Below are positions 1 to 64,000 of a DNA stretch of 64,000 nt, in pieces. The position numbers and the translations under genes are program-made. The notes beneath the pieces are model-generated. The model was not told where the DNA came from. It saw nothing but the letters and a program-made list of their open reading frames with translations, and did no database searches. The DNA is from Acidobacteriota bacterium (GTDB lineage Bacteria > Acidobacteriota > Thermoanaerobaculia > Multivoradales > JBCCEF01): positions 28,343 to 92,342 of the forward strand of contig JBCCHV010000019.1 in assembly GCA_039028635.1 (NCBI GenBank), read 5' to 3'. Every line of letters starts with the position of its first letter. Within the stretch, counting starts at the first letter, position 1.

Positions 1-172
1 ACGAGAACTCGGAAACCTGGCCCTCTAGTTCCCCAAGGTCCGCTCGTCACTACGGTCGGTGGCGGGCGACGCTGGGGCGACCGGGCGCTGATCGTGTCGG
101 AGGTCGCTTCGTCGAGCTCGATGTCGACGGCGGCCAGGCCGGTGTCGGCCGACCCGCCAGCCCGAGCTCCCC

Positions 173-973
173 CTAGCCGTAGCGCCCTTCGATGTAGTCG
201 GCGGTCTCCTGCTCTCGCGGGGTGACGAACATCTCTTCGGTGGCGGTGTGCTCGACCACTTTGCCGAGGAGCATGAAGATGCACTCTTCGCTGGCCCGCC
301 GCGCCTGCGCCATGTTGTGGGTGACGATCAGGATGGTGTAGTCACCCTTGAGATCCCAGAGCAGCTCCTCGACGGCTTCGGTGCCGGCGGGATCGAGGGC
401 CGAGCAGGGCTCGTCCATCAACAGCACCGTCGGCTTGTTGGGCAGCAAGCGGGCGATGCAGAGCTTCTGCTGCTCCTCGAGGGAGAGCGCCGTCGCTTCG
501 CTCCGCAAGCGATCCTTGACCTTGTCCCACAGCAGTACCTGGCGGAGGGCACCCTCGACGATCTCGTCCTCCTGAGATCGACTGAGCTTCTCCCCCTTCT
601 CGATAGCCAGGCGACTGCCGAACAGAACGTTGTCGCGGATCGACAGGGGCAGCGGATTGGGGCGCTGGAACACCATCCCCACCTGCCGCCGCACTTGGAC
701 TTTTTCAACCGTCGGATCGTAGATGTCGTGGCCGAGCACGTGGATGCTGCCGGTGGTTCGCACGTAGCCGAGGCGCTCGTTGATGCGGTTGACGCTGCGC
801 AGAAAGGTCGACTTGCCGCAGCCGGACGGCCCGATCAGCGACGTGATGGCCCCGGCCCGGATGTCGAGGTCGACATCGAAGAGAGCCTGGAAGGTGCCGT
901 ACCAGAGGTTGAGGTCACGGGTCCGAATGGCGAGCTCGGCAGCGTCCTGCGGGGTGGTTTCGGAATCAGCCAA
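173..973 (-). CDS. pstB: Phosphate ABC transporter ATP-binding protein PstB (distal of two tandem copies)
   Basis: 266 aa; Walker A GPSGCGKST, ABC signature and PstB-family N-terminus (LNLWYG...); its start overlaps the upstream pstB stop. Confidence 0.9.
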   Translation of the reverse strand: MADSETTPQDAAELAIRTRDLNLWYGTFQALFDVDLDIRAGAITSLIGPSGCGKSTFLRSVNRINERLGYVRTTGSIHVLGHDIYDPTVEKVQVRRQVGMVFQRPNPLPLSIRDNVLFGSRLAIEKGEKLSRSQEDEIVEGALRQVLLWDKVKDRLRSEATALSLEEQQKLCIARLLPNKPTVLLMDEPCSALDPAGTEAVEELLWDLKGDYTILIVTHNMAQARRASEECIFMLLGKVVEHTATEEMFVTPREQETADYIEGRYG

Positions 974-1751
974 AGCGCCCCTCCAGGTAGTCGCGGGTGC
1001 GGGTGTCCTCGACCTCGCCTTCGAACAGGGCCTCGGTCTCCCCCACCTCCACCAGCTCGCCGGTGAGGAAGAACGCGGTGCGATCGGCGAGGCGGCGGGC
1101 CTGCTGCACCAGATTGGTCACCAGCACGATGGTGATCTCGCTCTTGAGCTCCTTGAGGACATCTTCGATGCGCATGGTGGTCACCGGATCGACGGCGATC
1201 GAAAACTCGTCGAGGAGCAGCAGCTCGGGGTCCTGGGACAGGGCCCGGGCAATGGTCAAGCGCTGCTGCTGGCCGCCGGAGAGCAAACTGCCGAGGGAGT
1301 CGAGACGGTCCTTGACCTCATCCCACAGAGCGGCTCGGTGCAAACAGCGTTCCACCACCACGTCGAGATCCGCCTTGGCGCGCACGCCGGCCAGCCGCGG
1401 CGCCAGGGAGACGTTGTCGTAGATGGTCATCGGCAGCCCCACCGGCAGCGGAAACACCACCCCGATGCGGCTGCGCAGGGCATAGACGTTGCGCCAGCGG
1501 CGAATGTCCCGGCCGTTGAAGCGAATCGAGCCGTCGACCCGCATGCCAGCGGTGAACAGGTCCATGCGGTTGAGGGCGCGCAGGAACGAGGTCTTGCCGC
1601 TGTTGGCCGGCCCGACGACGCCGAAGATCTCGTTCTCGCGGATCTCCAGGTCGACCCCGCCGAGGGCGAGGTGCGAGCCGTAGCGAATCGACAGCCCTTC
1701 GACCTCGACCTTGGGCCGGTCCGGCGCCGCCTCGGAAGCCACCGCTACCAC
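966..1751 (-). CDS. pstB: Phosphate ABC transporter ATP-binding protein PstB paralog (proximal copy, variant Walker A GPANSGKTS)
   Basis: 261 aa with full ABC ATPase motifs (LSGGQQQR, D-loop) and PstB-like length; start overlaps pstA stop. Confidence 0.85.
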   Translation of the reverse strand: MVAVASEAAPDRPKVEVEGLSIRYGSHLALGGVDLEIRENEIFGVVGPANSGKTSFLRALNRMDLFTAGMRVDGSIRFNGRDIRRWRNVYALRSRIGVVFPLPVGLPMTIYDNVSLAPRLAGVRAKADLDVVVERCLHRAALWDEVKDRLDSLGSLLSGGQQQRLTIARALSQDPELLLLDEFSIAVDPVTTMRIEDVLKELKSEITIVLVTNLVQQARRLADRTAFFLTGELVEVGETEALFEGEVEDTRTRDYLEGRFG

Positions 1752-2614
1752 TTCTTCTTCCCCCGCAGGTAGGTGCGGAAGGCGATCGACAGAGCGTTCA
1801 TGGCGAGCACCATGCCGATCAAAACCAGGGCGACGCCGAAGGGCAGCCGCTCCGGCACCCCGGGCACCTGGGTCGAGATGACGAACAAGTGGAGCGACAT
1901 CGCCATGGTCTGGTCGAAGACGCTCTGCGGCAAGAAGGGCAAGAAGAAGGCCGCGCCGGTGAACATGATTGGCGCGGTCTCACCGGTGGTGCGCGAGACC
2001 TCCAGGATGACGCCGGTCAGGATGCCGCTGATCGAGTTCGGCAGCACCACGTGGCGGATCGTCTGCCAGCGCGTCGCGCCCATATTCCAGCAGGCCTCGC
2101 GAAAGGCCTGCGGCACCGCCTGCATCGACTCCCGGGCCGACACGATCACCACTGGCAGAGTCATCACCGCCAACGTCAGGCTGGCCGCCAAGATGCTGGT
2201 TCCGAAGCGGAAGAAGAGCACGAAGGCACCGACGCCGAAGAGGGCGTGAACGATCGACGGCACGCCGGCGAGGTTGATGATCGCCAGGTTGATGGAGCGG
2301 GTCAGCCAGTTGTCCGGGGCGTACTCGCTGAGGTAGAGGGCGGCCGCCACGCCGATCGGCACCGAGGCCAGCAGCGCCACCGCCACCAGCCAGACGGTCC
2401 CCACCAGGGCCGGGAAGATTCCGCCGGCGGTCATGCCATCCTTGGGCTCCGTGAAAAGGAAGTCGATCGACAGCACCGGACCGCCTTCCCACAGCAAGAC
2501 CCCGAGGATGATGATCACCGGCAGGATCAGCACCACCGTCATCCACAGGAAGAGGAGCTTGTAGAGGCGCTCGATCTTCTGATTTCTTTGGTCGAGATGG
2601 GTTGCCGCGAACAT
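1745..2614 (-). CDS. pstA: Phosphate ABC transporter permease PstA
   Basis: 289 aa polytopic membrane protein with the PstA-family EAA-loop region; sits between pstC and pstB. Confidence 0.9.
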   Translation of the reverse strand: MFAATHLDQRNQKIERLYKLLFLWMTVVLILPVIIILGVLLWEGGPVLSIDFLFTEPKDGMTAGGIFPALVGTVWLVAVALLASVPIGVAAALYLSEYAPDNWLTRSINLAIINLAGVPSIVHALFGVGAFVLFFRFGTSILAASLTLAVMTLPVVIVSARESMQAVPQAFREACWNMGATRWQTIRHVVLPNSISGILTGVILEVSRTTGETAPIMFTGAAFFLPFLPQSVFDQTMAMSLHLFVISTQVPGVPERLPFGVALVLIGMVLAMNALSIAFRTYLRGKKKW

Positions 2615-2620
2615 GGCGCG

Positions 2621-3523
2621 CTACCTCTTGCGGATACCGCGGACCACGAGGTCGGCGGTCAGGTTGATGACGAAGGTGACGATGAAGAGCAGGATGCCGA
2701 GGGTAAAGAGAGCGCCGTAGTGATCCGATCCGACGGCCGTTTCGCCGAGCTCGGCGGCGATGGTGGCGGTCAGCGCGCGCACCGAGTCGAAGACGCTGGT
2801 CGGCAAATTCACCGAATGGCCGCTCGCCATCAACACCGCCATGGTCTCGCCGAAGCCTCGCCCCACGCCGAGCAGCACCGCCGCCACCAGGCCGTTCTTG
2901 GCCGCCGGCAGCACCACCCGGGAAATCACCTGCCAGCGCGTCGCGCCGAGCGCTTCGGCGGCCTCGCGATAGCTCTCCGGCACCGCTTTGAGGGCGTCCT
3001 CGGCGATGGTGGTCATGATCGGCGCCGCCATCAGGCCCAGGATCACGCCGGAGTTGAGGATGTTGAGGCCCACCGGCACATTGAACAGATCGATGATCAG
3101 GGGGTTCATGATGCTCAGACCGATGAAGCCCCAGACCACCGACGGAATCGCCGCCAGCATCTCCACCAGAACCTTGAGAATCTCGCGCCGCCGGCCGGTG
3201 GCGAACTCACCGATATAGATCGCCGCCCCGAGGGAGAACGGCACCGCCACCAGCATCGCCAGACCGGTGACGCTGGCGGTGCCAGCGATCAGTGCCAAGG
3301 CGCCGTAGGTCGGGTTGTGATCCGAGGTCGGGCGCCAGCGCGGCGAGGTCAGCAGCTCGCCGACATCGAGGGTCGAGAGAATGAACGGCAGCCCCTCCTT
3401 GGCGATGAAGGCGAAGATGCCGAGAATGAAGAGAACCGCCGAGATGCCGCCGAGGAAGACCAGCACCTGGACTCCCTTGTCGACATACCAGGCCGCCGTG
3501 CGACGATCTTCCGCCCGTTCCAC
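2621..3523 (-). CDS. pstC: Phosphate ABC transporter permease PstC
   Basis: 300 aa permease with PstC-like TM pattern and EAA motif (RYREAAEALGATRWQ). Confidence 0.9.
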   Translation of the reverse strand: MERAEDRRTAAWYVDKGVQVLVFLGGISAVLFILGIFAFIAKEGLPFILSTLDVGELLTSPRWRPTSDHNPTYGALALIAGTASVTGLAMLVAVPFSLGAAIYIGEFATGRRREILKVLVEMLAAIPSVVWGFIGLSIMNPLIIDLFNVPVGLNILNSGVILGLMAAPIMTTIAEDALKAVPESYREAAEALGATRWQVISRVVLPAAKNGLVAAVLLGVGRGFGETMAVLMASGHSVNLPTSVFDSVRALTATIAAELGETAVGSDHYGALFTLGILLFIVTFVINLTADLVVRGIRKR

Positions 3524-3525
3524 GG

Positions 3526-4614
3526 TCAGAGGTTCTCCGCCCCGCGCAGGCGCTCCATCAGCTCGCGCAATCGATGGGCCAGATCGCGATAGCAGTTCTC
3601 GAGGCGCGGCGCCGCGCGTTCCGGATCGAGGTCGCCGAGATCGAGGGCGACGTCCCAGGACAGCAGCACGGTGCGGAAGGGCACCTGCAGATGCCCTCGG
3701 CCGTCACCGGAGAGATCGACGATCACGTGGTAGGCCTCCAGCTCGTCGCCCTGCGGCTCGAGGGCTTTGGGCTCGAGAGCGGCGAGGTCGAAGCCGCGAC
3801 GGGAAAGAAAGGCGGCGACGCGCGAATCGGCGGCCGTCGCCGGCGCCCAGCCGGCAGAGGCGAACTCCCCGGAATCGGCGAAGGAGTCGCGGGCCAGGGC
3901 CTCGGCGATCAGGCTGGCGCCATCGTTGGCGGCCTCGACGAAGAGCACCCGAAAGTGCTTCGGGGCCTTGGTTTCGCCGGTGACGATGAAGATCGTCTCC
4001 TCGCAGAGGTTCTTGGCCTGGTCACTGACCCGCTCGAGGCCCTTGAGGGCGGCCTGCAGGGCCAGCAGGTCCTGCAGCTCCTGTTGCCCCTTTTCGCCGG
4101 CCTGCAGCAGGTCGGAAAGCACTTTGCGGTAGAGGGCATCGGACTGCCGCGCCATCGGCAGGGTGCCGCGGGCGAGGTCGCTGTTGCCCTCGCGGAAGGC
4201 GGCGATGGCCTGGCGCAGCATCGCCCGGCTCTGCTGTGCCAGCAGCTCGACGTCGTCGGCGAGGAGCTCCGGCAGCGGCGCCGAGATGCGCACCGCTTCG
4301 CGCGAGATGGTCACGGCGTAGTCGCCGATCCGCTCGAGCTCGAGGTTCAGGCGCAGCACCGAGGAAACGAAGCGCAGGTGACCGGCGCTGGGCAGGTGCA
4401 GGGCGACGAAGGAGTGGCAGCGCCGATCGATCTCGCGGCTGGCGCGGTTGATCGCGTGATCCCCGAGAATGGTCTCCCCGGCGAGCTCGAAATCGCGCCG
4501 CACCAGGGCCTGGACGGCATCGCCGAGGGCCGCCTCGACGGCCTCCCCCATCGCTCCGACGCGTGCCCGAATGTCCTCCAGGTCGGCCTCGAGGCGTTGT
4601 TCCAAATGACTCAT
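3526..4614 (-). CDS. phoU: PhoU-family phosphate signalling protein fused to a C-terminal degenerate LMW-PTP/ArsC-like domain
   Basis: Residues 1-215 carry two PhoU repeats (ELERIGDYAVTI and GLERVSDQAKNL). Residues ~225-362 have the LMW-phosphatase fold signature (VLFVEAANDGASLIAEA aligns to the V-C-x-G-N-x-C-R-S P-loop, but Cys and Arg are replaced; the downstream DLDP Asp-Pro loop is retained). Sits between pstS and pstC. Confidence 0.8.
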   Translation of the reverse strand: MSHLEQRLEADLEDIRARVGAMGEAVEAALGDAVQALVRRDFELAGETILGDHAINRASREIDRRCHSFVALHLPSAGHLRFVSSVLRLNLELERIGDYAVTISREAVRISAPLPELLADDVELLAQQSRAMLRQAIAAFREGNSDLARGTLPMARQSDALYRKVLSDLLQAGEKGQQELQDLLALQAALKGLERVSDQAKNLCEETIFIVTGETKAPKHFRVLFVEAANDGASLIAEALARDSFADSGEFASAGWAPATAADSRVAAFLSRRGFDLAALEPKALEPQGDELEAYHVIVDLSGDGRGHLQVPFRTVLLSWDVALDLGDLDPERAAPRLENCYRDLAHRLRELMERLRGAENL

Positions 4615-4728
4615 GTCAACCTTCTTCCTTTGACTTCCCGACGGCAGCGCCGGAGGACCAGCGGAGAGGTGGTCTCGGAGCCCGGTCGGTGAGCAGCGAA
4701 CAGCGCCGGGGCGAGCCCCGGCAGAGAT

Positions 4729-5643
4729 CTAGACGCAGTCGACCTCGACCGCCGGGGCGTAGCCCTTCTCGGCGATGATGCACTGACCGGTCGGGCTCAG
4801 AATCCAGTCCAGATAAGCCTTGACGGCGCCCTCCGGCTCGCCGGAGGTATACATGAAGAGCGGTCGCGCGATCGGGTAGGAGCGATCGACGGCGGTCTCG
4901 ACGGATGGTGAGACGCACCCGGATCCGGCCTCCTCACCTTCTTCTCCCTCCGCCGACTCGCCGGTGACGATGCACGCCATCTTGACGCCATGGGTGGCGT
5001 AGGCCAGGCCGGAGTAGCCGATCGCGCAGGGGGTCTTCTCGACCAGGTCGACGACGTCCTTCGAGCCGTGCATGTCGCGGGTGCCGAGACGGTAATCGCG
5101 CTCCTTACCGAGTACCGTGTCTTTGAAGTAGACGTAGGTGCCAGAGTTGTTCTGGCGGCTGACGATGACGATCTCGTCGCTGTCGCAACCCGGCACCTCG
5201 ACGCCGAGCTGGCTCCAGGACTCGACCGTCGCCCCCTCGCCGTAGATGTCGGCGAGCTGCTCGAGGCTCATCGTGTCGATCGGATTGTCGGCGTGCAGAT
5301 AGACCGCCAGCGCGTCATAACCGACGATGTGCTGCTTCGGTTCGACGCCGTTGGCGCGCGCCGACTCGAGCTCCCGATCCTTCATCGCGCGGCTCGAGCT
5401 GGCGATGTCGACGGTGCCATTGATCATCGCCGAGATACCGGTTCCGGAGCCACCGCCGGTAACCGCCACGGCGACGTTCGGAGCCACCTCTTTGTAGTTC
5501 TCGGCCCACGCCTGGGCGACGTTGACCAGGGTGTCCGAGCCCTTGTTCTGAATGATCGTGCGGCCCGCCCGGCTGCCGTCCTCGGCAGGCCGTCCACAAG
5601 CGGCGAGCAACAGAATTGCGCATACAGCGGCCAGGTGTCTCAT
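4729..5643 (-). CDS. pstS: Phosphate-binding periplasmic protein PstS (lipoprotein)
   Basis: PstS/PBP-family sequence; signal peptide with lipobox LLAAC. Start chosen at MRHL (GGAGG 7 nt upstream) rather than the ORF-track Met 6 codons earlier. Confidence 0.85.
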   Translation of the reverse strand: MRHLAAVCAILLLAACGRPAEDGSRAGRTIIQNKGSDTLVNVAQAWAENYKEVAPNVAVAVTGGGSGTGISAMINGTVDIASSSRAMKDRELESARANGVEPKQHIVGYDALAVYLHADNPIDTMSLEQLADIYGEGATVESWSQLGVEVPGCDSDEIVIVSRQNNSGTYVYFKDTVLGKERDYRLGTRDMHGSKDVVDLVEKTPCAIGYSGLAYATHGVKMACIVTGESAEGEEGEEAGSGCVSPSVETAVDRSYPIARPLFMYTSGEPEGAVKAYLDWILSPTGQCIIAEKGYAPAVEVDCV

Positions 5644-5697
5644 AGAGACCTCCAGGTTCATGATTCCAGATTAGAGAAAGGCTCAGAAGGCCAAAAA

Positions 5698-8124
5698 TCA
5701 AACCAAATCGAAGAGTCGCCCCAACAGCATCTGAAGCGGAAACCGCTGAAGACTACCACCCACGGCGGCGTGCTCGTCATAGACCTGCACGGCGTCCGCC
5801 TCGATGCCTTCTCCCCAGATCAGAACCGGCAGCGGATCGGCGGCGTGCTGACCGCTTTCGGAGAGGGTGGCGTGGTCCGAAGCGACCGCCACCCGGAGCG
5901 GCCCGGAGGTGCTCTCGAGCAGCTCACCGAGGGCTCCGTCGACGCGCTCGAGGAACTCCACCTTGAGATCCGGCCGGCGATCGTGGGCCGCGATGTCGGC
6001 CCCCTTGACGTGCACGACCACCAGGTCGCCGCGGCGCAGATGATCGGCCGCGAAATTCAGCTTGGTCGCCAGGTCGGTGTCGAGATTAGCGGTCATCGCC
6101 GGCGTCGAAACGATCTCGGCGCCGAGCCAACGCGCCAGGCCGAGCACCGTGCGATCGCCGGAGATGCAGGCCAGGCGTAGTGGATCTCCGCCGGACTCGA
6201 GAGGGATCAAGCGGTGGGGCCGGCCGGCACCGCGGGTCAGTACGGCATTGGCCATCGGCTGACCGGCCCCGTGGCGGCGGCGGTTCACCGGATGGTCGGC
6301 CAGCAGGCGACGCGCCTCTTCCTCGAAAAGCGCCAGAATCCGCGCTGTGTAGACCGCCCGCGGATCGTCCGGATCGGTCGATTGCGGCGTCAACGGACGC
6401 TGCCCGAGGGCCCCATCGCCGGGATCGCTGCCGCCGATGGCCGACGACAGTCCCTCGCCCCGGAGGACCACCGCCAGGCGATGCTCCGTCGCGGCCTTGA
6501 CCCGCACCTCGGCCTCGTCCGCCAGGCTGCCCGGCAGGGGCAAGCGGTCGAGCACGGCGGCGAGCTCTTCCGTATCGAGGCGAATGCGTCCGGCGCGGCG
6601 GTCGATCACTCGCCCGTCGGCGTCGAGGGTGGCGAAGTTGCCGCGCAGGGCGACATCGCCGGCGGAGAGCTCGACGCCGGCCCCGAGGGCTTCCACGGGA
6701 CCACGCTTGAGGGCCAGCGGAGACTGTCCGAAAAGGGCCAGGCTGCCGGCCGCCGTGTCCGGGACCACTCCCGGAGAGATGGGGTCGGCGAGGCCGCAGC
6801 GACCTTCCCGGGCGAGGCGATCGAGGGTTGGCGTCTCGGCCGCCTGCAGCGGTGTCCGCCCGCCGAGGGAGCGCACCGGCCGATCCGCCATGCCGTCGAT
6901 GATCAGCAGCAGGGTCGGCCCCTTGACGCTCTCCGGCTCGACCTCTTCCTGGGCCAAGGCGGGCAGCCGGCGTTCGAGCAGACCGGTGATCAGGCGCAGG
7001 CTCTCGGCCACCGGCAGCTCACCTCGGGAGGTGTCGAGGAGTGGCACGTCGTGCAGCTCCGCCTGCTGCAAGACGTGGTCGTGAATCGCCCGGATGGCGC
7101 CGAAGCTCTCGACGTAGCGTTCCGCCCGGCGCCCGCCGAGACGAGCGCGAGAGAGAAAGCGCGGTCGATGGGCCTCGGCATCGAGGGTGCCGAGGATCAA
7201 GGGAACTTGATACACCGCGCCCTCGAGGTCGCCGAAAGGAATCAGTGGCGGATAGAGATGAACCCCTTCCACCAGGACGCTGAGGTTTTCAGCGATGGCG
7301 CGTTCCACCACCGCCCGCACGCCGACGGCGACGCGCGTCGCCTGCTCCTCGAAGGAGGCCAGCAGGCGCTCTCCCCCTTCGAGACCGTCCGTCGCCGCGA
7401 CGCCGTCGGCGGTCTCGAAGCTGGATGTATGGAGCGCCGGCAGGATGGCCGAAGAGAAGACCATCCGCATCACCTGGCGAATGGTGTCGGTGGCGGTGAC
7501 GCGGTAGATGCGCAGCAGCGGCGCGAGCTCGAGGGCGAGGGTCGACTTGCCCGTCCCGCTGGCCCCCCCGAGGTAGATCACCAGCGGTCGCGGCAAGCGC
7601 GAGATCCGCCGCACCAGGCGGTAGCGACGGGCCGCGTCGGGCCCTTCGAAGCGCTCGAGGAGGGCGCCCATGCGGCGGGCGATCTCGGCGCTCGGCAACA
7701 CCTCGACGCCCTCCGCCCGCAGCTCACCGCGCAGCTCGACGACCAGCCGATAGGCGCGATCGAGGTCGACGCCGGCAGCGAGCACGCTGCGCGCCAATAA
7801 GCCACGAGAAAAGGGCTGCTTCTCGCCGTGGTAGACAACGAACAGGTCCGGCGCCGGCCGCGCCGGCAGGACCGCTTCGCCGGCCAGACCCTCGAGATGG
7901 AGGTCGACGAGGTCGCGAATCTCCGCCGTCGTCACCTCGTCGCGATCACCGAAGTGATCCCGAATCGCCCGCGCCGAGGCGTAGGCGCTGTCGAAGTCGA
8001 GACCGCGCTGCATCAAATCGTGGGTCACCATGCCGCGCAAGAATCGCTGTCGATTACCGCGCGAGGTCACCACCGTCAAGGCGCGGCGTCGGCCGCGCTC
8101 ACCACTGCTGCTCTGGCGACTCAA
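5698..8124 (-). CDS. Fusion protein: 2-phosphoglycerate kinase (ATP-cone + P-loop kinase) :: archaeal-type cofactor-independent phosphoglycerate mutase (ApgM-like)
   Basis: N-terminal half has the 2PGK signature (YLGGASGTGKSTLALELA...RVTATDTIRQVMR...LHTSSF). C-terminal half opens with the ApgM hallmark (LLLIIDGMADRP...TPL..A.TP.LD.LA..G..GL.DP). Its ATG overlaps the sixA-like stop (ATGA). Confidence 0.8.
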   Translation of the reverse strand: MSRQSSSGERGRRRALTVVTSRGNRQRFLRGMVTHDLMQRGLDFDSAYASARAIRDHFGDRDEVTTAEIRDLVDLHLEGLAGEAVLPARPAPDLFVVYHGEKQPFSRGLLARSVLAAGVDLDRAYRLVVELRGELRAEGVEVLPSAEIARRMGALLERFEGPDAARRYRLVRRISRLPRPLVIYLGGASGTGKSTLALELAPLLRIYRVTATDTIRQVMRMVFSSAILPALHTSSFETADGVAATDGLEGGERLLASFEEQATRVAVGVRAVVERAIAENLSVLVEGVHLYPPLIPFGDLEGAVYQVPLILGTLDAEAHRPRFLSRARLGGRRAERYVESFGAIRAIHDHVLQQAELHDVPLLDTSRGELPVAESLRLITGLLERRLPALAQEEVEPESVKGPTLLLIIDGMADRPVRSLGGRTPLQAAETPTLDRLAREGRCGLADPISPGVVPDTAAGSLALFGQSPLALKRGPVEALGAGVELSAGDVALRGNFATLDADGRVIDRRAGRIRLDTEELAAVLDRLPLPGSLADEAEVRVKAATEHRLAVVLRGEGLSSAIGGSDPGDGALGQRPLTPQSTDPDDPRAVYTARILALFEEEARRLLADHPVNRRRHGAGQPMANAVLTRGAGRPHRLIPLESGGDPLRLACISGDRTVLGLARWLGAEIVSTPAMTANLDTDLATKLNFAADHLRRGDLVVVHVKGADIAAHDRRPDLKVEFLERVDGALGELLESTSGPLRVAVASDHATLSESGQHAADPLPVLIWGEGIEADAVQVYDEHAAVGGSLQRFPLQMLLGRLFDLV

Positions 8125-8639
8125 GGTGCCTCCTCCCAGCGCTGCAGGATTTTCGGGGTCACCAGCCAGCGCAGCTCACCGCGGCCGGCCGCCGGCTCAG
8201 CCCAGCTCTCGAGGGGTAAATCGATGCGCGCCAAGGCCGCCGTCGGGAAACGAAAGTCGCCGCCGCCGACCAGGCGGCGCAGCAGCTCCGAGAAGGTCGG
8301 CTGGTGACCGACCAGCAGAACCCGGCGCAGGGAGTCATCGAATCCCGGCAGCCAATGCTCCAACAGGCCCTCGACGGACTCGGAGTAGATCTCTTCGGCC
8401 ACCGCCACGGGGCGATTCCAAGCCCCCGCCGAGGCCGCCAGCTCGAGGGTCCGCCGGGCCCGCTCGGCCGGCGACGCGATGGCGAGATCGGGCAACGGCC
8501 CGGCCGCGGCGAGAAACCGTCCGATGGTGAGGGCTGCCCGCCGCCCCCGAGGATTGAGCGGACGCTGCCGGTCGTCGTCGTGCTGCACCGTCCAGTCGGA
8601 CTTACCGTGGCGGAGCAGGAGTAGGGTTCGTCGCGTCAC
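8121..8639 (-). CDS. Histidine-phosphatase-superfamily protein (SixA / phosphoglycerate-mutase-like)
   Basis: 172 aa; RHG motif (LLLLRHGKSDW) and a conserved His further down (LLVGHQPTFSE); SixA-like size. Confidence 0.75.
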   Translation of the reverse strand: MTRRTLLLLRHGKSDWTVQHDDDRQRPLNPRGRRAALTIGRFLAAAGPLPDLAIASPAERARRTLELAASAGAWNRPVAVAEEIYSESVEGLLEHWLPGFDDSLRRVLLVGHQPTFSELLRRLVGGGDFRFPTAALARIDLPLESWAEPAAGRGELRWLVTPKILQRWEEAP

Positions 8640-8785
8640 CAGTCATCCGAGTCCTATGCAAGGCGGCAACTCGCCGGCCGTGGGTCTGAATCGCCTACAA
8701 TTTGACAGGCTTCCCAAGGCAGAGCAACCGCCGCTGCTGCAACACCGCTGTCACAGCCCTCTGCTAGCTTCCGAAAGGCGCCCGA

Positions 8786-10969
8786 GTGGTCAAGAAAACC
8801 AAGAAAGCCAAAGCTTTGAAGAGCACTGCCACCTCACTGGAGAGCAGCCCCCCGGAACAGCCGGAAGCCGTCGACGCGGAATCCCCCTCGCAGTATCTCA
8901 ACCGCGAGCTGAGCTGGCTGCGCTTCAACGAGCGCGTCCTCGAAGAAGCCCTGGACACCCGCCATCCGCTGCTCGAGCGGGTCAAGTTTCTAGCGATCTT
9001 TTCGAGCAACCTCGACGAGTTCTTCATGATCCGCGTCTCGGGCCTGCGCCGCCAGCTCGCTGTCGGCGCCCTCGAGCCACCGCCCGACGGCATGACGCCG
9101 GCGGAGCAGCTCGCCGCCATTCGCGAAGCGCTCACCCCGCTGATCGAGAGCCGCGCCCGCTGCTGGAACGACGACCTGCTTCCCAAACTGCGCCACCGCG
9201 GCATCCGGGTGCTGCGCTATGACGATCTCAAGAGCAAGCAGCGCAAGCTCCTGCGGCGCCACTTCCGCAGCGAGATCTTCCCCACCCTGACGCCCCTCGC
9301 CTTCGACCCGTCGCACCCCTTCCCGCACATCTCGAACCTGAGCATCAATCTGGCGGTGGTGATCAACGACCCCGGCCACGGCGACCGCTTCGCCCGCCTC
9401 AAGGTGCCCAACAGCCTGCCACGGCTGCTGCGCATTCCGAGCGAGGACAAGGCCGGCAGCTACCAGCGTCTCGGCCTCGAGCTGCCCCAGGCGACCCATT
9501 TCGTGTGGATCGAGGAGGTCATCGCCGCCAACCTCGACCTGCTCTTCCCGGAGCTCGAGGTGGACGCCGCCTATCCCTTCCGGGTGACCCGCGACGCCGA
9601 CCTCGAGATCGAGGAGGACGAGGCCTCGGACCTGCTGTCGGCGATGCAGGAGGTGGTCGGCCTGCGCCACTTCGGCTCGGTGGTGCGACTGGAGGTCGAC
9701 GAGCGCATGCCGGAGCGCATTCGCGAGATCCTCACCCGCAACCTCGAGCTCGCCCCCTACCAGGTCTATGAAGCCGAAGCGCCGCTCGGCATGTCCGACC
9801 TCTTCGAGCTCACCAAGGTCGAACGACCGGAGCTCAAGGACCCGCCGTTCCTGCCTTTGGTGCCGCCGGAGCTGAGCGGCGAAGAGAGCCTGTTCGCCGC
9901 CATTCGGCGCCGCGACGTTTTGCTCTATCACCCCTACGACAGCTTCACGCCGGTAGTCGACTTCGTGCGCCAGGCGGCCGAGGACCCGGACGTCCTGGCG
10001 ATCAAGCAGACCCTTTATCGGGTGGGCCCCAACTCTCCCATCGTCGAGGCTCTGATGGAGGCGCGCGAGAACGGCAAGCAGGTGTCCGCCCTGGTCGAGC
10101 TCAAAGCCCGCTTCGACGAGGCCAACAACATCGTCTGGGCGCGCGCTCTGGAGCGTGCCGGGGTGCACGTGGTCTACGGCCTCCTCGGCCTCAAGACGCA
10201 CGCCAAGATGTGCCTGGTGGTGCGCAAGGAGCACGAGGGAATCCGTCGCTATGTCCACCTCGGCACGGGCAACTACAACCCGGAGACGGCGCGCATCTAC
10301 ACCGACCTGGGCTTCTTCACCGCCGACGAGGAGATCGCCTCCGACGTCTCCGACCTGTTCAATGCCCTCACCGGCTACTCGCGCAAGGATCGCTACCACA
10401 AGCTGCTGGTGTCCCCCCACTCGATGCGCCAGCAGCTCCTCGACCGCATCCAGCGGGAGATCGACCTGCATCGCGAGAGCGGCGATGGCCACATCGCCTT
10501 CAAGATGAACTCGCTGGTCGATCGCGCCTGCATTCGCGCCCTCTACGAAGCCTCCCAGGCAGGCGTCCGGATCGACCTCCAGGTGCGCGGCATCTGCTGC
10601 CTGCGGCCCGGCGTGCCGGGCCTCTCCGAGAACATCACCGTGACCTCCATCGTCGGTCGCTTCCTCGAGCACGCCCGGATCTACTACTTCCACAACGGCG
10701 GCGCCGAAGAGATCTATCTCGGTAGCGCCGACCTCATGCCGCGCAACCTCGACGGGCGCGTCGAAGTGCTCTTCCCGGTGAGCGATCCCGCCCTGCGCGA
10801 TCCGCTACGGGACGAGATCCTCTTCCTCCACCTGCGCGACAACCAACAGGCCCGCCTGCTCGAAGCCTCCGGCACCTACCAGCGGCTGACGCCCGGAAAG
10901 CGCCGTCACGGCGACGACACCCAGAGCATCCGCCTCGCCGAGCGCGGCTCCTGGCACCTCGAAGACTAG
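8786..10969 (+). CDS. ppk: Polyphosphate kinase 1
   Basis: 727 aa; PPK1 N-terminus (YLNRELSWLRFNERVLEEA) and C-terminal PLD-like HKN motifs; divergent from the pst operon. Confidence 0.9.
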   Translation: MVKKTKKAKALKSTATSLESSPPEQPEAVDAESPSQYLNRELSWLRFNERVLEEALDTRHPLLERVKFLAIFSSNLDEFFMIRVSGLRRQLAVGALEPPPDGMTPAEQLAAIREALTPLIESRARCWNDDLLPKLRHRGIRVLRYDDLKSKQRKLLRRHFRSEIFPTLTPLAFDPSHPFPHISNLSINLAVVINDPGHGDRFARLKVPNSLPRLLRIPSEDKAGSYQRLGLELPQATHFVWIEEVIAANLDLLFPELEVDAAYPFRVTRDADLEIEEDEASDLLSAMQEVVGLRHFGSVVRLEVDERMPERIREILTRNLELAPYQVYEAEAPLGMSDLFELTKVERPELKDPPFLPLVPPELSGEESLFAAIRRRDVLLYHPYDSFTPVVDFVRQAAEDPDVLAIKQTLYRVGPNSPIVEALMEARENGKQVSALVELKARFDEANNIVWARALERAGVHVVYGLLGLKTHAKMCLVVRKEHEGIRRYVHLGTGNYNPETARIYTDLGFFTADEEIASDVSDLFNALTGYSRKDRYHKLLVSPHSMRQQLLDRIQREIDLHRESGDGHIAFKMNSLVDRACIRALYEASQAGVRIDLQVRGICCLRPGVPGLSENITVTSIVGRFLEHARIYYFHNGGAEEIYLGSADLMPRNLDGRVEVLFPVSDPALRDPLRDEILFLHLRDNQQARLLEASGTYQRLTPGKRRHGDDTQSIRLAERGSWHLED

Positions 10970-11005
10970 GCTTGATTCTTTCGCAGCATCTTTATCTAGC
11001 CGAGC

Positions 11006-13546
11006 TCACGGGCAGGTGCCAGGGGTCGCCGAGAAGGTGTTGGTGACCGCAGTCCCGGGCCCCAGGGCGGTAGCCGGCGACACCATGTGGACCCCCGCCC
11101 CATCGATCTCCAGTCCCGGACCGAGGGTGATCGAGTTGCTTGCGGTGAAGGTCGCGGCAGCGCTCAGGGTGGTGTTGGCGATCACCGCGTTTGCCGGGCA
11201 GCCGCCAAAGTCCAGAAGCCAGGCGCCTCGCCCCAGGGTTCCCGCCAGCAGCACATCGTCGGCGGGATCGTAGTCGAGCTCGTAGACCGGGGCGTTCGGC
11301 AAGCTGATTCCCAGCGGCGTCCAGGTCGAGAAGCCCGCGCCCTCGCTGGCGGCGTAGACGCCGGTGTCGGTGCCCACCACCAGCAGGTCGCCGCCGGGAC
11401 CGTTGACGTACTCGGCGAAGTTGATATTTCCGGCGTTGTTGCCCGGAGCGGTGAACAGATCGCCGGTGACGGCGCTCCAGGTGGATCCGGCATTGTTGGT
11501 GCGGAAGACGTTGGCGACGTCGACGGCAAAGGCCACCGTGTCGCTGTCCGGATCGAGCACCACCGCGGTGATGCCACGGAAGTCGGCCGTCAGGGTGGTG
11601 CAGGAGACGGCGGCGCCCGGCGCACCGATGCGCTGGCAGACCTGCGTGGCGGTTCCAAAGTAAAGCAGCTCCGCATTGCCCGGCCGACCGTAGGCAATCG
11701 GGCTTCCGCCAGTGAACGAGGTGATCCTGGCGGTCGAGATGCGGTTGATGGTGTCGAGGCGGGTCAGGCTCTCGTAGACGCCGTTGGCACCCCCCGCGAT
11801 CAGCCGAGTGGGGTCCAGCGCATTCACCGCCAACGGGGTCTTGAACTGCGGCGCGATCGCCGGCGAGCCGCCGATCGGCGTCAGGGTCGGCTCCATCGCC
11901 GTCACCAGGACGTTGGCGGCATCATAGATGCGGCGGGTCAGGGATTGCAGGTTCTGGGCGCTGGCGTAGCGGGTCGACTGGCTCGCCAGGGGATCGCCGG
12001 GCGCCACCACCACGTCTCCCCCGTCCCCTCCCCGCACCGTGGCCCACACCGAGCTCGCCGGCAGCAGTTGCTCACCGCTGCCGTTGTCCTGGTTGCCGGA
12101 GATGATGATGTTACTGAGCGAGTCGTAGGCGCTGTCGTGCTGCTCGATGGCCGCCAGGTTGCCGACCACCGACTGCCAGTCGCCAGCGCCACCGAGGGGA
12201 TCCGTGTGGCGATAGACACCGCCGTCGTCGACCTCGATCAGGTCACCGTTGGCGTCGAACACCATCTCCCGCGAGTCGGCGTGGGGAGCGCTGTCCGATG
12301 CGGTGCTCGCCTGACCGCCACAGGCCGCCGGCAGAGGCGGTGCGCAATGGGTGATCGGGCGCGCCTGGCTGCCCGGCGCCAGATCCGCGTCGACCCTGAA
12401 CAGACGACCGACGAAGCCGCTGGCGCCGATCGAGTTCGGGAAGGCATTGCCTTGGAGCGCCTCGTTGGCGGCAGGCTGACGGTCGCCGCCGACATAGACC
12501 ACCGAGTGGTCCAGCGGATCGGCGACCAGCGAGAGATGGGGGTTGCACTGCCCCCCCGGGTGAACTCCATAGACGGCGCCGAACAGCTCGGTAGTCTGCG
12601 GCAGGTCGAGGCTGGACCAGTTCGTCCCGCCATCGGGCGAGTGGAACAGTCCCGACAGGCGGCCGCTGGCGCAGGTCGCCACGAAGAGGTTTCCACCACC
12701 GCGGCCGGCCACCACCTGCACCACCGCCGGCGTGGCTTCTAGCGCCATGTCCATCACCGAGCCGGCGCCGACCTGGGTCCAGGTCGCCCCGGTATCGCTG
12801 CTGCGGTAGAGACCGTCCTCCGCCAGGCCGAGGCCGGTCGAAGGGACGTACAGTCGCGTACTCAGGGTGGGATCCTGGGCCAGGTCGAAGGCGAAGCCGC
12901 ACGGCAGCCCCGCGGCGCTGAGGCCGCCGAAGAGGTTGTGAGACAGCCGGATGAAGGTACTCCCCGAATCGGTACTGCGAAAGATCCCCAGAGACGAGCA
13001 GCTCGAGAACGGTCCCCGGACCGCCGCCACCAGAGTCGAGCCCCGGGGGGCCACCCCCCGCAGGTCGAGTCCGACGAGATTTGCCGACGGCAGGAGAGTC
13101 CAGGAGACCCCACCGTCGGTGGTCCTCATCACCCCCTCCAGCGCGCCGCCGATGCCACCGTAGGCACTGGTGTGGCCGATCCCCGCCACCAGTGTCTGAT
13201 GGCTGCCGTCGGTGGGATCGAGCTCCAGGGCGGCGATCGAGAGGGACCGCAGGTGGTCCGTCTGGGCGGTCCAGATCGGAATCGAAGCGGTGGCATCGAG
13301 GGTGCGGAAGACGCCTCCGTTGACTGATCCGACCCACAAGATGTCGGGATTCGTGGGATGCGCCACCACCGCCTCGAGGGCGCCCGCCACCGGTCCGGCG
13401 GAAATGTTCTCCACCGAGCCGAGAAGGAGCGGCGCCGGGCCCTTGGCCTCCCAGACCAGCTGTCCTTGAGCCTCCACACTAAAGGCGGCTGCGAAGCAGA
13501 GGATCGCGACGACGATCCGGTGGTGATTGCGAGCGGTATTTTTCAT
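11006..13546 (-). CDS. Secreted BNR/Asp-box repeat protein (sialidase/glycosidase-like beta-propeller)
   Basis: Multiple S-x-D-x-G-x-T-W boxes (STDSGSTF, SSDTGATW, SPDGGTNW, TTDGGVSW, TNNAGSTW). True start at MKNTARN... (GGAGGGAG RBS, signal peptide); the ORF-track N-terminal extension to 13855 is rejected. Confidence 0.75.
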   Translation of the reverse strand: MKNTARNHHRIVVAILCFAAAFSVEAQGQLVWEAKGPAPLLLGSVENISAGPVAGALEAVVAHPTNPDILWVGSVNGGVFRTLDATASIPIWTAQTDHLRSLSIAALELDPTDGSHQTLVAGIGHTSAYGGIGGALEGVMRTTDGGVSWTLLPSANLVGLDLRGVAPRGSTLVAAVRGPFSSCSSLGIFRSTDSGSTFIRLSHNLFGGLSAAGLPCGFAFDLAQDPTLSTRLYVPSTGLGLAEDGLYRSSDTGATWTQVGAGSVMDMALEATPAVVQVVAGRGGGNLFVATCASGRLSGLFHSPDGGTNWSSLDLPQTTELFGAVYGVHPGGQCNPHLSLVADPLDHSVVYVGGDRQPAANEALQGNAFPNSIGASGFVGRLFRVDADLAPGSQARPITHCAPPLPAACGGQASTASDSAPHADSREMVFDANGDLIEVDDGGVYRHTDPLGGAGDWQSVVGNLAAIEQHDSAYDSLSNIIISGNQDNGSGEQLLPASSVWATVRGGDGGDVVVAPGDPLASQSTRYASAQNLQSLTRRIYDAANVLVTAMEPTLTPIGGSPAIAPQFKTPLAVNALDPTRLIAGGANGVYESLTRLDTINRISTARITSFTGGSPIAYGRPGNAELLYFGTATQVCQRIGAPGAAVSCTTLTADFRGITAVVLDPDSDTVAFAVDVANVFRTNNAGSTWSAVTGDLFTAPGNNAGNINFAEYVNGPGGDLLVVGTDTGVYAASEGAGFSTWTPLGISLPNAPVYELDYDPADDVLLAGTLGRGAWLLDFGGCPANAVIANTTLSAAATFTASNSITLGPGLEIDGAGVHMVSPATALGPGTAVTNTFSATPGTCP

Positions 13547-13611
13547 TCTCCCTCCAGCGCCAGTTTCTCGATGCGAGTTTCTGCAGCTCCGACCAGGACC
13601 GCTGGGAGCGC

Positions 13612-14766
13612 TCATGGCGGCATCGGTCCACGCAGCTGCGTGGACCGGAGGGTCCGTTCCCACACCGAGCTGCCGCTGCCGAGGACGATCGCGTGCAGGC
13701 GCCGTGGCGATTCCTCCCACTCTTCTCCCGAGCGGCGACCGAAGGGCCGCTCGATCAGGACGACATGATCGTCGTCGACGAAGAATGGGGAATGCGCCTG
13801 GCGGTGCCGTAGGCGCCCCACCGACTCTCCGGTTTCGAGGGACAACAGCGACCACTCGTACTCCTCCGCCTCCCCCCGGGCGTGCCGCTGGGTAACCAGC
13901 AGATGGCGGCCGTCCGCCGAGGGAAATTGCAGCAAGTGGGGGCCGCGAAAGAGCTCGTGATCCGGCAGCGGCTCGCCGCCGGATCGCTGCCAGCGCTTGA
14001 GGATGATCCTGCTGTCCGGCGCGGTCTGGCCGCCGACCACCTCGGTTGCCGCGATCACCACTCCCGCCGCCACCGGCCCCACGGCGGAGCGACCAGCGGC
14101 ACGCCAGGCTTCAACCGAGGGCGGCCAGGCCGGCGCCGGCGGAGCGTTCTCGACGGCGACCAGCTCACCGGCCTGTCGATCCCACTGCAGGGCGCCGCGG
14201 CGGAGCGTCTCCGGCGGTGCGCCGGCGCCCGGCGCGACCCCTTGGGCGTAGCGTTCGGTCTGAGTCCAGACGAGCTCGAGCTTCCCCGTAGAGCGCCGGC
14301 TGGTGAGCTCGAAACGACGACCGATCGCCTCGTCCAGGGTCGCCCGCACCCCCGCCGGCAGGGTCACCGAGAACGACTCCTCGAGCCGGCCGGCGGCCGC
14401 ATCGAGCAAGACGACATGCAAGCGCGACAGGGCGCCCGGACGAATCACTTGAGCCACCAGCCGGTCGCCGTCGAGCGCTACCGGCTGGTCCGCCTCGTCA
14501 CTGGTCCAGAGGACACTGCCGGACGCCAGCGAGATCTTTTCCAGTCCGCCCTCCGGGCGCATGGCGTAGAGCGCCCCGTCCGCCGGATCCACCACCACAC
14601 CGAGGGTGAGCTCGAAGGCCTCCTGAGTGGCCGCAGAGCTCCACGCCAAGGCCCATCCGACGACGACGAGCGTCACCCTCCGGCGCCACCGACCGGCCCG
14701 GCGAGCCACCGGCGCGCCGGCGCGCTCCCCTGGCCCCTGCGGGGCCGCCCCTGAGCGGCGCCTCAC
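13612..14766 (-). CDS. Secreted hypothetical protein, possible PQQ/BamB-like beta-propeller repeats; Tat-like RRR signal
   Basis: 384 aa; N-terminal WRRRVTLVVVGWALAWSSAA signal; repeated 'G.LYA...G...W' segments; its ATG overlaps the upstream gene stop (ATGA). Confidence 0.55.
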   Translation of the reverse strand: MRRRSGAAPQGPGERAGAPVARRAGRWRRRVTLVVVGWALAWSSAATQEAFELTLGVVVDPADGALYAMRPEGGLEKISLASGSVLWTSDEADQPVALDGDRLVAQVIRPGALSRLHVVLLDAAAGRLEESFSVTLPAGVRATLDEAIGRRFELTSRRSTGKLELVWTQTERYAQGVAPGAGAPPETLRRGALQWDRQAGELVAVENAPPAPAWPPSVEAWRAAGRSAVGPVAAGVVIAATEVVGGQTAPDSRIILKRWQRSGGEPLPDHELFRGPHLLQFPSADGRHLLVTQRHARGEAEEYEWSLLSLETGESVGRLRHRQAHSPFFVDDDHVVLIERPFGRRSGEEWEESPRRLHAIVLGSGSSVWERTLRSTQLRGPMPP

Positions 14767-15464
14767 GGCGCGCCTTCGAGGCGGGTGGTCAGCTGGCGAA
14801 TCTGCTCCTGCTGTCGCTCGAGCAGATGCTGCTGCTGGATGGCGTAGAGGGTGAGCTCCTCGACCTTCTCGAGCAGCTTGAGCTGCATCGTGGTCATGTC
14901 GAGGCCCTGCGCCGAGATGTCCTGCGCCGACGGCACGCCGGGCAGGTGGCGATGGCGGCGAACGAAGGCTTCGACCTCCGCCAGCGGCCGCAGCTCGTAC
15001 TCGGCGTCGAAGACGTAGTCCGGAATCGAGCTCCCCGGCTGCTGGGCGGTGATGTTGCCGGCGAAGATCACGTTGCCGCCGGCCATCAGCCGCATCTCGT
15101 TGACCCCAGAGGCGGCGGCGGTGATGATGAAGCCGTTGCCCGCCAGGGCATTGCTGAAGGTCCAGGAGCGGGCGCCGGGCGCGGTGTCGGTGATCCGAAA
15201 CTCCGTGCGGCCGCGGTTGCGAAGCTCGAACAGGTCGCGGATAGCGGTGGTCGTCGCCGCCTCCTCGACCAGGATCCGAGCGCTGCCGTCATCGCGCAAG
15301 ACGTGAAGCGGAGTGGTCGGAGTCTCCGTTCCGACGCCTACCGCGCCGGCGCCGTCGACGAACAGGCCATCGCTCTGGGCACCGGCAGAGCCGATCGGCG
15401 CGCAGGCCAGAAGCATGATGATGATGAGCGGCGTCGAGCGCCGCCGGGCTGCGAGATTTTGCAT
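14763..15464 (-). CDS. Secreted hypothetical protein with C-terminal coiled coil (tail-fibre-like)
   Basis: Start at MQNLAARRR (GGAGGG RBS, signal peptide LIIIMLLACAPIGSAGAQ); C-terminal heptad-rich LKLLEKVEELTLYAIQQQHLLERQQEQIRQL. The upstream part of the ORF-track ORF is rejected. Confidence 0.55.
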   Translation of the reverse strand: MQNLAARRRSTPLIIIMLLACAPIGSAGAQSDGLFVDGAGAVGVGTETPTTPLHVLRDDGSARILVEEAATTTAIRDLFELRNRGRTEFRITDTAPGARSWTFSNALAGNGFIITAAASGVNEMRLMAGGNVIFAGNITAQQPGSSIPDYVFDAEYELRPLAEVEAFVRRHRHLPGVPSAQDISAQGLDMTTMQLKLLEKVEELTLYAIQQQHLLERQQEQIRQLTTRLEGAP

Positions 15465-15823
15465 AGATATCCCTCCATTCTGGTCGTTCCTGCTACCGAA
15501 GAACGGTGCGTACCGGACCCACTGCCTGCTGGAGAGATACAGAGAAGAAACCGAATCAGCGATCAGACCATACACTACTTCGAAATAAAACAAAAACGGA
15601 TGACCGACTCGGTCCATGGTTCCGCGGAGCAACCTGGCGGTAGGCCTCGCTTCGATGGAGTGTCGAAACTTCGTCCTCGCCGGCGCGTTGGAGAAGCCAT
15701 GGCAAAATCTCGTCGTGCCCCCTCCTGTCGGCTGACCCGATCTACTCACCACCTTCCTGCTGCTCGAGGCGCCCACTCCGCAGCGACCAAGTCTTCGCCC
15801 CTGTGCACGACGTTGGAGGGATC

Positions 15824-17350
15824 ATGACCGCTCCCAATCGGGCCCTTTCTTGGCCGCTGGTGTTGATTCCCGGCCTCAAGCTCCTGCTCCATGCCCTGAC
15901 CTTTCGCGGCTACGGCATCTTCCGCGACGAGCTCTACTACGTCGCCTGCAGTCAGCGCCTCGACCTCGGCTACGTCGATCATCCGCCCCTCTCGATCGCC
16001 CTGCTCGCCGCCTGGCGGGGGCTCTTCGGCGAGTCGCTGCTGGCGATGCGCCTGGCGCCGGCCCTCGCCGGAGCCCTCACCGTGCTGTTGGTCGGCCTGA
16101 TCACCCGCCAGCTCGGCGGACGCTCCTTCGCCCAGATCCTCGCCATGACCGCTGCCGGCACCGCTCCGGTGATGCTGGCCCTGCACCACTACTACTCGAT
16201 GAACGCCCTCGATCTGCTGGTCTGGGCCGCCGCCGGGTGCTGGCTGTTGCGTCGTCCCCAGGCCGGTCCGCGAGCCACCTGGTTGGGCCTCGGCGTCCTC
16301 TGCGGCCTCGGTCTGCTCAACAAGATCAGCGTCCTTTGGCTCGGCGCCGGTCTCCTCGTCGCCATTCTCGCCACCCCCTTGCGCCGCGACCTGCGCCAGC
16401 CCTGGCCGTGGCTCGGCGGCGCCGTTGCCGGGGCGATCTTTCTCCCCCACGTCCTGTGGCAGATCGGGCACGGCTGGCCGACCCTCGAGTTCATCGCCAA
16501 TGCCACCGGCGAAAAGATGGTCAGGGTCGCCCCGCTGGACTTCTTGCTCGGCCAGGTCGAGATGATGAGCTTTTTCATCGCACCCCTCTGGCTGGGGGGC
16601 CTGGCCTGGCTACTCCTCAGCCGCCGCGGTAAACCCTTCCGAAGCCTTGGCTGGATTTACTTGACGGTGTTCGTGATCCTCGCCGCCAGCGGCAGCTCCA
16701 GGCCGAGCTACCTGGCTCCCGCCTACGGCTTCCTGCTCGCCGCCGGAGCCGTCGCTTTGGAGAACCTCACCAGCGGCAGGCTCGGTCGGTGGCTGCGGGC
16801 TGGAGTGGCGGTGATCGTCGTCGCCGCTGCCGCCCTCGTCGCGCCCTTCGGCATGCCTCTCCTGGCCGTCGACGACTACATCACCCACGCCCAGCGGCTG
16901 GGAGTCGAGCCTTCGACCTCGGAGCGCCGCGAGCTCGCCGCCCTGCCGCAGTTCTATGCCGACATGCACGGCTGGCAGAGGATCGCCGACGCCGTGGTCG
17001 AGGTCTATCGCAATCTTCCGGAGGCCGAGCGCCGACAGGCCGCCGCCTTCGCGCCCAACTACGGGGTCGCCGGCGCCATCGAGGTGTTGGGCGGCGACCT
17101 CGGCCCGCCGGTGATCAGCGGACACAACAACTACTGGCTCTGGGGCCCCGGCGAGGCCAGCGGCGAGGTGGTGCTGGTGGTCGGCGGCGAGCGCGACGAG
17201 CTGGCGGAGAGCTATCGCTCCGTCGAGCTCGCCGCGGTGGTCGACTGCGGCCACTGCCTGCCGTCCGAAAACCAACGGCCGATCTTCGTCGCTCGCGGCC
17301 TGCGCGCCCCGGTCGACGACGTCTGGCGGTCCGTCAAGCACTTCGACTGA
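15824..17350 (+). CDS. Glycosyltransferase family 39 (ArnT/PMT-like membrane glycosyltransferase)
   Basis: Polytopic protein with the GYGIFRDELYY motif near the N-terminus typical of GT39/GT83. Start ambiguous between 15803 and 15824 (GGAGGG precedes the second ATG). Confidence 0.75.
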   Translation: MTAPNRALSWPLVLIPGLKLLLHALTFRGYGIFRDELYYVACSQRLDLGYVDHPPLSIALLAAWRGLFGESLLAMRLAPALAGALTVLLVGLITRQLGGRSFAQILAMTAAGTAPVMLALHHYYSMNALDLLVWAAAGCWLLRRPQAGPRATWLGLGVLCGLGLLNKISVLWLGAGLLVAILATPLRRDLRQPWPWLGGAVAGAIFLPHVLWQIGHGWPTLEFIANATGEKMVRVAPLDFLLGQVEMMSFFIAPLWLGGLAWLLLSRRGKPFRSLGWIYLTVFVILAASGSSRPSYLAPAYGFLLAAGAVALENLTSGRLGRWLRAGVAVIVVAAAALVAPFGMPLLAVDDYITHAQRLGVEPSTSERRELAALPQFYADMHGWQRIADAVVEVYRNLPEAERRQAAAFAPNYGVAGAIEVLGGDLGPPVISGHNNYWLWGPGEASGEVVLVVGGERDELAESYRSVELAAVVDCGHCLPSENQRPIFVARGLRAPVDDVWRSVKHFD

Positions 17351-17408
17351 GCTGCGCCGGCGAGGGCGTGTGCAGCGAGGGCCGAACCCAGGGGCACGCC
17401 GGCCGCCG

Positions 17409-18089
17409 TCAATCGGGCTCGGTGAGCTCCGCCACTTCTCGAATCCAGCGATCCGAGCGCCGCTCGCGATGGCGCCCGGCGATGCGCTCGCGAGCTTCGC
17501 CGAGGGTCTCCGGAAACTCGACGAAGACGGCCGCCAGCAAGCGCTCCTTGGGCGGGATCCCCAGACGCTCGAAGGCTTCCGGCGAGCGCAGCTGACCGCC
17601 GCTCGACCAGTAGGTCCCCATGCCGTGGGCGGTCAGCATGAGAAGCAGGTTCTGGACCATCGCCGAGCTCGCCGCCAGGTGCTCCTCGTCGGTCGTCACC
17701 TGACTGTCCTTGCGTTCTTCGAGGTGGTAGAACTGCGGCACCCAGGTCACCACGACCAGCGCCCCGCAGGCGTACATCATGTTGGGCAGCTTGTTGGACG
17801 GCGTCATCTCCGGGAACCAGTCGCGCATCTTCCCGGCCAAGCGCTGGCATTCCGGATGCCACAGGACGTGGGCCCGCCACGGCTCGGCGAGGCCGCCATC
17901 GCCGCGGAAGAAGTGGAACGGAGCCCAGCCGGCGACACGCAGGGACTCGAGAACTCGCTGCCGGTTGGTCTCCACCGCCGCCGGCGAGAAGGCCGCGGCA
18001 TCGTCCGCACTGCCCATCACTTTGAAAGTCTTGCGGCCACGGATGGCGGCCGCCACAGCTTGCGGATCGGTTAATGATTGATCTGCCAA
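17409..18089 (-). CDS. Nitroreductase-family protein
   Basis: 226 aa; nitroreductase-fold motifs (RGRKTFKVMGS..., C-terminal MGTYWSSG region); immediately downstream of acs. Confidence 0.75.
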   Translation of the reverse strand: MADQSLTDPQAVAAAIRGRKTFKVMGSADDAAAFSPAAVETNRQRVLESLRVAGWAPFHFFRGDGGLAEPWRAHVLWHPECQRLAGKMRDWFPEMTPSNKLPNMMYACGALVVVTWVPQFYHLEERKDSQVTTDEEHLAASSAMVQNLLLMLTAHGMGTYWSSGGQLRSPEAFERLGIPPKERLLAAVFVEFPETLGEARERIAGRHRERRSDRWIREVAELTEPD

Positions 18090-18099
18090 TTTGAAGTCC

Positions 18100-20043
18100 T
18101 CACGCGGTCGGCGATCCGTCGCCCCGGTGGGCCGCCACCAGCTTCTCCACCACCGCCGGGTCGGCGAGGGTCGAAATATCGCCGAGATCGTCGTAGTTGC
18201 CGGCAGCGATATTGCGCAAAATGCGGCGCATGATTTTGCCGGATCGTGTCTTCGGAAGGCCCGGCGCGAGCTGAATGCGGTCTGGACGGGCGATCGGCCC
18301 GATGGCGTGCCGCACCTGTTCCTTGAGCATGCCGATCAGCTCTTCCGGATCGGTCTCGTGGTAGTCCGGCGTGATCAGCACATAGGCGAAGATGCCGGTC
18401 CCTTTGATTTCATGAGGATAACCCACCACCGCCGCCTCGGCGACGGCGTCGTGGGCCACCAGCGCGCTCTCCACCTCGGCGGTACCGAGACGGTGCCCGC
18501 TGACGTTGAGGACGTCGTCGACACGGCCGGTGATCCAGTAGTAGCCATCGGCATCGCGATGGCAGCCATCGCCGGTGAAGTAGAGCCCTGGGTACTGGCT
18601 GAAGTAGGTCTCCCGGAAGCGCTCATGGTCGCCGTAGAGGGTGCGCGCCTGGCCCGGCCAGGAACGCGCCATGCATAGGTTTCCACGCACGTCGTCGCCG
18701 GCGATGACGGCCCCGTCATCGTCCACCAGCACCGGCTCGACGCCGAAGAAGGGCAAGGTCGCCGAGCCCGGCTTGGCCGGCGTCGCTCCCGGCAAAGGCG
18801 TGATCAAAATGCCGCCGGTTTCGGTTTGCCACCAGGTATCGACGATGGCGCAGCGGCCGCCGCCGACGACATCGTGGTACCACTGCCAAACCTCCGGATT
18901 GATCGGCTCGCCGACGGTGCCGAGAACGCGCAGCGAGTCACGCCGAGAGCGACTCACCCACTCGTCGCCCTCACGGGCGATAGCGCGTATCGCCGTCGGC
19001 GCGGTGTAGAAGACGGTGACTCCGAGATCGTCGACCAGCCGCCAGTAACGGCCGGCATCGGGATAGAGCGGCGTCGACTCGAACATCACCGTCGTCGCGC
19101 CATTGGCCAGCGGCCCGTAAATGATGTAGCTGTGGCCGGTGATCCAACCGATGTCGGCGACGCAGGCGTAGACATCGTCCGGCCCGACATCGAACACCAT
19201 CTCGTGAGTCAAGGCGGCATAGACCAGATAGCCACCGGTGGTGTGCATCACGCCCTTCGGCTTGCCCGTCGAGCCCGAGGTGTAGAGGATGAAGAGCGGC
19301 GACTCGGCGTCCATCCACTCGGCCGGACAAACCGGCCGCTGGCGCGCCAGCTCGTCGTCCAGCCAGTGATCGCGACCGGCCTCCATCGCCGGCTGGTGGG
19401 CGGTCCGCCGGGCCACCAGGACGGCGTCGATGGCGAGGCCGCGAACGGCTTCATCGGTGGTCTCTTTGAGGGGAATGGTCTTGCCGCCCCGCAGCCCCTG
19501 GTTGGCGGTCACCACCAGACGGCAACCGGCGTCTTCGATGCGCTCGCGCAGCGCCTCCGCCGAAAATCCGGCGAAGACGATCGAGTGCACCGCCCCGATG
19601 CGGGCGCAGGCCAGCATGGTGTAGGCGAGCTCCGGAATCATCGGCAGGTAGATGCAGACGCGGTCGCCGCGGCGAACGCCGTGGGCCTTGAGCACATTGG
19701 CCATGCGCCCGACCTCACGCTGTAGCCGGGCGTAGGAGATGTGCTCGTACTCGCCGGCCTCGTCGCGAGCCCAGATGATCGCCGTCTTCTCCGGCTGCCG
19801 GGCGGCATGGCGGTCGACACAGTTCCAGGCGACGTTGAGGCGACCTCCGGCATACCAGGAGATATCGACCTCGTGATAGTCCCAGGTACCCGCCCGGCGC
19901 GGCTCCTGGAACCACTCGAGACGCTCCGCCTGCCGTTTCCAGAAGCCCTCGGGATCGTCCAACGACTCGCGGTACAGACGGCGATACTCCTCCAGGGACG
20001 GCACGTGGGCATTCTTGGCGATCGCAGGCTTCACCGGAATCAT
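18100..20043 (-). CDS. acs: Acetyl-coenzyme A synthetase
   Basis: 647 aa; full-length match to Acs (N-terminal [31 protein letters not shown]-binding [12 protein letters not shown]). Confidence 0.95.
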
Positions 20044-20122
20044 GGGCTTCCTCCTCCGAGATCGATCAGTCGGGCTCGAACCCGCCCATCGAACCGCAGG
20101 AGGGTCGCGGCCGTCAAGGGGT

Positions 20123-20206
20123 GGCGCCTTCGAGGCCTGGTCGTTACCTGTAACGGACCGGCCCGGCGGCGAGCCCTTGACCGGCGAAGGGCGCCTTCGA
20201 CGGCCT
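20123..20206. promoter_or_regulatory. Candidate operator region in the divergent acs / regulator intergenic: two direct repeats GGCGCCTTCGA(G/C)GGCC flanking a palindrome CGTTAC-CT-GTAACG
   Basis: Repeat 1 at 20123-20137, repeat 2 at 20191-20206 (15/16 identical), 6-bp-arm palindrome at 20142-20155; all in the 264-bp divergent intergenic. Confidence 0.3.
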
Positions 20207-20307
20207 TCCCGGGAGATCTCGCCGAGCCCTTCAGAGCCTCCTCGAACAACCCTTAAAGTGATTGAATCTATGAGCCTTACGCTATCCAGCAGGGAGCGCC
20301 GGAAGGC

Positions 20308-22332
20308 TTGCCAGGAATTTCACGACCGGATAGCCTGACCCCAGAGATTGCCGTGATCTATCGCTTCGCCGAATTCGAGATCGACCGCGCCGCCTATCGG
20401 CTGACCCGTCAGGGGGAAGCGGTACGGCTCGAACCGCGAGTCTTCGATCTGCTGGTTTATCTCCTCGAGCACCGCTCGCGGGTGATCGCCAAGGACGAGC
20501 TCTTCGCCGAGGTCTGGCAAGGGCAGGCGGTCACCGACTCGGTGCTCACCCGCGCCGTCTATGAGCTGCGCAGCGCCCTCGGCGACGACTCCAAGCAGCC
20601 GCGCTACCTGGCCACCGTCCACGGCCGCGGTTACCGCTTCGTCGGCGAGGTTCGAGAGGGCGTCGGCGATGCCAACCCGAGCCCGACGCCGGAGGCAGAC
20701 GAAACGCCACCCCCGGCCAGGCCCGAAGCGCTGCCCTCATCGCGGCCCAGCGGCCGTCCCCGGTGGACGCTCTGGGCCGGAATCGGTGCGCTCTCGCTGC
20801 TCGTCGGGCTGGCGGCCGCGCAGCTCCTGCGGGATCCCGGCACGGCCACCTCGCGAGCCGATTCGGCACCCGAACCCGAGCGCGATCGGACGACTCGTCT
20901 GGCCCTGTTGCCCTTCACCACCACCACCGACGACGCCAACCGCGATCTGCTCTCGCTGTCGATGACGGACCTGCTGTGGGCCCGCCTTTCGGCCCAGCCG
21001 GGGCTGCACGTTCCGATGCCCGACTACGGCGGCGGTCGTGAGCTCTCCAGCGAGAGTATCGCCGCCTACCTGCGCGACCTCGGAGCCGAGGCCGCCGTCA
21101 CCGGCCGCCTGGCGCCGATCGGTGCCGAGCCGCGAGCGCGCCTGACCGTCGAGCTCTACCGGGTGGACCCGCAGCGCGGGGTCCAGACCCTGACCCTCGG
21201 GGGTTACGATCTCCCCCACCTCGAAGACGATGCCGATCTCGCCTTCTTCACCCGGGTGCGGGAAGCGATCGCCGCCAACGTCATCGAGCAGCTCGGCGGC
21301 GCCTTCTCCTTCACCACCGGTGACGGCAGCTCGCCGAGCGACCCCGAGGCCTTCCGCCTCTACCTCGAAGCCCGCTCCCGCCTCCTCGACCTGACCTGCG
21401 GTGATCGCGAATGGGTGGTCAACCTGCTCGACCGATCGATCGAGCGCGACCCCAACTTCGGCCTCGCCTGGCTGGCCCTGGGCTTCGCCCACTACAGTCA
21501 GCTCTGGTCCTGCGGCCGGGAGGCGGAGTTCGCCCTCCAGGCCTTGGCCGCCGCCGAGCGCGCGCTCGAGGTGTCCCCGGAGATGAGCCACGCCCTCTTC
21601 CTCCAGACCTGTGTGCTGACCGACCTGGGGCGAACCGAAGAAGCCTGGCAGCGGCTCCAAGGGAGCTCCGTGCGACGTTCCCCTCAGACCCTCGTCGCGC
21701 GTGCCTACGTGCTGCGCCACGCCGGCCTTCTCGACCTGGCGGCCAACCACGTCCGGGACGCCCTCGAGCTCGATCCTCTGGTCTTCGAGGAGCTCGGCGA
21801 GGTGCCCCTCACCTTGCTCTATCGCGGTGAGTACGACACCTTCCTGGCCTACCTGCCCGGCCTCGACAGTCCCTACAATCTGTTCTACCGCGGCCTCACG
21901 GAGAGACTGCGAAATCGCCCTCAGGTGGCGCGGGAGCTGCTCGAGCCGGCCTTCCGGCTGAATCCCAACGACCTCTTCGCGCGCTACTCCTCCAGCCTTC
22001 TCGCCCTCCTCGAAGGGGACCGCGACGCGGCCGGCGACATCGTCCGCCAGGTGGTGCATCAGCGCCGCACGCTGGCGGCGGCGGGCGGCGAGCTGACCTT
22101 CAAAGAGGCCCAGCTCCTCGCCGCCGCCGGCGACCAGCGCGGCGCCGTCGAGCAGCTCGAGCTGGCCGTCGATCAGGGCTTCTTCTGCTCGCCGTGTATG
22201 GCCTCCGACCCGCTGTTGACGAATCTCACCGGAAACGACGCCTTTCGCCTCGCGGTGCAGCGGGCTGAAGAGCGCCGGGCGCGCTTCGTCGAGGCCACGG
22301 GAGCCGGATCCAGCCTGATTCCAGCTCCCTGA
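20308..22332 (+). CDS. Membrane-bound one-component transcriptional regulator, CadC/ToxR-like (N-terminal OmpR-type winged helix, single TM, periplasmic TPR-like domain)
   Basis: N-terminus [55 protein letters not shown] is a trans_reg_C wHTH; [24 protein letters not shown]; long periplasmic alpha-helical region. Start (TTG at 20308 or a downstream GTG) uncertain. Confidence 0.7.
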
Positions 22333-22513
22333 AGAATCCCCGAAATCGCCCGTCCCGCGGGCCTTCCGTAACTCCCTGAGATCTTCATCAGAACCTCCTG
22401 AGGGTTCGCTCACGAGCCCGTCACGGCGCCCTCAAGCGCGCTCACCGAGGGCTGCCTAGGCTCCGTCTCGTCGTCGCGGCAATCCCGCCCGGCGACTGAC
22501 CACGGAGCCCGCA

Positions 22514-23014
22514 ATGCCTCGACGGAGGTCTTTCACCGCCCACCTGGCCGGAGCCCTCACCAGCGCTCTGACCCTCGCCCTCGCGATCATCCCGGTGGCG
22601 ATCGCCGACGGCAACCCGCCGCCGGACCTGCGCCTCGAGTGGCGCCTCGGCGACCGCACCTCACGCCGCGCACCGGCCGTCCAAGGTCGCCCGGGCGAGG
22701 TCGTCACCCTGCCCTATGTGCTGCGCAACGTCGGCGGACAGGCGGCCCACGGAGTGGTGATCGAAGCCTTCACCCAGCTCGGACCGGTCGGAGCCAGCAA
22801 GCGCCTGCGACCGGGACCGCGGCCGGGCCAAGAGGTGGCGCGACGTCTCGATCTGCCCCTCGCCCGCGGCGTGCGCGAGGTGTGCATCGTGGTCCGGCTC
22901 CAGACCCTCGAAATCGAAGATCCCCGGGATCCCCATCCCGACGACAACCGGCTGTGCCGCCCGGTCGCCATCGCGACCGGCGCAGACCGCCACCCATCGA
23001 CCCCAGATCTATAG
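22514..23014 (+). CDS. Secreted CARDB-domain protein (single domain)
   Basis: Signal peptide, then CARDB pattern PDLRLEW...GEVVTLPYVLRNVGGQAAHGVVIEAF. Confidence 0.6.
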   Translation: MPRRRSFTAHLAGALTSALTLALAIIPVAIADGNPPPDLRLEWRLGDRTSRRAPAVQGRPGEVVTLPYVLRNVGGQAAHGVVIEAFTQLGPVGASKRLRPGPRPGQEVARRLDLPLARGVREVCIVVRLQTLEIEDPRDPHPDDNRLCRPVAIATGADRHPSTPDL

Positions 23015-23049
23015 ACCAGAGACCCCATAGACAAGAGAAAGGAACCACC

Positions 23050-24255
23050 ATGAAGCCTTTTCACCGCATCTTCGTCCTCGCCACGGCCCTCACGGCCCTG
23101 GTCGCGATGAGCGCCGCGGCGCCGCCCGCGGCCGCCCAGCCAGACCTCGTCATCAACAACGTCCAGGTGCTCGACTGCGGTCGCATCCAGGTCACCATGC
23201 GCAACCAGGGCAATCAGCTCAACAACACCATCACCGCCGCCTCGGTGGTGGTCTATCCGGCCGGCACCCCGAACCTGAACGTCTGGCGCAAGAACGTCTT
23301 CTTCAGCGCCATCGGCGCCGGCCAGTCGCGCACCATGACGGTTTCCGGACCGTCTCCCAATCCCCCCAACGGCACCGGCAAGCAGCGCGCCTTCACCAAC
23401 GACGGGGCGCACACCATCCAGGTGGTGGCGGACGGCACCGAGGTGGTCAACGAGACCAATGAGAACAACAACATCTTCAACACCAATCACAACGCCAACG
23501 GCTGCTCCCTGGCCGAGCCTTGCGAGCTGGCAGCGGTGTTCTCGTGGCCGACCTACTCGAACCTTCCGGCCTCCAACCCCGCCAAGCTGACCGCCAAGTT
23601 CACCAACAGCGGCGGCGAGAGCTGTCCGGCCAAGACCCTGGTGCTGCGGCGCTACTCCGGCTCGAGCCCGTCCGGCCCCGCCGTCACCGTCGGCAGCTCC
23701 CAGCTTCCGACCGTCGCCGCCAGCCGCACCAAGAAGGTGTCCTGGGTCGATTCCAACCATCCGACCAGCGGCACCTTCACCTATGCCTTCACCTATCAGG
23801 GTGGCTTCAGCGACGGCAACAACGGCAACCACTCGCCCTCGAAGACGGTCACCTTCACCTCGCCGGTGCGGCCCGGCGGCGGGGGCGGCAGCGGTGCCGG
23901 CTGTGACTTGAGCGCTCAGTTCACGGCACCCAACGGCTCGAACCTGCCCGGCGGCGGCACCATCTCCTGGAATGTGCTGTTCAAGAACCAGGGCAGCGGC
24001 CAGTGCAAAGCCGCCAAGGTGCGCCTCAACCGCTTCAAGGGCAACACCTGCAGCGGCTACGGCAGCCTGATCGGCGGCTCCGGCAACATCCAGATGGTGC
24101 AAGAGCTGGCCCCCGGCCAAAGCCAGACCGTGGTGTTCACCGAGCGACGGGCGCCACGCTCCGGCCGGCACTGCTACCAGCTCAAGTACTCCTCGCCCTT
24201 CAACGACAGCAACAACAGCAATCACCGCCCGCAGCGGAAGGTCAACTTCCAGTGA
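23050..24255 (+). CDS. Secreted multi-CARDB-domain protein (about three repeats)
   Basis: Start at MKPFHRIF (signal peptide ...AAPPAAAQ); repeats beginning QPDLVINNVQVLDCGRIQVTMRNQGN..., each ending with NN-rich linkers. The ORF-track N-terminal extension from 22639 is rejected. Confidence 0.7.
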   Translation: MKPFHRIFVLATALTALVAMSAAAPPAAAQPDLVINNVQVLDCGRIQVTMRNQGNQLNNTITAASVVVYPAGTPNLNVWRKNVFFSAIGAGQSRTMTVSGPSPNPPNGTGKQRAFTNDGAHTIQVVADGTEVVNETNENNNIFNTNHNANGCSLAEPCELAAVFSWPTYSNLPASNPAKLTAKFTNSGGESCPAKTLVLRRYSGSSPSGPAVTVGSSQLPTVAASRTKKVSWVDSNHPTSGTFTYAFTYQGGFSDGNNGNHSPSKTVTFTSPVRPGGGGGSGAGCDLSAQFTAPNGSNLPGGGTISWNVLFKNQGSGQCKAAKVRLNRFKGNTCSGYGSLIGGSGNIQMVQELAPGQSQTVVFTERRAPRSGRHCYQLKYSSPFNDSNNSNHRPQRKVNFQ

Positions 24256-24305
24256 GTGGTGACGGGGGCGAGAACCTCGCCCCCGGTCCCTCCCGGAGAG
24301 CCCAA

Positions 24306-26396
24306 ATGATGCTCATCGATCTCAAGCTGGGACGCCCCCTGGCGGTGCTCCTGGTCGCCCTCGGGCTGACCACCGCCACCGCCGCTCAGACGCCATCACC
24401 GATCACCGCTTCGGCCCGCTGGAGCGACGCCTGGCTGCCCTCCGACGAGCCCATCGTCCTCGAGCTTTCACGCCTGCCGCAGCTCGGCGAAGGGCGCCTT
24501 GCGCTGGTCCTCGGCAACCTCGACGTGACCGATGTCTTCCAGCGCCGCGGCACGACCTGGACTTTCCGGCCGGAGCTCGCGGTCCTGCCCGCCGGCGAGT
24601 CCGAGCTGGTGCTCTATCAGGTCGCCGACCAAGGTAGCTGGCAGGAGCTCTCCCGCCTGCCGGTGAAAGTGCTCACCCGGCGGGGCTTCGAGTCACGCCA
24701 GGTGACACCGCGCCTCGACCTGCAGTCAGAAGGGCTGCTCGATTCCGGCGGCGACGCCGAGGCCGGCGCCGAAACCGGTCTGCGCGATGTCGGCGGCCAG
24801 ATCGACCTTCAGGGCCAGCTGGTGCGCAACGGCTGGAACCTCCGTTTCGGAGCCAACGTCCTGGCCACCACCGACCGCCAGCGGGCGCTGCGCTTCGCCA
24901 GCGAGGGCGAGGACGCGCCGCGCGCCGATCTCGCGAGCTACGCCCTGCGCCTGGCGCGCGGCAGGACGGCGCTCGAGGTCGGACACCTGACCTGGGGCCG
25001 CCATCCGCAGCTCATCGACAGCTTCTCGACCCGCGGCGTCGCGGTCTCGCTGCCGATGGGCCGAGCCCTGCGCTTCGCCGGCGGCGCCTTCGCCGGCTCC
25101 AGCCTGGTGGGATGGGACAACCCCCTCGGCCTGTCCGAAAGCGACCACCAACTGGTCGCCGGCCGCCTGGAGATCGAGGCTCGCCCCGCGCAGCCGGGTG
25201 CCCTGACCTTCGGCGTCACCTTCCTCGATGGCTCGAAACGCCCCTTGCCGGGCTTCAATCAAGGGGTGATCGACGACCGCGAGGAGTCTTCCGGCCTCGG
25301 TCTCGCCGTCGACGCGCGCGGCTGGGACGGGCGCCTGCGCTTCACCGGCCGCTGGGCCGAGAGTGAGTTCGTCAATCCGGCGGACCCGGCCCTCGCCCAA
25401 GGCGCCGACCTAGTGGCGGTCCGGCCCGAGACCCGCGAAGGGCGATCGGCGAGCCTCGCCGTCGACCTGCTGCGGGACGTCGCCGTCGGCCCGCGCCATC
25501 GCCTCGGCGGCACCCTCGAGTTGCGCCACGAGCAGACCGACCCGCAGTACCGCAGCCTCGGAGCCCTCGGCATCCTCGCCGACCGGCGCCACGACCAGGC
25601 GACCCTCAACGGCACCCTCGGTCCGGTGGCCCTGTCCGTCAGCCACAGCGAAGCGCGCGACAACCTCGACGATATCCCGTCGATCCTCACCACCCGGACC
25701 GACCGCGATGCCGCTTCCCTGACGCTGCCGCTGGCCGATCTGCCGGCCGAAAGGGCGCCCTGGCTGCCGATGCTCAGCGCCGCCTTCGACCGCACCCATC
25801 AACGGGGCGACGGCATTCCCGTCGACAGCGGCTTCAACGCCTCCCACGTGCCGGATCAGGTGTCCGACAACCGCAATCTCGGCCTCGAGTGGTCCGGCGC
25901 CCGCTGGCGCCTCGGCTGGATGGTCAACGGCAGCGATCAGGACAACCGCCAGCCGGGCCGCCAGGGCAACGACTTCGAGACCCGGGTGCAGGAGGTCAAC
26001 GGCTGGTTCTCGCTCAACCCGAAGATCGACCTCGGAATCGCCCTCGGTCTCGAGGCGAGCGACAGCCAGGCCACCGGCGAAGAGACCGAGAACCAGCGCA
26101 TCGGTCTCGACCTCGCCTGGCGGCCCGCGGAGCGCTGGGCCTTCGCGGCGCGCCTCTCCCTCAACGACGGCGAGATCCTGGCGCCCGATGGCCGCGCCGA
26201 GAGTGAGAGCTTCACCGGCAACGCCGAAGGCACCTATCGCTTCGAGCACCGCCGCGGTGAGCACCACGGCATCGGCGGTCAGCTCTTCCTACGCTTTTCC
26301 AGCCAGGCCTACGAGGCCGTCGATCGTCGCTTCAGCCTGTTCGAGGACCGGGATTCCTGGACCCTGCGGGCCGGCATCAATCTGAGCCTGTTCTAG
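24306..26396 (+). CDS. Putative outer-membrane beta-barrel protein
   Basis: Start at MMLIDLKLGRPLAVLLVALGLTTATAAQ (signal peptide); 696 aa with alternating amphipathic strands; C-terminal ...AGINLSLF ending in Phe. Confidence 0.6.
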   Translation: MMLIDLKLGRPLAVLLVALGLTTATAAQTPSPITASARWSDAWLPSDEPIVLELSRLPQLGEGRLALVLGNLDVTDVFQRRGTTWTFRPELAVLPAGESELVLYQVADQGSWQELSRLPVKVLTRRGFESRQVTPRLDLQSEGLLDSGGDAEAGAETGLRDVGGQIDLQGQLVRNGWNLRFGANVLATTDRQRALRFASEGEDAPRADLASYALRLARGRTALEVGHLTWGRHPQLIDSFSTRGVAVSLPMGRALRFAGGAFAGSSLVGWDNPLGLSESDHQLVAGRLEIEARPAQPGALTFGVTFLDGSKRPLPGFNQGVIDDREESSGLGLAVDARGWDGRLRFTGRWAESEFVNPADPALAQGADLVAVRPETREGRSASLAVDLLRDVAVGPRHRLGGTLELRHEQTDPQYRSLGALGILADRRHDQATLNGTLGPVALSVSHSEARDNLDDIPSILTTRTDRDAASLTLPLADLPAERAPWLPMLSAAFDRTHQRGDGIPVDSGFNASHVPDQVSDNRNLGLEWSGARWRLGWMVNGSDQDNRQPGRQGNDFETRVQEVNGWFSLNPKIDLGIALGLEASDSQATGEETENQRIGLDLAWRPAERWAFAARLSLNDGEILAPDGRAESESFTGNAEGTYRFEHRRGEHHGIGGQLFLRFSSQAYEAVDRRFSLFEDRDSWTLRAGINLSLF

Positions 26397-26404
26397 GAGA
26401 CGCC

Positions 26405-27682
26405 ATGCAACACTTCAAAGCCCTCCTCCTCGCCGGCACCCTGGCTCTCGTTGTCGCCACGCCCAGCGTGGCGGACATCTCGCGCGACCCGAACGGAGTC
26501 AACGTGTCGAGCCAGGGCGCAACGACCGTCTTCATCACCTTCGGCAATCTGCAAAACCAGGTACCGGTAGAGGCCACTTGGTGCGGCGAGCTGATCCCCG
26601 CCGCCCCGGACCTCGGCCTGCGCTGTGATCCGGCCACCGTCTTCGGGCGCCTGCCGATCCGCTTCGACCAATCGCGCCTCGCCGGCAGCGCCTTCACCGA
26701 CATCATGTCGATTCCGCCCTCCGTCGCGCGCCGCGCCTACCAGGCGGCGGCCGCCGGCGAGACCTCGTCCTTCTTCTACGTCCGACGCTTCGTCTCAACC
26801 GTCGGCGGACCGGACGAGTACGTCTTCGTGACCTGCCGCCTGGCCGGCGGTGGCGCACGGGTGCCGCTCGCCCTGCTCGACGTCCAGCTGCGCTTCGCCA
26901 GCGACCTGCCGGTGGTTTCGGTGTTGACCGGCGACCTGCCACCGCAGCTCGAGGCGGAGATCTCCTACAACGGCACCGGCCGTCTCGAGGGTCGCTGGGA
27001 AGTGGTGCTGCCGGGGGATGATCCGCCGACCAGCCGCGACCTGCTGACGGAGGCCTCGCTGCCCATCGAGGAGCGTCCCCTGCAGCGCCGCTACCTGGAG
27101 ATCGGCCGCTTCAACGAGTTCCTGCCGCCCACCGGCCGGGTGGTCTTGCCAGGACCGGACCCACAGCTCCTTCCGACCGAAGTCGAGGGCCTGCACCAGG
27201 TCCTGCTGCGCATCGAGGCGAGCGACGATAAAGAAGGAGACTCGAATCTGGCCGCCGCCGGGGCCGGCCAAGGGGTGGTCCACAGCGGTGCGGTGGCCGG
27301 CTTTCCCCTGCCGGCGCTGCGCTACTTCGTGGGCAGCGCCCCGACCGGCTGGGCCGCTTCCGCCGGCAACGGCCTCGAGCTGATCGCTCCGCCGCAGGAC
27401 TCCGAGGTCGCGGCCACCGAGCTGATCTTCCGCTGGCACCTCGCCCGCGATGCGGTGGTCTACCGCCTCGAGATCGAAACCGCCGCCGGCGGGGCGCTGC
27501 ACTCGGCCCTGCTGCAACAGGGCATCGGCAGCTACCAGGCGCCGACCTTCGTTGCCGCGGCGGCGGCCGACAAGGAGCTGCGCTGGCGGGTGCTGGCGCT
27601 GCTGCCGGAAGACCGCGAGCTCGGCCGCACGGACTGGCGTGGACTGCGCCTTGCCGCCCCCGAGGAGAGCGATTCGCCGTAA
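26405..27682 (+). CDS. Secreted hypothetical protein
   Basis: 425 aa; signal peptide MQHFKALLLAGTLALVVATPSVAD; 8 nt after the beta-barrel gene, so in the same operon. Confidence 0.55.
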   Translation: MQHFKALLLAGTLALVVATPSVADISRDPNGVNVSSQGATTVFITFGNLQNQVPVEATWCGELIPAAPDLGLRCDPATVFGRLPIRFDQSRLAGSAFTDIMSIPPSVARRAYQAAAAGETSSFFYVRRFVSTVGGPDEYVFVTCRLAGGGARVPLALLDVQLRFASDLPVVSVLTGDLPPQLEAEISYNGTGRLEGRWEVVLPGDDPPTSRDLLTEASLPIEERPLQRRYLEIGRFNEFLPPTGRVVLPGPDPQLLPTEVEGLHQVLLRIEASDDKEGDSNLAAAGAGQGVVHSGAVAGFPLPALRYFVGSAPTGWAASAGNGLELIAPPQDSEVAATELIFRWHLARDAVVYRLEIETAAGGALHSALLQQGIGSYQAPTFVAAAAADKELRWRVLALLPEDRELGRTDWRGLRLAAPEESDSP

Positions 27683-27751
27683 CAGGTCGCGCAGCCGACC
27701 GTCCCCGGCCAAGGGGTCCCCGGAAACCCGCCGCGGGAAACGGCCGCGGGC

Positions 27752-27796
27752 AAAAAAACAAACGCCGTGCCTCTCACCGGCACGGCGTTTGTTCAT
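27752..27796. terminator. Rho-independent terminator (strong on the minus strand for aceA; usable bidirectionally)
   Basis: Perfect 15-bp stem AACAAACGCCGTGCC / GGCACGGCGTTTGTT with a 7-nt loop, preceded by AAAAAAA on the plus strand (a U7 tract on the minus-strand transcript); lies between convergent genes. Confidence 0.7.
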
Positions 27797-27817
27797 CCCT
27801 GGGGTGAACTCAACGGC

Positions 27818-29095
<1,278 letters not shown>

Positions 29096-29168
29096 GGTTC
29101 GATCCCCCTTGACGGTCAGTCCATCCCCAACGATTAGCAACGACAGCGAGCGATCACCGGTCCCGCCC

Positions 29169-30770
29169 TCAGGCGAGGTCCGGACCTGCGGTGAGGAACG
29201 GCCGAAACCGCTCCTCCAAGAACAGACGACGGGCGACGTCGCGGGCCTGGCCGAAGGACGGCGCCGGAGCCCCCAGCTCGCCTTCGATGCGGCGCAGCTC
29301 GTCGTCGAACAGGCGCGACACCAGGTCCGCGGTGACCTCGGACCCGTCGTCGAGGACGACCCGATGACGCAGCTGCTGCCAGACCTGAGCGCGCGAGATC
29401 TCGAGGGTCGCGAGGTCTTCCATCAGCCCATCCCAGGCGACACAGCCGACGTCCCGTAGCCAGCCTTCGAGGTAGGCGATGCCGACCCGCAGATTGGTGC
29501 GCAGGCCGGTGACGGTGCGCGGGCCACCGCCGCGCGGCAGCAGATCCGGCGGAGCCGACAGCTCCGGCATCACGTCGAGCTGGTGGCGGCGCGGGAAAGC
29601 GGTCAGGGCGGGGGCGATGAAGTACGGATGGGAGACCCAGCAGCCGTCGTGGCCCTGGGCCGCTTCGGCCCCCTTGTCGGCCATCACCTTGGCGGTCTGG
29701 CGCTCGCGCTCCTCGGCCGTGCGTCCGGGCGTGAAGGCCGCCATGCCACCCATCGCGAAGGCACCGTGGCGGTGGCAAACGTGCACCAGGTAGTCGGCAT
29801 AGGCCTTCATCCAGGGGCTTTCCATGGTGACCGCGGCGCGATCCGCCAGCACCCGGTCGGGATGCTCCTTCAAGACCTTGATATCGCTGAAGATCTTGTC
29901 CCAGCGGCCGACGTTGAGGCCGGCGGCGCGGTCCCGCAGCTGCCACAGGATCTCCTCGACCTGGAAGGCCGCCGGCAGGGTCTCGATGAGGAAGGTCACC
30001 CGCAGGCAGCCCGCCGCCAGCCCGAGGGACTCCTCGAGGAGGCCGAAGAGGCGATGCCACCAGGCGGCCTCGCGATGATGCTCGACCTTCGGCACGTAGT
30101 ACTTCGGCGTCCGCCCCTGCTCGAGCAGCTCGCGGGCGGTCCAGAAAACCGCCAGGGCGAGGTCGAAGAGGCCGGCGCAAACCGCCTCGCCGTCGACCGC
30201 GACATGGTCTTCGTCGAGATGCAGGCCGCGGCAGCGCACCATGATCAAGGGACGGTCCGCAGGCTCCAGACGATAGACCTTGGCCGGCCGCTCCGCCGTC
30301 GCCGGCCGCTCATGACTCAAGGTGCCCGCGACCGCCCGGTCGAGGTTCTGGACTCCCTGGACGACGTTTGCCCAGCACGGCTTCATGGAGTCCTCGAAAT
30401 CGAGCATGGCGGCGTCGGCGCGAGCGCCATCGGCCTGCCGGCTGAGCATGTTGATCACCATCTTGGGATCGTGGATCGGACCGGTGATCTCGACCCGCCG
30501 CTGCAGCAGGTCGTCCGGCAGCGGAGCGATCTGCCACTCGCCGCGGGCCGCCGGCAAATCGTCGACAAAGCCGGGCAGAGCGCCGCCGTCCCAGCGCTGC
30601 TGGCGCCGTCGTCGGGCCGCCAGCAGCTCCCGGCGCTCGCCCTCGAGGGCACGGTGCAGGCGGACCAGAAGCTCTTGGACGGGCTGCGGCAAGATCTCCT
30701 CAGCTGCCGCAGTGCGACTTCCAGCGGCCCAGCCGAAGGAAGAGACCTCTCGGATCGATTCAACGGGCAT
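29169..30770 (-). CDS. aceB: Malate synthase A
   Basis: Malate synthase A family (…RRVEITGP…DFEDS…); start at MPVESIRE with GAGGAGG RBS 5 nt upstream (the ORF-track 64-codon extension is rejected). Confidence 0.9.
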
Positions 30771-30798
30771 TTCATCCTCCTCGCATGACGATGAAAAC

Positions 30799-30827
30799 AT
30801 CGTAGCGGCAACGCCGCAACGCGTCAA
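30799..30827 (-). promoter_or_regulatory. Candidate sigma70-type promoter of aceBA (TTGACG - 17 nt - TACGAT)
   Basis: On the minus strand: -35 TTGACG (30822-30827), 17-nt spacer, -10 TACGAT (30799-30804), about 25-30 nt upstream of the aceB ATG at 30770. Confidence 0.45.
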
Positions 30828-31022
30828 GAGAGGGCAAAATGCCGCAATAAGACGTGAGACCTCGGACGCTCCGAAGGGCGATACGGCTACGAGGTCGACA
30901 CCACTGCCCTCGCCGAAGAGCCGGATCCACGCGCAACAGCGCCAAGAGCCCAAGAAAGCCACCCTCGAGGGGCTCCTCGGCGGGGAGTGAGCCGGACGCT
31001 GCGACCGCCTGCGCTGCTGGAC

Positions 31023-32789
31023 CTATTCCACCGCGGCCGACCAAGCCGTGGTGTTGCCGGTTTCGAAGCCATCGTCGAAGATCTCGCGGTTGCCCACGGC
31101 ACCGATGAACTCGTCGAATCCCAAGTCGAAGGTCCCGATGCCATTGATGTTGCCGGCGCTGTCGTAGCCTCGCTGCTGCAGGTCGATGTCGGTCCAGGTA
31201 GGTAAGAAGTTCTCGTTGCAGAAATCGATCGCGGGAGAGGTCGAGTCGAGGTGCAGGTTGCCGCCGTCGGGGTCCACGAAGCGCGGATCCGCGCCGACCA
31301 CCGAAACCCCCGCCACCATGTTAGTGGCGTCGTCCATCAACAGGCACCACCCGGTGTTGCCGGGACCTTCAGAACCCCGGGTGTCCTCCAGAATGCTGGC
31401 TTGGATGTCGATTGTCGCGCCGCTCGACGAGCTCGCCGCAAAGCTCCAGGCGAGCGTTTGACCGCCGCCGTTGACCAACCAGGCGTTGCGCGCCAGCGAA
31501 AGGAAACCGGCCTCGACCTGCGCTCCGTTGGCCGCCTCGAGAACCGCCGAACCACGGTTGTTCCAAAATGCCATGCCTTCGAGCAGAATGCGAGAGGAAG
31601 GTCCATTCGCGCGCATCACCGGTCCGGGAGAACCGCTGCCATAGTTTTCATTCACAAAACCTCGCGACAATTCAGCCCGGCCCCCGGAGTCGACATAGAG
31701 CGCGCTGCCGTTCAGGGCATCGCAGCGATTGCCGACCAACGTGTTGCAAAAGGGCGCCTCAGGACATGCCACGGAACTCGATCGATTGAGCCTGAGAGCG
31801 GCCCCGTCCACCACCGCCACACCGCCACCACCGAACAGAGCCTCGTTGTCATGGATCTCGAGATTCGAGGCTTGCGCCGTCGTTCCGGCTCCCTGGAGGT
31901 AGATACCGCCGCCAAAGTCGGCGAGGTTTTCTTGAATCCTGGTCGCCGCCACTGCATCACCTCCAGCGAATAGGTCAGCCCCTGTCGCCAAAAAGATTCC
32001 ACCGCCATTGTCGCTGGCCCGGTTTTGCGCCACCAGCGCTCCGGGACCTAATGCGATAGTGCACCCCTCGCTGGCCGAGATCCCCCCTCCGTTGACCGCC
32101 CGATTGCGCAGTACCCGACCGTTGATCTGGATGTGAACCCCATGACCGGTTCCTGCCCTGGAAAGAATGCCACAGGAGATACCGCCGCCCGACTGGTCCG
32201 CATTGTCCGGGCCCACGTTCTCATCGATCAATGATCTGAAATCGACCGAGATCGTCGCCCCAAAGGTCGCGCGCATCGCCGGCGCCCCGTGAAAGATCTC
32301 GACGTTCTCCAGATCGACGCGAGCACCGGAAATGTCCACGGCGATACGGGTCGAATCGTCGCTGGGGTTTTCTCCGACAATGAACAGATCGCGCAGAATC
32401 ACCCGACGCTGCTGGACACCGTTGCTCAGGATCGCAAAGGGCCCCCAGAAATTTCCATTGCGACTGCCTATGACCAGAGTCCGGTGTTGACGTGCATCTC
32501 CTCCACAGCTCAACCAGCCTCCACTGATGACCAAGAGATCATCGCTTTGAGCGTCGTTGATCAACACATCTTCCGGGAAGAGCTCGTTCGCCGTCAGACG
32601 GATCTCATGAGCTCCGGCCACGGAATTCGCCAGATTCACGGCGTTCTGGATCGAAGTGGCATCGCAGTCCGGGCCCATACCAACGCGATAGATTGCAGCT
32701 TCGATCGGACCACAGGCCAGCCCGGTCAAGAAGAAACCCAACAGAGCACCGACCCTCCGGAAGACGGTGCAGGATCTTGAGGTGAGCAT
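31023..32789 (-). CDS. Secreted right-handed parallel beta-helix (pectate-lyase-fold) protein, paralog 1
   Basis: 588 aa; signal peptide; many Gly/Asn-rich beta-helix rungs (NGGGISASEGC, DNGGGIFLATG, DFGGGIYLQGAG); conserved C-terminal module ...IFDDGFETGNTTAWSAAVE. Confidence 0.75.
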   Translation of the reverse strand: MLTSRSCTVFRRVGALLGFFLTGLACGPIEAAIYRVGMGPDCDATSIQNAVNLANSVAGAHEIRLTANELFPEDVLINDAQSDDLLVISGGWLSCGGDARQHRTLVIGSRNGNFWGPFAILSNGVQQRRVILRDLFIVGENPSDDSTRIAVDISGARVDLENVEIFHGAPAMRATFGATISVDFRSLIDENVGPDNADQSGGGISCGILSRAGTGHGVHIQINGRVLRNRAVNGGGISASEGCTIALGPGALVAQNRASDNGGGIFLATGADLFAGGDAVAATRIQENLADFGGGIYLQGAGTTAQASNLEIHDNEALFGGGGVAVVDGAALRLNRSSSVACPEAPFCNTLVGNRCDALNGSALYVDSGGRAELSRGFVNENYGSGSPGPVMRANGPSSRILLEGMAFWNNRGSAVLEAANGAQVEAGFLSLARNAWLVNGGGQTLAWSFAASSSSGATIDIQASILEDTRGSEGPGNTGWCLLMDDATNMVAGVSVVGADPRFVDPDGGNLHLDSTSPAIDFCNENFLPTWTDIDLQQRGYDSAGNINGIGTFDLGFDEFIGAVGNREIFDDGFETGNTTAWSAAVE

Positions 32790-32906
32790 CGATTCAGCCT
32801 CCTAGAGAGATTGGACATCGGCCGAAGGGCCGGTGGCCCTTTTCGGGGACCGTCGCCCTCGCCCTCCGGCCGTTACCTCGGTTCGTCTACCGGACCCGAG
32901 GCGCTA

Positions 32907-34673
32907 CTACTCCACCGCCGCTGACCAAGCCGAGGAATCGCCGGATTCGAAGCCGTCTTCGAAGATCTCGCGGTTGCCCACGGCACCGACGAACTCGTCG
33001 AATCCCAAGTCGAAGGTCCCGATGCCGTTGATGTTGCCGGCGCTGTCGTAGCCTCGCTGCTGCAGGTCGATGTCGGTCCAGGCGGGAAAGAAGTTCTCAT
33101 TGCAGAAATCGATCGCCGGCGAGGTCGAGTCGAGGTGCAGGTTGCCGTCGTCGGGGTCCACGAAGCGCGGATCCGCCCCGACCACCGAAACCCCCGCCAC
33201 CATATTGGTGGCGTCGTCCATCAGCAGGCACCACCCGGTGTTGCCGGGACCGGCAGAACCCCGGGTGTCCTCCAGAATGCTGGCTTGGATGTCGATTGTC
33301 GCGCCGCTCGACGAGCTCGCCGCAAAGCTCCAGGCGAGCGTTTGACCGCCGCCGTTGACCAACCAGGCGTTGCGCGCCAGCGAGAGGAAACCGGCCTCGA
33401 CAGTCGCCTCGTGGACCGCCTCCAGCACCGCCGAGCCACGGTTGTTCCAAAACGCCACCCCTTCGAGCCGCAGGTGCGAGAAGGCTCCCTCGACCCGAAT
33501 CACCGGCCCCGGTGAAGGAGAACCCACGTTTTGGTTGACGAAGGCGCGCGAAATCTCGGCACGCCCCCCGGGGGCGACGTACAGGGCACTGCCATTGAGC
33601 GCATTGCAGCGATTGCCGACCAAGGTGTTGCAGTACGGCGCGTCGGGGCAGCTCACCGCACTCGACCGGTTGAGCCTCAACAGGGCATTCTGATTCACCA
33701 GCACCCCGCCACCGCCGAAGAGGGCCTCGTTGCCGTGGATCTCGAGGTTCGAGGCTTGCGCCGTCGTTCCCGAGCTTCGCAGGTAGAGCCCGCCGCCATA
33801 ATCCGCCAGGTTGGAGTGGATCCTGACCGTCGAAACAGAGTCGCCGCCGGCAAAGAGATCGGCACCGGTCTCCAGATAGAGGCCACCGCCACTTCCGCTA
33901 GCTTCGTTGGAATGGACGAAGGCTCCCGGCTCCAGAACGACCGTACAGCCGTGGCGGGCCAAGATGCCCGCTCCATTCACCGCTCGATTGAGCTGCACCC
34001 GACCGCGAATTCGCACCACGGTGTTCTCACCGCTGTTCGCGTCGGAACGGGAGCCACAGGAGATCCCCCCTCCGAGGAATTGATCATTGTCCGGCGAAAA
34101 ATTCTCCGAGATGGTCGAGGCGGAGTCAACGAAGACGTTGGCCCCGAAGAGCGCCTGAAGTCCCGGTGATCCATGGTAAATAATCGACGACTCGAGCTCG
34201 ACCCTGCCCCCCCGGACATCCACCGCGACCCGGGTCAGCTCCTCACCGGGAGTCAGGGTGAGCCATTCGCCCACGATGAACAGGTTGCGCAGAATCACTC
34301 TGCGCTGCGGCGCACCGAGATCGGATCTGGCGATTTGCAACGGCCCCCAGGTGTTGCCGTTGGGCAACCCCGCGATCCCCGTATCCCCGGACGCCGTCGA
34401 GCTGGTGCAACGGTTCCAGCCACCGCTCAAGACCAACCGAGCCGCGTTGATGTCGTTGTCGATTCGGACATCCTCGCGAGCGAGCTCGTTCTCCGTCAGG
34501 CGAATTTCGTGCTCGCCCGGAGCATTCGCCCATTCGACCGCCTGCTGGACCGAGGACGTATCGCAACCGGCACCGGTGCCGACGCGAAAAATGGCGCCCT
34601 CGGCGGAACCGCCAAATCCCAGGGCACCCGCCGCCAGCAAGAATCCGCAGGCACTTTTCAAGCATCCAGACAT
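32907..34673 (-). CDS. Secreted right-handed parallel beta-helix protein, paralog 2
   Basis: 588 aa; same architecture as paralog 1. The C-terminal ~190 aa are nearly identical and the N-terminal part is about 60% identical. Confidence 0.75.
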   Translation of the reverse strand: MSGCLKSACGFLLAAGALGFGGSAEGAIFRVGTGAGCDTSSVQQAVEWANAPGEHEIRLTENELAREDVRIDNDINAARLVLSGGWNRCTSSTASGDTGIAGLPNGNTWGPLQIARSDLGAPQRRVILRNLFIVGEWLTLTPGEELTRVAVDVRGGRVELESSIIYHGSPGLQALFGANVFVDSASTISENFSPDNDQFLGGGISCGSRSDANSGENTVVRIRGRVQLNRAVNGAGILARHGCTVVLEPGAFVHSNEASGSGGGLYLETGADLFAGGDSVSTVRIHSNLADYGGGLYLRSSGTTAQASNLEIHGNEALFGGGGVLVNQNALLRLNRSSAVSCPDAPYCNTLVGNRCNALNGSALYVAPGGRAEISRAFVNQNVGSPSPGPVIRVEGAFSHLRLEGVAFWNNRGSAVLEAVHEATVEAGFLSLARNAWLVNGGGQTLAWSFAASSSSGATIDIQASILEDTRGSAGPGNTGWCLLMDDATNMVAGVSVVGADPRFVDPDDGNLHLDSTSPAIDFCNENFFPAWTDIDLQQRGYDSAGNINGIGTFDLGFDEFVGAVGNREIFEDGFESGDSSAWSAAVE

Positions 34674-34865
34674 AGCATTCTCCCAGGCGAGATAGGGTTG
34701 ACTGCACGGCCCTCGAGGGGCTCCAACGCTCTTTCCTGGACCGTCGCTCGTACTCGGCGGGTGTTACGCCTATACTCTCGAGAACTCCTCCAAGCCCCGA
34801 TGACACACTTCGCTCCATCCCCCCGAGAGACTTCGAAAGGGACCTCGGAGAGCCGCCAGCAAGTG

Positions 34866-37800
34866 ATGCCAGGCCAGGTCCGATGGCTCCGGGCACTGCT
34901 GGGGGCCGCGCTGTTGGCAGCGGGCCCTCTGGTGGCGCAAGCCCCCTTGCCCGCGGCGGGCGGTGTCCTCGACCTCGACCTCGATGCCGGCGAGGAACGG
35001 GCCTTCTCGGTCCCGTTATCGGCCGGAGAGCTCCTCCATGTCGTGGTCGAGCAGAGGACCGCAAACGTCGAGCTGGAGCTGTTCGAGGCTGCCACTTCGG
35101 TGAGACGCACCGACCTCCGACCCTGGGCCTGGGGCGAGGAGTTCCTGTTCGCCCTGCCGACGGAGGAGACGCTCTATCGGCTGGTGGTTCGATCGCTGAG
35201 CAGCCGCGCTGGCAGCGCTCGCCTGCGCGTCGCAAGTCGTCGCCTCGCCAGCAGCCGAGACCGGCTACGCTTCGAAGCCGAGTCCGCCTACGCTTCCACC
35301 CGCTTCACCCGCGCCCAACGGGGCCTGGGGCTGGTGACCGACCAATGGGTCCAGCGGGCCGAACGAGCCGCCCGGATGTTCGAGGCTCTCGATCTCCCGG
35401 AGCGGCAGGCCTTCGCCCTCAAGCGGGTGGGCGACCTCCAAATTCAGCTCGGACGCCCACTCGACGCCCTGGCTCCGCTCGAAGAGGCCATCGCCATCGC
35501 CCAACGCGACGGCTACCCCTGGGCCGAGTGCCGAGCGCGGCTCACCTGGGCGGAGGCGGTCTACGCCCGCAGCGTCGATGAAGCGCTGGCCGAGGAGGAG
35601 CGCATTCTCTCCCTGACCGCCGCCGGAAACCTCCTTCCCTGCCAGCTATCGGTGATCCGTCTCCTGATCTACGACCTCAATCAGAAGGGCGACCACCGGC
35701 GATCGATCGAGCTCTTCGAACAGGCCTTGCCGATTGCCGACCAGCTCGATGCTCCCTGGTACCACAGCGCCTTGCACATGAATGTGGGCAGCGCCTATCT
35801 CGCCCGCGGCCAACTCGTCGAGGCGATCGAGGTCTTCTCCATCGCCCACCAGGGCTATCGAGATCTCGGCGACCATCGCAGCGCCATCGCCGCTCTCGAC
35901 AACCAGTTGACCGCCCGCCGGGCTCTCGGCGACGAGGAAGGCTTGCTCGCAGCCCACCGGAAGATCGTTGCCTTCGTTGCGAATCACGGCGAGATTCAGG
36001 ACGTTCTCGGCGCCCAGGTCAACTACGGTGAGACCCTCCTCGACCTCGACCGGCCAGCCGCCGCCGAAGAGGTCTTCCGACGCGCCTCCAGGCGCGCGGA
36101 GGGCGCTCCCGTGGAGGCCCAGGCGCCGGTCTGGAGAGGACTCGGTCAGGCGCTCTTGGAGAGCGGAGCCCTGAGCGCTGCCAAACCCTTCCTGGATCGC
36201 GCACGCCGAGCTCACCAGGCGTCCGGCAACGTGCCTCGTACCATTCGCGACCAAGAGCTCCTGGGACGCTGGCAGGAGGCATCGGGCCAGCTGCAAGCTG
36301 CCACCAGCTCCTACCGAGCCGCCGCCGGCCGGGCGGCGCAGCTTCATCTGCCCCCTCTCGAGCTGAGCTCGCGAGTGCGGGCGGCGGAGCTCCTCTGGCG
36401 GCTCCAGGACCCACGGGCCCAGGCCGAGCTCAAGCGCGCCATCGACCTGGTCGAAGACGTTCGCAAGCGCCTCTTCACGGATCGCTTCCGATCCTCCTCA
36501 GCCAAGCTCCTCCGCCGGGTCTACGATCTCGCCCTCGAAATGGAGCTGTCGCCACGCGAATCATCGGCGACCGGAGGCCAACCTTCCGCTGGTCAGATCG
36601 AGCGCGCCTTCTTGCTCGCGGAACGCTCCCGCGCGCGCTCTCTGAGGGAATTTCTGGAGGCCTCCCGAAAAGCCGTCACGGCGACCATCGATCCACGGCT
36701 CGTCGAACGCGAAAGCCGCCTCCTCGAGCGCGCCGAAGGCCTTGCCCAGGAGCGCTTCGAGCTCCTTCAGGAGCCGCTCGATCCGAACCCCGAAAGGCTC
36801 TCTGAGCTCGATGCCGAGATCGCGGAAACGGAGCTCGGTCTCGAAATCCTCGCCGCCGAACGGTTTCGACGCGACCCCCGGCGGGCGTCCCTCCTCGATG
36901 CTCGGCCGCTCGACCTCACCGAGGCCCAAGAGAGCCTCGGTGAGCGCACCCTGGTTTCCTATCACCTGCTCGAGAACCGGCTGCTGGTCTTCCTGCTGAG
37001 CAGAGAGGGCCTGGCGATGGAGACGCTGCCGGCGGGCGAAGACCTCCCCGCCACGGCCATCACCCTTCGTGAAGCCCTGAGTCAACCTTCACGCTTCACG
37101 GCACGCTTCCGCGACGCATCCCTGCACTTGGGTCGTGCCCTCTTGACGCCTCTCGCCGGCCATCTCGACGGCAAACGGCTGATCATCAGTCCCGATGGTT
37201 GGCTGCACCACGTACCCTTCGAGACCCTCCTGCTCGAGGCACCACAGGCCGAGGACTCATGGGCCGACCTCAAATTCGCCGTCAAGGCCTACGAGATCAG
37301 CTATGCGCCTTCGGCCGGGGTCATGGCCAGCCTTGGGCAAAACTCGAGCGGCGAGCAGAAAAGCACCCTGGTCGCCCTCGGCGACGCCCTGGCGAACGGT
37401 GCGGAGCCGGTAACCGACGGGCCCGGAAACGCCAGCGGCAGGGGCCTCTTCGGCTCTTTGCCCCACGCTCGGGAGGAGGTCGAGAACCTCATCGGACTCC
37501 TTTCGCCCGAGAGCGTGGACCCCGCGCCTGTTGAGATTCAAGGCCATCTCTTCGTCGGCCACCGAGCCACCGAAACGGTGGCCCGCTCGGACCTCGCGAA
37601 GGCGGCTCGTTTCCTTCACTTCGCCACCCATGCCTTCGTCGATTCCGACATCACCAGTCAATCGGCGCTGGTCCTGACGCCGGATCACGCCCACGACGGC
37701 CTCCTGCAACTCGGCGAGATTCTCCGTCTCCGGTTCAACGCCGACTTGGTCACCCTCTCCGCCTGCCAGAGTGCCGTCGGCCGGCAGCAGAGCGGTGAGG

Positions 37801-38039
37801 GGATCATGAGCTTGGCGCGAGGCTTCCTTTTCGCCGGAGCCTCGTCCCTGGTGGCAAGCCTTTGGGAGGTCTCGGACCGTGCCACCGGCGACCTGATGGG
37901 CAGTCTCTATCGGGGAGTCTTGGCAGAGAAAACGACAGCAGAGTCCTTGCGCGAGGCCAAGCTCGAGCTGCTGCAGAAGCCGGCATCGGCGCATCCCTAC
38001 TACTGGGCTCCGTTCATCCTGATCGGCGACCCGAACTGA
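34866..38039 (+). CDS. Periplasmic TPR-repeat CHAT-domain protease (caspase-like)
   Basis: Signal peptide MPGQVRWLRALLGAALLAAGPLVAQA; long TPR-like helical region; C-terminal CHAT domain with catalytic His (FLHFATHAF) and Cys (VTLSACQSA). The upstream in-frame part of the ORF-track ORF overlaps the divergent gene and is rejected. Confidence 0.8.
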   Translation: MPGQVRWLRALLGAALLAAGPLVAQAPLPAAGGVLDLDLDAGEERAFSVPLSAGELLHVVVEQRTANVELELFEAATSVRRTDLRPWAWGEEFLFALPTEETLYRLVVRSLSSRAGSARLRVASRRLASSRDRLRFEAESAYASTRFTRAQRGLGLVTDQWVQRAERAARMFEALDLPERQAFALKRVGDLQIQLGRPLDALAPLEEAIAIAQRDGYPWAECRARLTWAEAVYARSVDEALAEEERILSLTAAGNLLPCQLSVIRLLIYDLNQKGDHRRSIELFEQALPIADQLDAPWYHSALHMNVGSAYLARGQLVEAIEVFSIAHQGYRDLGDHRSAIAALDNQLTARRALGDEEGLLAAHRKIVAFVANHGEIQDVLGAQVNYGETLLDLDRPAAAEEVFRRASRRAEGAPVEAQAPVWRGLGQALLESGALSAAKPFLDRARRAHQASGNVPRTIRDQELLGRWQEASGQLQAATSSYRAAAGRAAQLHLPPLELSSRVRAAELLWRLQDPRAQAELKRAIDLVEDVRKRLFTDRFRSSSAKLLRRVYDLALEMELSPRESSATGGQPSAGQIERAFLLAERSRARSLREFLEASRKAVTATIDPRLVERESRLLERAEGLAQERFELLQEPLDPNPERLSELDAEIAETELGLEILAAERFRRDPRRASLLDARPLDLTEAQESLGERTLVSYHLLENRLLVFLLSREGLAMETLPAGEDLPATAITLREALSQPSRFTARFRDASLHLGRALLTPLAGHLDGKRLIISPDGWLHHVPFETLLLEAPQAEDSWADLKFAVKAYEISYAPSAGVMASLGQNSSGEQKSTLVALGDALANGAEPVTDGPGNASGRGLFGSLPHAREEVENLIGLLSPESVDPAPVEIQGHLFVGHRATETVARSDLAKAARFLHFATHAFVDSDITSQSALVLTPDHAHDGLLQLGEILRLRFNADLVTLSACQSAVGRQQSGEGIMSLARGFLFAGASSLVASLWEVSDRATGDLMGSLYRGVLAEKTTAESLREAKLELLQKPASAHPYYWAPFILIGDPN

Positions 38040-38220
38040 CCTGGCCGTCTCTCCAACTTGCAGCGACGAGAATGTATGTCCCTGAATCTGCGGCGTGATC
38101 CCACCCTCCTGCTCCTCGCACTCCGGCGACGACGACGCCGGCACGCCGGGGGCGACCGCCATGCAGCTTCAGAACCGAGACCCTCTCGCCGAGAAACCTG
38201 GTGAGAAATCCGGGCTAGCC

Positions 38221-38805
38221 ATGGCCATCGAGGGAATCGAAGCGACGGACCAAGACCGCCTCACCATCGAGGGCTTCCTCGCCGGCGACCGTGAGGCCGT
38301 ACAACAGGTGCGCAGCTGGATTCGACTCGCTGCGGGGCGATACCGTCGTTTCCTGGCAAACGACCTCGAGGATCTCGAGCAAGAGACCTTGACCACCCTG
38401 CTGGTCAAGCTGTCGAGCCAGCACTTTCGCTTTGCGAGTCGACTGGAAACCTATGTCAGTCGCATCACGCACTACAAGTGCATTGATCGCCTGCGGGCGC
38501 GCTCCCGACGGACGTGGGTCGATCTCGAAGAGCTGGGTCTGATCGCTGCGGAGCGATCGGCCTTCGAAGCCATCAAATCCCAACAGGACCGCGAAATGGC
38601 GATTCGGGTCGTCACCAGCATGACGCGAAGCTGCCAGGAGCTCTGGTCCATGATTCGCCAGGGACTGAGCTATCTCGAGATGGCGCGCCGCACCGGCGTG
38701 GCGCCAGGAACCCTGAGGGTCCGGGTCCTCCGTTGCCGGCAGAAAGCTATCGCCGAGCGTGAACGGCTGATGGCATCTGAAAACCCGCGGGGAGGTAACG
38801 AATGA
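38221..38805 (+). CDS. ECF-family RNA polymerase sigma factor
   Basis: sigma70 region 2 (FLAGDREAVQQVRSWIRLAAGRYRRF...ETLTTLLVKL) and region 4 HTH (LSYLEMARRTGVAPGTLRVRVLRCRQKA). Start could also be the ATG at 38161. Confidence 0.75.
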   Translation: MAIEGIEATDQDRLTIEGFLAGDREAVQQVRSWIRLAAGRYRRFLANDLEDLEQETLTTLLVKLSSQHFRFASRLETYVSRITHYKCIDRLRARSRRTWVDLEELGLIAAERSAFEAIKSQQDREMAIRVVTSMTRSCQELWSMIRQGLSYLEMARRTGVAPGTLRVRVLRCRQKAIAERERLMASENPRGGNE

Positions 38806-38925
38806 AGATCCTTAGCGACCGTCCCTTCGGAGGTGAGGGCGCCCTTCCACTGCGCCGAAGTCCCTTGGAGTCGGGACGCCGCCAACCGTCTGCTGACCGG
38901 TCTGACTCGGAAGGCAAATAGCCCC

Positions 38926-39726
38926 ATGGATTGCAAGGCCACCCGCGAGCTCTTACCTTTTCTGTTGAATGGGAGCCTGGCCGACTCCGAGCGTCGGGAG
39001 GTCCTCGACCACCTCCACCAGTGCTGGGATTGCCGGGAGGACTTGCGTCGGGCCGCCGTGGTCTGGGTTGCCACCGAGAGTCACCCGACGGCAGAGATCC
39101 TGCTCGACTACGCCGAAGGACGTTCCCTCGACAGCTTCCCGCGCGACCTGCTGGAACAACACCTCGCGACCTGCGACGCCTGCTCCAGGGCCGTCGAAGC
39201 GGCCAGCGGAGCGATGACGGCACGAGTCGCCTGGCCTGGGCCCCCGATCGACACCGCGATGAGCCCTCCGCCTCGCCGCCCTCGCCGACCCCTGCTGGGT
39301 ATCGCGGCGGGCTTGGTCTTGCTGACCGCCTCGGCAGGGTGGCTGGGTTCGCGGTTGTCCCCGGAGACCCCCGTGGCCAACGTGCACATCGCCGAATTGT
39401 CGGCAGTTCAGGAACGGGTGCGAAACCTCCGGATTGGGCGCCTCGAGATCCCGCGCTCCCAGGCGGCCGCCCTCATCCTGATCCATCCCCTCGACCTTGC
39501 AGCCGACGAGTCGACGGACGAAGTGCGATTTCGCATCGTGGTGACCGACGATGGCGGTCTCGGGGTCTTCACCCTCGAGGACCTCGAGCGCAGCGAGAAT
39601 GGTGACTTCACCCTGCTCATCCCTGCCGACACGCTGCCGCTCGGCTCGCTGAGCCTCGAGCTCGAACAGCAGATCCTTGGGGAGTGGTCGCCGGTTGGCG
39701 AGTACCAGATCCAGAGTACCAACTGA
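38926..39726 (+). CDS. Anti-sigma factor, zinc-finger (ZAS, HxxxCxxC) with one TM and a periplasmic domain
   Basis: N-terminus MDCKATRELLPFLLNGSLADSERREVLDHLHQCWDCRED carries the canonical ZAS motif; TM PLLGIAAGLVLLTASAGWLGS; directly downstream of the ECF sigma gene. Confidence 0.7.
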   Translation: MDCKATRELLPFLLNGSLADSERREVLDHLHQCWDCREDLRRAAVVWVATESHPTAEILLDYAEGRSLDSFPRDLLEQHLATCDACSRAVEAASGAMTARVAWPGPPIDTAMSPPPRRPRRPLLGIAAGLVLLTASAGWLGSRLSPETPVANVHIAELSAVQERVRNLRIGRLEIPRSQAAALILIHPLDLAADESTDEVRFRIVVTDDGGLGVFTLEDLERSENGDFTLLIPADTLPLGSLSLELEQQILGEWSPVGEYQIQSTN

Positions 39727-39754
39727 CCGCGCCGGGTCCTGAACCCGAACCGAA

Positions 39755-39795
39755 TGGTACGGCTAGGAGGACTTGAACCCCGAACCTCGAGTTCG
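39755..39795 (-). repeat. Partial copy of the tRNA-Arg 3' end (acceptor/T-arm, att-like direct repeat)
   Basis: TGGTACGGCTAGGAGGACTTGAACCCCGAACCTCGAGTT versus the tRNA-Arg sequence at 44604 TGGTGCGGCTAGGAGGACTTGAACCCCCGACCTTGAGTT: about 36/40 identical, same orientation; no matching 5' half of a tRNA follows. Confidence 0.6.
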
Positions 39796-39932
39796 GCTTG
39801 CGCATCTCCGCCAAGGGCAGGAAGAGCTTCGTCTTCCAATACCGCAACGCCCAGAACCGGACACGCCGGCTCACCCTCGGGGCGGCTTCGCGAACCGCAA
39901 TCGGCCAGCGCGAAGGAGTTGCCCTAGGCGAT
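39777..39932 (+). pseudogene. Remnant of a P4-type tyrosine integrase (N-terminal arm-binding/DUF4102-like segment only)
   Basis: In-frame translation EFGLRISAKGRKSFVFQYRNAQNRTRRLTLGAASRTAIGQREGVALGD resembles the integrase N-terminal motif G-L-Y-L-R-V-S-P-S-G-S-K-S-W-V-F-R-Y-R...R-R-x-T-L-G. No upstream Met; the frame runs out of the tRNA fragment and loses similarity after about 50 codons. Confidence 0.5.
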
Positions 39933-40199
39933 GCGCTGGCGCAGCATCAGCACCGCCACCGCGGCGACGGCGCCGACGGTCAGGTGACCACACCAGGCGA
40001 TCGCACCCTGCGCCACCGGCAGGAACCAGAGGTCGACGACGAGGGCCAAGGCGAGCAGCGAGAACCCGGCGACGCGCAGCCCCCGCGACGCACCGGCGGA
40101 AAGGCGGCGGCCGAAGAGATCCCCCTGATGACGGGGCATCGAGCCACACAGGCAGGTGAATCCCAGCCCGGTGAAGAAGATTCCCAGCAGGGCGCTCAC
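39924..40199 (-). CDS. Small integral membrane protein (DUF3325-like, PepSY-associated)
   Basis: 91 aa with 3 predicted TM helices; its ATG overlaps the PepSY-TM gene stop (ATGA). Confidence 0.5.
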   Translation of the reverse strand: MSALLGIFFTGLGFTCLCGSMPRHQGDLFGRRLSAGASRGLRVAGFSLLALALVVDLWFLPVAQGAIAWCGHLTVGAVAAVAVLMLRQRIA

Positions 40200-41749
40200 G
40201 AGGCAGCGTCCGAAACCACCTCGCCGGCGCGCTGCCGCGGCCGACGACGCACGGTGGCCGATCCCCGCGCCGCCGTGCGCGCCGCGGCACCGTAGGCGAG
40301 AGCGAGGACCAGCATGGTCAGGTCGAAGACCACGAACACCCAGTCACCGGCCCGTAGGCTGGGCAGCAAACCCCGGCTGGTCGACAGGGCGTTGACCAGC
40401 GGCACCGCGGCGAACAGCAGGGCCGTGGCCAGCAAGGACTCGGTCCAGGCCCGCCGGGCCGGACGCACCAGCGCCCACAGGGCCACCCCACCCCAGGCGA
40501 GGAAGAAGCAGTGGACCTCCCAGTCGGAGCGCGACGGCAAGGCCGGCGGCAGCAGCCGGTTGGCCAAGAAATAGCCGGCCAGCGCCGCCCCGAGGCCGGC
40601 GATGGCGGCGATGTTCAATCGCTCGACGACGCGGAAGCCGAAATGGGGCCGCTCCGGATCGGGCAGGCGATTGCGCCGGCGGACGGTCCACTGCACCAGC
40701 CCGGTGGCGATCATCGCGATTCCCAGCAGACCGGAGAGGAAATAGAGCCAGCGCAGCGCGAGGGGAGCGAAGCGCCCGGCGTGGAGGCCGACCAGCACGC
40801 TCTCGGTGGCGTAAGCGCCGCCGCGCCGCGCCGTCTCGCCGACGGCCTCGCCGGTGGCGCCGCGGTAGGTCAAGGTCGGCGTGCGGGTGCCGACCGTCGC
40901 GCCCCGAGAGCGCCGCGCGTGGACCAGGGCGTTGGCGTCGCCCGGATGCTGCACCTGGAGGCTCGCCAGAGCGGCGCCGTCCCAGACGGCGCTGGCCTGC
41001 TCGACGATCGTCGAGAGGGGAACCAGCTCGGCCGCCTCGCCCGCCGCCTCGGCCGCCGGTGGCCGAGGAAAGGCGGCGGCGAAGTAGGCCGCGCGGTCCG
41101 GAAAGTTGGCGCGAGCCCCGAAGGGCATGTACTGGTGGGCCAGGGTCACCAGCCCCGTATAGGTGATCATCACCACGAAGGGCAGGGCGAAAATCGACGC
41201 CATGTTGTGGCCGTCGTACCAGGAGATCAGGCCCTTGCGCAGGGTCAGGGAGAAAAAGCGGGCGAAGACCTTCTTGTGGGTGATGACGCCGGAAATGATG
41301 GCCAGCAACATCGCCATGGCGGCCACTCCCACCACGTACCGCGCCCACAGCGCCGGCACATAGTGCAGGTCGAAGTGGAAGCGATAGAGGAAGTTGCCGC
41401 CCCGGGTCGAGCGCACCGTCACCGCCTCGCCGCGACCGTCGAGCAGTTGCGAGCCGCTCCCCTCCGCGCCGCGCCAGCGGACCTGGCTGCGCACCCGGCG
41501 CTCGCTGGGCAGGGTGATGGTCCACGAATCGGCCTGCGGCGCCACCTGCTGCAGATAGGCCACGGCCTGATCGGCGGCCGCCCCCTGGGAGGCCCGCGGC
41601 GCCGCCAGCTCCGGCTCCATCCAGCGGGTGATCTCGTGCTGAAAATAGGCCGAGGTGCCGGTCGTGAACATGGCGAGCATGAGCCAGCCCAGGAGCAGGC
41701 CGGTCCAGGTGTGGAGCTCGGCCATCGACCGCCGGAAGGTCTTTTTCAC
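40196..41749 (-). CDS. PepSY-associated TM helix protein (PiuB-like iron-regulated membrane protein)
   Basis: N-terminal KKTFRRSMAELHTWTGLLLGWLMLAMFTTGTSAYFQHEITRW is the PepSY_TM signature. Start assigned to the GTG at 41749 (GGAAGG RBS; overlaps the upstream stop as GTGA). Confidence 0.8.
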   Translation of the reverse strand: MKKTFRRSMAELHTWTGLLLGWLMLAMFTTGTSAYFQHEITRWMEPELAAPRASQGAAADQAVAYLQQVAPQADSWTITLPSERRVRSQVRWRGAEGSGSQLLDGRGEAVTVRSTRGGNFLYRFHFDLHYVPALWARYVVGVAAMAMLLAIISGVITHKKVFARFFSLTLRKGLISWYDGHNMASIFALPFVVMITYTGLVTLAHQYMPFGARANFPDRAAYFAAAFPRPPAAEAAGEAAELVPLSTIVEQASAVWDGAALASLQVQHPGDANALVHARRSRGATVGTRTPTLTYRGATGEAVGETARRGGAYATESVLVGLHAGRFAPLALRWLYFLSGLLGIAMIATGLVQWTVRRRNRLPDPERPHFGFRVVERLNIAAIAGLGAALAGYFLANRLLPPALPSRSDWEVHCFFLAWGGVALWALVRPARRAWTESLLATALLFAAVPLVNALSTSRGLLPSLRAGDWVFVVFDLTMLVLALAYGAAARTAARGSATVRRRPRQRAGEVVSDAAS

Positions 41750-42144
41750 AGGCGCCCTTCCGCCGCCAGGGAGAGCCACAGCAGAAGAGCCATGGGCCCG
41801 CCGGTGGCGGCCAGAAAAAGCCACAGCCTGGAGATCCTACGGATCGAGAAGGCCACCATCACGAGGTTCGCGAAGAGCAGGAAGGAAGCAGTGGTGGCGG
41901 CGACGCTCGCCGGCCCCGGGTCGAGCGGTAGGTAGCGGGCGGCAAAGGCCGTCGCCAAGGCGGTGTAGCCATAGTTGACAGGTATCGCCGTCAGCAGGCG
42001 CGCGACGAAAATCCAGCGCGACGGTGACGCCGGGATCTTGGAAGGTCGGCCGGGAGCGGCGGCCTGACGACGCTCGCTGGGGCTCAACGAATCCTCCTTC
42101 GGGGCCTGGGCCCGCCCGGGTGAATCCCGGACGAGCCCGTTCAT
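41746..42144 (-). CDS. Small membrane protein (DUF3649-like) between the TonB-dependent receptor and the PepSY gene
   Basis: 132 aa; hydrophobic C-terminal half; its stop overlaps the PepSY GTG start. Confidence 0.45.
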   Translation of the reverse strand: MNGLVRDSPGRAQAPKEDSLSPSERRQAAAPGRPSKIPASPSRWIFVARLLTAIPVNYGYTALATAFAARYLPLDPGPASVAATTASFLLFANLVMVAFSIRRISRLWLFLAATGGPMALLLWLSLAAEGRL

Positions 42145-42163
42145 GACTCGACCGCCGGAACGG

Positions 42164-44317
42164 TCAGAAGCGATAGCCGATGCGACCGACCACCGACCGG
42201 CCGGCGCCCGGGAAGCAGTCGCCGCGCGCCAGGCAGGTACCGTAGTAATCCTCGTCGGTCAGATTGCGGGCGTTGAGGGTGAAGCGCCAGTCCGCCGCGT
42301 CGTAGGCGAGCAGCGCATCGAGGAGCACGGTCTCGTCGGTCACCACTCGCACCGGCCCGAGCACCGAGCTGAAGCCGTTGCTCTCGCGCTCACCGAGGTA
42401 GCGAGCCCCGAAGCCGAAGCTGAAGGCGTTCCACCACGACGACCGAGGCCGATAGCGGATCCAGGTCGAGACCTGATCCTCGGCGATCGAAGGAAAGGGC
42501 AAGCCGTTGGCGTCTTCGGTGTCGAGCAGGCTCAGGTTGCCTTCGATCGTCAGCGGCCCGAGCTGGGTCAAGAGCTCGAGCTCGAAGCCCTCCGTCGTCG
42601 CGATCCCCTCCTGCTGGGAGTTGGGCTGGCCGATGAGGGCCGCCGGATTCGGCAGGTTGGACTCCTCGGTTTCGAAGTAGGCCACCGCCAGATAGGTGTT
42701 GCCGCCCGCCAGGTCGTACTTCACGCCGACCTCCACCTGCTCCCCCTCGCGCGGCTTCAAGGGGTTGCCGGTGAAGCCGTCGGTGCCGATCACCGGCTCG
42801 AAGGACTCGGCGTAGCTGGCGTAGGGAGTCAGGCCGTTGTCGAAGCTGTAGCCGACGCCGACGCTGAGCGAGGTGGCGTCGTCCGTCTGGGTGGTGGCGG
42901 CGACGGTTTCGACCTCGTCGTAGCGCGCCCCGAGGTTGAAAAACCAGCGGTCGACGGAGATCAGGTCGCTGAAGTAGAAACCCGAGTCCTCGGTGGTCGA
43001 AGGGTTGGGATCGCTGAGATTCCCGGGATCGAAGAAGATCGCCGGGACGCCGTCGAAGGTCGGGTTGAAGGGATCGATGACGTCCTGCCCGCGCAGGAAG
43101 ATCAGGGCGTTGTCGATGGTCACGTCCTGATAGGCGGCCCCGATGTAGAGCTCGTGCTGCAGAGCCCCGGTCTTGAAGCTGAAGCGCGCCCGCACGTCCG
43201 CCGCCGTCTGCTCCGACGAGGCGTCGCTGCGGTAGATGGTGCGCGTCGCCAGACCGGTGTCGCGGATCCGCGGCACGCCGGTGCCGAGGAAGTCGATCCA
43301 GGCCTGCCAGTAGTCGGCCTCGCCCTCCTGGCGCCGCACCGTGCCGCTCAGGGACACCTGGTCCGTGAGCTGGTGGGAAGCGATCAGGGTGAGGTTGTCG
43401 GAGCGGGTATCGAACAGGTTGAAACCGGGCTCGCCGTGGTAGGTGTCGCTGTCGATACGCCGGCCGTCGGCGTTGACGCACACCGCGGAGGGCACGATGG
43501 TGACATCGCCGTCGACGCAGCCGGTGCCGGTGAGCGGCAGGAACTGGGACGAGGTGTCGCTTTCGCGATCCTGGTACTCGTAGAGCAGGGTCACCCGCGA
43601 CCGCCCGTTGTCGTAGGTCAGCGACGGCATGATGATCAGGGCATCGTCGGTGACCTCGTCGACGAAGTGGTCGGCGTCGCGATAGATGCCGACCGCCCGG
43701 ACGTAGAAGTTCTCCCCCAACTGGCGATTGAAATCGGCCGCGACCTGGCCGCGGGACTGGGTTCCGAAGTCGACCAGGATCTCATTCGACTTGTTGGCGC
43801 CGGCCAGCTTGGAGACCATGTTGAGCAGCCCGCCCGGCGTGCCCTTGCCGAAGCGCACCGACGCCGGCCCCTTGAGGACCTCGACCTGCTCGAGGGTGTA
43901 GATATCCGTGCGGGTGTTGTTGTAGAAGCCGAAACGGATTTGCTGACCATCGCGATACTCGGACGCCGAGGTACCGCGGATGCGCGCCGAGTCGATCCGC
44001 GTCGCCGGCCCGAAGGTGTTGGAATCGACGCCCGCCGTGTACTCGAGCACATCGGCCAAGGTGAGGGCGCCCCGATCGCGGAACGCATCCGCCGTTTCGA
44101 TCGACAGGGAGCGGGTGGTCTCCAGAATCGGCGTCGCGCTGATCGAGGGCTCGGACTTCGGTAGCTCCCCGACCACCACCAGCTCTTCCTCGATCTTCTC
44201 GACCGGTGGCTTCGGCTCGTCGTCGGTGTCGGTGTCGGCCTCCTGGGCCAGGGCCAGCGGGCTCGCTCCCAGCACGAAGGCCAAGAGGAGCGGAAAAACG
44301 CCTCGAACTCTATTCAT
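42164..44317 (-). CDS. TonB-dependent outer-membrane receptor (siderophore-type)
   Basis: Start at MNRVRGVFPLLLAFVLGASPLALAQEA (GAGGGG RBS); plug region (ALTLADVLEYTAGV, VEVLKGPASVRFG), 22-strand barrel and C-terminal ...GRIGYRF. The ORF-track 41-codon N-terminal extension is rejected. Confidence 0.85.
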   Translation of the reverse strand: MNRVRGVFPLLLAFVLGASPLALAQEADTDTDDEPKPPVEKIEEELVVVGELPKSEPSISATPILETTRSLSIETADAFRDRGALTLADVLEYTAGVDSNTFGPATRIDSARIRGTSASEYRDGQQIRFGFYNNTRTDIYTLEQVEVLKGPASVRFGKGTPGGLLNMVSKLAGANKSNEILVDFGTQSRGQVAADFNRQLGENFYVRAVGIYRDADHFVDEVTDDALIIMPSLTYDNGRSRVTLLYEYQDRESDTSSQFLPLTGTGCVDGDVTIVPSAVCVNADGRRIDSDTYHGEPGFNLFDTRSDNLTLIASHQLTDQVSLSGTVRRQEGEADYWQAWIDFLGTGVPRIRDTGLATRTIYRSDASSEQTAADVRARFSFKTGALQHELYIGAAYQDVTIDNALIFLRGQDVIDPFNPTFDGVPAIFFDPGNLSDPNPSTTEDSGFYFSDLISVDRWFFNLGARYDEVETVAATTQTDDATSLSVGVGYSFDNGLTPYASYAESFEPVIGTDGFTGNPLKPREGEQVEVGVKYDLAGGNTYLAVAYFETEESNLPNPAALIGQPNSQQEGIATTEGFELELLTQLGPLTIEGNLSLLDTEDANGLPFPSIAEDQVSTWIRYRPRSSWWNAFSFGFGARYLGERESNGFSSVLGPVRVVTDETVLLDALLAYDAADWRFTLNARNLTDEDYYGTCLARGDCFPGAGRSVVGRIGYRF

Positions 44318-44418
44318 CTCATATCCCCTCGAACGGCACGAACCCCTCGAGATGCGAAGCTCCAAAGCAGCGCAACGGCGCGATTCGCTGCCGTCAGGAA
44401 ACTGCTGTTGATATCTAT

Positions 44419-44433
44419 TGAGACTTAGTCTCA
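44419..44433. promoter_or_regulatory. Palindrome TGAGACT-T-AGTCTCA in an AT-rich promoter region upstream of the TonB-dependent receptor gene (candidate metalloregulator operator)
   Basis: Perfect 7-bp inverted repeat inside the only AT-rich stretch (44400-44470) of an otherwise ~70% GC region, about 100 nt upstream of the receptor start codon. Confidence 0.3.
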
Positions 44434-44603
44434 TTAACATAAACCAATCAGTACCATAACAGTCCTGATTGCGGCGGACAATGCCTTCAAGGGCTTCCGG
44501 GAATGGTTCGAGGAGCCGAGATCGGACGCGGGCAGCGCCCGCCGCCGCCGGCTCGCCATGGCGAGGCGGGCGACCGACCGAGAACGGGATGAGGGAGGCG
44601 GGT

Positions 44604-44680
44604 TGGTGCGGCTAGGAGGACTTGAACCCCCGACCTTGAGTTTAGGAAACTCCTGCTCTATCCACCTGAGCTATAGCCGC
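44604..44680 (-). tRNA. tRNA-Arg (anticodon CCT), CCA encoded
   Basis: Cloverleaf folds manually: acceptor GCGGCTA/TAGCCGC, D-arm GCTC/GAGC, anticodon loop TTCCTAA, T-arm GGGGG-TTCAAGT-CCTCC, 3' ACCA. Confidence 0.85.
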
Positions 44681-44690
44681 GAGGGCGCCG

Positions 44691-44720
44691 ATTATACGCC
44701 CACCGGAACGACCCGGCCAA
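44691..44720 (-). promoter_or_regulatory. Candidate tRNA-Arg promoter (TTGGCC - 18 nt - TATAAT)
   Basis: Perfect TATAAT on the minus strand at 44691-44696, about 11 nt upstream of the mature tRNA 5' end; a weak -35. Confidence 0.3.
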
Positions 44721-44837
44721 CCGCCCCGGGGGCGTCCCCGCCCCGCCACAGCCACAACTCGAGGCCTGCCCCGGAACGGCCCGCTGCGATCGAGGAGCGG
44801 GTGCCAGCGACAGCGAAAGCCGGATACGATCGAGCCG

Positions 44838-46634
44838 ATGACCTTCGCCGCCGTCCTCCTCATCGTCTTCCTGCTCGCCGCTCTGTCGAGCTTCGTCTTC
44901 GAGCTGCTGCCGGTGGACGTCACCGCCCTCTGCCTGCTGGCGGCGCTCTTGCTGTCCGGCTTGGTGCCCCTCGACCGCGCGATGCTGGGCTTCTCGAATC
45001 CCGGCGTGTTGACCATCGGCGGTCTCTTCGTGATCAGCCACGCGCTGATGCGCACCGGCCTCATCGAGCTCGTCGGCGAGCGCCTGAGCAGCCGCTTCAA
45101 GCACCAGCGATGGGTCGGCATCGGAGTGCTGCTGGTGGTGGTGGCGGTGATGTCCGGTTTCCTCAACAACACCGCGGTGGTGGCCATGACCATTCCGCTG
45201 GCGGTGGATCTCAGCCGGCGCCTCCAGCTCAGCCCGAGCAAGGTGCTGATGCCGCTGTCCTTCGCCGCCATCCTGGGCGGCACCCTCACCCTCATCGGCA
45301 CCTCGACCAATCTGCTGGTCAGCACCCTGATCGAGGAGTCCGGCGAGCAGCCCCTCGGGATGTTCGAGTTCACACCCCTGGGTGGCCTCTTCCTGGTCGC
45401 GGGCCTCACCTACGTGCTGCTTTTGGCGCCACGCTTCCTGCCGGAGCGAGCCCGCATCGAGTCCCTGACCTCGGACTTCGAGATGGCCGACTACCTCACC
45501 GAGCTGCAGGTGGTCGAGGACTCGAAGGTGATCGGCCAGACGGTCCAGGAGCTGCGCCTCAGCGAGCGCTTCGACGTCACCCTGCTGGCCGTCATCCGCG
45601 ACCAGCAGCGATTCTCCGAGAACCTGCGCAACCTGCGCTTCGAGGCCGGCGACCTGCTGCTGGTGCGGGCCGCCACCTCCTCCCTGTTGCGCTTGCGCAA
45701 GGAGACCGGGGTCGCCTTGCTGAGCGACTTCAAGATGTCCGACGAAGAACTCCTCGCCGACCGCCAGGTGGTGGTCGAAGCGCTGGTGGCGCGCAACAGC
45801 AGCCTGATCGGACGCACCCTCCAGGAGTCCGACTTCCGCCGCAGCTACGGCGCCTTCGTGCTCGCCATCCGGCGCGACGCCGCCACCCTGCGCAAACGCC
45901 TGGCGCGCATCCGCCTGCGCTTTGCCGACACCCTGCTGATCATTACTCCCAAGGAGCGCCTCGACGAGCTGCGCCGCAACGACAACCTGATCGTGGTCTC
46001 GGAGCTCAACGTCCAGCTCCGCCGGGAGCGCCTGTGGTGGCTGCCGCTGGTGCTCATCCCGATGGTCATCCTGCTCGCCGCGGTCAATGTTCTCGATCTG
46101 TTGACGGGGGTTCTCGCCGCGGTCGCGCTGCTCCTCGCCATCGGCGTGATCAGCCCGCAGGAGAGCTACCGGGCCGTCGACTGGAAGGTGGTGGTCTTCA
46201 TCGCCGCCTTCATCCCGGTCGGCGACGCCATGCTGAGCACCGGCCTTTCAGATCTCCTGGCCAGCGCCATGCTGCTGCCGGGCAGCCTGTTCCCGGCCTG
46301 GCTCGCCCCCTGGGTGGCGGTGTCCTTCCTCTACCTGCTGACCTCCTTGATGACCGAGACGGTGACCAACAGCGCCTCCGCCATCGTGCTCACTCCCGTA
46401 GCCCTGAGCATGGCGGCGGAGCTCGCCATCGACCCTCGGGGCCTGATCTTCGCCATCTGCTTCGCCGCCTCCGCCTCTTTCATGACCCCCACCGGCTACC
46501 AGACCAACATGATGGTCTACGGCGCCGGCAACTACCGCTTCGCCGACTACACCCGCTTCGGCGCGCCCTTGAACCTACTCTTCTGGGTCGCGGCGACCTT
46601 CCTGATTCCGCTGATCTTTCCGTTCCATCCCTAG
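44838..46634 (+). CDS. DASS/SLC13-superfamily anion transporter with two central TrkA-C (RCK_C) domains
   Basis: 598 aa; N- and C-terminal permease halves with hairpin-loop motifs (TNSASAIVLTPVA, MTPTGYQTNMMVYGAG) flanking two tandem TrkA-C-like soluble domains. Confidence 0.8.
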   Translation: MTFAAVLLIVFLLAALSSFVFELLPVDVTALCLLAALLLSGLVPLDRAMLGFSNPGVLTIGGLFVISHALMRTGLIELVGERLSSRFKHQRWVGIGVLLVVVAVMSGFLNNTAVVAMTIPLAVDLSRRLQLSPSKVLMPLSFAAILGGTLTLIGTSTNLLVSTLIEESGEQPLGMFEFTPLGGLFLVAGLTYVLLLAPRFLPERARIESLTSDFEMADYLTELQVVEDSKVIGQTVQELRLSERFDVTLLAVIRDQQRFSENLRNLRFEAGDLLLVRAATSSLLRLRKETGVALLSDFKMSDEELLADRQVVVEALVARNSSLIGRTLQESDFRRSYGAFVLAIRRDAATLRKRLARIRLRFADTLLIITPKERLDELRRNDNLIVVSELNVQLRRERLWWLPLVLIPMVILLAAVNVLDLLTGVLAAVALLLAIGVISPQESYRAVDWKVVVFIAAFIPVGDAMLSTGLSDLLASAMLLPGSLFPAWLAPWVAVSFLYLLTSLMTETVTNSASAIVLTPVALSMAAELAIDPRGLIFAICFAASASFMTPTGYQTNMMVYGAGNYRFADYTRFGAPLNLLFWVAATFLIPLIFPFHP

Positions 46635-46706
46635 AAGCCGTCCCAAGCGGGCTGATCATGCCCCGCGAGGCGAAGGGATGCGATGTTCGACAGCTCCGCC
46701 CGCGGC

Positions 46707-48809
46707 TCAGCCGCCGCGCCTTTGCAGGCTGGCTTCGAGGGACGCCGTGCGGGCCGACGGAGCCAATGGCACGGCCGGCGCCTCGAGCCTGCGGGCGCGC
46801 CACTGGGCCGGCACGGCGCCGCTCTCGAAGGTGCCCTCGAAGCTGCCGTCGCCGAGCACGCCGGAGAGCTCGACCTTGCCGACCGGGCGGCCGAACCAGG
46901 CGTCGAGCTCGACCCGCGCCGGACTGCCGAAGATCAGCCGCCCGGAGACCCGTGTCGCCGGTAGCTGCCAGTCCATGGTGGCGTTGCGCAGCTCCAGGCG
47001 GGCTCGACCCGAGAGGCGCTTGCCGCGCTGATCGAGATCGAGGATGACCTCCACCCGCAGGTCCTGCTCCGGCAGGAAGACGTTCTCGAGCTCCGCCAGC
47101 CACTCCCCCGCCACCGAGCCGACGTGCCTCGGGACCGGTAGCAAGGCCTCCGCCAGAAGCCGCCGCGGCGTCGCGTCGAGGGCCTCGAGATCGCTGTCCT
47201 CGGGACGCCCCGAGCCGCCGGCGGCGAGGTTCGCCTCGACCAGGCCGTTGAGGGCGACGGCGTAGGGCGGCAGCACCAGATCGTCGGGGGTCAGCTTGCG
47301 GCCACGGCTGAAGACTTCCAGGAAGTCGTTCCACACCCCGGCGATCCAGTGGCAGAGCATCTCGGCGCTGATATCGCTGCGTTCCGGACTCATCAGGCGC
47401 ACCAGCTCTCCGGCGCCCCAGCGAGCGAGCTCGAGGGGGGCTTCGAAGGACTCGGCGCTCGCCACCAGGGCCAGGCTGTCGCGGCGCGAGCGGACGGCGA
47501 TCTCCAGCTCCGGATCTTCCGCCGCCAGCTGGAAGACGACGTCCCAACGCTCGAGAATGCGCTCGATGGTCGCCGGCGCCTCACCCGCCGCCGGCGCCGC
47601 GCCCGGGATCCACAACGCCGTGCCGAGAGGGTGATCCAGTCGCCAGGCGCCGCGGGAAGGATCGAACTCGGCCGTGAAGGTGAAGGCGAGAGGGGCCTCC
47701 TGACGCGGCTGCACCGGCACCAGGCTCGGCGCCGGCGCCTCCCACTCGCCAATCACCACCTCCACCGGCACCCGCACCTCGAGGGAGCGGGTCACCACCG
47801 GCACCCGCACCTCGATGCGCTCCGGCGTGCTGCTGGCGGCGGCGACGATGCGGTCCCCGAAGCGCACTCGCACCTCTTCCACTTGCTCCGAGAAGCCGCT
47901 CCCGGTGAGGGTCAGCAGCTCGCCGACGGTGGCCCGCAGTGGGCGAACGGCGCGAATGCGCGGTCGCACCGAGTAGCGGGTCATGCGCTGATAGATCTCG
48001 CCGCCGTTGCGCCGCACCACCAGCGGCACGTCGTGGATGCCGCTGGTGGCTCGGCCGAGCTCCGGCACCCGCAAGGTCAGGCGACCGCGTCGCTGGTCGA
48101 GAACCTCCGTCGCCTTGCCGGCCAAGGTCACGGTGAGGGCATCGCTGGGATAGATATCCGGACTCTGCAGGATGAGATCGCCCTCCGCCTCGGCGATCGG
48201 CGGCGACACCTGGACCGAGCGCCAGGCGGTCGAGGTCGGGCGCAGCCAGGTGAGCAGGCCCCAGGTGGCGAGGACGAAGGCGACCATCGCGACCAGGCCT
48301 CCGAGGGCGGCTCGGCGACGATCGAAGCGCCGCACCATCGGCCGCGCCGCGACGGCCGCCGGTGGCATGACGGCCCGCGCCGGCTCGGCAGCGCCATCGT
48401 TCGCTCCCGCCGGCGCGCTGATCGGCGATGGATCGGACGACTCCGCCGCCGGCAAACCGAGCTCCGTGAGCAGCCGAGCGGCCGGATCCTCGAGCTCGAT
48501 CCACCAGGGCTTGGCGACATCCGCCTGACCGAGCAGCACCCGTTCGCGATCGCCCAGGCGGGTGACACCGGCGATCCGGCGGCCGCCGACGAAGGTGCCG
48601 CCGGAAGTGCCGATGTCCTCGATGAAGACCTCGCCGCCGGCGACGAACAGGCGCGCATGGTGCAGCCCGACGGAAGGGTGAGGCACCACCAGATCGGCAC
48701 TTTCACCGCGACCAACGATCCACTCGTGACGATCCCCGGCGAGCTCGAGGCGAGCCACCTCCTCGTCGTTCTGGATCATGCGCAGGACCGGATTCGGAAT
48801 GTCGTTCAT
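46707..48809 (-). CDS. FHA-domain membrane protein with periplasmic IPT/TIG-like domain (candidate SctD-like basal-body component)
   Basis: Start at MNDIPNP (GAAGGAG RBS); N-terminal FHA (VGRGESADLVV...HARLFVAGGEVFIEDIGTSGGTFVGG); TM ALGGLVAMVAFVLATWGLLTWL; about 500 periplasmic residues including TIG-like VRPLRATVGELLTLTGSGFSEQVEEVRVRFGDRIV. Last gene of the T3SS operon. Confidence 0.7.
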   Translation of the reverse strand: MNDIPNPVLRMIQNDEEVARLELAGDRHEWIVGRGESADLVVPHPSVGLHHARLFVAGGEVFIEDIGTSGGTFVGGRRIAGVTRLGDRERVLLGQADVAKPWWIELEDPAARLLTELGLPAAESSDPSPISAPAGANDGAAEPARAVMPPAAVAARPMVRRFDRRRAALGGLVAMVAFVLATWGLLTWLRPTSTAWRSVQVSPPIAEAEGDLILQSPDIYPSDALTVTLAGKATEVLDQRRGRLTLRVPELGRATSGIHDVPLVVRRNGGEIYQRMTRYSVRPRIRAVRPLRATVGELLTLTGSGFSEQVEEVRVRFGDRIVAAASSTPERIEVRVPVVTRSLEVRVPVEVVIGEWEAPAPSLVPVQPRQEAPLAFTFTAEFDPSRGAWRLDHPLGTALWIPGAAPAAGEAPATIERILERWDVVFQLAAEDPELEIAVRSRRDSLALVASAESFEAPLELARWGAGELVRLMSPERSDISAEMLCHWIAGVWNDFLEVFSRGRKLTPDDLVLPPYAVALNGLVEANLAAGGSGRPEDSDLEALDATPRRLLAEALLPVPRHVGSVAGEWLAELENVFLPEQDLRVEVILDLDQRGKRLSGRARLELRNATMDWQLPATRVSGRLIFGSPARVELDAWFGRPVGKVELSGVLGDGSFEGTFESGAVPAQWRARRLEAPAVPLAPSARTASLEASLQRRGG

Positions 48810-48834
48810 GACGGCAGCTCCTTCGAAACGGGGC

Positions 48835-49533
48835 TCACAGTAGGAAGACGGCGAGAAGGAAGACGAGGGCGGCGAAGATGGTGGCGACGGCGAGGCCCTG
48901 GAGCAGGAGAGGTACCGGCAGCCGCACCGTCGGAGGCCCCGGGGCACCGGTCGAGGCATCGAAGCGCACCGGCAGGGGCCAGGCGTCATCCGGCGGCTCG
49001 TCCTGTGGACGACCGCGCGCCGCCCACAGGGTCCACGGCTCGAGGCCGGCGGCCCGCGCTCCGGGTCGTTGACAGCGATCGTCGGACGAGAAGGCGGCGA
49101 GCTCCGGTGTCGGAGCCGGCGCAGCCTCTTCGACCACCTCGCCCTCGAGGACCTCTTCGAGGCGCAGCTCGAGGGGGCCCAGACGCAGGACCCAATCCCC
49201 GGCCGTCACCTCCGGGTAGATGAGGTAGGACCGGTGAGCCACCAACCGCTCGTGGTTCAGCCAGGTGCCCTCCGGCGAGCCCAGATCGGTGACTTCGAAA
49301 CCGGCGTCGAGGTGGCGAATCATCAGATGCCGGGGGGCCACTCGCGGATGGCGCAAGATCACCTCGTTGCCGGCGCCGCGGCCGACGTAGAGGGTGCGTC
49401 GCCGGCATCCGTGGCTCGCTTCCCGGCCGTTGGGGTAGCGCACGTGAACGTAGCAAAGCCGCTGGTCGTCGGCATCCGGTCCGCCGAGCCAGCGCTCGAT
49501 CTCGCGCCCCCCGGGATCGGCATCAGGCTTCAA
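48835..49533 (-). CDS. FHA-domain protein with a C-terminal TM anchor
   Basis: FHA core (RTLYVGRGAGNEVILRHPRVAPRHLMIRHLDAGFEVTDLGSPEGTWLNHERL); C-terminal hydrophobic tail. Start TTG with GAGGAGG RBS, overlapping the sctV 3' end. Confidence 0.65.
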   Translation of the reverse strand: MKPDADPGGREIERWLGGPDADDQRLCYVHVRYPNGREASHGCRRRTLYVGRGAGNEVILRHPRVAPRHLMIRHLDAGFEVTDLGSPEGTWLNHERLVAHRSYLIYPEVTAGDWVLRLGPLELRLEEVLEGEVVEEAAPAPTPELAAFSSDDRCQRPGARAAGLEPWTLWAARGRPQDEPPDDAWPLPVRFDASTGAPGPPTVRLPVPLLLQGLAVATIFAALVFLLAVFLL

Positions 49534-51730
49534 GGCGAGCCTCCTCGGCGGCCAGCAACGAGCCCTCCGGCAAGGTCACCCGGCCCACCGGCTGGATCTG
49601 GAGGCTGGGCGGCAGCTCCTGGAAGGACAGCACCGCGACGTGGGGGTACTGGAACTCGAGCAGGCGCTTGATGAAGTAGCGCACCTCCATGTGGGTCAAG
49701 GCCACCACCTGGCCGCTACCGCCGCCGTTGCCGCTCCCCCCGCGGCTCTTGCCGAAGGCCTCGCCGAAGGCGTCGAGCAGAGCCCGGCTGACCTCCGGCT
49801 CGAGGGAAAGGGAGCTGCCCGAGGAAGACTGCTGAACGCCGTCGCGCACCGCCTGCTCGATGCGCGGATCGAGCAGATAGACGGACATCATGCTGCGTCC
49901 GGCGGCATAGCGGTGGGCGATGTACTGCTTGAGATTCATGCGCACGTACTCGGTGAGGTACACCGGGTCGCTCTCGAAGCTCGCCCACTCCGCCAGGGCC
50001 TCGAGGATGGCGCGCATGTTGCGGATCGAGATGTTCTCCCGCAGCAGGCGCCGCAGCACGTCCGTCAGGCGCTGCACCGACACCAGGTTGGGCACCACGC
50101 TCTGGGCGAGGGCGCCGTAGCCCTGACCCTCGAGCAGATCGAGCATGTTCTGCACCTCTTGGATGCCGATCAGCTCGTCGACGTGCTTGCGCAGCACCTG
50201 GGCCAGGTGGAGGGCCATGTACTCGTCCGGCTGAATGCGCACGCCGACGCCGGCAGGAATGCGCTCGGCATCGGCCAGGCTGACCCACAGCCCCTTGCCC
50301 TGGCCCGCTGGATGGGGGCCGTGGACACCGTCGATGCCGAGCATCGCCACCTGGTCGAGCTGGCCCGAGACGAACACCTTGTCGGGATGCACCACGCCGT
50401 TGGCCACCGGCACCTCGTTGACGTAGACGCCGTAGCCGTTCTCGGTCAGATTGTCGGCATCGCCGCGCACCCGGACGCCTGGGAAGATGACCCCGAGATC
50501 GGAGAACAGCCACTCCCGCATCTGCGGAATGAGCTCCGAGATGAAGCGCGCCCCGTCGGCCTCGATGTCGACCAGCGGAGTGATCTGGGTGCTGGTCTCG
50601 AGAATCACCGGCACCGCCATCGGCAAGCGCTTCTCGGCGGCTTCCGAGTCCTGCTCCTTCGAGCCCATGACCTCCGCCCGGCGGGCCTCGATGTCCTTCT
50701 TGTCGCGGGTGCGAGAGATCCCCCAGGCGAGGCCAGCGGCCGCCAGCGAGAGCACCAGGAATGGCAGCACCGGCAGCCCCGGAACCAGGGCGAGAACGAA
50801 GAGCAAGCCGCTCGAGATGGCGATCGCCCGCGGCTGGGCCAGAATCTGGACGCCGATCTCGCGGCCGAGGGAGGACTCCTCGCCCGGCGCCGACGCCACC
50901 CGGGTGGTGATGATGCCGGCGGCAGTGGCGATCAGCAGCGACGGGATCTGCGACACCAAGCCATCGCCGACGGTCAGCAAGGTGAAGCGCTTGGCGGCCT
51001 CGGCGAAGGTCATGTCGCGGGCCAAGATGCCGATGCCGAGGCCGGCGGCGATATTGATCAAGGAGATCAGAATGCCGGCGATCGCGTCGCCCTTGACGAA
51101 CTTCATGGCTCCGTCCATGGCGCCGTAGAACTGCGACTCGCGGCCGAGCAGCTCGCGCCGGCGGCGCGCCTCCTCGATATCGATGATGCCGGCTCGCAGG
51201 TCGGCGTCGATCGACATCTGCTTGCCCGGCAGGGCGTCCAGGGTGAAGCGCGCCGAGACCTCGGAGACCCGTTCGGCGCCCTTGGCGATGACCACGAACT
51301 GGATGATGGTGATGATCAGGAAGACCACGAACCCGACCACGTAGTCGCCGCGCACCACGAAGGTGCCGAAGGCACCGATGACCTCGCCGGCGTAGCCCTG
51401 CAGCAGAATCAGCCGCGTCGACGAGACATTGAGGGCGAGGCGGAAGAGGGTCGCCACCAGCAGGATGCTGGGGAAAGAGGCCAGCGCCATGGCATTGGGG
51501 ATGTAGAGGGAGATCATCAACATCACCACCGCCAGGGTGATGTTGGCGGCGAGGAAGAGATCGAGCACCGGCGCCGGCATCGGCACCACCAGAATGCCGA
51601 CGATGGCGATCACCAACAGGGCCAGGAAGATGTCGCTGTAGCGGGTCAGGACCTGATTGAGGTTGCCCTCGAGCAGGTAGCCGCGCAGGCTGCGGGGATC
51701 CAGCGGGGGCAGTTTGATCGACAGGCTCAT
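49523..51730 (-). CDS. sctV: Type III secretion export-gate protein SctV (YscV/LcrD/InvA family)
   Basis: 735 aa; N-terminal TM domain with FHIPEP-family motifs and a large cytoplasmic C-domain; AGGAGG RBS. Confidence 0.9.
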   Translation of the reverse strand: MSLSIKLPPLDPRSLRGYLLEGNLNQVLTRYSDIFLALLVIAIVGILVVPMPAPVLDLFLAANITLAVVMLMISLYIPNAMALASFPSILLVATLFRLALNVSSTRLILLQGYAGEVIGAFGTFVVRGDYVVGFVVFLIITIIQFVVIAKGAERVSEVSARFTLDALPGKQMSIDADLRAGIIDIEEARRRRELLGRESQFYGAMDGAMKFVKGDAIAGILISLINIAAGLGIGILARDMTFAEAAKRFTLLTVGDGLVSQIPSLLIATAAGIITTRVASAPGEESSLGREIGVQILAQPRAIAISSGLLFVLALVPGLPVLPFLVLSLAAAGLAWGISRTRDKKDIEARRAEVMGSKEQDSEAAEKRLPMAVPVILETSTQITPLVDIEADGARFISELIPQMREWLFSDLGVIFPGVRVRGDADNLTENGYGVYVNEVPVANGVVHPDKVFVSGQLDQVAMLGIDGVHGPHPAGQGKGLWVSLADAERIPAGVGVRIQPDEYMALHLAQVLRKHVDELIGIQEVQNMLDLLEGQGYGALAQSVVPNLVSVQRLTDVLRRLLRENISIRNMRAILEALAEWASFESDPVYLTEYVRMNLKQYIAHRYAAGRSMMSVYLLDPRIEQAVRDGVQQSSSGSSLSLEPEVSRALLDAFGEAFGKSRGGSGNGGGSGQVVALTHMEVRYFIKRLLEFQYPHVAVLSFQELPPSLQIQPVGRVTLPEGSLLAAEEARLEA

Positions 51731-51764
51731 GGCTCGCCTCCTGGGGTCTCTGCGACTCGCTTTT

Positions 51765-52820
51765 TCAGGCCGTCGACCGACGCAGGCGGTAGACGAACAT
51801 CAGGACCTCGGCGACGGCGGCGTAGAGGTCCCGCGGCACCAGGTCGCCCTCCTCGGTCTCGAACAGGGCGCGGGCCAAAGGCACATCGCGAACCACCGGC
51901 GTGCCGTGCCGGCGGGCGAAGTCCTTGATCCGCTGCGCCACCCGATCGCGCCCCTTGACCGTCACCAGCGGCGCCGGCACCCGCTCCTTGTCATAGAGCA
52001 GGGCGACCGCAAGGTGGGTCGGGTTGACCACCACGGCGTCCGCCGCCTGGATCGCCCGCGACAGGTCTTGCTGGGTCATCTCCGCCTGCAGCACCCGCCG
52101 CTGGTTCTTGATCAGGGGATCGCCCTCGGTGTCCTTGTGCTCGCGCTTGACCTCGTGCTTGCCCATCCGCTGGTCGCGCTGGAACTGCCAGCGCTGAAAC
52201 AGCAGATCGACCGCCCCGAGGCAGAAGAACACCACCCCGACGCCGATCAGGAAGCCCTGCGCCACGCTTCCCACCACCTGGAAGATCTCCGGCGGCCCGG
52301 CGAGGCCGAGGCGCAGGATCACAGCCATCGCGCTCCAGATGGCGAGGTAGGCCACCACCACGATGGCGGCCAGCTTGAGCAGCGTCTTGAGAAACTCCAT
52401 CAGCCCACGGGCCGAGAAGATCTGCTTCAGGCGCTTCATCGGGCTCAGCTTCTTGAGCTCGGGCTTGAGCGGATGGAAGGAGAACAGGCCCTGAGTCTGG
52501 GCGAAGCCCGCCACTACCCCCGCCACCAGCACTGCCAGCAGCATCGGCGCCAGCAGCGTCGGCACCGCGCGCAGCGCCTCGACCAAAAAGGCCTGCAACA
52601 CATCGACCCCGAGGTGATCCTGGGCGGTGACCGCCACCAGGTCCGTCCAGCTACGCCGGAAGAGCTCCAGCAGGCCACCGCCGAGGGCGAAGACGGCCAG
52701 GATCCCGACCAGATAGATGACCACGCCATTGGCGTCCCGGCTGAACGAGGCCTGGCCCTTCTTGCGCGCTTCGCGCAGTCGACGCGGCGTCGGTTTCTCG
52801 GTCTTCTGCTCGCTGCTCAC
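51765..52820 (-). CDS. sctU: Type III secretion autoprotease/switch protein SctU (YscU/FlhB family)
   Basis: NPTH autocleavage motif; N-terminus SSEQKTEKPTPRRLREARKKGQ; GTG start with GGAGG RBS, overlapping the sctT stop. Confidence 0.85.
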   Translation of the reverse strand: MSSEQKTEKPTPRRLREARKKGQASFSRDANGVVIYLVGILAVFALGGGLLELFRRSWTDLVAVTAQDHLGVDVLQAFLVEALRAVPTLLAPMLLAVLVAGVVAGFAQTQGLFSFHPLKPELKKLSPMKRLKQIFSARGLMEFLKTLLKLAAIVVVAYLAIWSAMAVILRLGLAGPPEIFQVVGSVAQGFLIGVGVVFFCLGAVDLLFQRWQFQRDQRMGKHEVKREHKDTEGDPLIKNQRRVLQAEMTQQDLSRAIQAADAVVVNPTHLAVALLYDKERVPAPLVTVKGRDRVAQRIKDFARRHGTPVVRDVPLARALFETEEGDLVPRDLYAAVAEVLMFVYRLRRSTA

Positions 52821-53662
52821 GGTGCCTCCGCGGGCGTCGCCAAGCGCTCGACCAGCTCGTCCAGGGTGTGCTGCTGCTGGACGAAGCGATCGTTGGCGAT
52901 GGCGGCGATGAAGTAGATCGACAGACCGATGGCGAGGGCGCCGAGGGCCGACTTCAAGGACAGGCTGACGAAGAAGACATCGAGCTGCGGCGCCATGCGA
53001 TTGGCGACTCCGAGAACGAGATCGAGCATCATCACCACCGCCAGGGCCGGGGCGATCATCTTGACCCCGATCACCAGCACGTCGGCGGTGGCGTTGATCA
53101 GTCCGCCGACGATGTTGCCGAGGGCGGCCTCGGAGAACGGCGGCAGCAGACGGTAGGAATCGAACATCCCGGCGAGGAACCAGCGGTGGCCTCCGACCAG
53201 CATGAAGAGCACGATGAGGAGCTGGAAGTAGAAGCCGCCAAGGAGTGACGACTGCACCCGGGTCTGCGGCAGCAGGGTGTTGGCGACGGTGGTGCCGCGC
53301 ACCGAGTCGATGAAGCGCCCACCGGCCTCGCCGCCCCAGAAGACCAGTCCCGAGACGAAGCCGAGCAGCAGGCCGAGGGCGAGCTCGCGCAGCAAGAGCA
53401 CCCACCAGGCGAGGTTGTCGAGGTTCAGCGGTGCGGGCGCCTGAGAGCTCATCCAGGGCAGCAGGAAGAGGGCCATCACGATCGCGAACCCCATGCGCAC
53501 CGGCGCCGGGGCGCTGCGCGAGCCGAGGAATGGAGCCACCGTGAAGACCGGCACCCAGCGCGCCAGGGCGAGGGTGAAGAGGGCGGCGCTGTCGAACAGT
53601 CCGTGACGCAGGCCGGCGGCTTCCGCCAGGGGCTGGTAGAAGCTCTCGAGGGGAGTGGCCAT
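52817..53662 (-). CDS. sctT: Type III secretion export-apparatus protein SctT (YscT/FliR family)
   Basis: 281 aa polytopic protein at the SctT position; FliR-like start MATPLESF... Confidence 0.8.
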   Translation of the reverse strand: MATPLESFYQPLAEAAGLRHGLFDSAALFTLALARWVPVFTVAPFLGSRSAPAPVRMGFAIVMALFLLPWMSSQAPAPLNLDNLAWWVLLLRELALGLLLGFVSGLVFWGGEAGGRFIDSVRGTTVANTLLPQTRVQSSLLGGFYFQLLIVLFMLVGGHRWFLAGMFDSYRLLPPFSEAALGNIVGGLINATADVLVIGVKMIAPALAVVMMLDLVLGVANRMAPQLDVFFVSLSLKSALGALAIGLSIYFIAAIANDRFVQQQHTLDELVERLATPAEAP

Positions 53663-53677
53663 GGCGAGCCTCGCGGC

Positions 53678-53944
53678 CTACCCCACCCAGTGTCCGAAGT
53701 TGTCGAAGATCAGGCGAGTGAAGGTGTAGAGCTGGCTGCTCATCCAGGCCCCGGCGAGGAACAGCATGCCGAAGACGGCGACGATCTTGCCCACCACCTG
53801 GGTGGTCTGCTCCTGGATCTGGGTCAGCGCCTGGATCACCGCCAGCCCCAGCCCAACCACCAGAGCGAGCAGGATCGGCGGCGCCGAGATCAGCACCGTC
53901 AGCAGGATGGCGCGCTGGGCGAGGCTGAGGAACTGGGTCTCCAT
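53678..53944 (-). CDS. sctS: Type III secretion export-apparatus protein SctS (YscS/FliQ family)
   Basis: 88 aa two-TM protein; start at METQFLSL with AGGAGA RBS (the ORF-track extension is rejected). Confidence 0.8.
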   Translation of the reverse strand: METQFLSLAQRAILLTVLISAPPILLALVVGLGLAVIQALTQIQEQTTQVVGKIVAVFGMLFLAGAWMSSQLYTFTRLIFDNFGHWVG

Positions 53945-53993
53945 GGGCACGTCTCCTGGGTGGTCGGGCGGCGAGGGCGCTGGGCGCCGGCGC

Positions 53994-54719
53994 CTAAACC
54001 ACCATGTAGGGCTGCAGCAGACCTTTGCTGAGCAACTGCCAGCCATCCACCATGATGAAGAGAAGCAACTTGAAGGGCATCGACACCACCACCGGCGGCA
54101 GCATGTGCATACCCATCGCCAGCAGGATGTTCGACACCACCATGTCGATGATCAGGAAGGGGAGAAAGATCAGGAAGCCGATGGCGAAGGCCTCCGCCAG
54201 CTCGCTGATCGCGAAGGCCGGCAGCAGCACCATCAGGCCGTCCTCGGCGACCTCGTCGGCGGCCGCCGGATCGCCGGCGCGCTCGGCGGCGAAACGCCGC
54301 GCCTGACCGAAGAACACCGCCACGTCGTCCTGATGGGCATGGCGCGCCAAGAAGCGCTGCAGCGGCGGCTTGGCCTTGCCGAGGGCCTCGACGATGGTGC
54401 GGGCGCCACCGCCACTGAGGGTCTCGACCCGCTGGCTGGCGGCCATCTCCTGGCGCAACACCTCGTAGACCTCCTGCCCCACCGGCGCCATCACGTACAT
54501 GCTGAGCACCACCGACAGCCCCATGATCACCGGCGTCGGCGGCACCTGCTGGGTTCCCAAGGCGGTGCGCAGGATCGATAGCACGACCGAGAACTTGAGG
54601 AACGAGGTGGTCATCATCAGCAGGAAGGGCAGCAGCGACAACAACCCCAGCATGAGGACCGTGGTGATCGGGTTGGCACCGAGCTGGAAGGGCGCCGAGA
54701 CGCTCAGCAATGCGCTCAC
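53994..54719 (-). CDS. sctR: Type III secretion export-apparatus protein SctR (YscR/FliP family)
   Basis: 241 aa; FliP-family conserved segments (LKFSVVLSILRTALG, PFKLLLFIMVDGW). Confidence 0.85.
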   Translation of the reverse strand: MSALLSVSAPFQLGANPITTVLMLGLLSLLPFLLMMTTSFLKFSVVLSILRTALGTQQVPPTPVIMGLSVVLSMYVMAPVGQEVYEVLRQEMAASQRVETLSGGGARTIVEALGKAKPPLQRFLARHAHQDDVAVFFGQARRFAAERAGDPAAADEVAEDGLMVLLPAFAISELAEAFAIGFLIFLPFLIIDMVVSNILLAMGMHMLPPVVVSMPFKLLLFIMVDGWQLLSKGLLQPYMVV

Positions 54720-55057
54720 GGCAGGCTCCGCAGGCGGCGGCCATCCCCGGAGGCGGAGTCACCGGTGCCCTCCACGACGGAGTCCTCGGCATCGGGACCG
54801 CCTCCTTCCCAGGCATCGAGGCGCGCCACGCCGCCGGGCCCGAAGGCCGCCAGAACCTGCCGGCCCGCGACCTGCAGCAGCGCGACCTTGTGCTGTCGAT
54901 CGATGGCTCGTACCTCGAGCACTTCGAGGCGGCCACCGCGGCGGCCACCGGCGACCATCAGCCGCGGCAGGAGATAACGGGTGACGATCACCGCCAGTCC
55001 CACCACCACGATCAGAGAGCCGAGGAGGCGGAGGCCGAGCACCAGGCCCTCGCTCAA
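54716..55057 (-). CDS. FliO-like small single-TM protein between sctQ and sctR
   Basis: 113 aa from a TTG start that overlaps the sctQ stop (TTGA), with GGAGG 7 nt upstream; N-terminal TM LVLGLRLLGSLIVVVGLAVIV, then GRLEVLEVRAIDRQHKVALLQVAGRQVLAAFGPGGVARL, resembling the FliO conserved region. Its stop overlaps the sctR start. Confidence 0.5.
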   Translation of the reverse strand: MSEGLVLGLRLLGSLIVVVGLAVIVTRYLLPRLMVAGGRRGGRLEVLEVRAIDRQHKVALLQVAGRQVLAAFGPGGVARLDAWEGGGPDAEDSVVEGTGDSASGDGRRLRSLP

Positions 55058-56592
55058 GACGAGACCTCCGCCGGCGGCAGCCACTCGTCGATGCGAATCC
55101 CGAGGCGGCCGTCGATCACCAAGGCGCGGCCGCGGCCCAGGCGGCGCGAGCCGTGGCCCTGGCGCAGCAGGATCTCGACCGGCTCGTCGGCCTCGCGACC
55201 GGCTTCCAGAACGGTTCCTTCGCCCCAGCCCTGGAGCTCCCGCAGGGGCACCGCGAGGCGGCAAAGCTCGAAGGCCAGAACCACTTCGAGGTCCTGCGGA
55301 TCGAACGGCTCGTCCACCGGCTCCTCGGCCACCGGGGCTACTTGCGGTTCGGAATTCATCGCCTCTCCTTTCTCCGTCCGGCGCCAGGCGCCGGCGGTTA
55401 GATCGAGCTGGCCGTCGGCGCTCCAACGCCCTTCGCGCCAGCGGTCTTGCAGCACCAGACGCACCTTCGGCCCCCAGCCCTCGGCCTCGGTGCCGGCCTC
55501 GAATCCCGCATCGGGCAACAAGATGTCGCCCACCTTGAGGGCTCGCAGCTCCCCCAGCGTGAGCTCGAGGGTGGCGCCGAGCACCGACACTGCGAAGCTC
55601 AGGTCGCGGGTCCAGTCCATCGGCATCGGCGGCTCCGAGTCGTCGCGCCACAGCAGGCAGACCTCCCAGTCGCCCCCGGCGAAGGCGACGGGCACCCGAG
55701 CCGCGAACCAGGCGTCGCCCTCGGGTAGCTCGAGGACTCCGCCGGGCACCACACCCGACACCTCGACCGGCGATTCGAGGGCGGTCGCCAGCCGACGGGC
55801 GGTGTCTTCGAGCAGATAGGAGGTCACCGCGAGGTCGACGCCGCGGTCGAGGTCCGGAGCGGCGGGATCCGCGCCGTCATCGGCCAGGCCGTGGTGCCGA
55901 TGGGCCCAGGCGAGCCAGCCGACGGGCAGCCGGCACCAGCCGCTCCAGCGACCGAGGCGCAGCCGAAACCAGGGATCGCCGTCGGCACCGAGCTGGTCCT
56001 GCGGCCGCTCCGCGGTGATCACCTGGCCGCTGACGGTGCCGATCTCCGGAGGCTCCATCGCGACCCGATCGCCCGGCCCTTGGTAGGTCAGGCGGTGCTC
56101 GCCGAGCTCGAAGTCCTCGTCCACCGCCAGGGGACGAGTGTCCCCGCCGGTCCTCAGCGCAGCCGCGCCGTCCTCCGCCCAGCGCACTTCGACGGCGAAG
56201 GGCTCGCCGTCGTCGGCCAACCGCAGGTGACAGTCGGCCCGGTTTCCGATGCGCAGGGGATCGGCCGCCAGCTCGCAGAGGGTCTCGCCGCCGGCGGCGT
56301 CCACCACCCGCCAACGGGATTTCTCCCCGGCCATCTGCCAGGCCTGCGCCAGTGCCGCGGCCAGTGGCTCTCGCCAGCGACTCAGGGCCGCCCCGAGTCG
56401 CCGATCGAGGGAGGCCTGCAGGCGTTGCATCGCCAGCTCCAGCGGTTGCGGCCGCGGCAGGAGCTCGCTCCAGGGTTCGGCCCGGGCCACCGCATCCGCC
56501 GGCCAGACCAGCGCCGCCGGGCGACGCCGCGGGCGAGCCGCGGCCGGGCGTGGCGCCGCCACCTCCGACCGCGGCTGTGGCGCGAGCTTCAC
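55054..56592 (-). CDS. sctQ: Type III secretion sorting-platform protein SctQ (YscQ/HrcQ; C-terminal SpoA/FliN domain)
   Basis: 512 aa; C-terminal SpoA domain (LEVVLAFELCRLAVPLRELQGWGEGTVLEAGREADEPVEILLRQGH...IDGRLGIRIDEW); start overlaps the sctP stop. Confidence 0.75.
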   Translation of the reverse strand: MKLAPQPRSEVAAPRPAAARPRRRPAALVWPADAVARAEPWSELLPRPQPLELAMQRLQASLDRRLGAALSRWREPLAAALAQAWQMAGEKSRWRVVDAAGGETLCELAADPLRIGNRADCHLRLADDGEPFAVEVRWAEDGAAALRTGGDTRPLAVDEDFELGEHRLTYQGPGDRVAMEPPEIGTVSGQVITAERPQDQLGADGDPWFRLRLGRWSGWCRLPVGWLAWAHRHHGLADDGADPAAPDLDRGVDLAVTSYLLEDTARRLATALESPVEVSGVVPGGVLELPEGDAWFAARVPVAFAGGDWEVCLLWRDDSEPPMPMDWTRDLSFAVSVLGATLELTLGELRALKVGDILLPDAGFEAGTEAEGWGPKVRLVLQDRWREGRWSADGQLDLTAGAWRRTEKGEAMNSEPQVAPVAEEPVDEPFDPQDLEVVLAFELCRLAVPLRELQGWGEGTVLEAGREADEPVEILLRQGHGSRRLGRGRALVIDGRLGIRIDEWLPPAEVSS

Positions 56593-57320
56593 CGAGAGCT
56601 CTCCCGAGAGTCGCCTTGACGGCCCTGATCGCCGCCCTGGCCACCGCCGCCACCGCCGGCGTCGCCACCGTGCTGGCCGTCACCCTTCTGCCGCTGCTCA
56701 CCGGCGACGGGCGCCTCGCCGCTCAGGAGCTCGCCGGCGGGTCGGGTCTCGACGCTCACCACCGCGCTGCTCAGGCCGCGCTGTTCGAGGGCCGCCGACA
56801 GCCCTTCGAGGCGCGCCTCGACGGCACGCCTCTGATCGACCGTTTCGGTGATCAGAGCAATTTCGAAGCGCCCTCCACCGTGGCGCACGATGCGCGCACC
56901 GCGGATGCCGCTGTCCCCCCCGGCGAGGCGCAGATCGAGCTGCACTCGATCGCCCACCCGCACCAGCCGCGTCGCCGTCACCAGCCGTTCGGCGAGCTCC
57001 GCCGTCATCGCCGCCTCGGCCTCGCCGAATGCGATCGCGTCGGAGCCGGCGATCGCCTCCGCCTCGACCGTGCGATAGCCCGGTAGGGACGGTAGAGCGT
57101 CCCGCCCGTCGGCCTCCGGCTCCGGAACCGGCAGTCCGGCGCCGGCCGGTGCTTTGGTCTTCGCCGGCGCCGCCGGCTCGCGCTCCAGCGCAGCCAGCAG
57201 CGCGGCGAACTCGCCTCCATCGGCGGGCCGCTCCAGCGTCAGTCTCTTGGATCGTGCCTTCTCGGCGGGCGCCGGCAGCGGCGCCTGAGTCCGCGGAACC
57301 TGGGGTCCCCGTGTCTTCAT
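56589..57320 (-). CDS. sctP: Type III secretion needle-length regulator SctP (YscP/FliK-like)
   Basis: Pro/Ala-rich N-terminal region and a FliK-like C-terminal domain (RLVRVGDRVQLDLRLAGGDSGIRGARIVRHGGGRFEIALITETV); start at MKTRGPQV overlaps the sctO stop. Confidence 0.55.
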   Translation of the reverse strand: MKTRGPQVPRTQAPLPAPAEKARSKRLTLERPADGGEFAALLAALEREPAAPAKTKAPAGAGLPVPEPEADGRDALPSLPGYRTVEAEAIAGSDAIAFGEAEAAMTAELAERLVTATRLVRVGDRVQLDLRLAGGDSGIRGARIVRHGGGRFEIALITETVDQRRAVEARLEGLSAALEQRGLSSAVVSVETRPAGELLSGEAPVAGEQRQKGDGQHGGDAGGGGGGQGGDQGRQGDSRESSR

Positions 57321-57817
57321 CGGCTCTCTCCCGTGTGCAGCACCCAGCCGCTGGTCACAAAGTCCGCCACCGCTTTGTTCTCGCGGCCGGCGAAGGAGCG
57401 CAACCGGCGGCGGCGCCAGATCTCGAAGTGCTTCTCGACGGCTCGCACCTCGCGAGCGCGGGCCGCCAGCCGCCGCTGACACTGCGCGAGCTGCTGCTCC
57501 TCGTCGGCCAGCTCCCGACGCCGCCCTTCGGCGGCCGACCAGGCTTCATCCACCTGACGCCGCAGACAGGCCAAGCCGGAGCTCGAAGCGGCCAGCCAAA
57601 AGGCGTGGCGCGGCCGCCGCGGGCTACTGCCGAAGAGATCTCGCTCGGCCAGACCGAGACTGGACCGGCGGCGCTCCGCCAGCTCCTCGGCGGCCTGCAG
57701 CCGACCGCTCGCCGCCGCCACCGCCGCGACCTGGGCGGCGAGGGCGCGACGCGCCTCGTCGCGACGCCCTTCGCGGTGACGACGCAGGGCCTCCAGGGGA
57801 TACGCCGGCAGCTTCAT
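57317..57817 (-). CDS. sctO: Type III secretion stalk protein SctO (YscO/FliJ-like coiled coil)
   Basis: 166 aa Arg/Glu/Ala/Leu-rich coiled coil at the SctO position; stop/start overlaps on both sides. Confidence 0.55.
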   Translation of the reverse strand: MKLPAYPLEALRRHREGRRDEARRALAAQVAAVAAASGRLQAAEELAERRRSSLGLAERDLFGSSPRRPRHAFWLAASSSGLACLRRQVDEAWSAAEGRRRELADEEQQLAQCQRRLAARAREVRAVEKHFEIWRRRRLRSFAGRENKAVADFVTSGWVLHTGESR

Positions 57818-59145
57818 GCCACCGTCTCCGCCAGGCCCGTCAGGGCGCCATCGAGATCGCTCGGCTCATCCGGCCGCTGGCGCAGGAAGGCATCGATGCG
57901 CGCGCGGCGGGCGAGGTACTCGTCGACCTCCGGCTCACTGCCCTCTTGGTAGGCGCCGATGTGGATGAGATCGGCATGCTTGTCATAGGCCGCCAGCAAC
58001 CCCCGCAGGCGCAGCGCTCGCTCCTCCTGGTCGATGACGGCGAGGCGCGAGAACAGCCGGCTGGTGCTCTTCAGCAGGTCGATCGCCGGGTAGTGGCCGC
58101 GTGCCGCCAGCGACGAGGTCAGAACGATGTGGCCGTCGAGAATCGAGCGCACTTCCTCGGCGATCGGATCGTTGAGCTCGTCATCCTCCACCAAGACCGT
58201 GTAGAGGGCGGTGACGGAGCCCCGCTCGGCGTTGCCGGTGCGTTCGAGCAGGCGGGGCAGCACGGCGAAGACGGACGGCGGGAAACCGTTGCGAGCCGGC
58301 GGCTCGCCGGCGGCCAGACCGGCCTCCCGCTGCGCCCGCGCGAAGCGCGTGACGGAGTCCATCAGGAACAGCACCCGGCGTCCCTGGTCGCGAAAGCTCT
58401 CGGCGATGGCGGTGGCCACGTAGGCCGCCTTCAGCCGGATCAGGGACGGTTGGTCGGAGGTCGCCACCACCACCACCGAGCGCGCCAGGCCGTCTTCGCC
58501 GAGGGACTCGCGCAGGAAGTCGAGCACCTCGCGACCGCGCTCCCCGACCAGGGCGATGACGTTGATGTCGGCCGCCGTGTTGCGGGCCATCATGGCGAGC
58601 AGCGTCGACTTGCCGTGGCCGGCGCCGGCGAAGATGCCGACCCGCTGGCCTTCCCCGAGGGTCAGGCAGGCGTCCACCGCCCGCACTCCGACGCTCAGCG
58701 GTCGCTCGATGGCGCGCCGTCGCATCGGCTCCGGAGGCGCACCGTCGACCGCTCGGCCGAGGCCCGCGAGGTCGCGCAAGGGACCGAGATCATCCATCGG
58801 CCGGCCGAGGCCGTCGAGCACCCGGCCGAGGAGGCCATCCCCCACCGGCACCCGCAGCGTGCGGCCGTCCGGCGAGACCCGGCTGTCGGGGCCGATGCCC
58901 TCCATTTCACCGAGGGCCATCAGATGGACCTCGGAGCCACGAAAGCCGACCACCTCGGCGCTCACCGGCTGAGCTACCCGCGGGGTATGGATGGTGCACA
59001 GCTCGCCGAGGCGTACCCCCGGGACGCGCGCCCGGATGAGCAGGCCGGTGACGTCCGTCACCCGCCCGCGGATGTCACATGGCGACAGGCCCGCCAGGCG
59101 CTGCTGCCAGGCCCCCAGGTCGACCACCGGCGCCGCCTCCTTCAC
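57814..59145 (-). CDS. sctN: Type III secretion ATPase SctN (YscN/FliI family)
   Basis: 443 aa; Walker A GAGHGKST and F1/FliI-type ATPase core. Confidence 0.9.
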   Translation of the reverse strand: MKEAAPVVDLGAWQQRLAGLSPCDIRGRVTDVTGLLIRARVPGVRLGELCTIHTPRVAQPVSAEVVGFRGSEVHLMALGEMEGIGPDSRVSPDGRTLRVPVGDGLLGRVLDGLGRPMDDLGPLRDLAGLGRAVDGAPPEPMRRRAIERPLSVGVRAVDACLTLGEGQRVGIFAGAGHGKSTLLAMMARNTAADINVIALVGERGREVLDFLRESLGEDGLARSVVVVATSDQPSLIRLKAAYVATAIAESFRDQGRRVLFLMDSVTRFARAQREAGLAAGEPPARNGFPPSVFAVLPRLLERTGNAERGSVTALYTVLVEDDELNDPIAEEVRSILDGHIVLTSSLAARGHYPAIDLLKSTSRLFSRLAVIDQEERALRLRGLLAAYDKHADLIHIGAYQEGSEPEVDEYLARRARIDAFLRQRPDEPSDLDGALTGLAETVA

Positions 59146-59783
59146 GCCTCGTCCTCCGGCTGCAGCAGCACCCGGCGGATCGCCGTTGCCTGGGTCTCGA
59201 GGGAGGCGTCGATCTGCCCGAACTCGGTTTCGAGGACACAGCCGCCGCGGCTCAAGCCGTCGTCGACGGCGACGCTCAGGACCTCCCAGCGCGGGTGCCG
59301 CTCGAGCAGCCGTTGACGCAGCCCGCGGGCGACCTCCGCGTCATCCGGATGAACCGTCATCACCAGCCGGCCAAAGCTGCGATGGGGCAACAGCTCGAGG
59401 GTCTCGACGAAGGCCGCCTCGACCAGTGAGGGGTCGATCTCGAGGCTCTGCCGCAGCAGCTTGGCGGCGATTGCCAGGGCCATCTCCACGACCTGCGGTC
59501 GGGCCCTTTCGAGCACCTCCCGACGGGCCTCCGACAAACGCCCATAACGCTCCTGCCAGCGCGCCAGGCAGGCCGCGGTGACGCCTTCGACGGCCGCTTC
59601 ACTGCGCAAGCGGGCCTCCTCTTCGGCAGCCGCCAGAATCGCCACCGCCCGGGTCTCGGCCCGCGCCACGATCTCCTCGGCGCGCCGTTCCGCCGCGAAG
59701 ATCTCGCCGGCGATGACCCTCGGGGCCGCCGTCGGCGACGCCGTCTCCGCCGGCACGTACTCGGCCTTGATCCAGCGACTCAC
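59142..59783 (-). CDS. sctL: Type III secretion stator protein SctL (YscL/FliH family)
   Basis: GTG start with GGGAGG RBS, overlapping the sctK stop (GTGA); FliH-like coiled-coil N-terminal region and C-terminal domain. The ORF-track extension to 59861 is rejected. Confidence 0.65.
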   Translation of the reverse strand: MSRWIKAEYVPAETASPTAAPRVIAGEIFAAERRAEEIVARAETRAVAILAAAEEEARLRSEAAVEGVTAACLARWQERYGRLSEARREVLERARPQVVEMALAIAAKLLRQSLEIDPSLVEAAFVETLELLPHRSFGRLVMTVHPDDAEVARGLRQRLLERHPRWEVLSVAVDDGLSRGGCVLETEFGQIDASLETQATAIRRVLLQPEDEA

Positions 59784-60778
59784 GACGGACCTCCCGGCAG
59801 CTCGCCGATCAGGCCCTGGGCCCGCAAGCGCCCGATCTCCATCGTCAGGGAGCGCTGCCACTGCCGGCCATCGGCCACCACCAGAGTTTGATTGGGCTGC
59901 GCCAAGCGCTCTCGGAGACGTCGCCCGAAGACCTGCGGCAGGCGCAGCGCCAGGCGCTGGCCAGCGGCCGCCTCACCGCCCGCCGAAGCTTGCGCGGCGA
60001 GGTCTTCGAGGGCGAGCACGAGCGGCACCTCGCGGCCTTCGCGGCCGGCCTCCAGCTCGCGCCGCAACAGGTCGCCCCAGGCTTCCGCTTCGCCTTCGCC
60101 AGCGGAGGACTCCCGTCGGGAGGCGTCGCCCATCGTCCCGGGCGAGGCCTTGCCGCCGTCGGCGGCGCGCTGCCGCAGCAGGACGCGCAGGGCCACCGGC
60201 AGGGAAAAGACCGCCGCCAGGGCGGCGCGATGACCGAGCCTCGGCAAGCCGGCGGCCAGTCCACGCAGGCCGAAGCGCTCGAGCAGGAGCAGCAGCTCCC
60301 CCGCCGGCAGACGATCGAGGTAGCTCCAGGGCCGGGCGGGGTCGATCGCCGCCGGCCAATCCCTCGGATAGGCCAGGGAGCGCTGCAAGCGACGCTGCCA
60401 CCAAGCCTCGAACCAGGGCGGCGGTGACCCCACCGCCCAGGCTCTCGAGGTGTCGTCGAGGTGCTCCAGCACCGGCCGCCGCAAAGACTCTGGCAATCGA
60501 TCGAGGGCCCACAGGCGGAGCAGCGGATCGGCCGGCAAGGCATGCGCCAGCCACGAGCTGTCGATGCGCTCCAGGGGCGGGTCGTCGAGGCGGCGGCGCA
60601 ACGCCTCGAGGGCGCGCCATCGCAGGCCGCCTTCGACCCCTTCGAGAGCGCTCACCCAACCGGCGGACGCCGCGCCCGGGGCCTCCTGCGGCGGCCCTTC
60701 GGAGCCGTCCGCCACCGGCCCCAGCCAGTGACCGATGACCTGCGTCAGACCGCGAGCGGTCGCCGCCGACAGGCTCAC
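59780..60778 (-). CDS. sctK: Putative SctK (YscK-position sorting-platform protein)
   Basis: 332 aa Leu/Arg/Trp-rich protein in the position between sctJ and sctL; assigned from position and the coupling overlaps only. Confidence 0.45.
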   Translation of the reverse strand: MSLSAATARGLTQVIGHWLGPVADGSEGPPQEAPGAASAGWVSALEGVEGGLRWRALEALRRRLDDPPLERIDSSWLAHALPADPLLRLWALDRLPESLRRPVLEHLDDTSRAWAVGSPPPWFEAWWQRRLQRSLAYPRDWPAAIDPARPWSYLDRLPAGELLLLLERFGLRGLAAGLPRLGHRAALAAVFSLPVALRVLLRQRAADGGKASPGTMGDASRRESSAGEGEAEAWGDLLRRELEAGREGREVPLVLALEDLAAQASAGGEAAAGQRLALRLPQVFGRRLRERLAQPNQTLVVADGRQWQRSLTMEIGRLRAQGLIGELPGGPS

Positions 60779-61599
60779 TCGGCGGCCTCCTCCGGCGTCG
60801 CCACCAGACCGGTGCGTTCGACCACCAGCTCGTCGCGCAGCTCACCGATCATGCGACTCTGCCAGAAGACCGCGAACCCGAGTCCGGCGATGATCAAGAC
60901 CGCCAGCGTAATCAAGCCTTTGAGGGTCGGCAGAGTGCCCTCTTCGACCACCAAGGCCCCCACCTTGACCAGATTACCGTCGCTCAGGGGAAGAGTCCCC
61001 GGCGCAGCGATGGAGGCCGGTTTCTGCACCACCGCCACCAGCTCCGGGGTCATCTCCTCCACCGAGTTGGCGACGATCTTCTGGATCTCGACGTTCTGGA
61101 TCGGCGCCAATCCCTGGGAGGTCGGTTGATACTCGACCACCACCGACGCCTTGGCCTGGCCGGCCGGTCGGCCGGCGAGATCGACCTTCGGCCGCACCAG
61201 ATGCACGCGGGCGTCGATCACGCCGTCGATGGATTCGAGGGTGTGGGCGATCTCGCCCTGCAGCGCTTCGAGGTAGAGGGCCTGCTCTTCCATCGGCGTC
61301 ATCACCAGCTTGCTCTTGCCGAAGACGTCCTGGAAACGCCGGTCCTGTACCCGCGGCAGCTTGTACTCGGCGAGCAGGGAGAAGGCGCGTCCGGCGGAGC
61401 CGCGGGAGGTGATCACCCGCCAGCGGTTGCCCTCGGCATCGTCGAGCTCCTTGTGGGCCTCGATGCCGTGATGCTGCAGCACCGCCAGAATGCGGGTCGC
61501 CTCGTCCTCCGGGATGTCGTGCAGGAGCTCGGCGCTGCAGGCGCCCAGGGCGAGCGCCAGGAAGACGATCGCGAGCCGGCCCAGGGTTGCTCTCCGCAT
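60775..61599 (-). CDS. sctJ: Type III secretion inner-membrane ring lipoprotein SctJ (YscJ/PrgK family)
   Basis: Start at MRRATLGRLAIVFLALALGACS (lipobox LGAC); YscJ-like periplasmic domain and C-terminal TM. The ORF-track 136-codon extension is rejected. Confidence 0.8.
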   Translation of the reverse strand: MRRATLGRLAIVFLALALGACSAELLHDIPEDEATRILAVLQHHGIEAHKELDDAEGNRWRVITSRGSAGRAFSLLAEYKLPRVQDRRFQDVFGKSKLVMTPMEEQALYLEALQGEIAHTLESIDGVIDARVHLVRPKVDLAGRPAGQAKASVVVEYQPTSQGLAPIQNVEIQKIVANSVEEMTPELVAVVQKPASIAAPGTLPLSDGNLVKVGALVVEEGTLPTLKGLITLAVLIIAGLGFAVFWQSRMIGELRDELVVERTGLVATPEEAAE

Positions 61600-61603
61600 G
61601 GCC

Positions 61604-62047
61604 CTAGATCTGCTGCTGGAAGAGCTGTTTGGCGCCATTGACGACCTCCGAAACGCCCTTCGTGGTGGTTTCGATCTGGAGGGTGATCTTGTGGATCTCG
61701 AGCTGCATGCGGAGCAGCTCCTGGGGGCTGTAGGGACGCGCCGACTCGAGCTCACCGAGGAGCTTCTCGAGCTGCACGAAGCTCTCCTCGGCGCCATCGA
61801 GGAAGGAGGTGGCAGGGGGCGCCGCCTCGCCGGCGTCGACCTCCGGCGGACGCGACACCAGGGAGCGCTCGCCCCCCGGACCACTGAGCAACAGCGGCCC
61901 GCGGCCCGCTCCTTCCGCTCCCCGCTCGGCCGCCGACAGGAAGGCTTCGAAGGTCGGTCCCGGCGGCACCGACCAGGAGCGTTGGCCGCTGGCGGCGCCG
62001 GCGGCACCCTGAGCTTCGGCGATGGCTGCGATCGATTTCACCGTCAT
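61604..62047 (-). CDS. sctI: Type III secretion inner-rod protein SctI (YscI/PrgJ-like)
   Basis: 147 aa; start at MTVKSIAAIAE with GGAGGAG RBS; C-terminal ...LLRMQLEIHKITLQIETTTKGVSEVVNGAKQLFQQ typical of rod/needle-family C-termini. Confidence 0.55.
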   Translation of the reverse strand: MTVKSIAAIAEAQGAAGAASGQRSWSVPPGPTFEAFLSAAERGAEGAGRGPLLLSGPGGERSLVSRPPEVDAGEAAPPATSFLDGAEESFVQLEKLLGELESARPYSPQELLRMQLEIHKITLQIETTTKGVSEVVNGAKQLFQQQI

Positions 62048-62066
62048 GGCAACTCCTCCTGCCGCT

Positions 62067-62465
62067 CTAGACGCGCTGGAACATGCCCTGCTCGAGGCCC
62101 GTCTTGAGGGCCACGGCAAAGCGGTGGGAGACATCCGAACGCCCTTCGGAGATGAGCTCCGAGAGCACTGTCAGGGCTTCGCGCCAACGCCGCTGGGCGA
62201 CCAGCGCCTCGCCCAGGAAGACGCGCAGGGTGCGATCGCCGGGACGCTTCTGGAGGGCCTTGCGGTAGGCCTGCTCGGCGCGCCGGTAGCGGCCGCGGAA
62301 GAACTCGAGCTGGCCACCCAGCCAGTGGGTCGCGGCGGCCTCCGGCGCCAGCCCTTCGAGGGCTCGAAGGAGCTCGTCGGCGCGCTCGACGCGGCCGAGC
62401 TCGAGATGGGCTTGGCACAACTCTTCCAGCAGGGTGATCAGCTCGCTGCGCTCGATCTCGGGCAT
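62067..62465 (-). CDS. sctG: Small TPR chaperone (YscG/PscG-like, needle-subunit chaperone position)
   Basis: 132 aa with three TPR-like helical hairpins; between sctF and sctI as in the yscEFG order; start at MPEIERSEL. Confidence 0.5.
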   Translation of the reverse strand: MPEIERSELITLLEELCQAHLELGRVERADELLRALEGLAPEAAATHWLGGQLEFFRGRYRRAEQAYRKALQKRPGDRTLRVFLGEALVAQRRWREALTVLSELISEGRSDVSHRFAVALKTGLEQGMFQRV

Positions 62466-62550
62466 GGCACCAACCTTTCCGCTCGTTGCCTCTTCCCTCG
62501 AAGGGCCCCGCAAGGCCCGCGGATCCACCGGACGACGGCTGCCCGAAGGC

Positions 62551-62826
62551 TTAGCCGCTGCGCATGTTGCGCACCGAGTTCTGGGCGGTTTCGTGGCGCG
62601 CCTTGATGATGTTCGAGAAGGTGGTGAAGAAGCGCTGCTCGGCCATGATGCGCATCTGGAGCTGGAGGTAGAAGACCATGTCCTCGACCCCACCGGTGGA
62701 AGGGTCGGTCATGTGCTGAGAGAAGTCTTCGCCATCGATTTCGAGCGGAACGTCGACGTTGTTGAGGTTCGAGCCCTCGGTCTGGCGAGGAAACTTGAGG
62801 TCGGTGGGGACGGTGGTCATCGACAT
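62551..62826 (-). CDS. sctF: Type III secretion needle subunit SctF (YscF/PrgI/MxiH family)
   Basis: About 91 aa helix-turn-helix protein ...DMVFYLQLQMRIMAEQRFFTTFSNIIKARHETAQNSVRNMR at the needle position; start at the second ATG (AGGAGG, 6-nt spacer). Confidence 0.6.
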   Translation of the reverse strand: MSMTTVPTDLKFPRQTEGSNLNNVDVPLEIDGEDFSQHMTDPSTGGVEDMVFYLQLQMRIMAEQRFFTTFSNIIKARHETAQNSVRNMRSG

Positions 62827-62841
62827 TGGCATCCTCCTGGC

Positions 62842-63093
62842 TCAGCGGAGCCCGGCTAAGGATTGGGAGGCCCGCAGGCCGTAGAGCTCATCGAGTGCGT
62901 CGACGGTGATCCCGGCGACGGCATTGAGGTCGGCCCCGGCGGCAGGCTTGCGCAGGGCGGCCGAGAGGCGCTTGAGGCGGGCCCGGAAGTCGGCCGGTGG
63001 GGCGGCCAGCCAGGGGGTCAGGGTGGGAAAGGCTCGCCGATGGAGCTTGGGAAGGTGGTCTCCAGGGGACCGGCTGGGAAGCATGCTGGCCAT
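62842..63093 (-). CDS. Small helical protein upstream of sctF (YscE-like co-chaperone position)
   Basis: About 80 aa, Ala/Leu/Arg-rich (FRARLKRLSAALRKPAAGADLNAVAGITVDALDELYGL); start uncertain (ATG at 63093 or 63084). Confidence 0.35.
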   Translation of the reverse strand: MASMLPSRSPGDHLPKLHRRAFPTLTPWLAAPPADFRARLKRLSAALRKPAAGADLNAVAGITVDALDELYGLRASQSLAGLR

Positions 63094-63219
63094 CCTTTCG
63101 GCAGTTCCGGCGCCAACCTTCGGCGCCTCTTCGGGTTGGCATCGAGGCCCGCGGGTGATCCCGTCGGGAGCCCGCGGGCCTCGCGCCAAGACTTGGCTCG
63201 AACCCGATCCCGCTCGGGA

Positions 63220-63774
63220 TCAGGCGTGCCCCTCGTTTTCGAGGCGCACGATGCGGGCTCGGATCTCGTCGAGGGCGCCAGGGCCCTTCTCTTCGATCTC
63301 CTTGGCCACGGCCACCACCACCATCGCCAGACTGCGCGCCCGATTGGCGTGCGGATCGCGGCCCTCCGGATCGAGGGTCACCGCCCGCTCGAGGAGCGCA
63401 GCCGCACTTTCCAGGTCACCCTTCTCGAGAGCGAGCTCGCCGAGGTTGGTGGCTGCCGCGATGTCGTTGGGGTCGAGATCGAGGGCCCTCCGGAGCGAGA
63501 CCACCGCCTCCTCCTTGTCGCTCATCTGCATCTGCAGGGCGCCCAAACAGGAATGAAGGTAGGCGTTGTCCGGCTCGAGGCCGGCGAGGGTCTGTAACAG
63601 AAGGCGTGCACTATCCGGGCGTCCTTGATCGGCCAGCTCGTGCGCATAGAGCGCCATCGCCAGAATCCGATCGCTGTCCAGGCCAATCGCCTCGTGCGGC
63701 GTTTGCCCTTCGAGGAAGCCATCGATCGCCTTCCTGAGCTCCGCGTGGACTGCTTCGATCTCGTGGTGTGCCAT
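63220..63774 (-). CDS. Class II T3SS TPR chaperone (SycD/LcrH/CesD-like)
   Basis: 184 aa with three consecutive TPRs (LYAHELADQGRPDSARLLLQTLAGLEPDNAYLHSCLGALQMQMSDKEEAVVSLRRALDLDPNDIAAATNLGELALEKGD). Confidence 0.6.
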   Translation of the reverse strand: MAHHEIEAVHAELRKAIDGFLEGQTPHEAIGLDSDRILAMALYAHELADQGRPDSARLLLQTLAGLEPDNAYLHSCLGALQMQMSDKEEAVVSLRRALDLDPNDIAAATNLGELALEKGDLESAAALLERAVTLDPEGRDPHANRARSLAMVVVAVAKEIEEKGPGALDEIRARIVRLENEGHA

Positions 63775-63794
63775 GGTTTCAAGCCCCAATCAAG

Positions 63795-64000
63795 CTAAGC
63801 GTTCTGCTTCGGGATGTTCTGAGTGATCGCCTGGATCGTCGCGTGCAGCGCCTTGAGGGTGTTCGAGGCCGCCGTCATCGCGTTCTGTCCACGGTTCATC
63901 TCAGCCTGGCCGAGGAAGATCTCCTGCATTCCCTCGGGTGTCGAAGGGTCGGCATCGGCGATGCGCTTCAGACCGCTCTCCCAGGCTTCGACGCCGCGGG
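63795..64000 (-). CDS. 3' end of a gene running off the window (T3SS-associated, possible translocator/tip protein)
   Basis: Minus-strand frame translates continuously to ...MQEIFLGQAEMNRGQNAMTAASNTLKALHATIQAITQNIPKQNA and stops at TAG 63795-63797, directly upstream of the class II chaperone gene. Confidence 0.4.
   Translation of the reverse strand, partial: RGVEAWESGLKRIADADPSTPEGMQEIFLGQAEMNRGQNAMTAASNTLKALHATIQAITQNIPKQNA

Follow-up and report, generated by a model that had tools for sequence, protein, structure and literature searches.

We propose that the segment from 39755 to 44680 of a 64-kb stretch of Acidobacteriota DNA (the whole stretch analyzed, hereafter the window) is a degraded relic of an integrative element of the tyrosine-recombinase type, which once inserted within the 3' half of a tRNA-Arg(CCT) gene, and that a four-gene siderophore operon has survived in this relic, a reading to which we assign a probability of roughly 60%. 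The islet is laid out as a tRNA gene, a stretch in the position of cargo, and then an integrase remnant that reads inward beside a displaced fragment of the tRNA. The operon and its control region fall wholly within the attL-attR interval, and it is this position that suggests delivery by the element.

The right end of the islet is an intact tRNA-Arg(CCT) gene on the minus strand (44604-44680), called by ARAGORN and scoring 61.6 bits against the Rfam tRNA model. The 3' 39 nt of this gene (44604-44642, minus strand; the tRNA-proximal repeat copy, or attL core) recur in the same orientation at 39755-39793, where a displaced tRNA 3' fragment represents the remnant of the attR core and is fused at its inner edge to an integrase stub. 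The two copies, which make up repeat family D3, are identical at 35 of 39 positions (90%) with a spacing of 4849 bp, close to the 36 of 40 that the original prediction had estimated for a direct repeat of the tRNA 3' end. When the last 45 nt of the tRNA were used as the query in an ungapped scan, 36/45 positions matched at 39755, compared with 24/45 for the runner-up in the window and maxima of 23-27/45 on 20 shuffled sequences. Likewise, the 19-mer GGCTAGGAGGACTTGAACC occurs exactly twice, even with three mismatches allowed, against an expectation of 0.00. As we read the alignment, identity begins at the encoded CCA end and breaks off at the 3' margin of the anticodon loop, and the anticodon loop is one of the two usual locations for crossover. 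The displaced fragment sits downstream (on the 3' side) of the tRNA gene, as the Islander signature prescribes. It differs from the tRNA at four positions, one of which would disrupt a T-stem pair, and was called as a tRNA by neither ARAGORN nor Rfam. Because a T-stem-breaking change is among the four, we take 39755-39793 for a decayed piece of the gene, not for another tRNA. A spacer with no detectable homology (44436-44603) separates the tRNA 3' end from the control region of the operon and does not align with the regions upstream of the related operons in loci L086 and L087; if the island model holds, this spacer would be a leftover of the tRNA-proximal arm of the element.

The stub spans about 45 codons (132 bp) on the plus strand at 39792-39923 and corresponds to a tyrosine integrase of the P4 type (Arm-DNA-bind_3/DUF4102) at codons ~28-75, with neither a start codon nor a catalytic domain. 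Against Pfam Arm-DNA-bind_3 its translation scores 24.9 bits (E 2.3e-5), slightly short of the 27-bit cut-off, over profile positions 23-52 of 83. In tblastn searches with full-length integrases, matches were confined to 39792-39923/39938 (E 1e-8 to 1e-10) and always involved residues ~28-81 of the query, and full-length proteins carrying both Arm-DNA-bind_3 and Phage_integrase domains are 50-73% identical to the stub over 30-52 residues. The stub thus bears out the predicted P4-type remnant abutting the repeat, with one correction: it is not the N-terminus proper, as the first ~27 codons are missing. It appears from its sequence to come from the interior of the N-terminal arm-binding domain and is a pseudogene fragment, not a member integrase protein. 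It begins no more than 2 nt from the inner end of the repeat and directly adjoins the stop codon of the DUF3325 gene at its other end. According to tblastn it is the only integrase-derived DNA in the 64-kb window, which contains no catalytic (Phage_integrase) domain. The expectation of an immobilized element lacking an intact integrase is therefore upheld: the element can certainly no longer move, there being no catalytic domain in the window and the stub being fused straight onto the repeat's inner edge.

We also considered a split integrase gene of the SSV/Mx8 style, in which attP lies inside the gene. This was ruled out, since the integrase frame meets a TGA within the repeat in both copies and the upstream sequence has no homology to integrase residues 1-27. 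Searches for closer relatives of the stub yielded little. Its top four phmmer matches were giant repeat proteins, which we take to be spurious; the one that was domain-scanned, P0241, is an fn3-repeat protein. A word-index protein search returned no candidate, a scan of viral contigs gave one weak locus without a tRNA, and P0271, the closest full-length integrase, when used to scan metagenomes, brought up two contigs, both short and distant. The PHROGs match of the stub is to a family of unknown function.

A tRNA gene, a same-orientation 3' fragment and an integrase together form the standard signature of tyrosine-recombinase integration, which is the principle behind Islander (Hudson, Lau and Williams 2015, PMC4383910). 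Like Islander islands, which span 2-200 kb, the islet is bounded by a regenerated tRNA gene and a displaced, anticodon-centred 3' fragment. Islander's filter would drop the interval, since it asks for an integrase gene between the two ends, where the islet keeps only the 132-bp stub. Island sizes in that work peak at 13.6 and 39.9 kb (PMC4383910); the 4.85-kb length of the islet is far under the usual size of an island, an observation that counts against an island reading.

The cryptic prophage CP4-6 of Escherichia coli K-12 has the same layout; it too is defective, and it too integrated within a tRNA gene's 3' half. There, thrW (plus strand) is followed at the far end by intF (minus strand), which starts beside the thrW 3' fragment, 110 bp from it, and reads inward; the fragment starts at the anticodon arm, as in the islet, and IntF consists of Arm-DNA-bind_3 and Phage_integrase domains. 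The two differ in that CP4-6 is 34 kb long, encodes a full-length IntF and targets a tRNA-Thr gene, whereas the islet spans 4.85 kb, targets tRNA-Arg(CCT) and retains only codons ~28-75, fused to the fragment. Among tRNA-Arg genes, argW is the one for the CCU isoacceptor. Both argW and argU are among the integrase-tRNA pairs examined by Panis et al. (2010, PMC2951348), who classed as rare the 'OD' (opposite, divergent) orientation of tRNA and integrase seen in the islet. The E. coli KplE1/CPS-53 prophage at argW (PMC2951348) is likewise a tyrosine-integrase element at a tRNA-Arg gene, but its integrase lies beside the intact tRNA in the same orientation ('STI'), while that of the islet, now a remnant, is found next to the fragment at the opposite end.

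The interior of the islet is taken up by four minus-strand genes with the content originally predicted. First is a FhuA/FoxA-like TonB-dependent siderophore receptor (42164-44317), with Pfam Plug and TonB_dep_Rec_b-barrel domains and no N-terminal signalling domain. Its open reading frame spans 42164-44440, and a start at 44317 yields a protein of 717 aa, in agreement with homologues; it is 100% identical to annotated protein P0121. The receptor scores 257.8 bits against TIGR01783 (cut-off 223.5) and matches the PDB entries for FoxA, CntO and FhuA with E from 1e-58 to 1e-46, the alignment beginning at FoxA residue 124. Next is a small hydrophobic membrane protein (41746-42144), which has no match in Pfam or NCBIfam and is conserved in the operon (54% identity to L086:3132-3479). 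The third gene encodes a PepSY_TM inner-membrane protein (40196-41749; longest reading frame to 41824) that covers the full Pfam profile (E 1.8e-57), is ~66% identical to its counterparts in L086 and L094 and has no match among solved PDB structures in a sequence-level search; we presume that it acts as the periplasmic reductase of ferric siderophores. Last comes a DUF3325 small membrane protein (39924-40199; Pfam E 7e-17), 62% identical to L086:5035-5322. All four reading frames are full length relative to their homologues, and judging by sequence the operon is intact and still looks functional.

In gene content the operon resembles hiuABC of Caulobacter crescentus, a Fur-regulated hydroxamate-siderophore system that is needed for the use of ferrioxamine and ferrichrome (PMC13001220). 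This system and FoxA/FoxB of Pseudomonas aeruginosa share with the islet a single operon in which the gene for a FhuA/FoxA-like TonB-dependent receptor comes first, those for a PepSY-family inner-membrane protein and a small membrane protein come after it, and an iron-box-like operator precedes them all; the DUF3325 protein is a candidate counterpart of HiuC. Such an operator is predicted from sequence in the islet, where the palindrome AATGAGACTAAGTCTCAAT (44417-44435) precedes the receptor gene; by analogy with the Fur regulation of hiuABC (PMC13001220) it may act as a Fur-type operator, and the L086 operon has a related motif, AAAGAGATTGCTTCTCAATA, in its upstream region. The islet operon differs from hiuABC in having four genes, with an additional small membrane protein encoded between the receptor and PepSY genes, and from both systems in that its host is an Acidobacteriota MAG. 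We rejected a link between the receptor and the neighboring ECF sigma/anti-sigma pair: the receptor has no N-terminal signalling domain, the anti-sigma factor belongs to the zf-HC2 type and not to FecR, and the sigma factor is unrelated to the one that lies beside the operon in L086 and L094.

Whether the operon was cargo of the element is a separate matter. The integration scar may be real and the operon foreign to it, having been placed there later or joined to the stub by deletions that brought in resident or other DNA, so that the tRNA gene, stub and fragment would be the rest of an unrelated element. We hold this to be possible, if somewhat doubtful. The stub is truncated at both ends, which implies that at least two deletions have remodelled the islet, that what it contains today may differ from what it originally carried, and that the junction between stub and operon at 39924, where the stub meets the DUF3325 stop codon, is itself a rearrangement joint. 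Elsewhere, the order of the PepSY_TM and receptor genes is conserved in L086, L087 and L094, and two other Acidobacteriota MAGs (L086, L094) carry the same operon as an ordinary cluster in the chromosome, flanked by an ECF sigma/vWA pair and by sigma-54 regulators; tRNA, integrase and mobile-element genes are absent from both loci. The next receptor homologues (L098, L099) are also ordinary chromosomal genes with no integrase gene nearby. Since the neighborhood of the operon differs in the two other MAGs, its location is not fixed in the phylum, a point in favor of the element model.

Composition also speaks for a resident operon as readily as for an acquired one. The original prediction had called for a comparison of 39.8-44.6 kb with its flanks, and this gave no foreign sign: the tetranucleotide distance of the islet to the window is 0.0108, below the mean of 0.0136, and 87% of equal-sized stretches deviate more, which places the islet among the most host-like 4.85-kb stretches in the window. 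Its GC3 (0.82-0.91) equals that of the SLC13 transporter gene, the FHA gene and the malate synthase gene, and in composition the operon cannot be told from core genes. Host-like composition fits long residence or a compositionally similar donor, and fits a resident operon equally; deviant composition is not obligatory for old islands. What argues against a later arrival is the placement of the complete operon and its control region inside the attL-attR interval, where no transposase, insertion-sequence end or flanking duplication was seen and a repeat search of the operon flanks found no direct or inverted repeats beyond chance. Deletions within islands are, moreover, far commoner than the insertion of a complete operon exactly into one. 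Of the predicted old element that delivered an iron cassette, the integration signature stands, while for delivery the composition check was negative.

We sought relatives of the locus using the flanking SLC13 transporter in 185,579 species genomes and a set of 5.8 billion proteins. The best non-self matches were 68-74% identical and none was syntenic. At the ten SLC13 loci inspected (among them L001, L081-L085 and L089-L091) no tRNA lies beside the gene, and an empty tRNA-Arg site was found in none of the SLC13 relatives inspected. A 39-nt degenerate pattern spanning both repeat copies had zero matches in metagenome contigs, and a tRNA 21-mer had zero in viral contigs. The receptor is 74-75% identical to its Acidobacteriota homologues, similar to the 70-74% of the flanking SLC13 gene; these levels are compatible with vertical descent of the operon, the homologues of the two genes not being tied to the same genomes. 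Beyond the Acidobacteriota relatives, the receptor homologues that carry an organism name (at most 62% identity) are from Pseudomonadota, and many matches carry none. A bolder version of the cargo model, which we regard as unlikely, is a minimal mobile iron-uptake cassette: a small tRNA-Arg-targeting element with a siderophore-piracy operon as its payload would have introduced to Thermoanaerobaculia-like Acidobacteriota a module of the hiuABC kind that is known elsewhere chiefly from Pseudomonadota.

The deviant DNA left of the repeat (31.0-39.7 kb) raises another possibility, namely that the islet is just the end nearest the tRNA of a larger or composite island, and the left flank an older, tandemly arrayed island that no longer has a far repeat of its own. 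This flank encodes two 588-aa paralogues, a CHAT-TPR protein, and the ECF sigma and anti-sigma factors. Its tetranucleotide deviation is the highest in this half of the window (0.018-0.023 against the mean of 0.0136), its GC content is lower, its GC3 is 0.71-0.80 compared with 0.82-0.94 elsewhere, and tandem arrays at a single tRNA gene are known (PMC4383910). The window has, however, no third copy of the tRNA 3' end (the best other match, 24/45, is at chance level) and no second integrase trace, and the deviation may stem from the peculiar Gly-rich and TPR proteins; we judge a composite island very unlikely. We can all but dismiss the notion that the 39-nt copy is a tRNA pseudogene fragment produced by local duplication or rearrangement and that the integrase-like stretch is a chance resemblance, as the sub-threshold Pfam score and the fn3-repeat phmmer matches might suggest, given that genuine two-domain integrases match the stub always through the same residues, that the stub starts within 2 nt of the inner repeat end, and that the repeat stops at a canonical crossover position in the orientation that integration requires.

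In line with the model of a decayed integrative element, we propose the following history. Crossover in or near the anticodon loop would have rebuilt a complete tRNA at 44604-44680 and left the original tRNA 3' half displaced at 39755-39793, the distal end of the element. There, a P4-type integrase gene would have read inward from the displaced fragment, as in CP4-6. A later deletion may then have taken away the first ~27 codons of the integrase together with its promoter and the arm region, clipping the inner edge of the core, and a second may have removed everything from codon ~76 on, possibly with further element DNA. The displaced fragment would subsequently have drifted, accumulating four changes in 39 nt. 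With the recombinase gone and attR damaged, excision is no longer possible. The surviving operon would pirate hydroxamate siderophores, with the FhuA/FoxA-like outer-membrane receptor taking in the ferric siderophore and PepSY_TM, DUF3325 and the second small membrane protein freeing the iron, probably by periplasmic reduction as in FoxB and HiuB/HiuC. Transcription would probably start from an iron-repressed promoter with a palindromic operator.

The islet is a real yet ordinary degraded genomic islet of a known kind, and its importance beyond annotation is small. As a decayed tRNA-gene island it is a clean and precisely bounded case in a poorly known, uncultured Acidobacteriota lineage, and it suggests that tRNA-Arg(CCT) is a target of P4-type integrases in this lineage, as in enterobacteria. 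If the operon was truly cargo, it would also document the spread of xenosiderophore uptake modules between phyla. For annotators, it illustrates that scars of this sort escape island finders that require an integrase, and that an integrative origin is compatible with host-like composition. Upstream of the tRNA gene itself, a consensus scan picked out a sigma-70-like promoter on the minus strand (TTGGCC-18-TATAAT, 44691-44720), a pattern match only, at 10 of 12 positions.

The window holds a single tRNA gene, a tRNA-Arg(CCT) found with ARAGORN at 44604-44680 on the minus strand (61.6 bits with Rfam). The original prediction of a direct repeat of its 3' end is borne out: a copy of the 3'-terminal 39 nt (44604-44642 in plus-strand coordinates) lies 4849 bp away at 39755-39793, in direct orientation, and matches at 35/39 positions. 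When the window was scanned with the last 45 nt of the tRNA, the best match was this site at 39755 (36/45), well clear of every other site in the window (at most 24/45) and of the top matches in 20 shuffles (23-27/45). With three mismatches permitted, a 19-mer from the shared part still finds only these two sites (0.00 expected). In tRNA terms, the shared block runs from the encoded CCA end through the acceptor 3' strand, T arm, variable loop and anticodon-stem 3' strand, and its far limit is the 3' edge of the anticodon loop. Because one of the four differences would disrupt a T-stem pair, we consider the fragment a decaying piece and not a second tRNA gene.

Immediately inside the fragment, the plus-strand translation of 39792-39923 is FGLRISAKGRKSFVFQYRNAQNRTRRLTLGAASRTAIGQREGVA. 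This stub falls in Pfam family Arm-DNA-bind_3 (E 2.3e-5; 24.9 bits, against a cut-off of 27; profile positions 23-52 of 83). With phmmer, run exhaustively against 1.84 billion representatives, there were 36 matches at E <= 1e-3. The top four, giant proteins built of repeats, were discarded; P0241, the one of them that was scanned, has fn3 repeats. In the remainder, stub residue 3 aligned to residue ~28-36 of the match. Four full-length matches of 386-429 aa (P0259, P0260, P0270 and P0271) have the architecture Arm-DNA-bind_3 plus Phage_integrase and, searched back on the window, gave 39792-39923/39938 as their sole match (E 1e-8 to 1e-10), through integrase residues 28-81 at 50-73% identity. 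No catalytic-domain-like sequence was detected in the 64 kb with these full-length integrases. The P4-type integrase remnant expected beside the repeat is thus real by homology, but it is an internal piece and not the N-terminal end as first described, lacking the first ~27 codons. Homology to integrase starts within 2 nt of the inner end of the repeat, and the repeat carries a TGA in the integrase frame. The alternative of a split integrase gene that contains attP, known from SSV and Mx8, was rejected on the grounds of this in-frame stop and the lack of N-terminal homology.

Taken in the direction of tRNA transcription, the features are the tRNA, a four-gene siderophore-uptake operon in the same direction, the integrase stub in the opposite direction, the fragment, and then the anti-sigma, ECF sigma and CHAT protein genes. 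The integrase adjoins the intact tRNA in most known pairs, and the opposite-divergent and same-orientation-integrase-first arrangements together make up less than 8% (Panis et al., PMC2951348). The layout seen here is among the rarer shapes, and an integrated element was therefore initially doubted. Exactly this layout, however, occurs in CP4-6 of E. coli K-12, where thrW lies at 262871-262946 (+), the prophage reaches 297205, intF, encoded on the minus strand, starts at 297096, and a thrW 3' fragment (anticodon stem to CCA) starts 110 bp past the intF start. As IntF has the same two domains, Arm-DNA-bind_3 and Phage_integrase, the layout is a known one for this type of integrase. Compared with CP4-6, the islet between the two repeat copies is missing ~100-200 bp of arm DNA and 27 codons between fragment and integrase gene, and more than 300 codons at the other end of that gene. 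Losses at both ends imply at least two deletions: the first, on the fragment side, would also have clipped the att core, while the other would have removed the >300 far-end codons. Since it has lost its recombinase and its attR is damaged, the segment can no longer move, in agreement with the old, immobilized integrative element originally proposed. We put the probability that this is a genuine scar of a P4-type element integrated at tRNA-Arg at roughly 0.85-0.9.

All four genes predicted between the repeats are present and full length, on the minus strand and so in the tRNA direction. The TonB-dependent siderophore receptor (42164-44317, 717 aa, identical to annotated protein P0121) scores over the TIGR01783 cut-off; among solved structures it matches FoxA, CntO and FhuA best but lacks their N-terminal signalling domain. 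It is followed by a small hydrophobic membrane protein of no family (41746-42144), a PepSY_TM protein (40196-41749) with no sequence-level match among solved structures, and a DUF3325 protein (39924-40199), the last two assigned by Pfam search. The closest characterized system is hiuABC of Caulobacter, likewise made up of receptor, PepSY and small membrane protein genes; it is under Fur control, and the use of ferrioxamine and ferrichrome depends on it. The FoxB reductase was the model for its PepSY protein (PMC13001220). The palindrome AATGAGACTAAGTCTCAAT (44417-44435), which lies upstream of the receptor gene, is a possible iron-responsive operator in Acidobacteriota, and a related motif, partly conserved, precedes the corresponding operon (~730-760) in another Acidobacteriota metagenome-assembled genome (MAG), at locus L086.

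The repeat-bounded interval contains the whole operon together with its control region, a position that favours the operon as cargo. Composition says nothing on this point: k-mer and codon usage gave no foreign signal, with a tetranucleotide distance to the window of 0.0108 (mean 0.0136; 87% of equal-sized windows more deviant) and a GC3 of 0.82-0.91, on a par with the flanking SLC13 transporter gene (0.94), an FHA gene (0.87) and malate synthase (0.84). The source is an uncultured, Thermoanaerobaculia-like Acidobacteriota MAG, and the nearest SLC13 homologues are 68-74% identical with none beside a tRNA, so no empty site is demonstrable. The same operon gene order occurs in two other Acidobacteriota MAGs, at L086 (receptor 75%, small protein 54%, PepSY 66% and DUF3325 62% identical) and L094, flanked by an ECF sigma/vWA pair and sigma-54 regulators, with no tRNA or integrase around it. 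It also occurs in L087, a 10-kb contig with two adjacent siderophore modules at 119-9541: one reads receptor-DUF3325-small-PepSY_TM, and the other, receptor-small-PepSY_TM-DUF3325, is closely related to the operon in the window. Receptor homologues beyond these are no more than 62% identical, those named by organism are all from Pseudomonadota, and the two inspected are chromosomal genes that stand alone. These observations are consistent with movement of the operon within and between phyla, and just as consistent with its long residence in genomes that have been shuffled. Delivery of the operon by the element is the most economical reading, unproven, and we lean modestly towards it. That the rearrangements which destroyed the integrase gene also placed the operon between the scars is the main rival, which we regard as unlikely though a serious contender. 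That the islet is part of a composite island with the left flank, a reading that draws on the deviant composition of this flank at 31.0-39.7 kb, is improbable; neither the scan for the tRNA 3' end nor the full-length integrase search found a supporting repeat or integrase. In every reading, the islet belongs to a known class of objects and is of low general interest.

The deviant part of this half-window, ~30000-39750, has tetranucleotide distances up to 0.023 (mean 0.0136), GC 0.64-0.66 and GC3 0.71-0.80, in contrast to the host-like islet. It includes two tandem 588-aa paralogues of no Pfam family (31023-32789 and 32907-34673, both minus strand), 69% identical overall, rich in GGG(I/V) repeats and with GC3 of 0.71 and 0.79, below that of the rest of the window; over the final ~160 residues they are nearly identical, suggestive of recent gene conversion. 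At 34173-39726 (+), a 1288-aa TPR and CHAT-domain protein precedes an ECF sigma and a zf-HC2 anti-sigma factor, apparently as one module, unrelated to the siderophore receptor, which has no signalling domain. A second deviant stretch lies at ~54000-61000 (distance up to 0.023, GC 0.72-0.73). Finally, a plus-strand ORF at 27767-29137 has GC1 0.87 and GC3 0.69, opposite to the pattern of real genes in the window, and the true gene here is probably the overlapping minus-strand ORF at 27818-29140.
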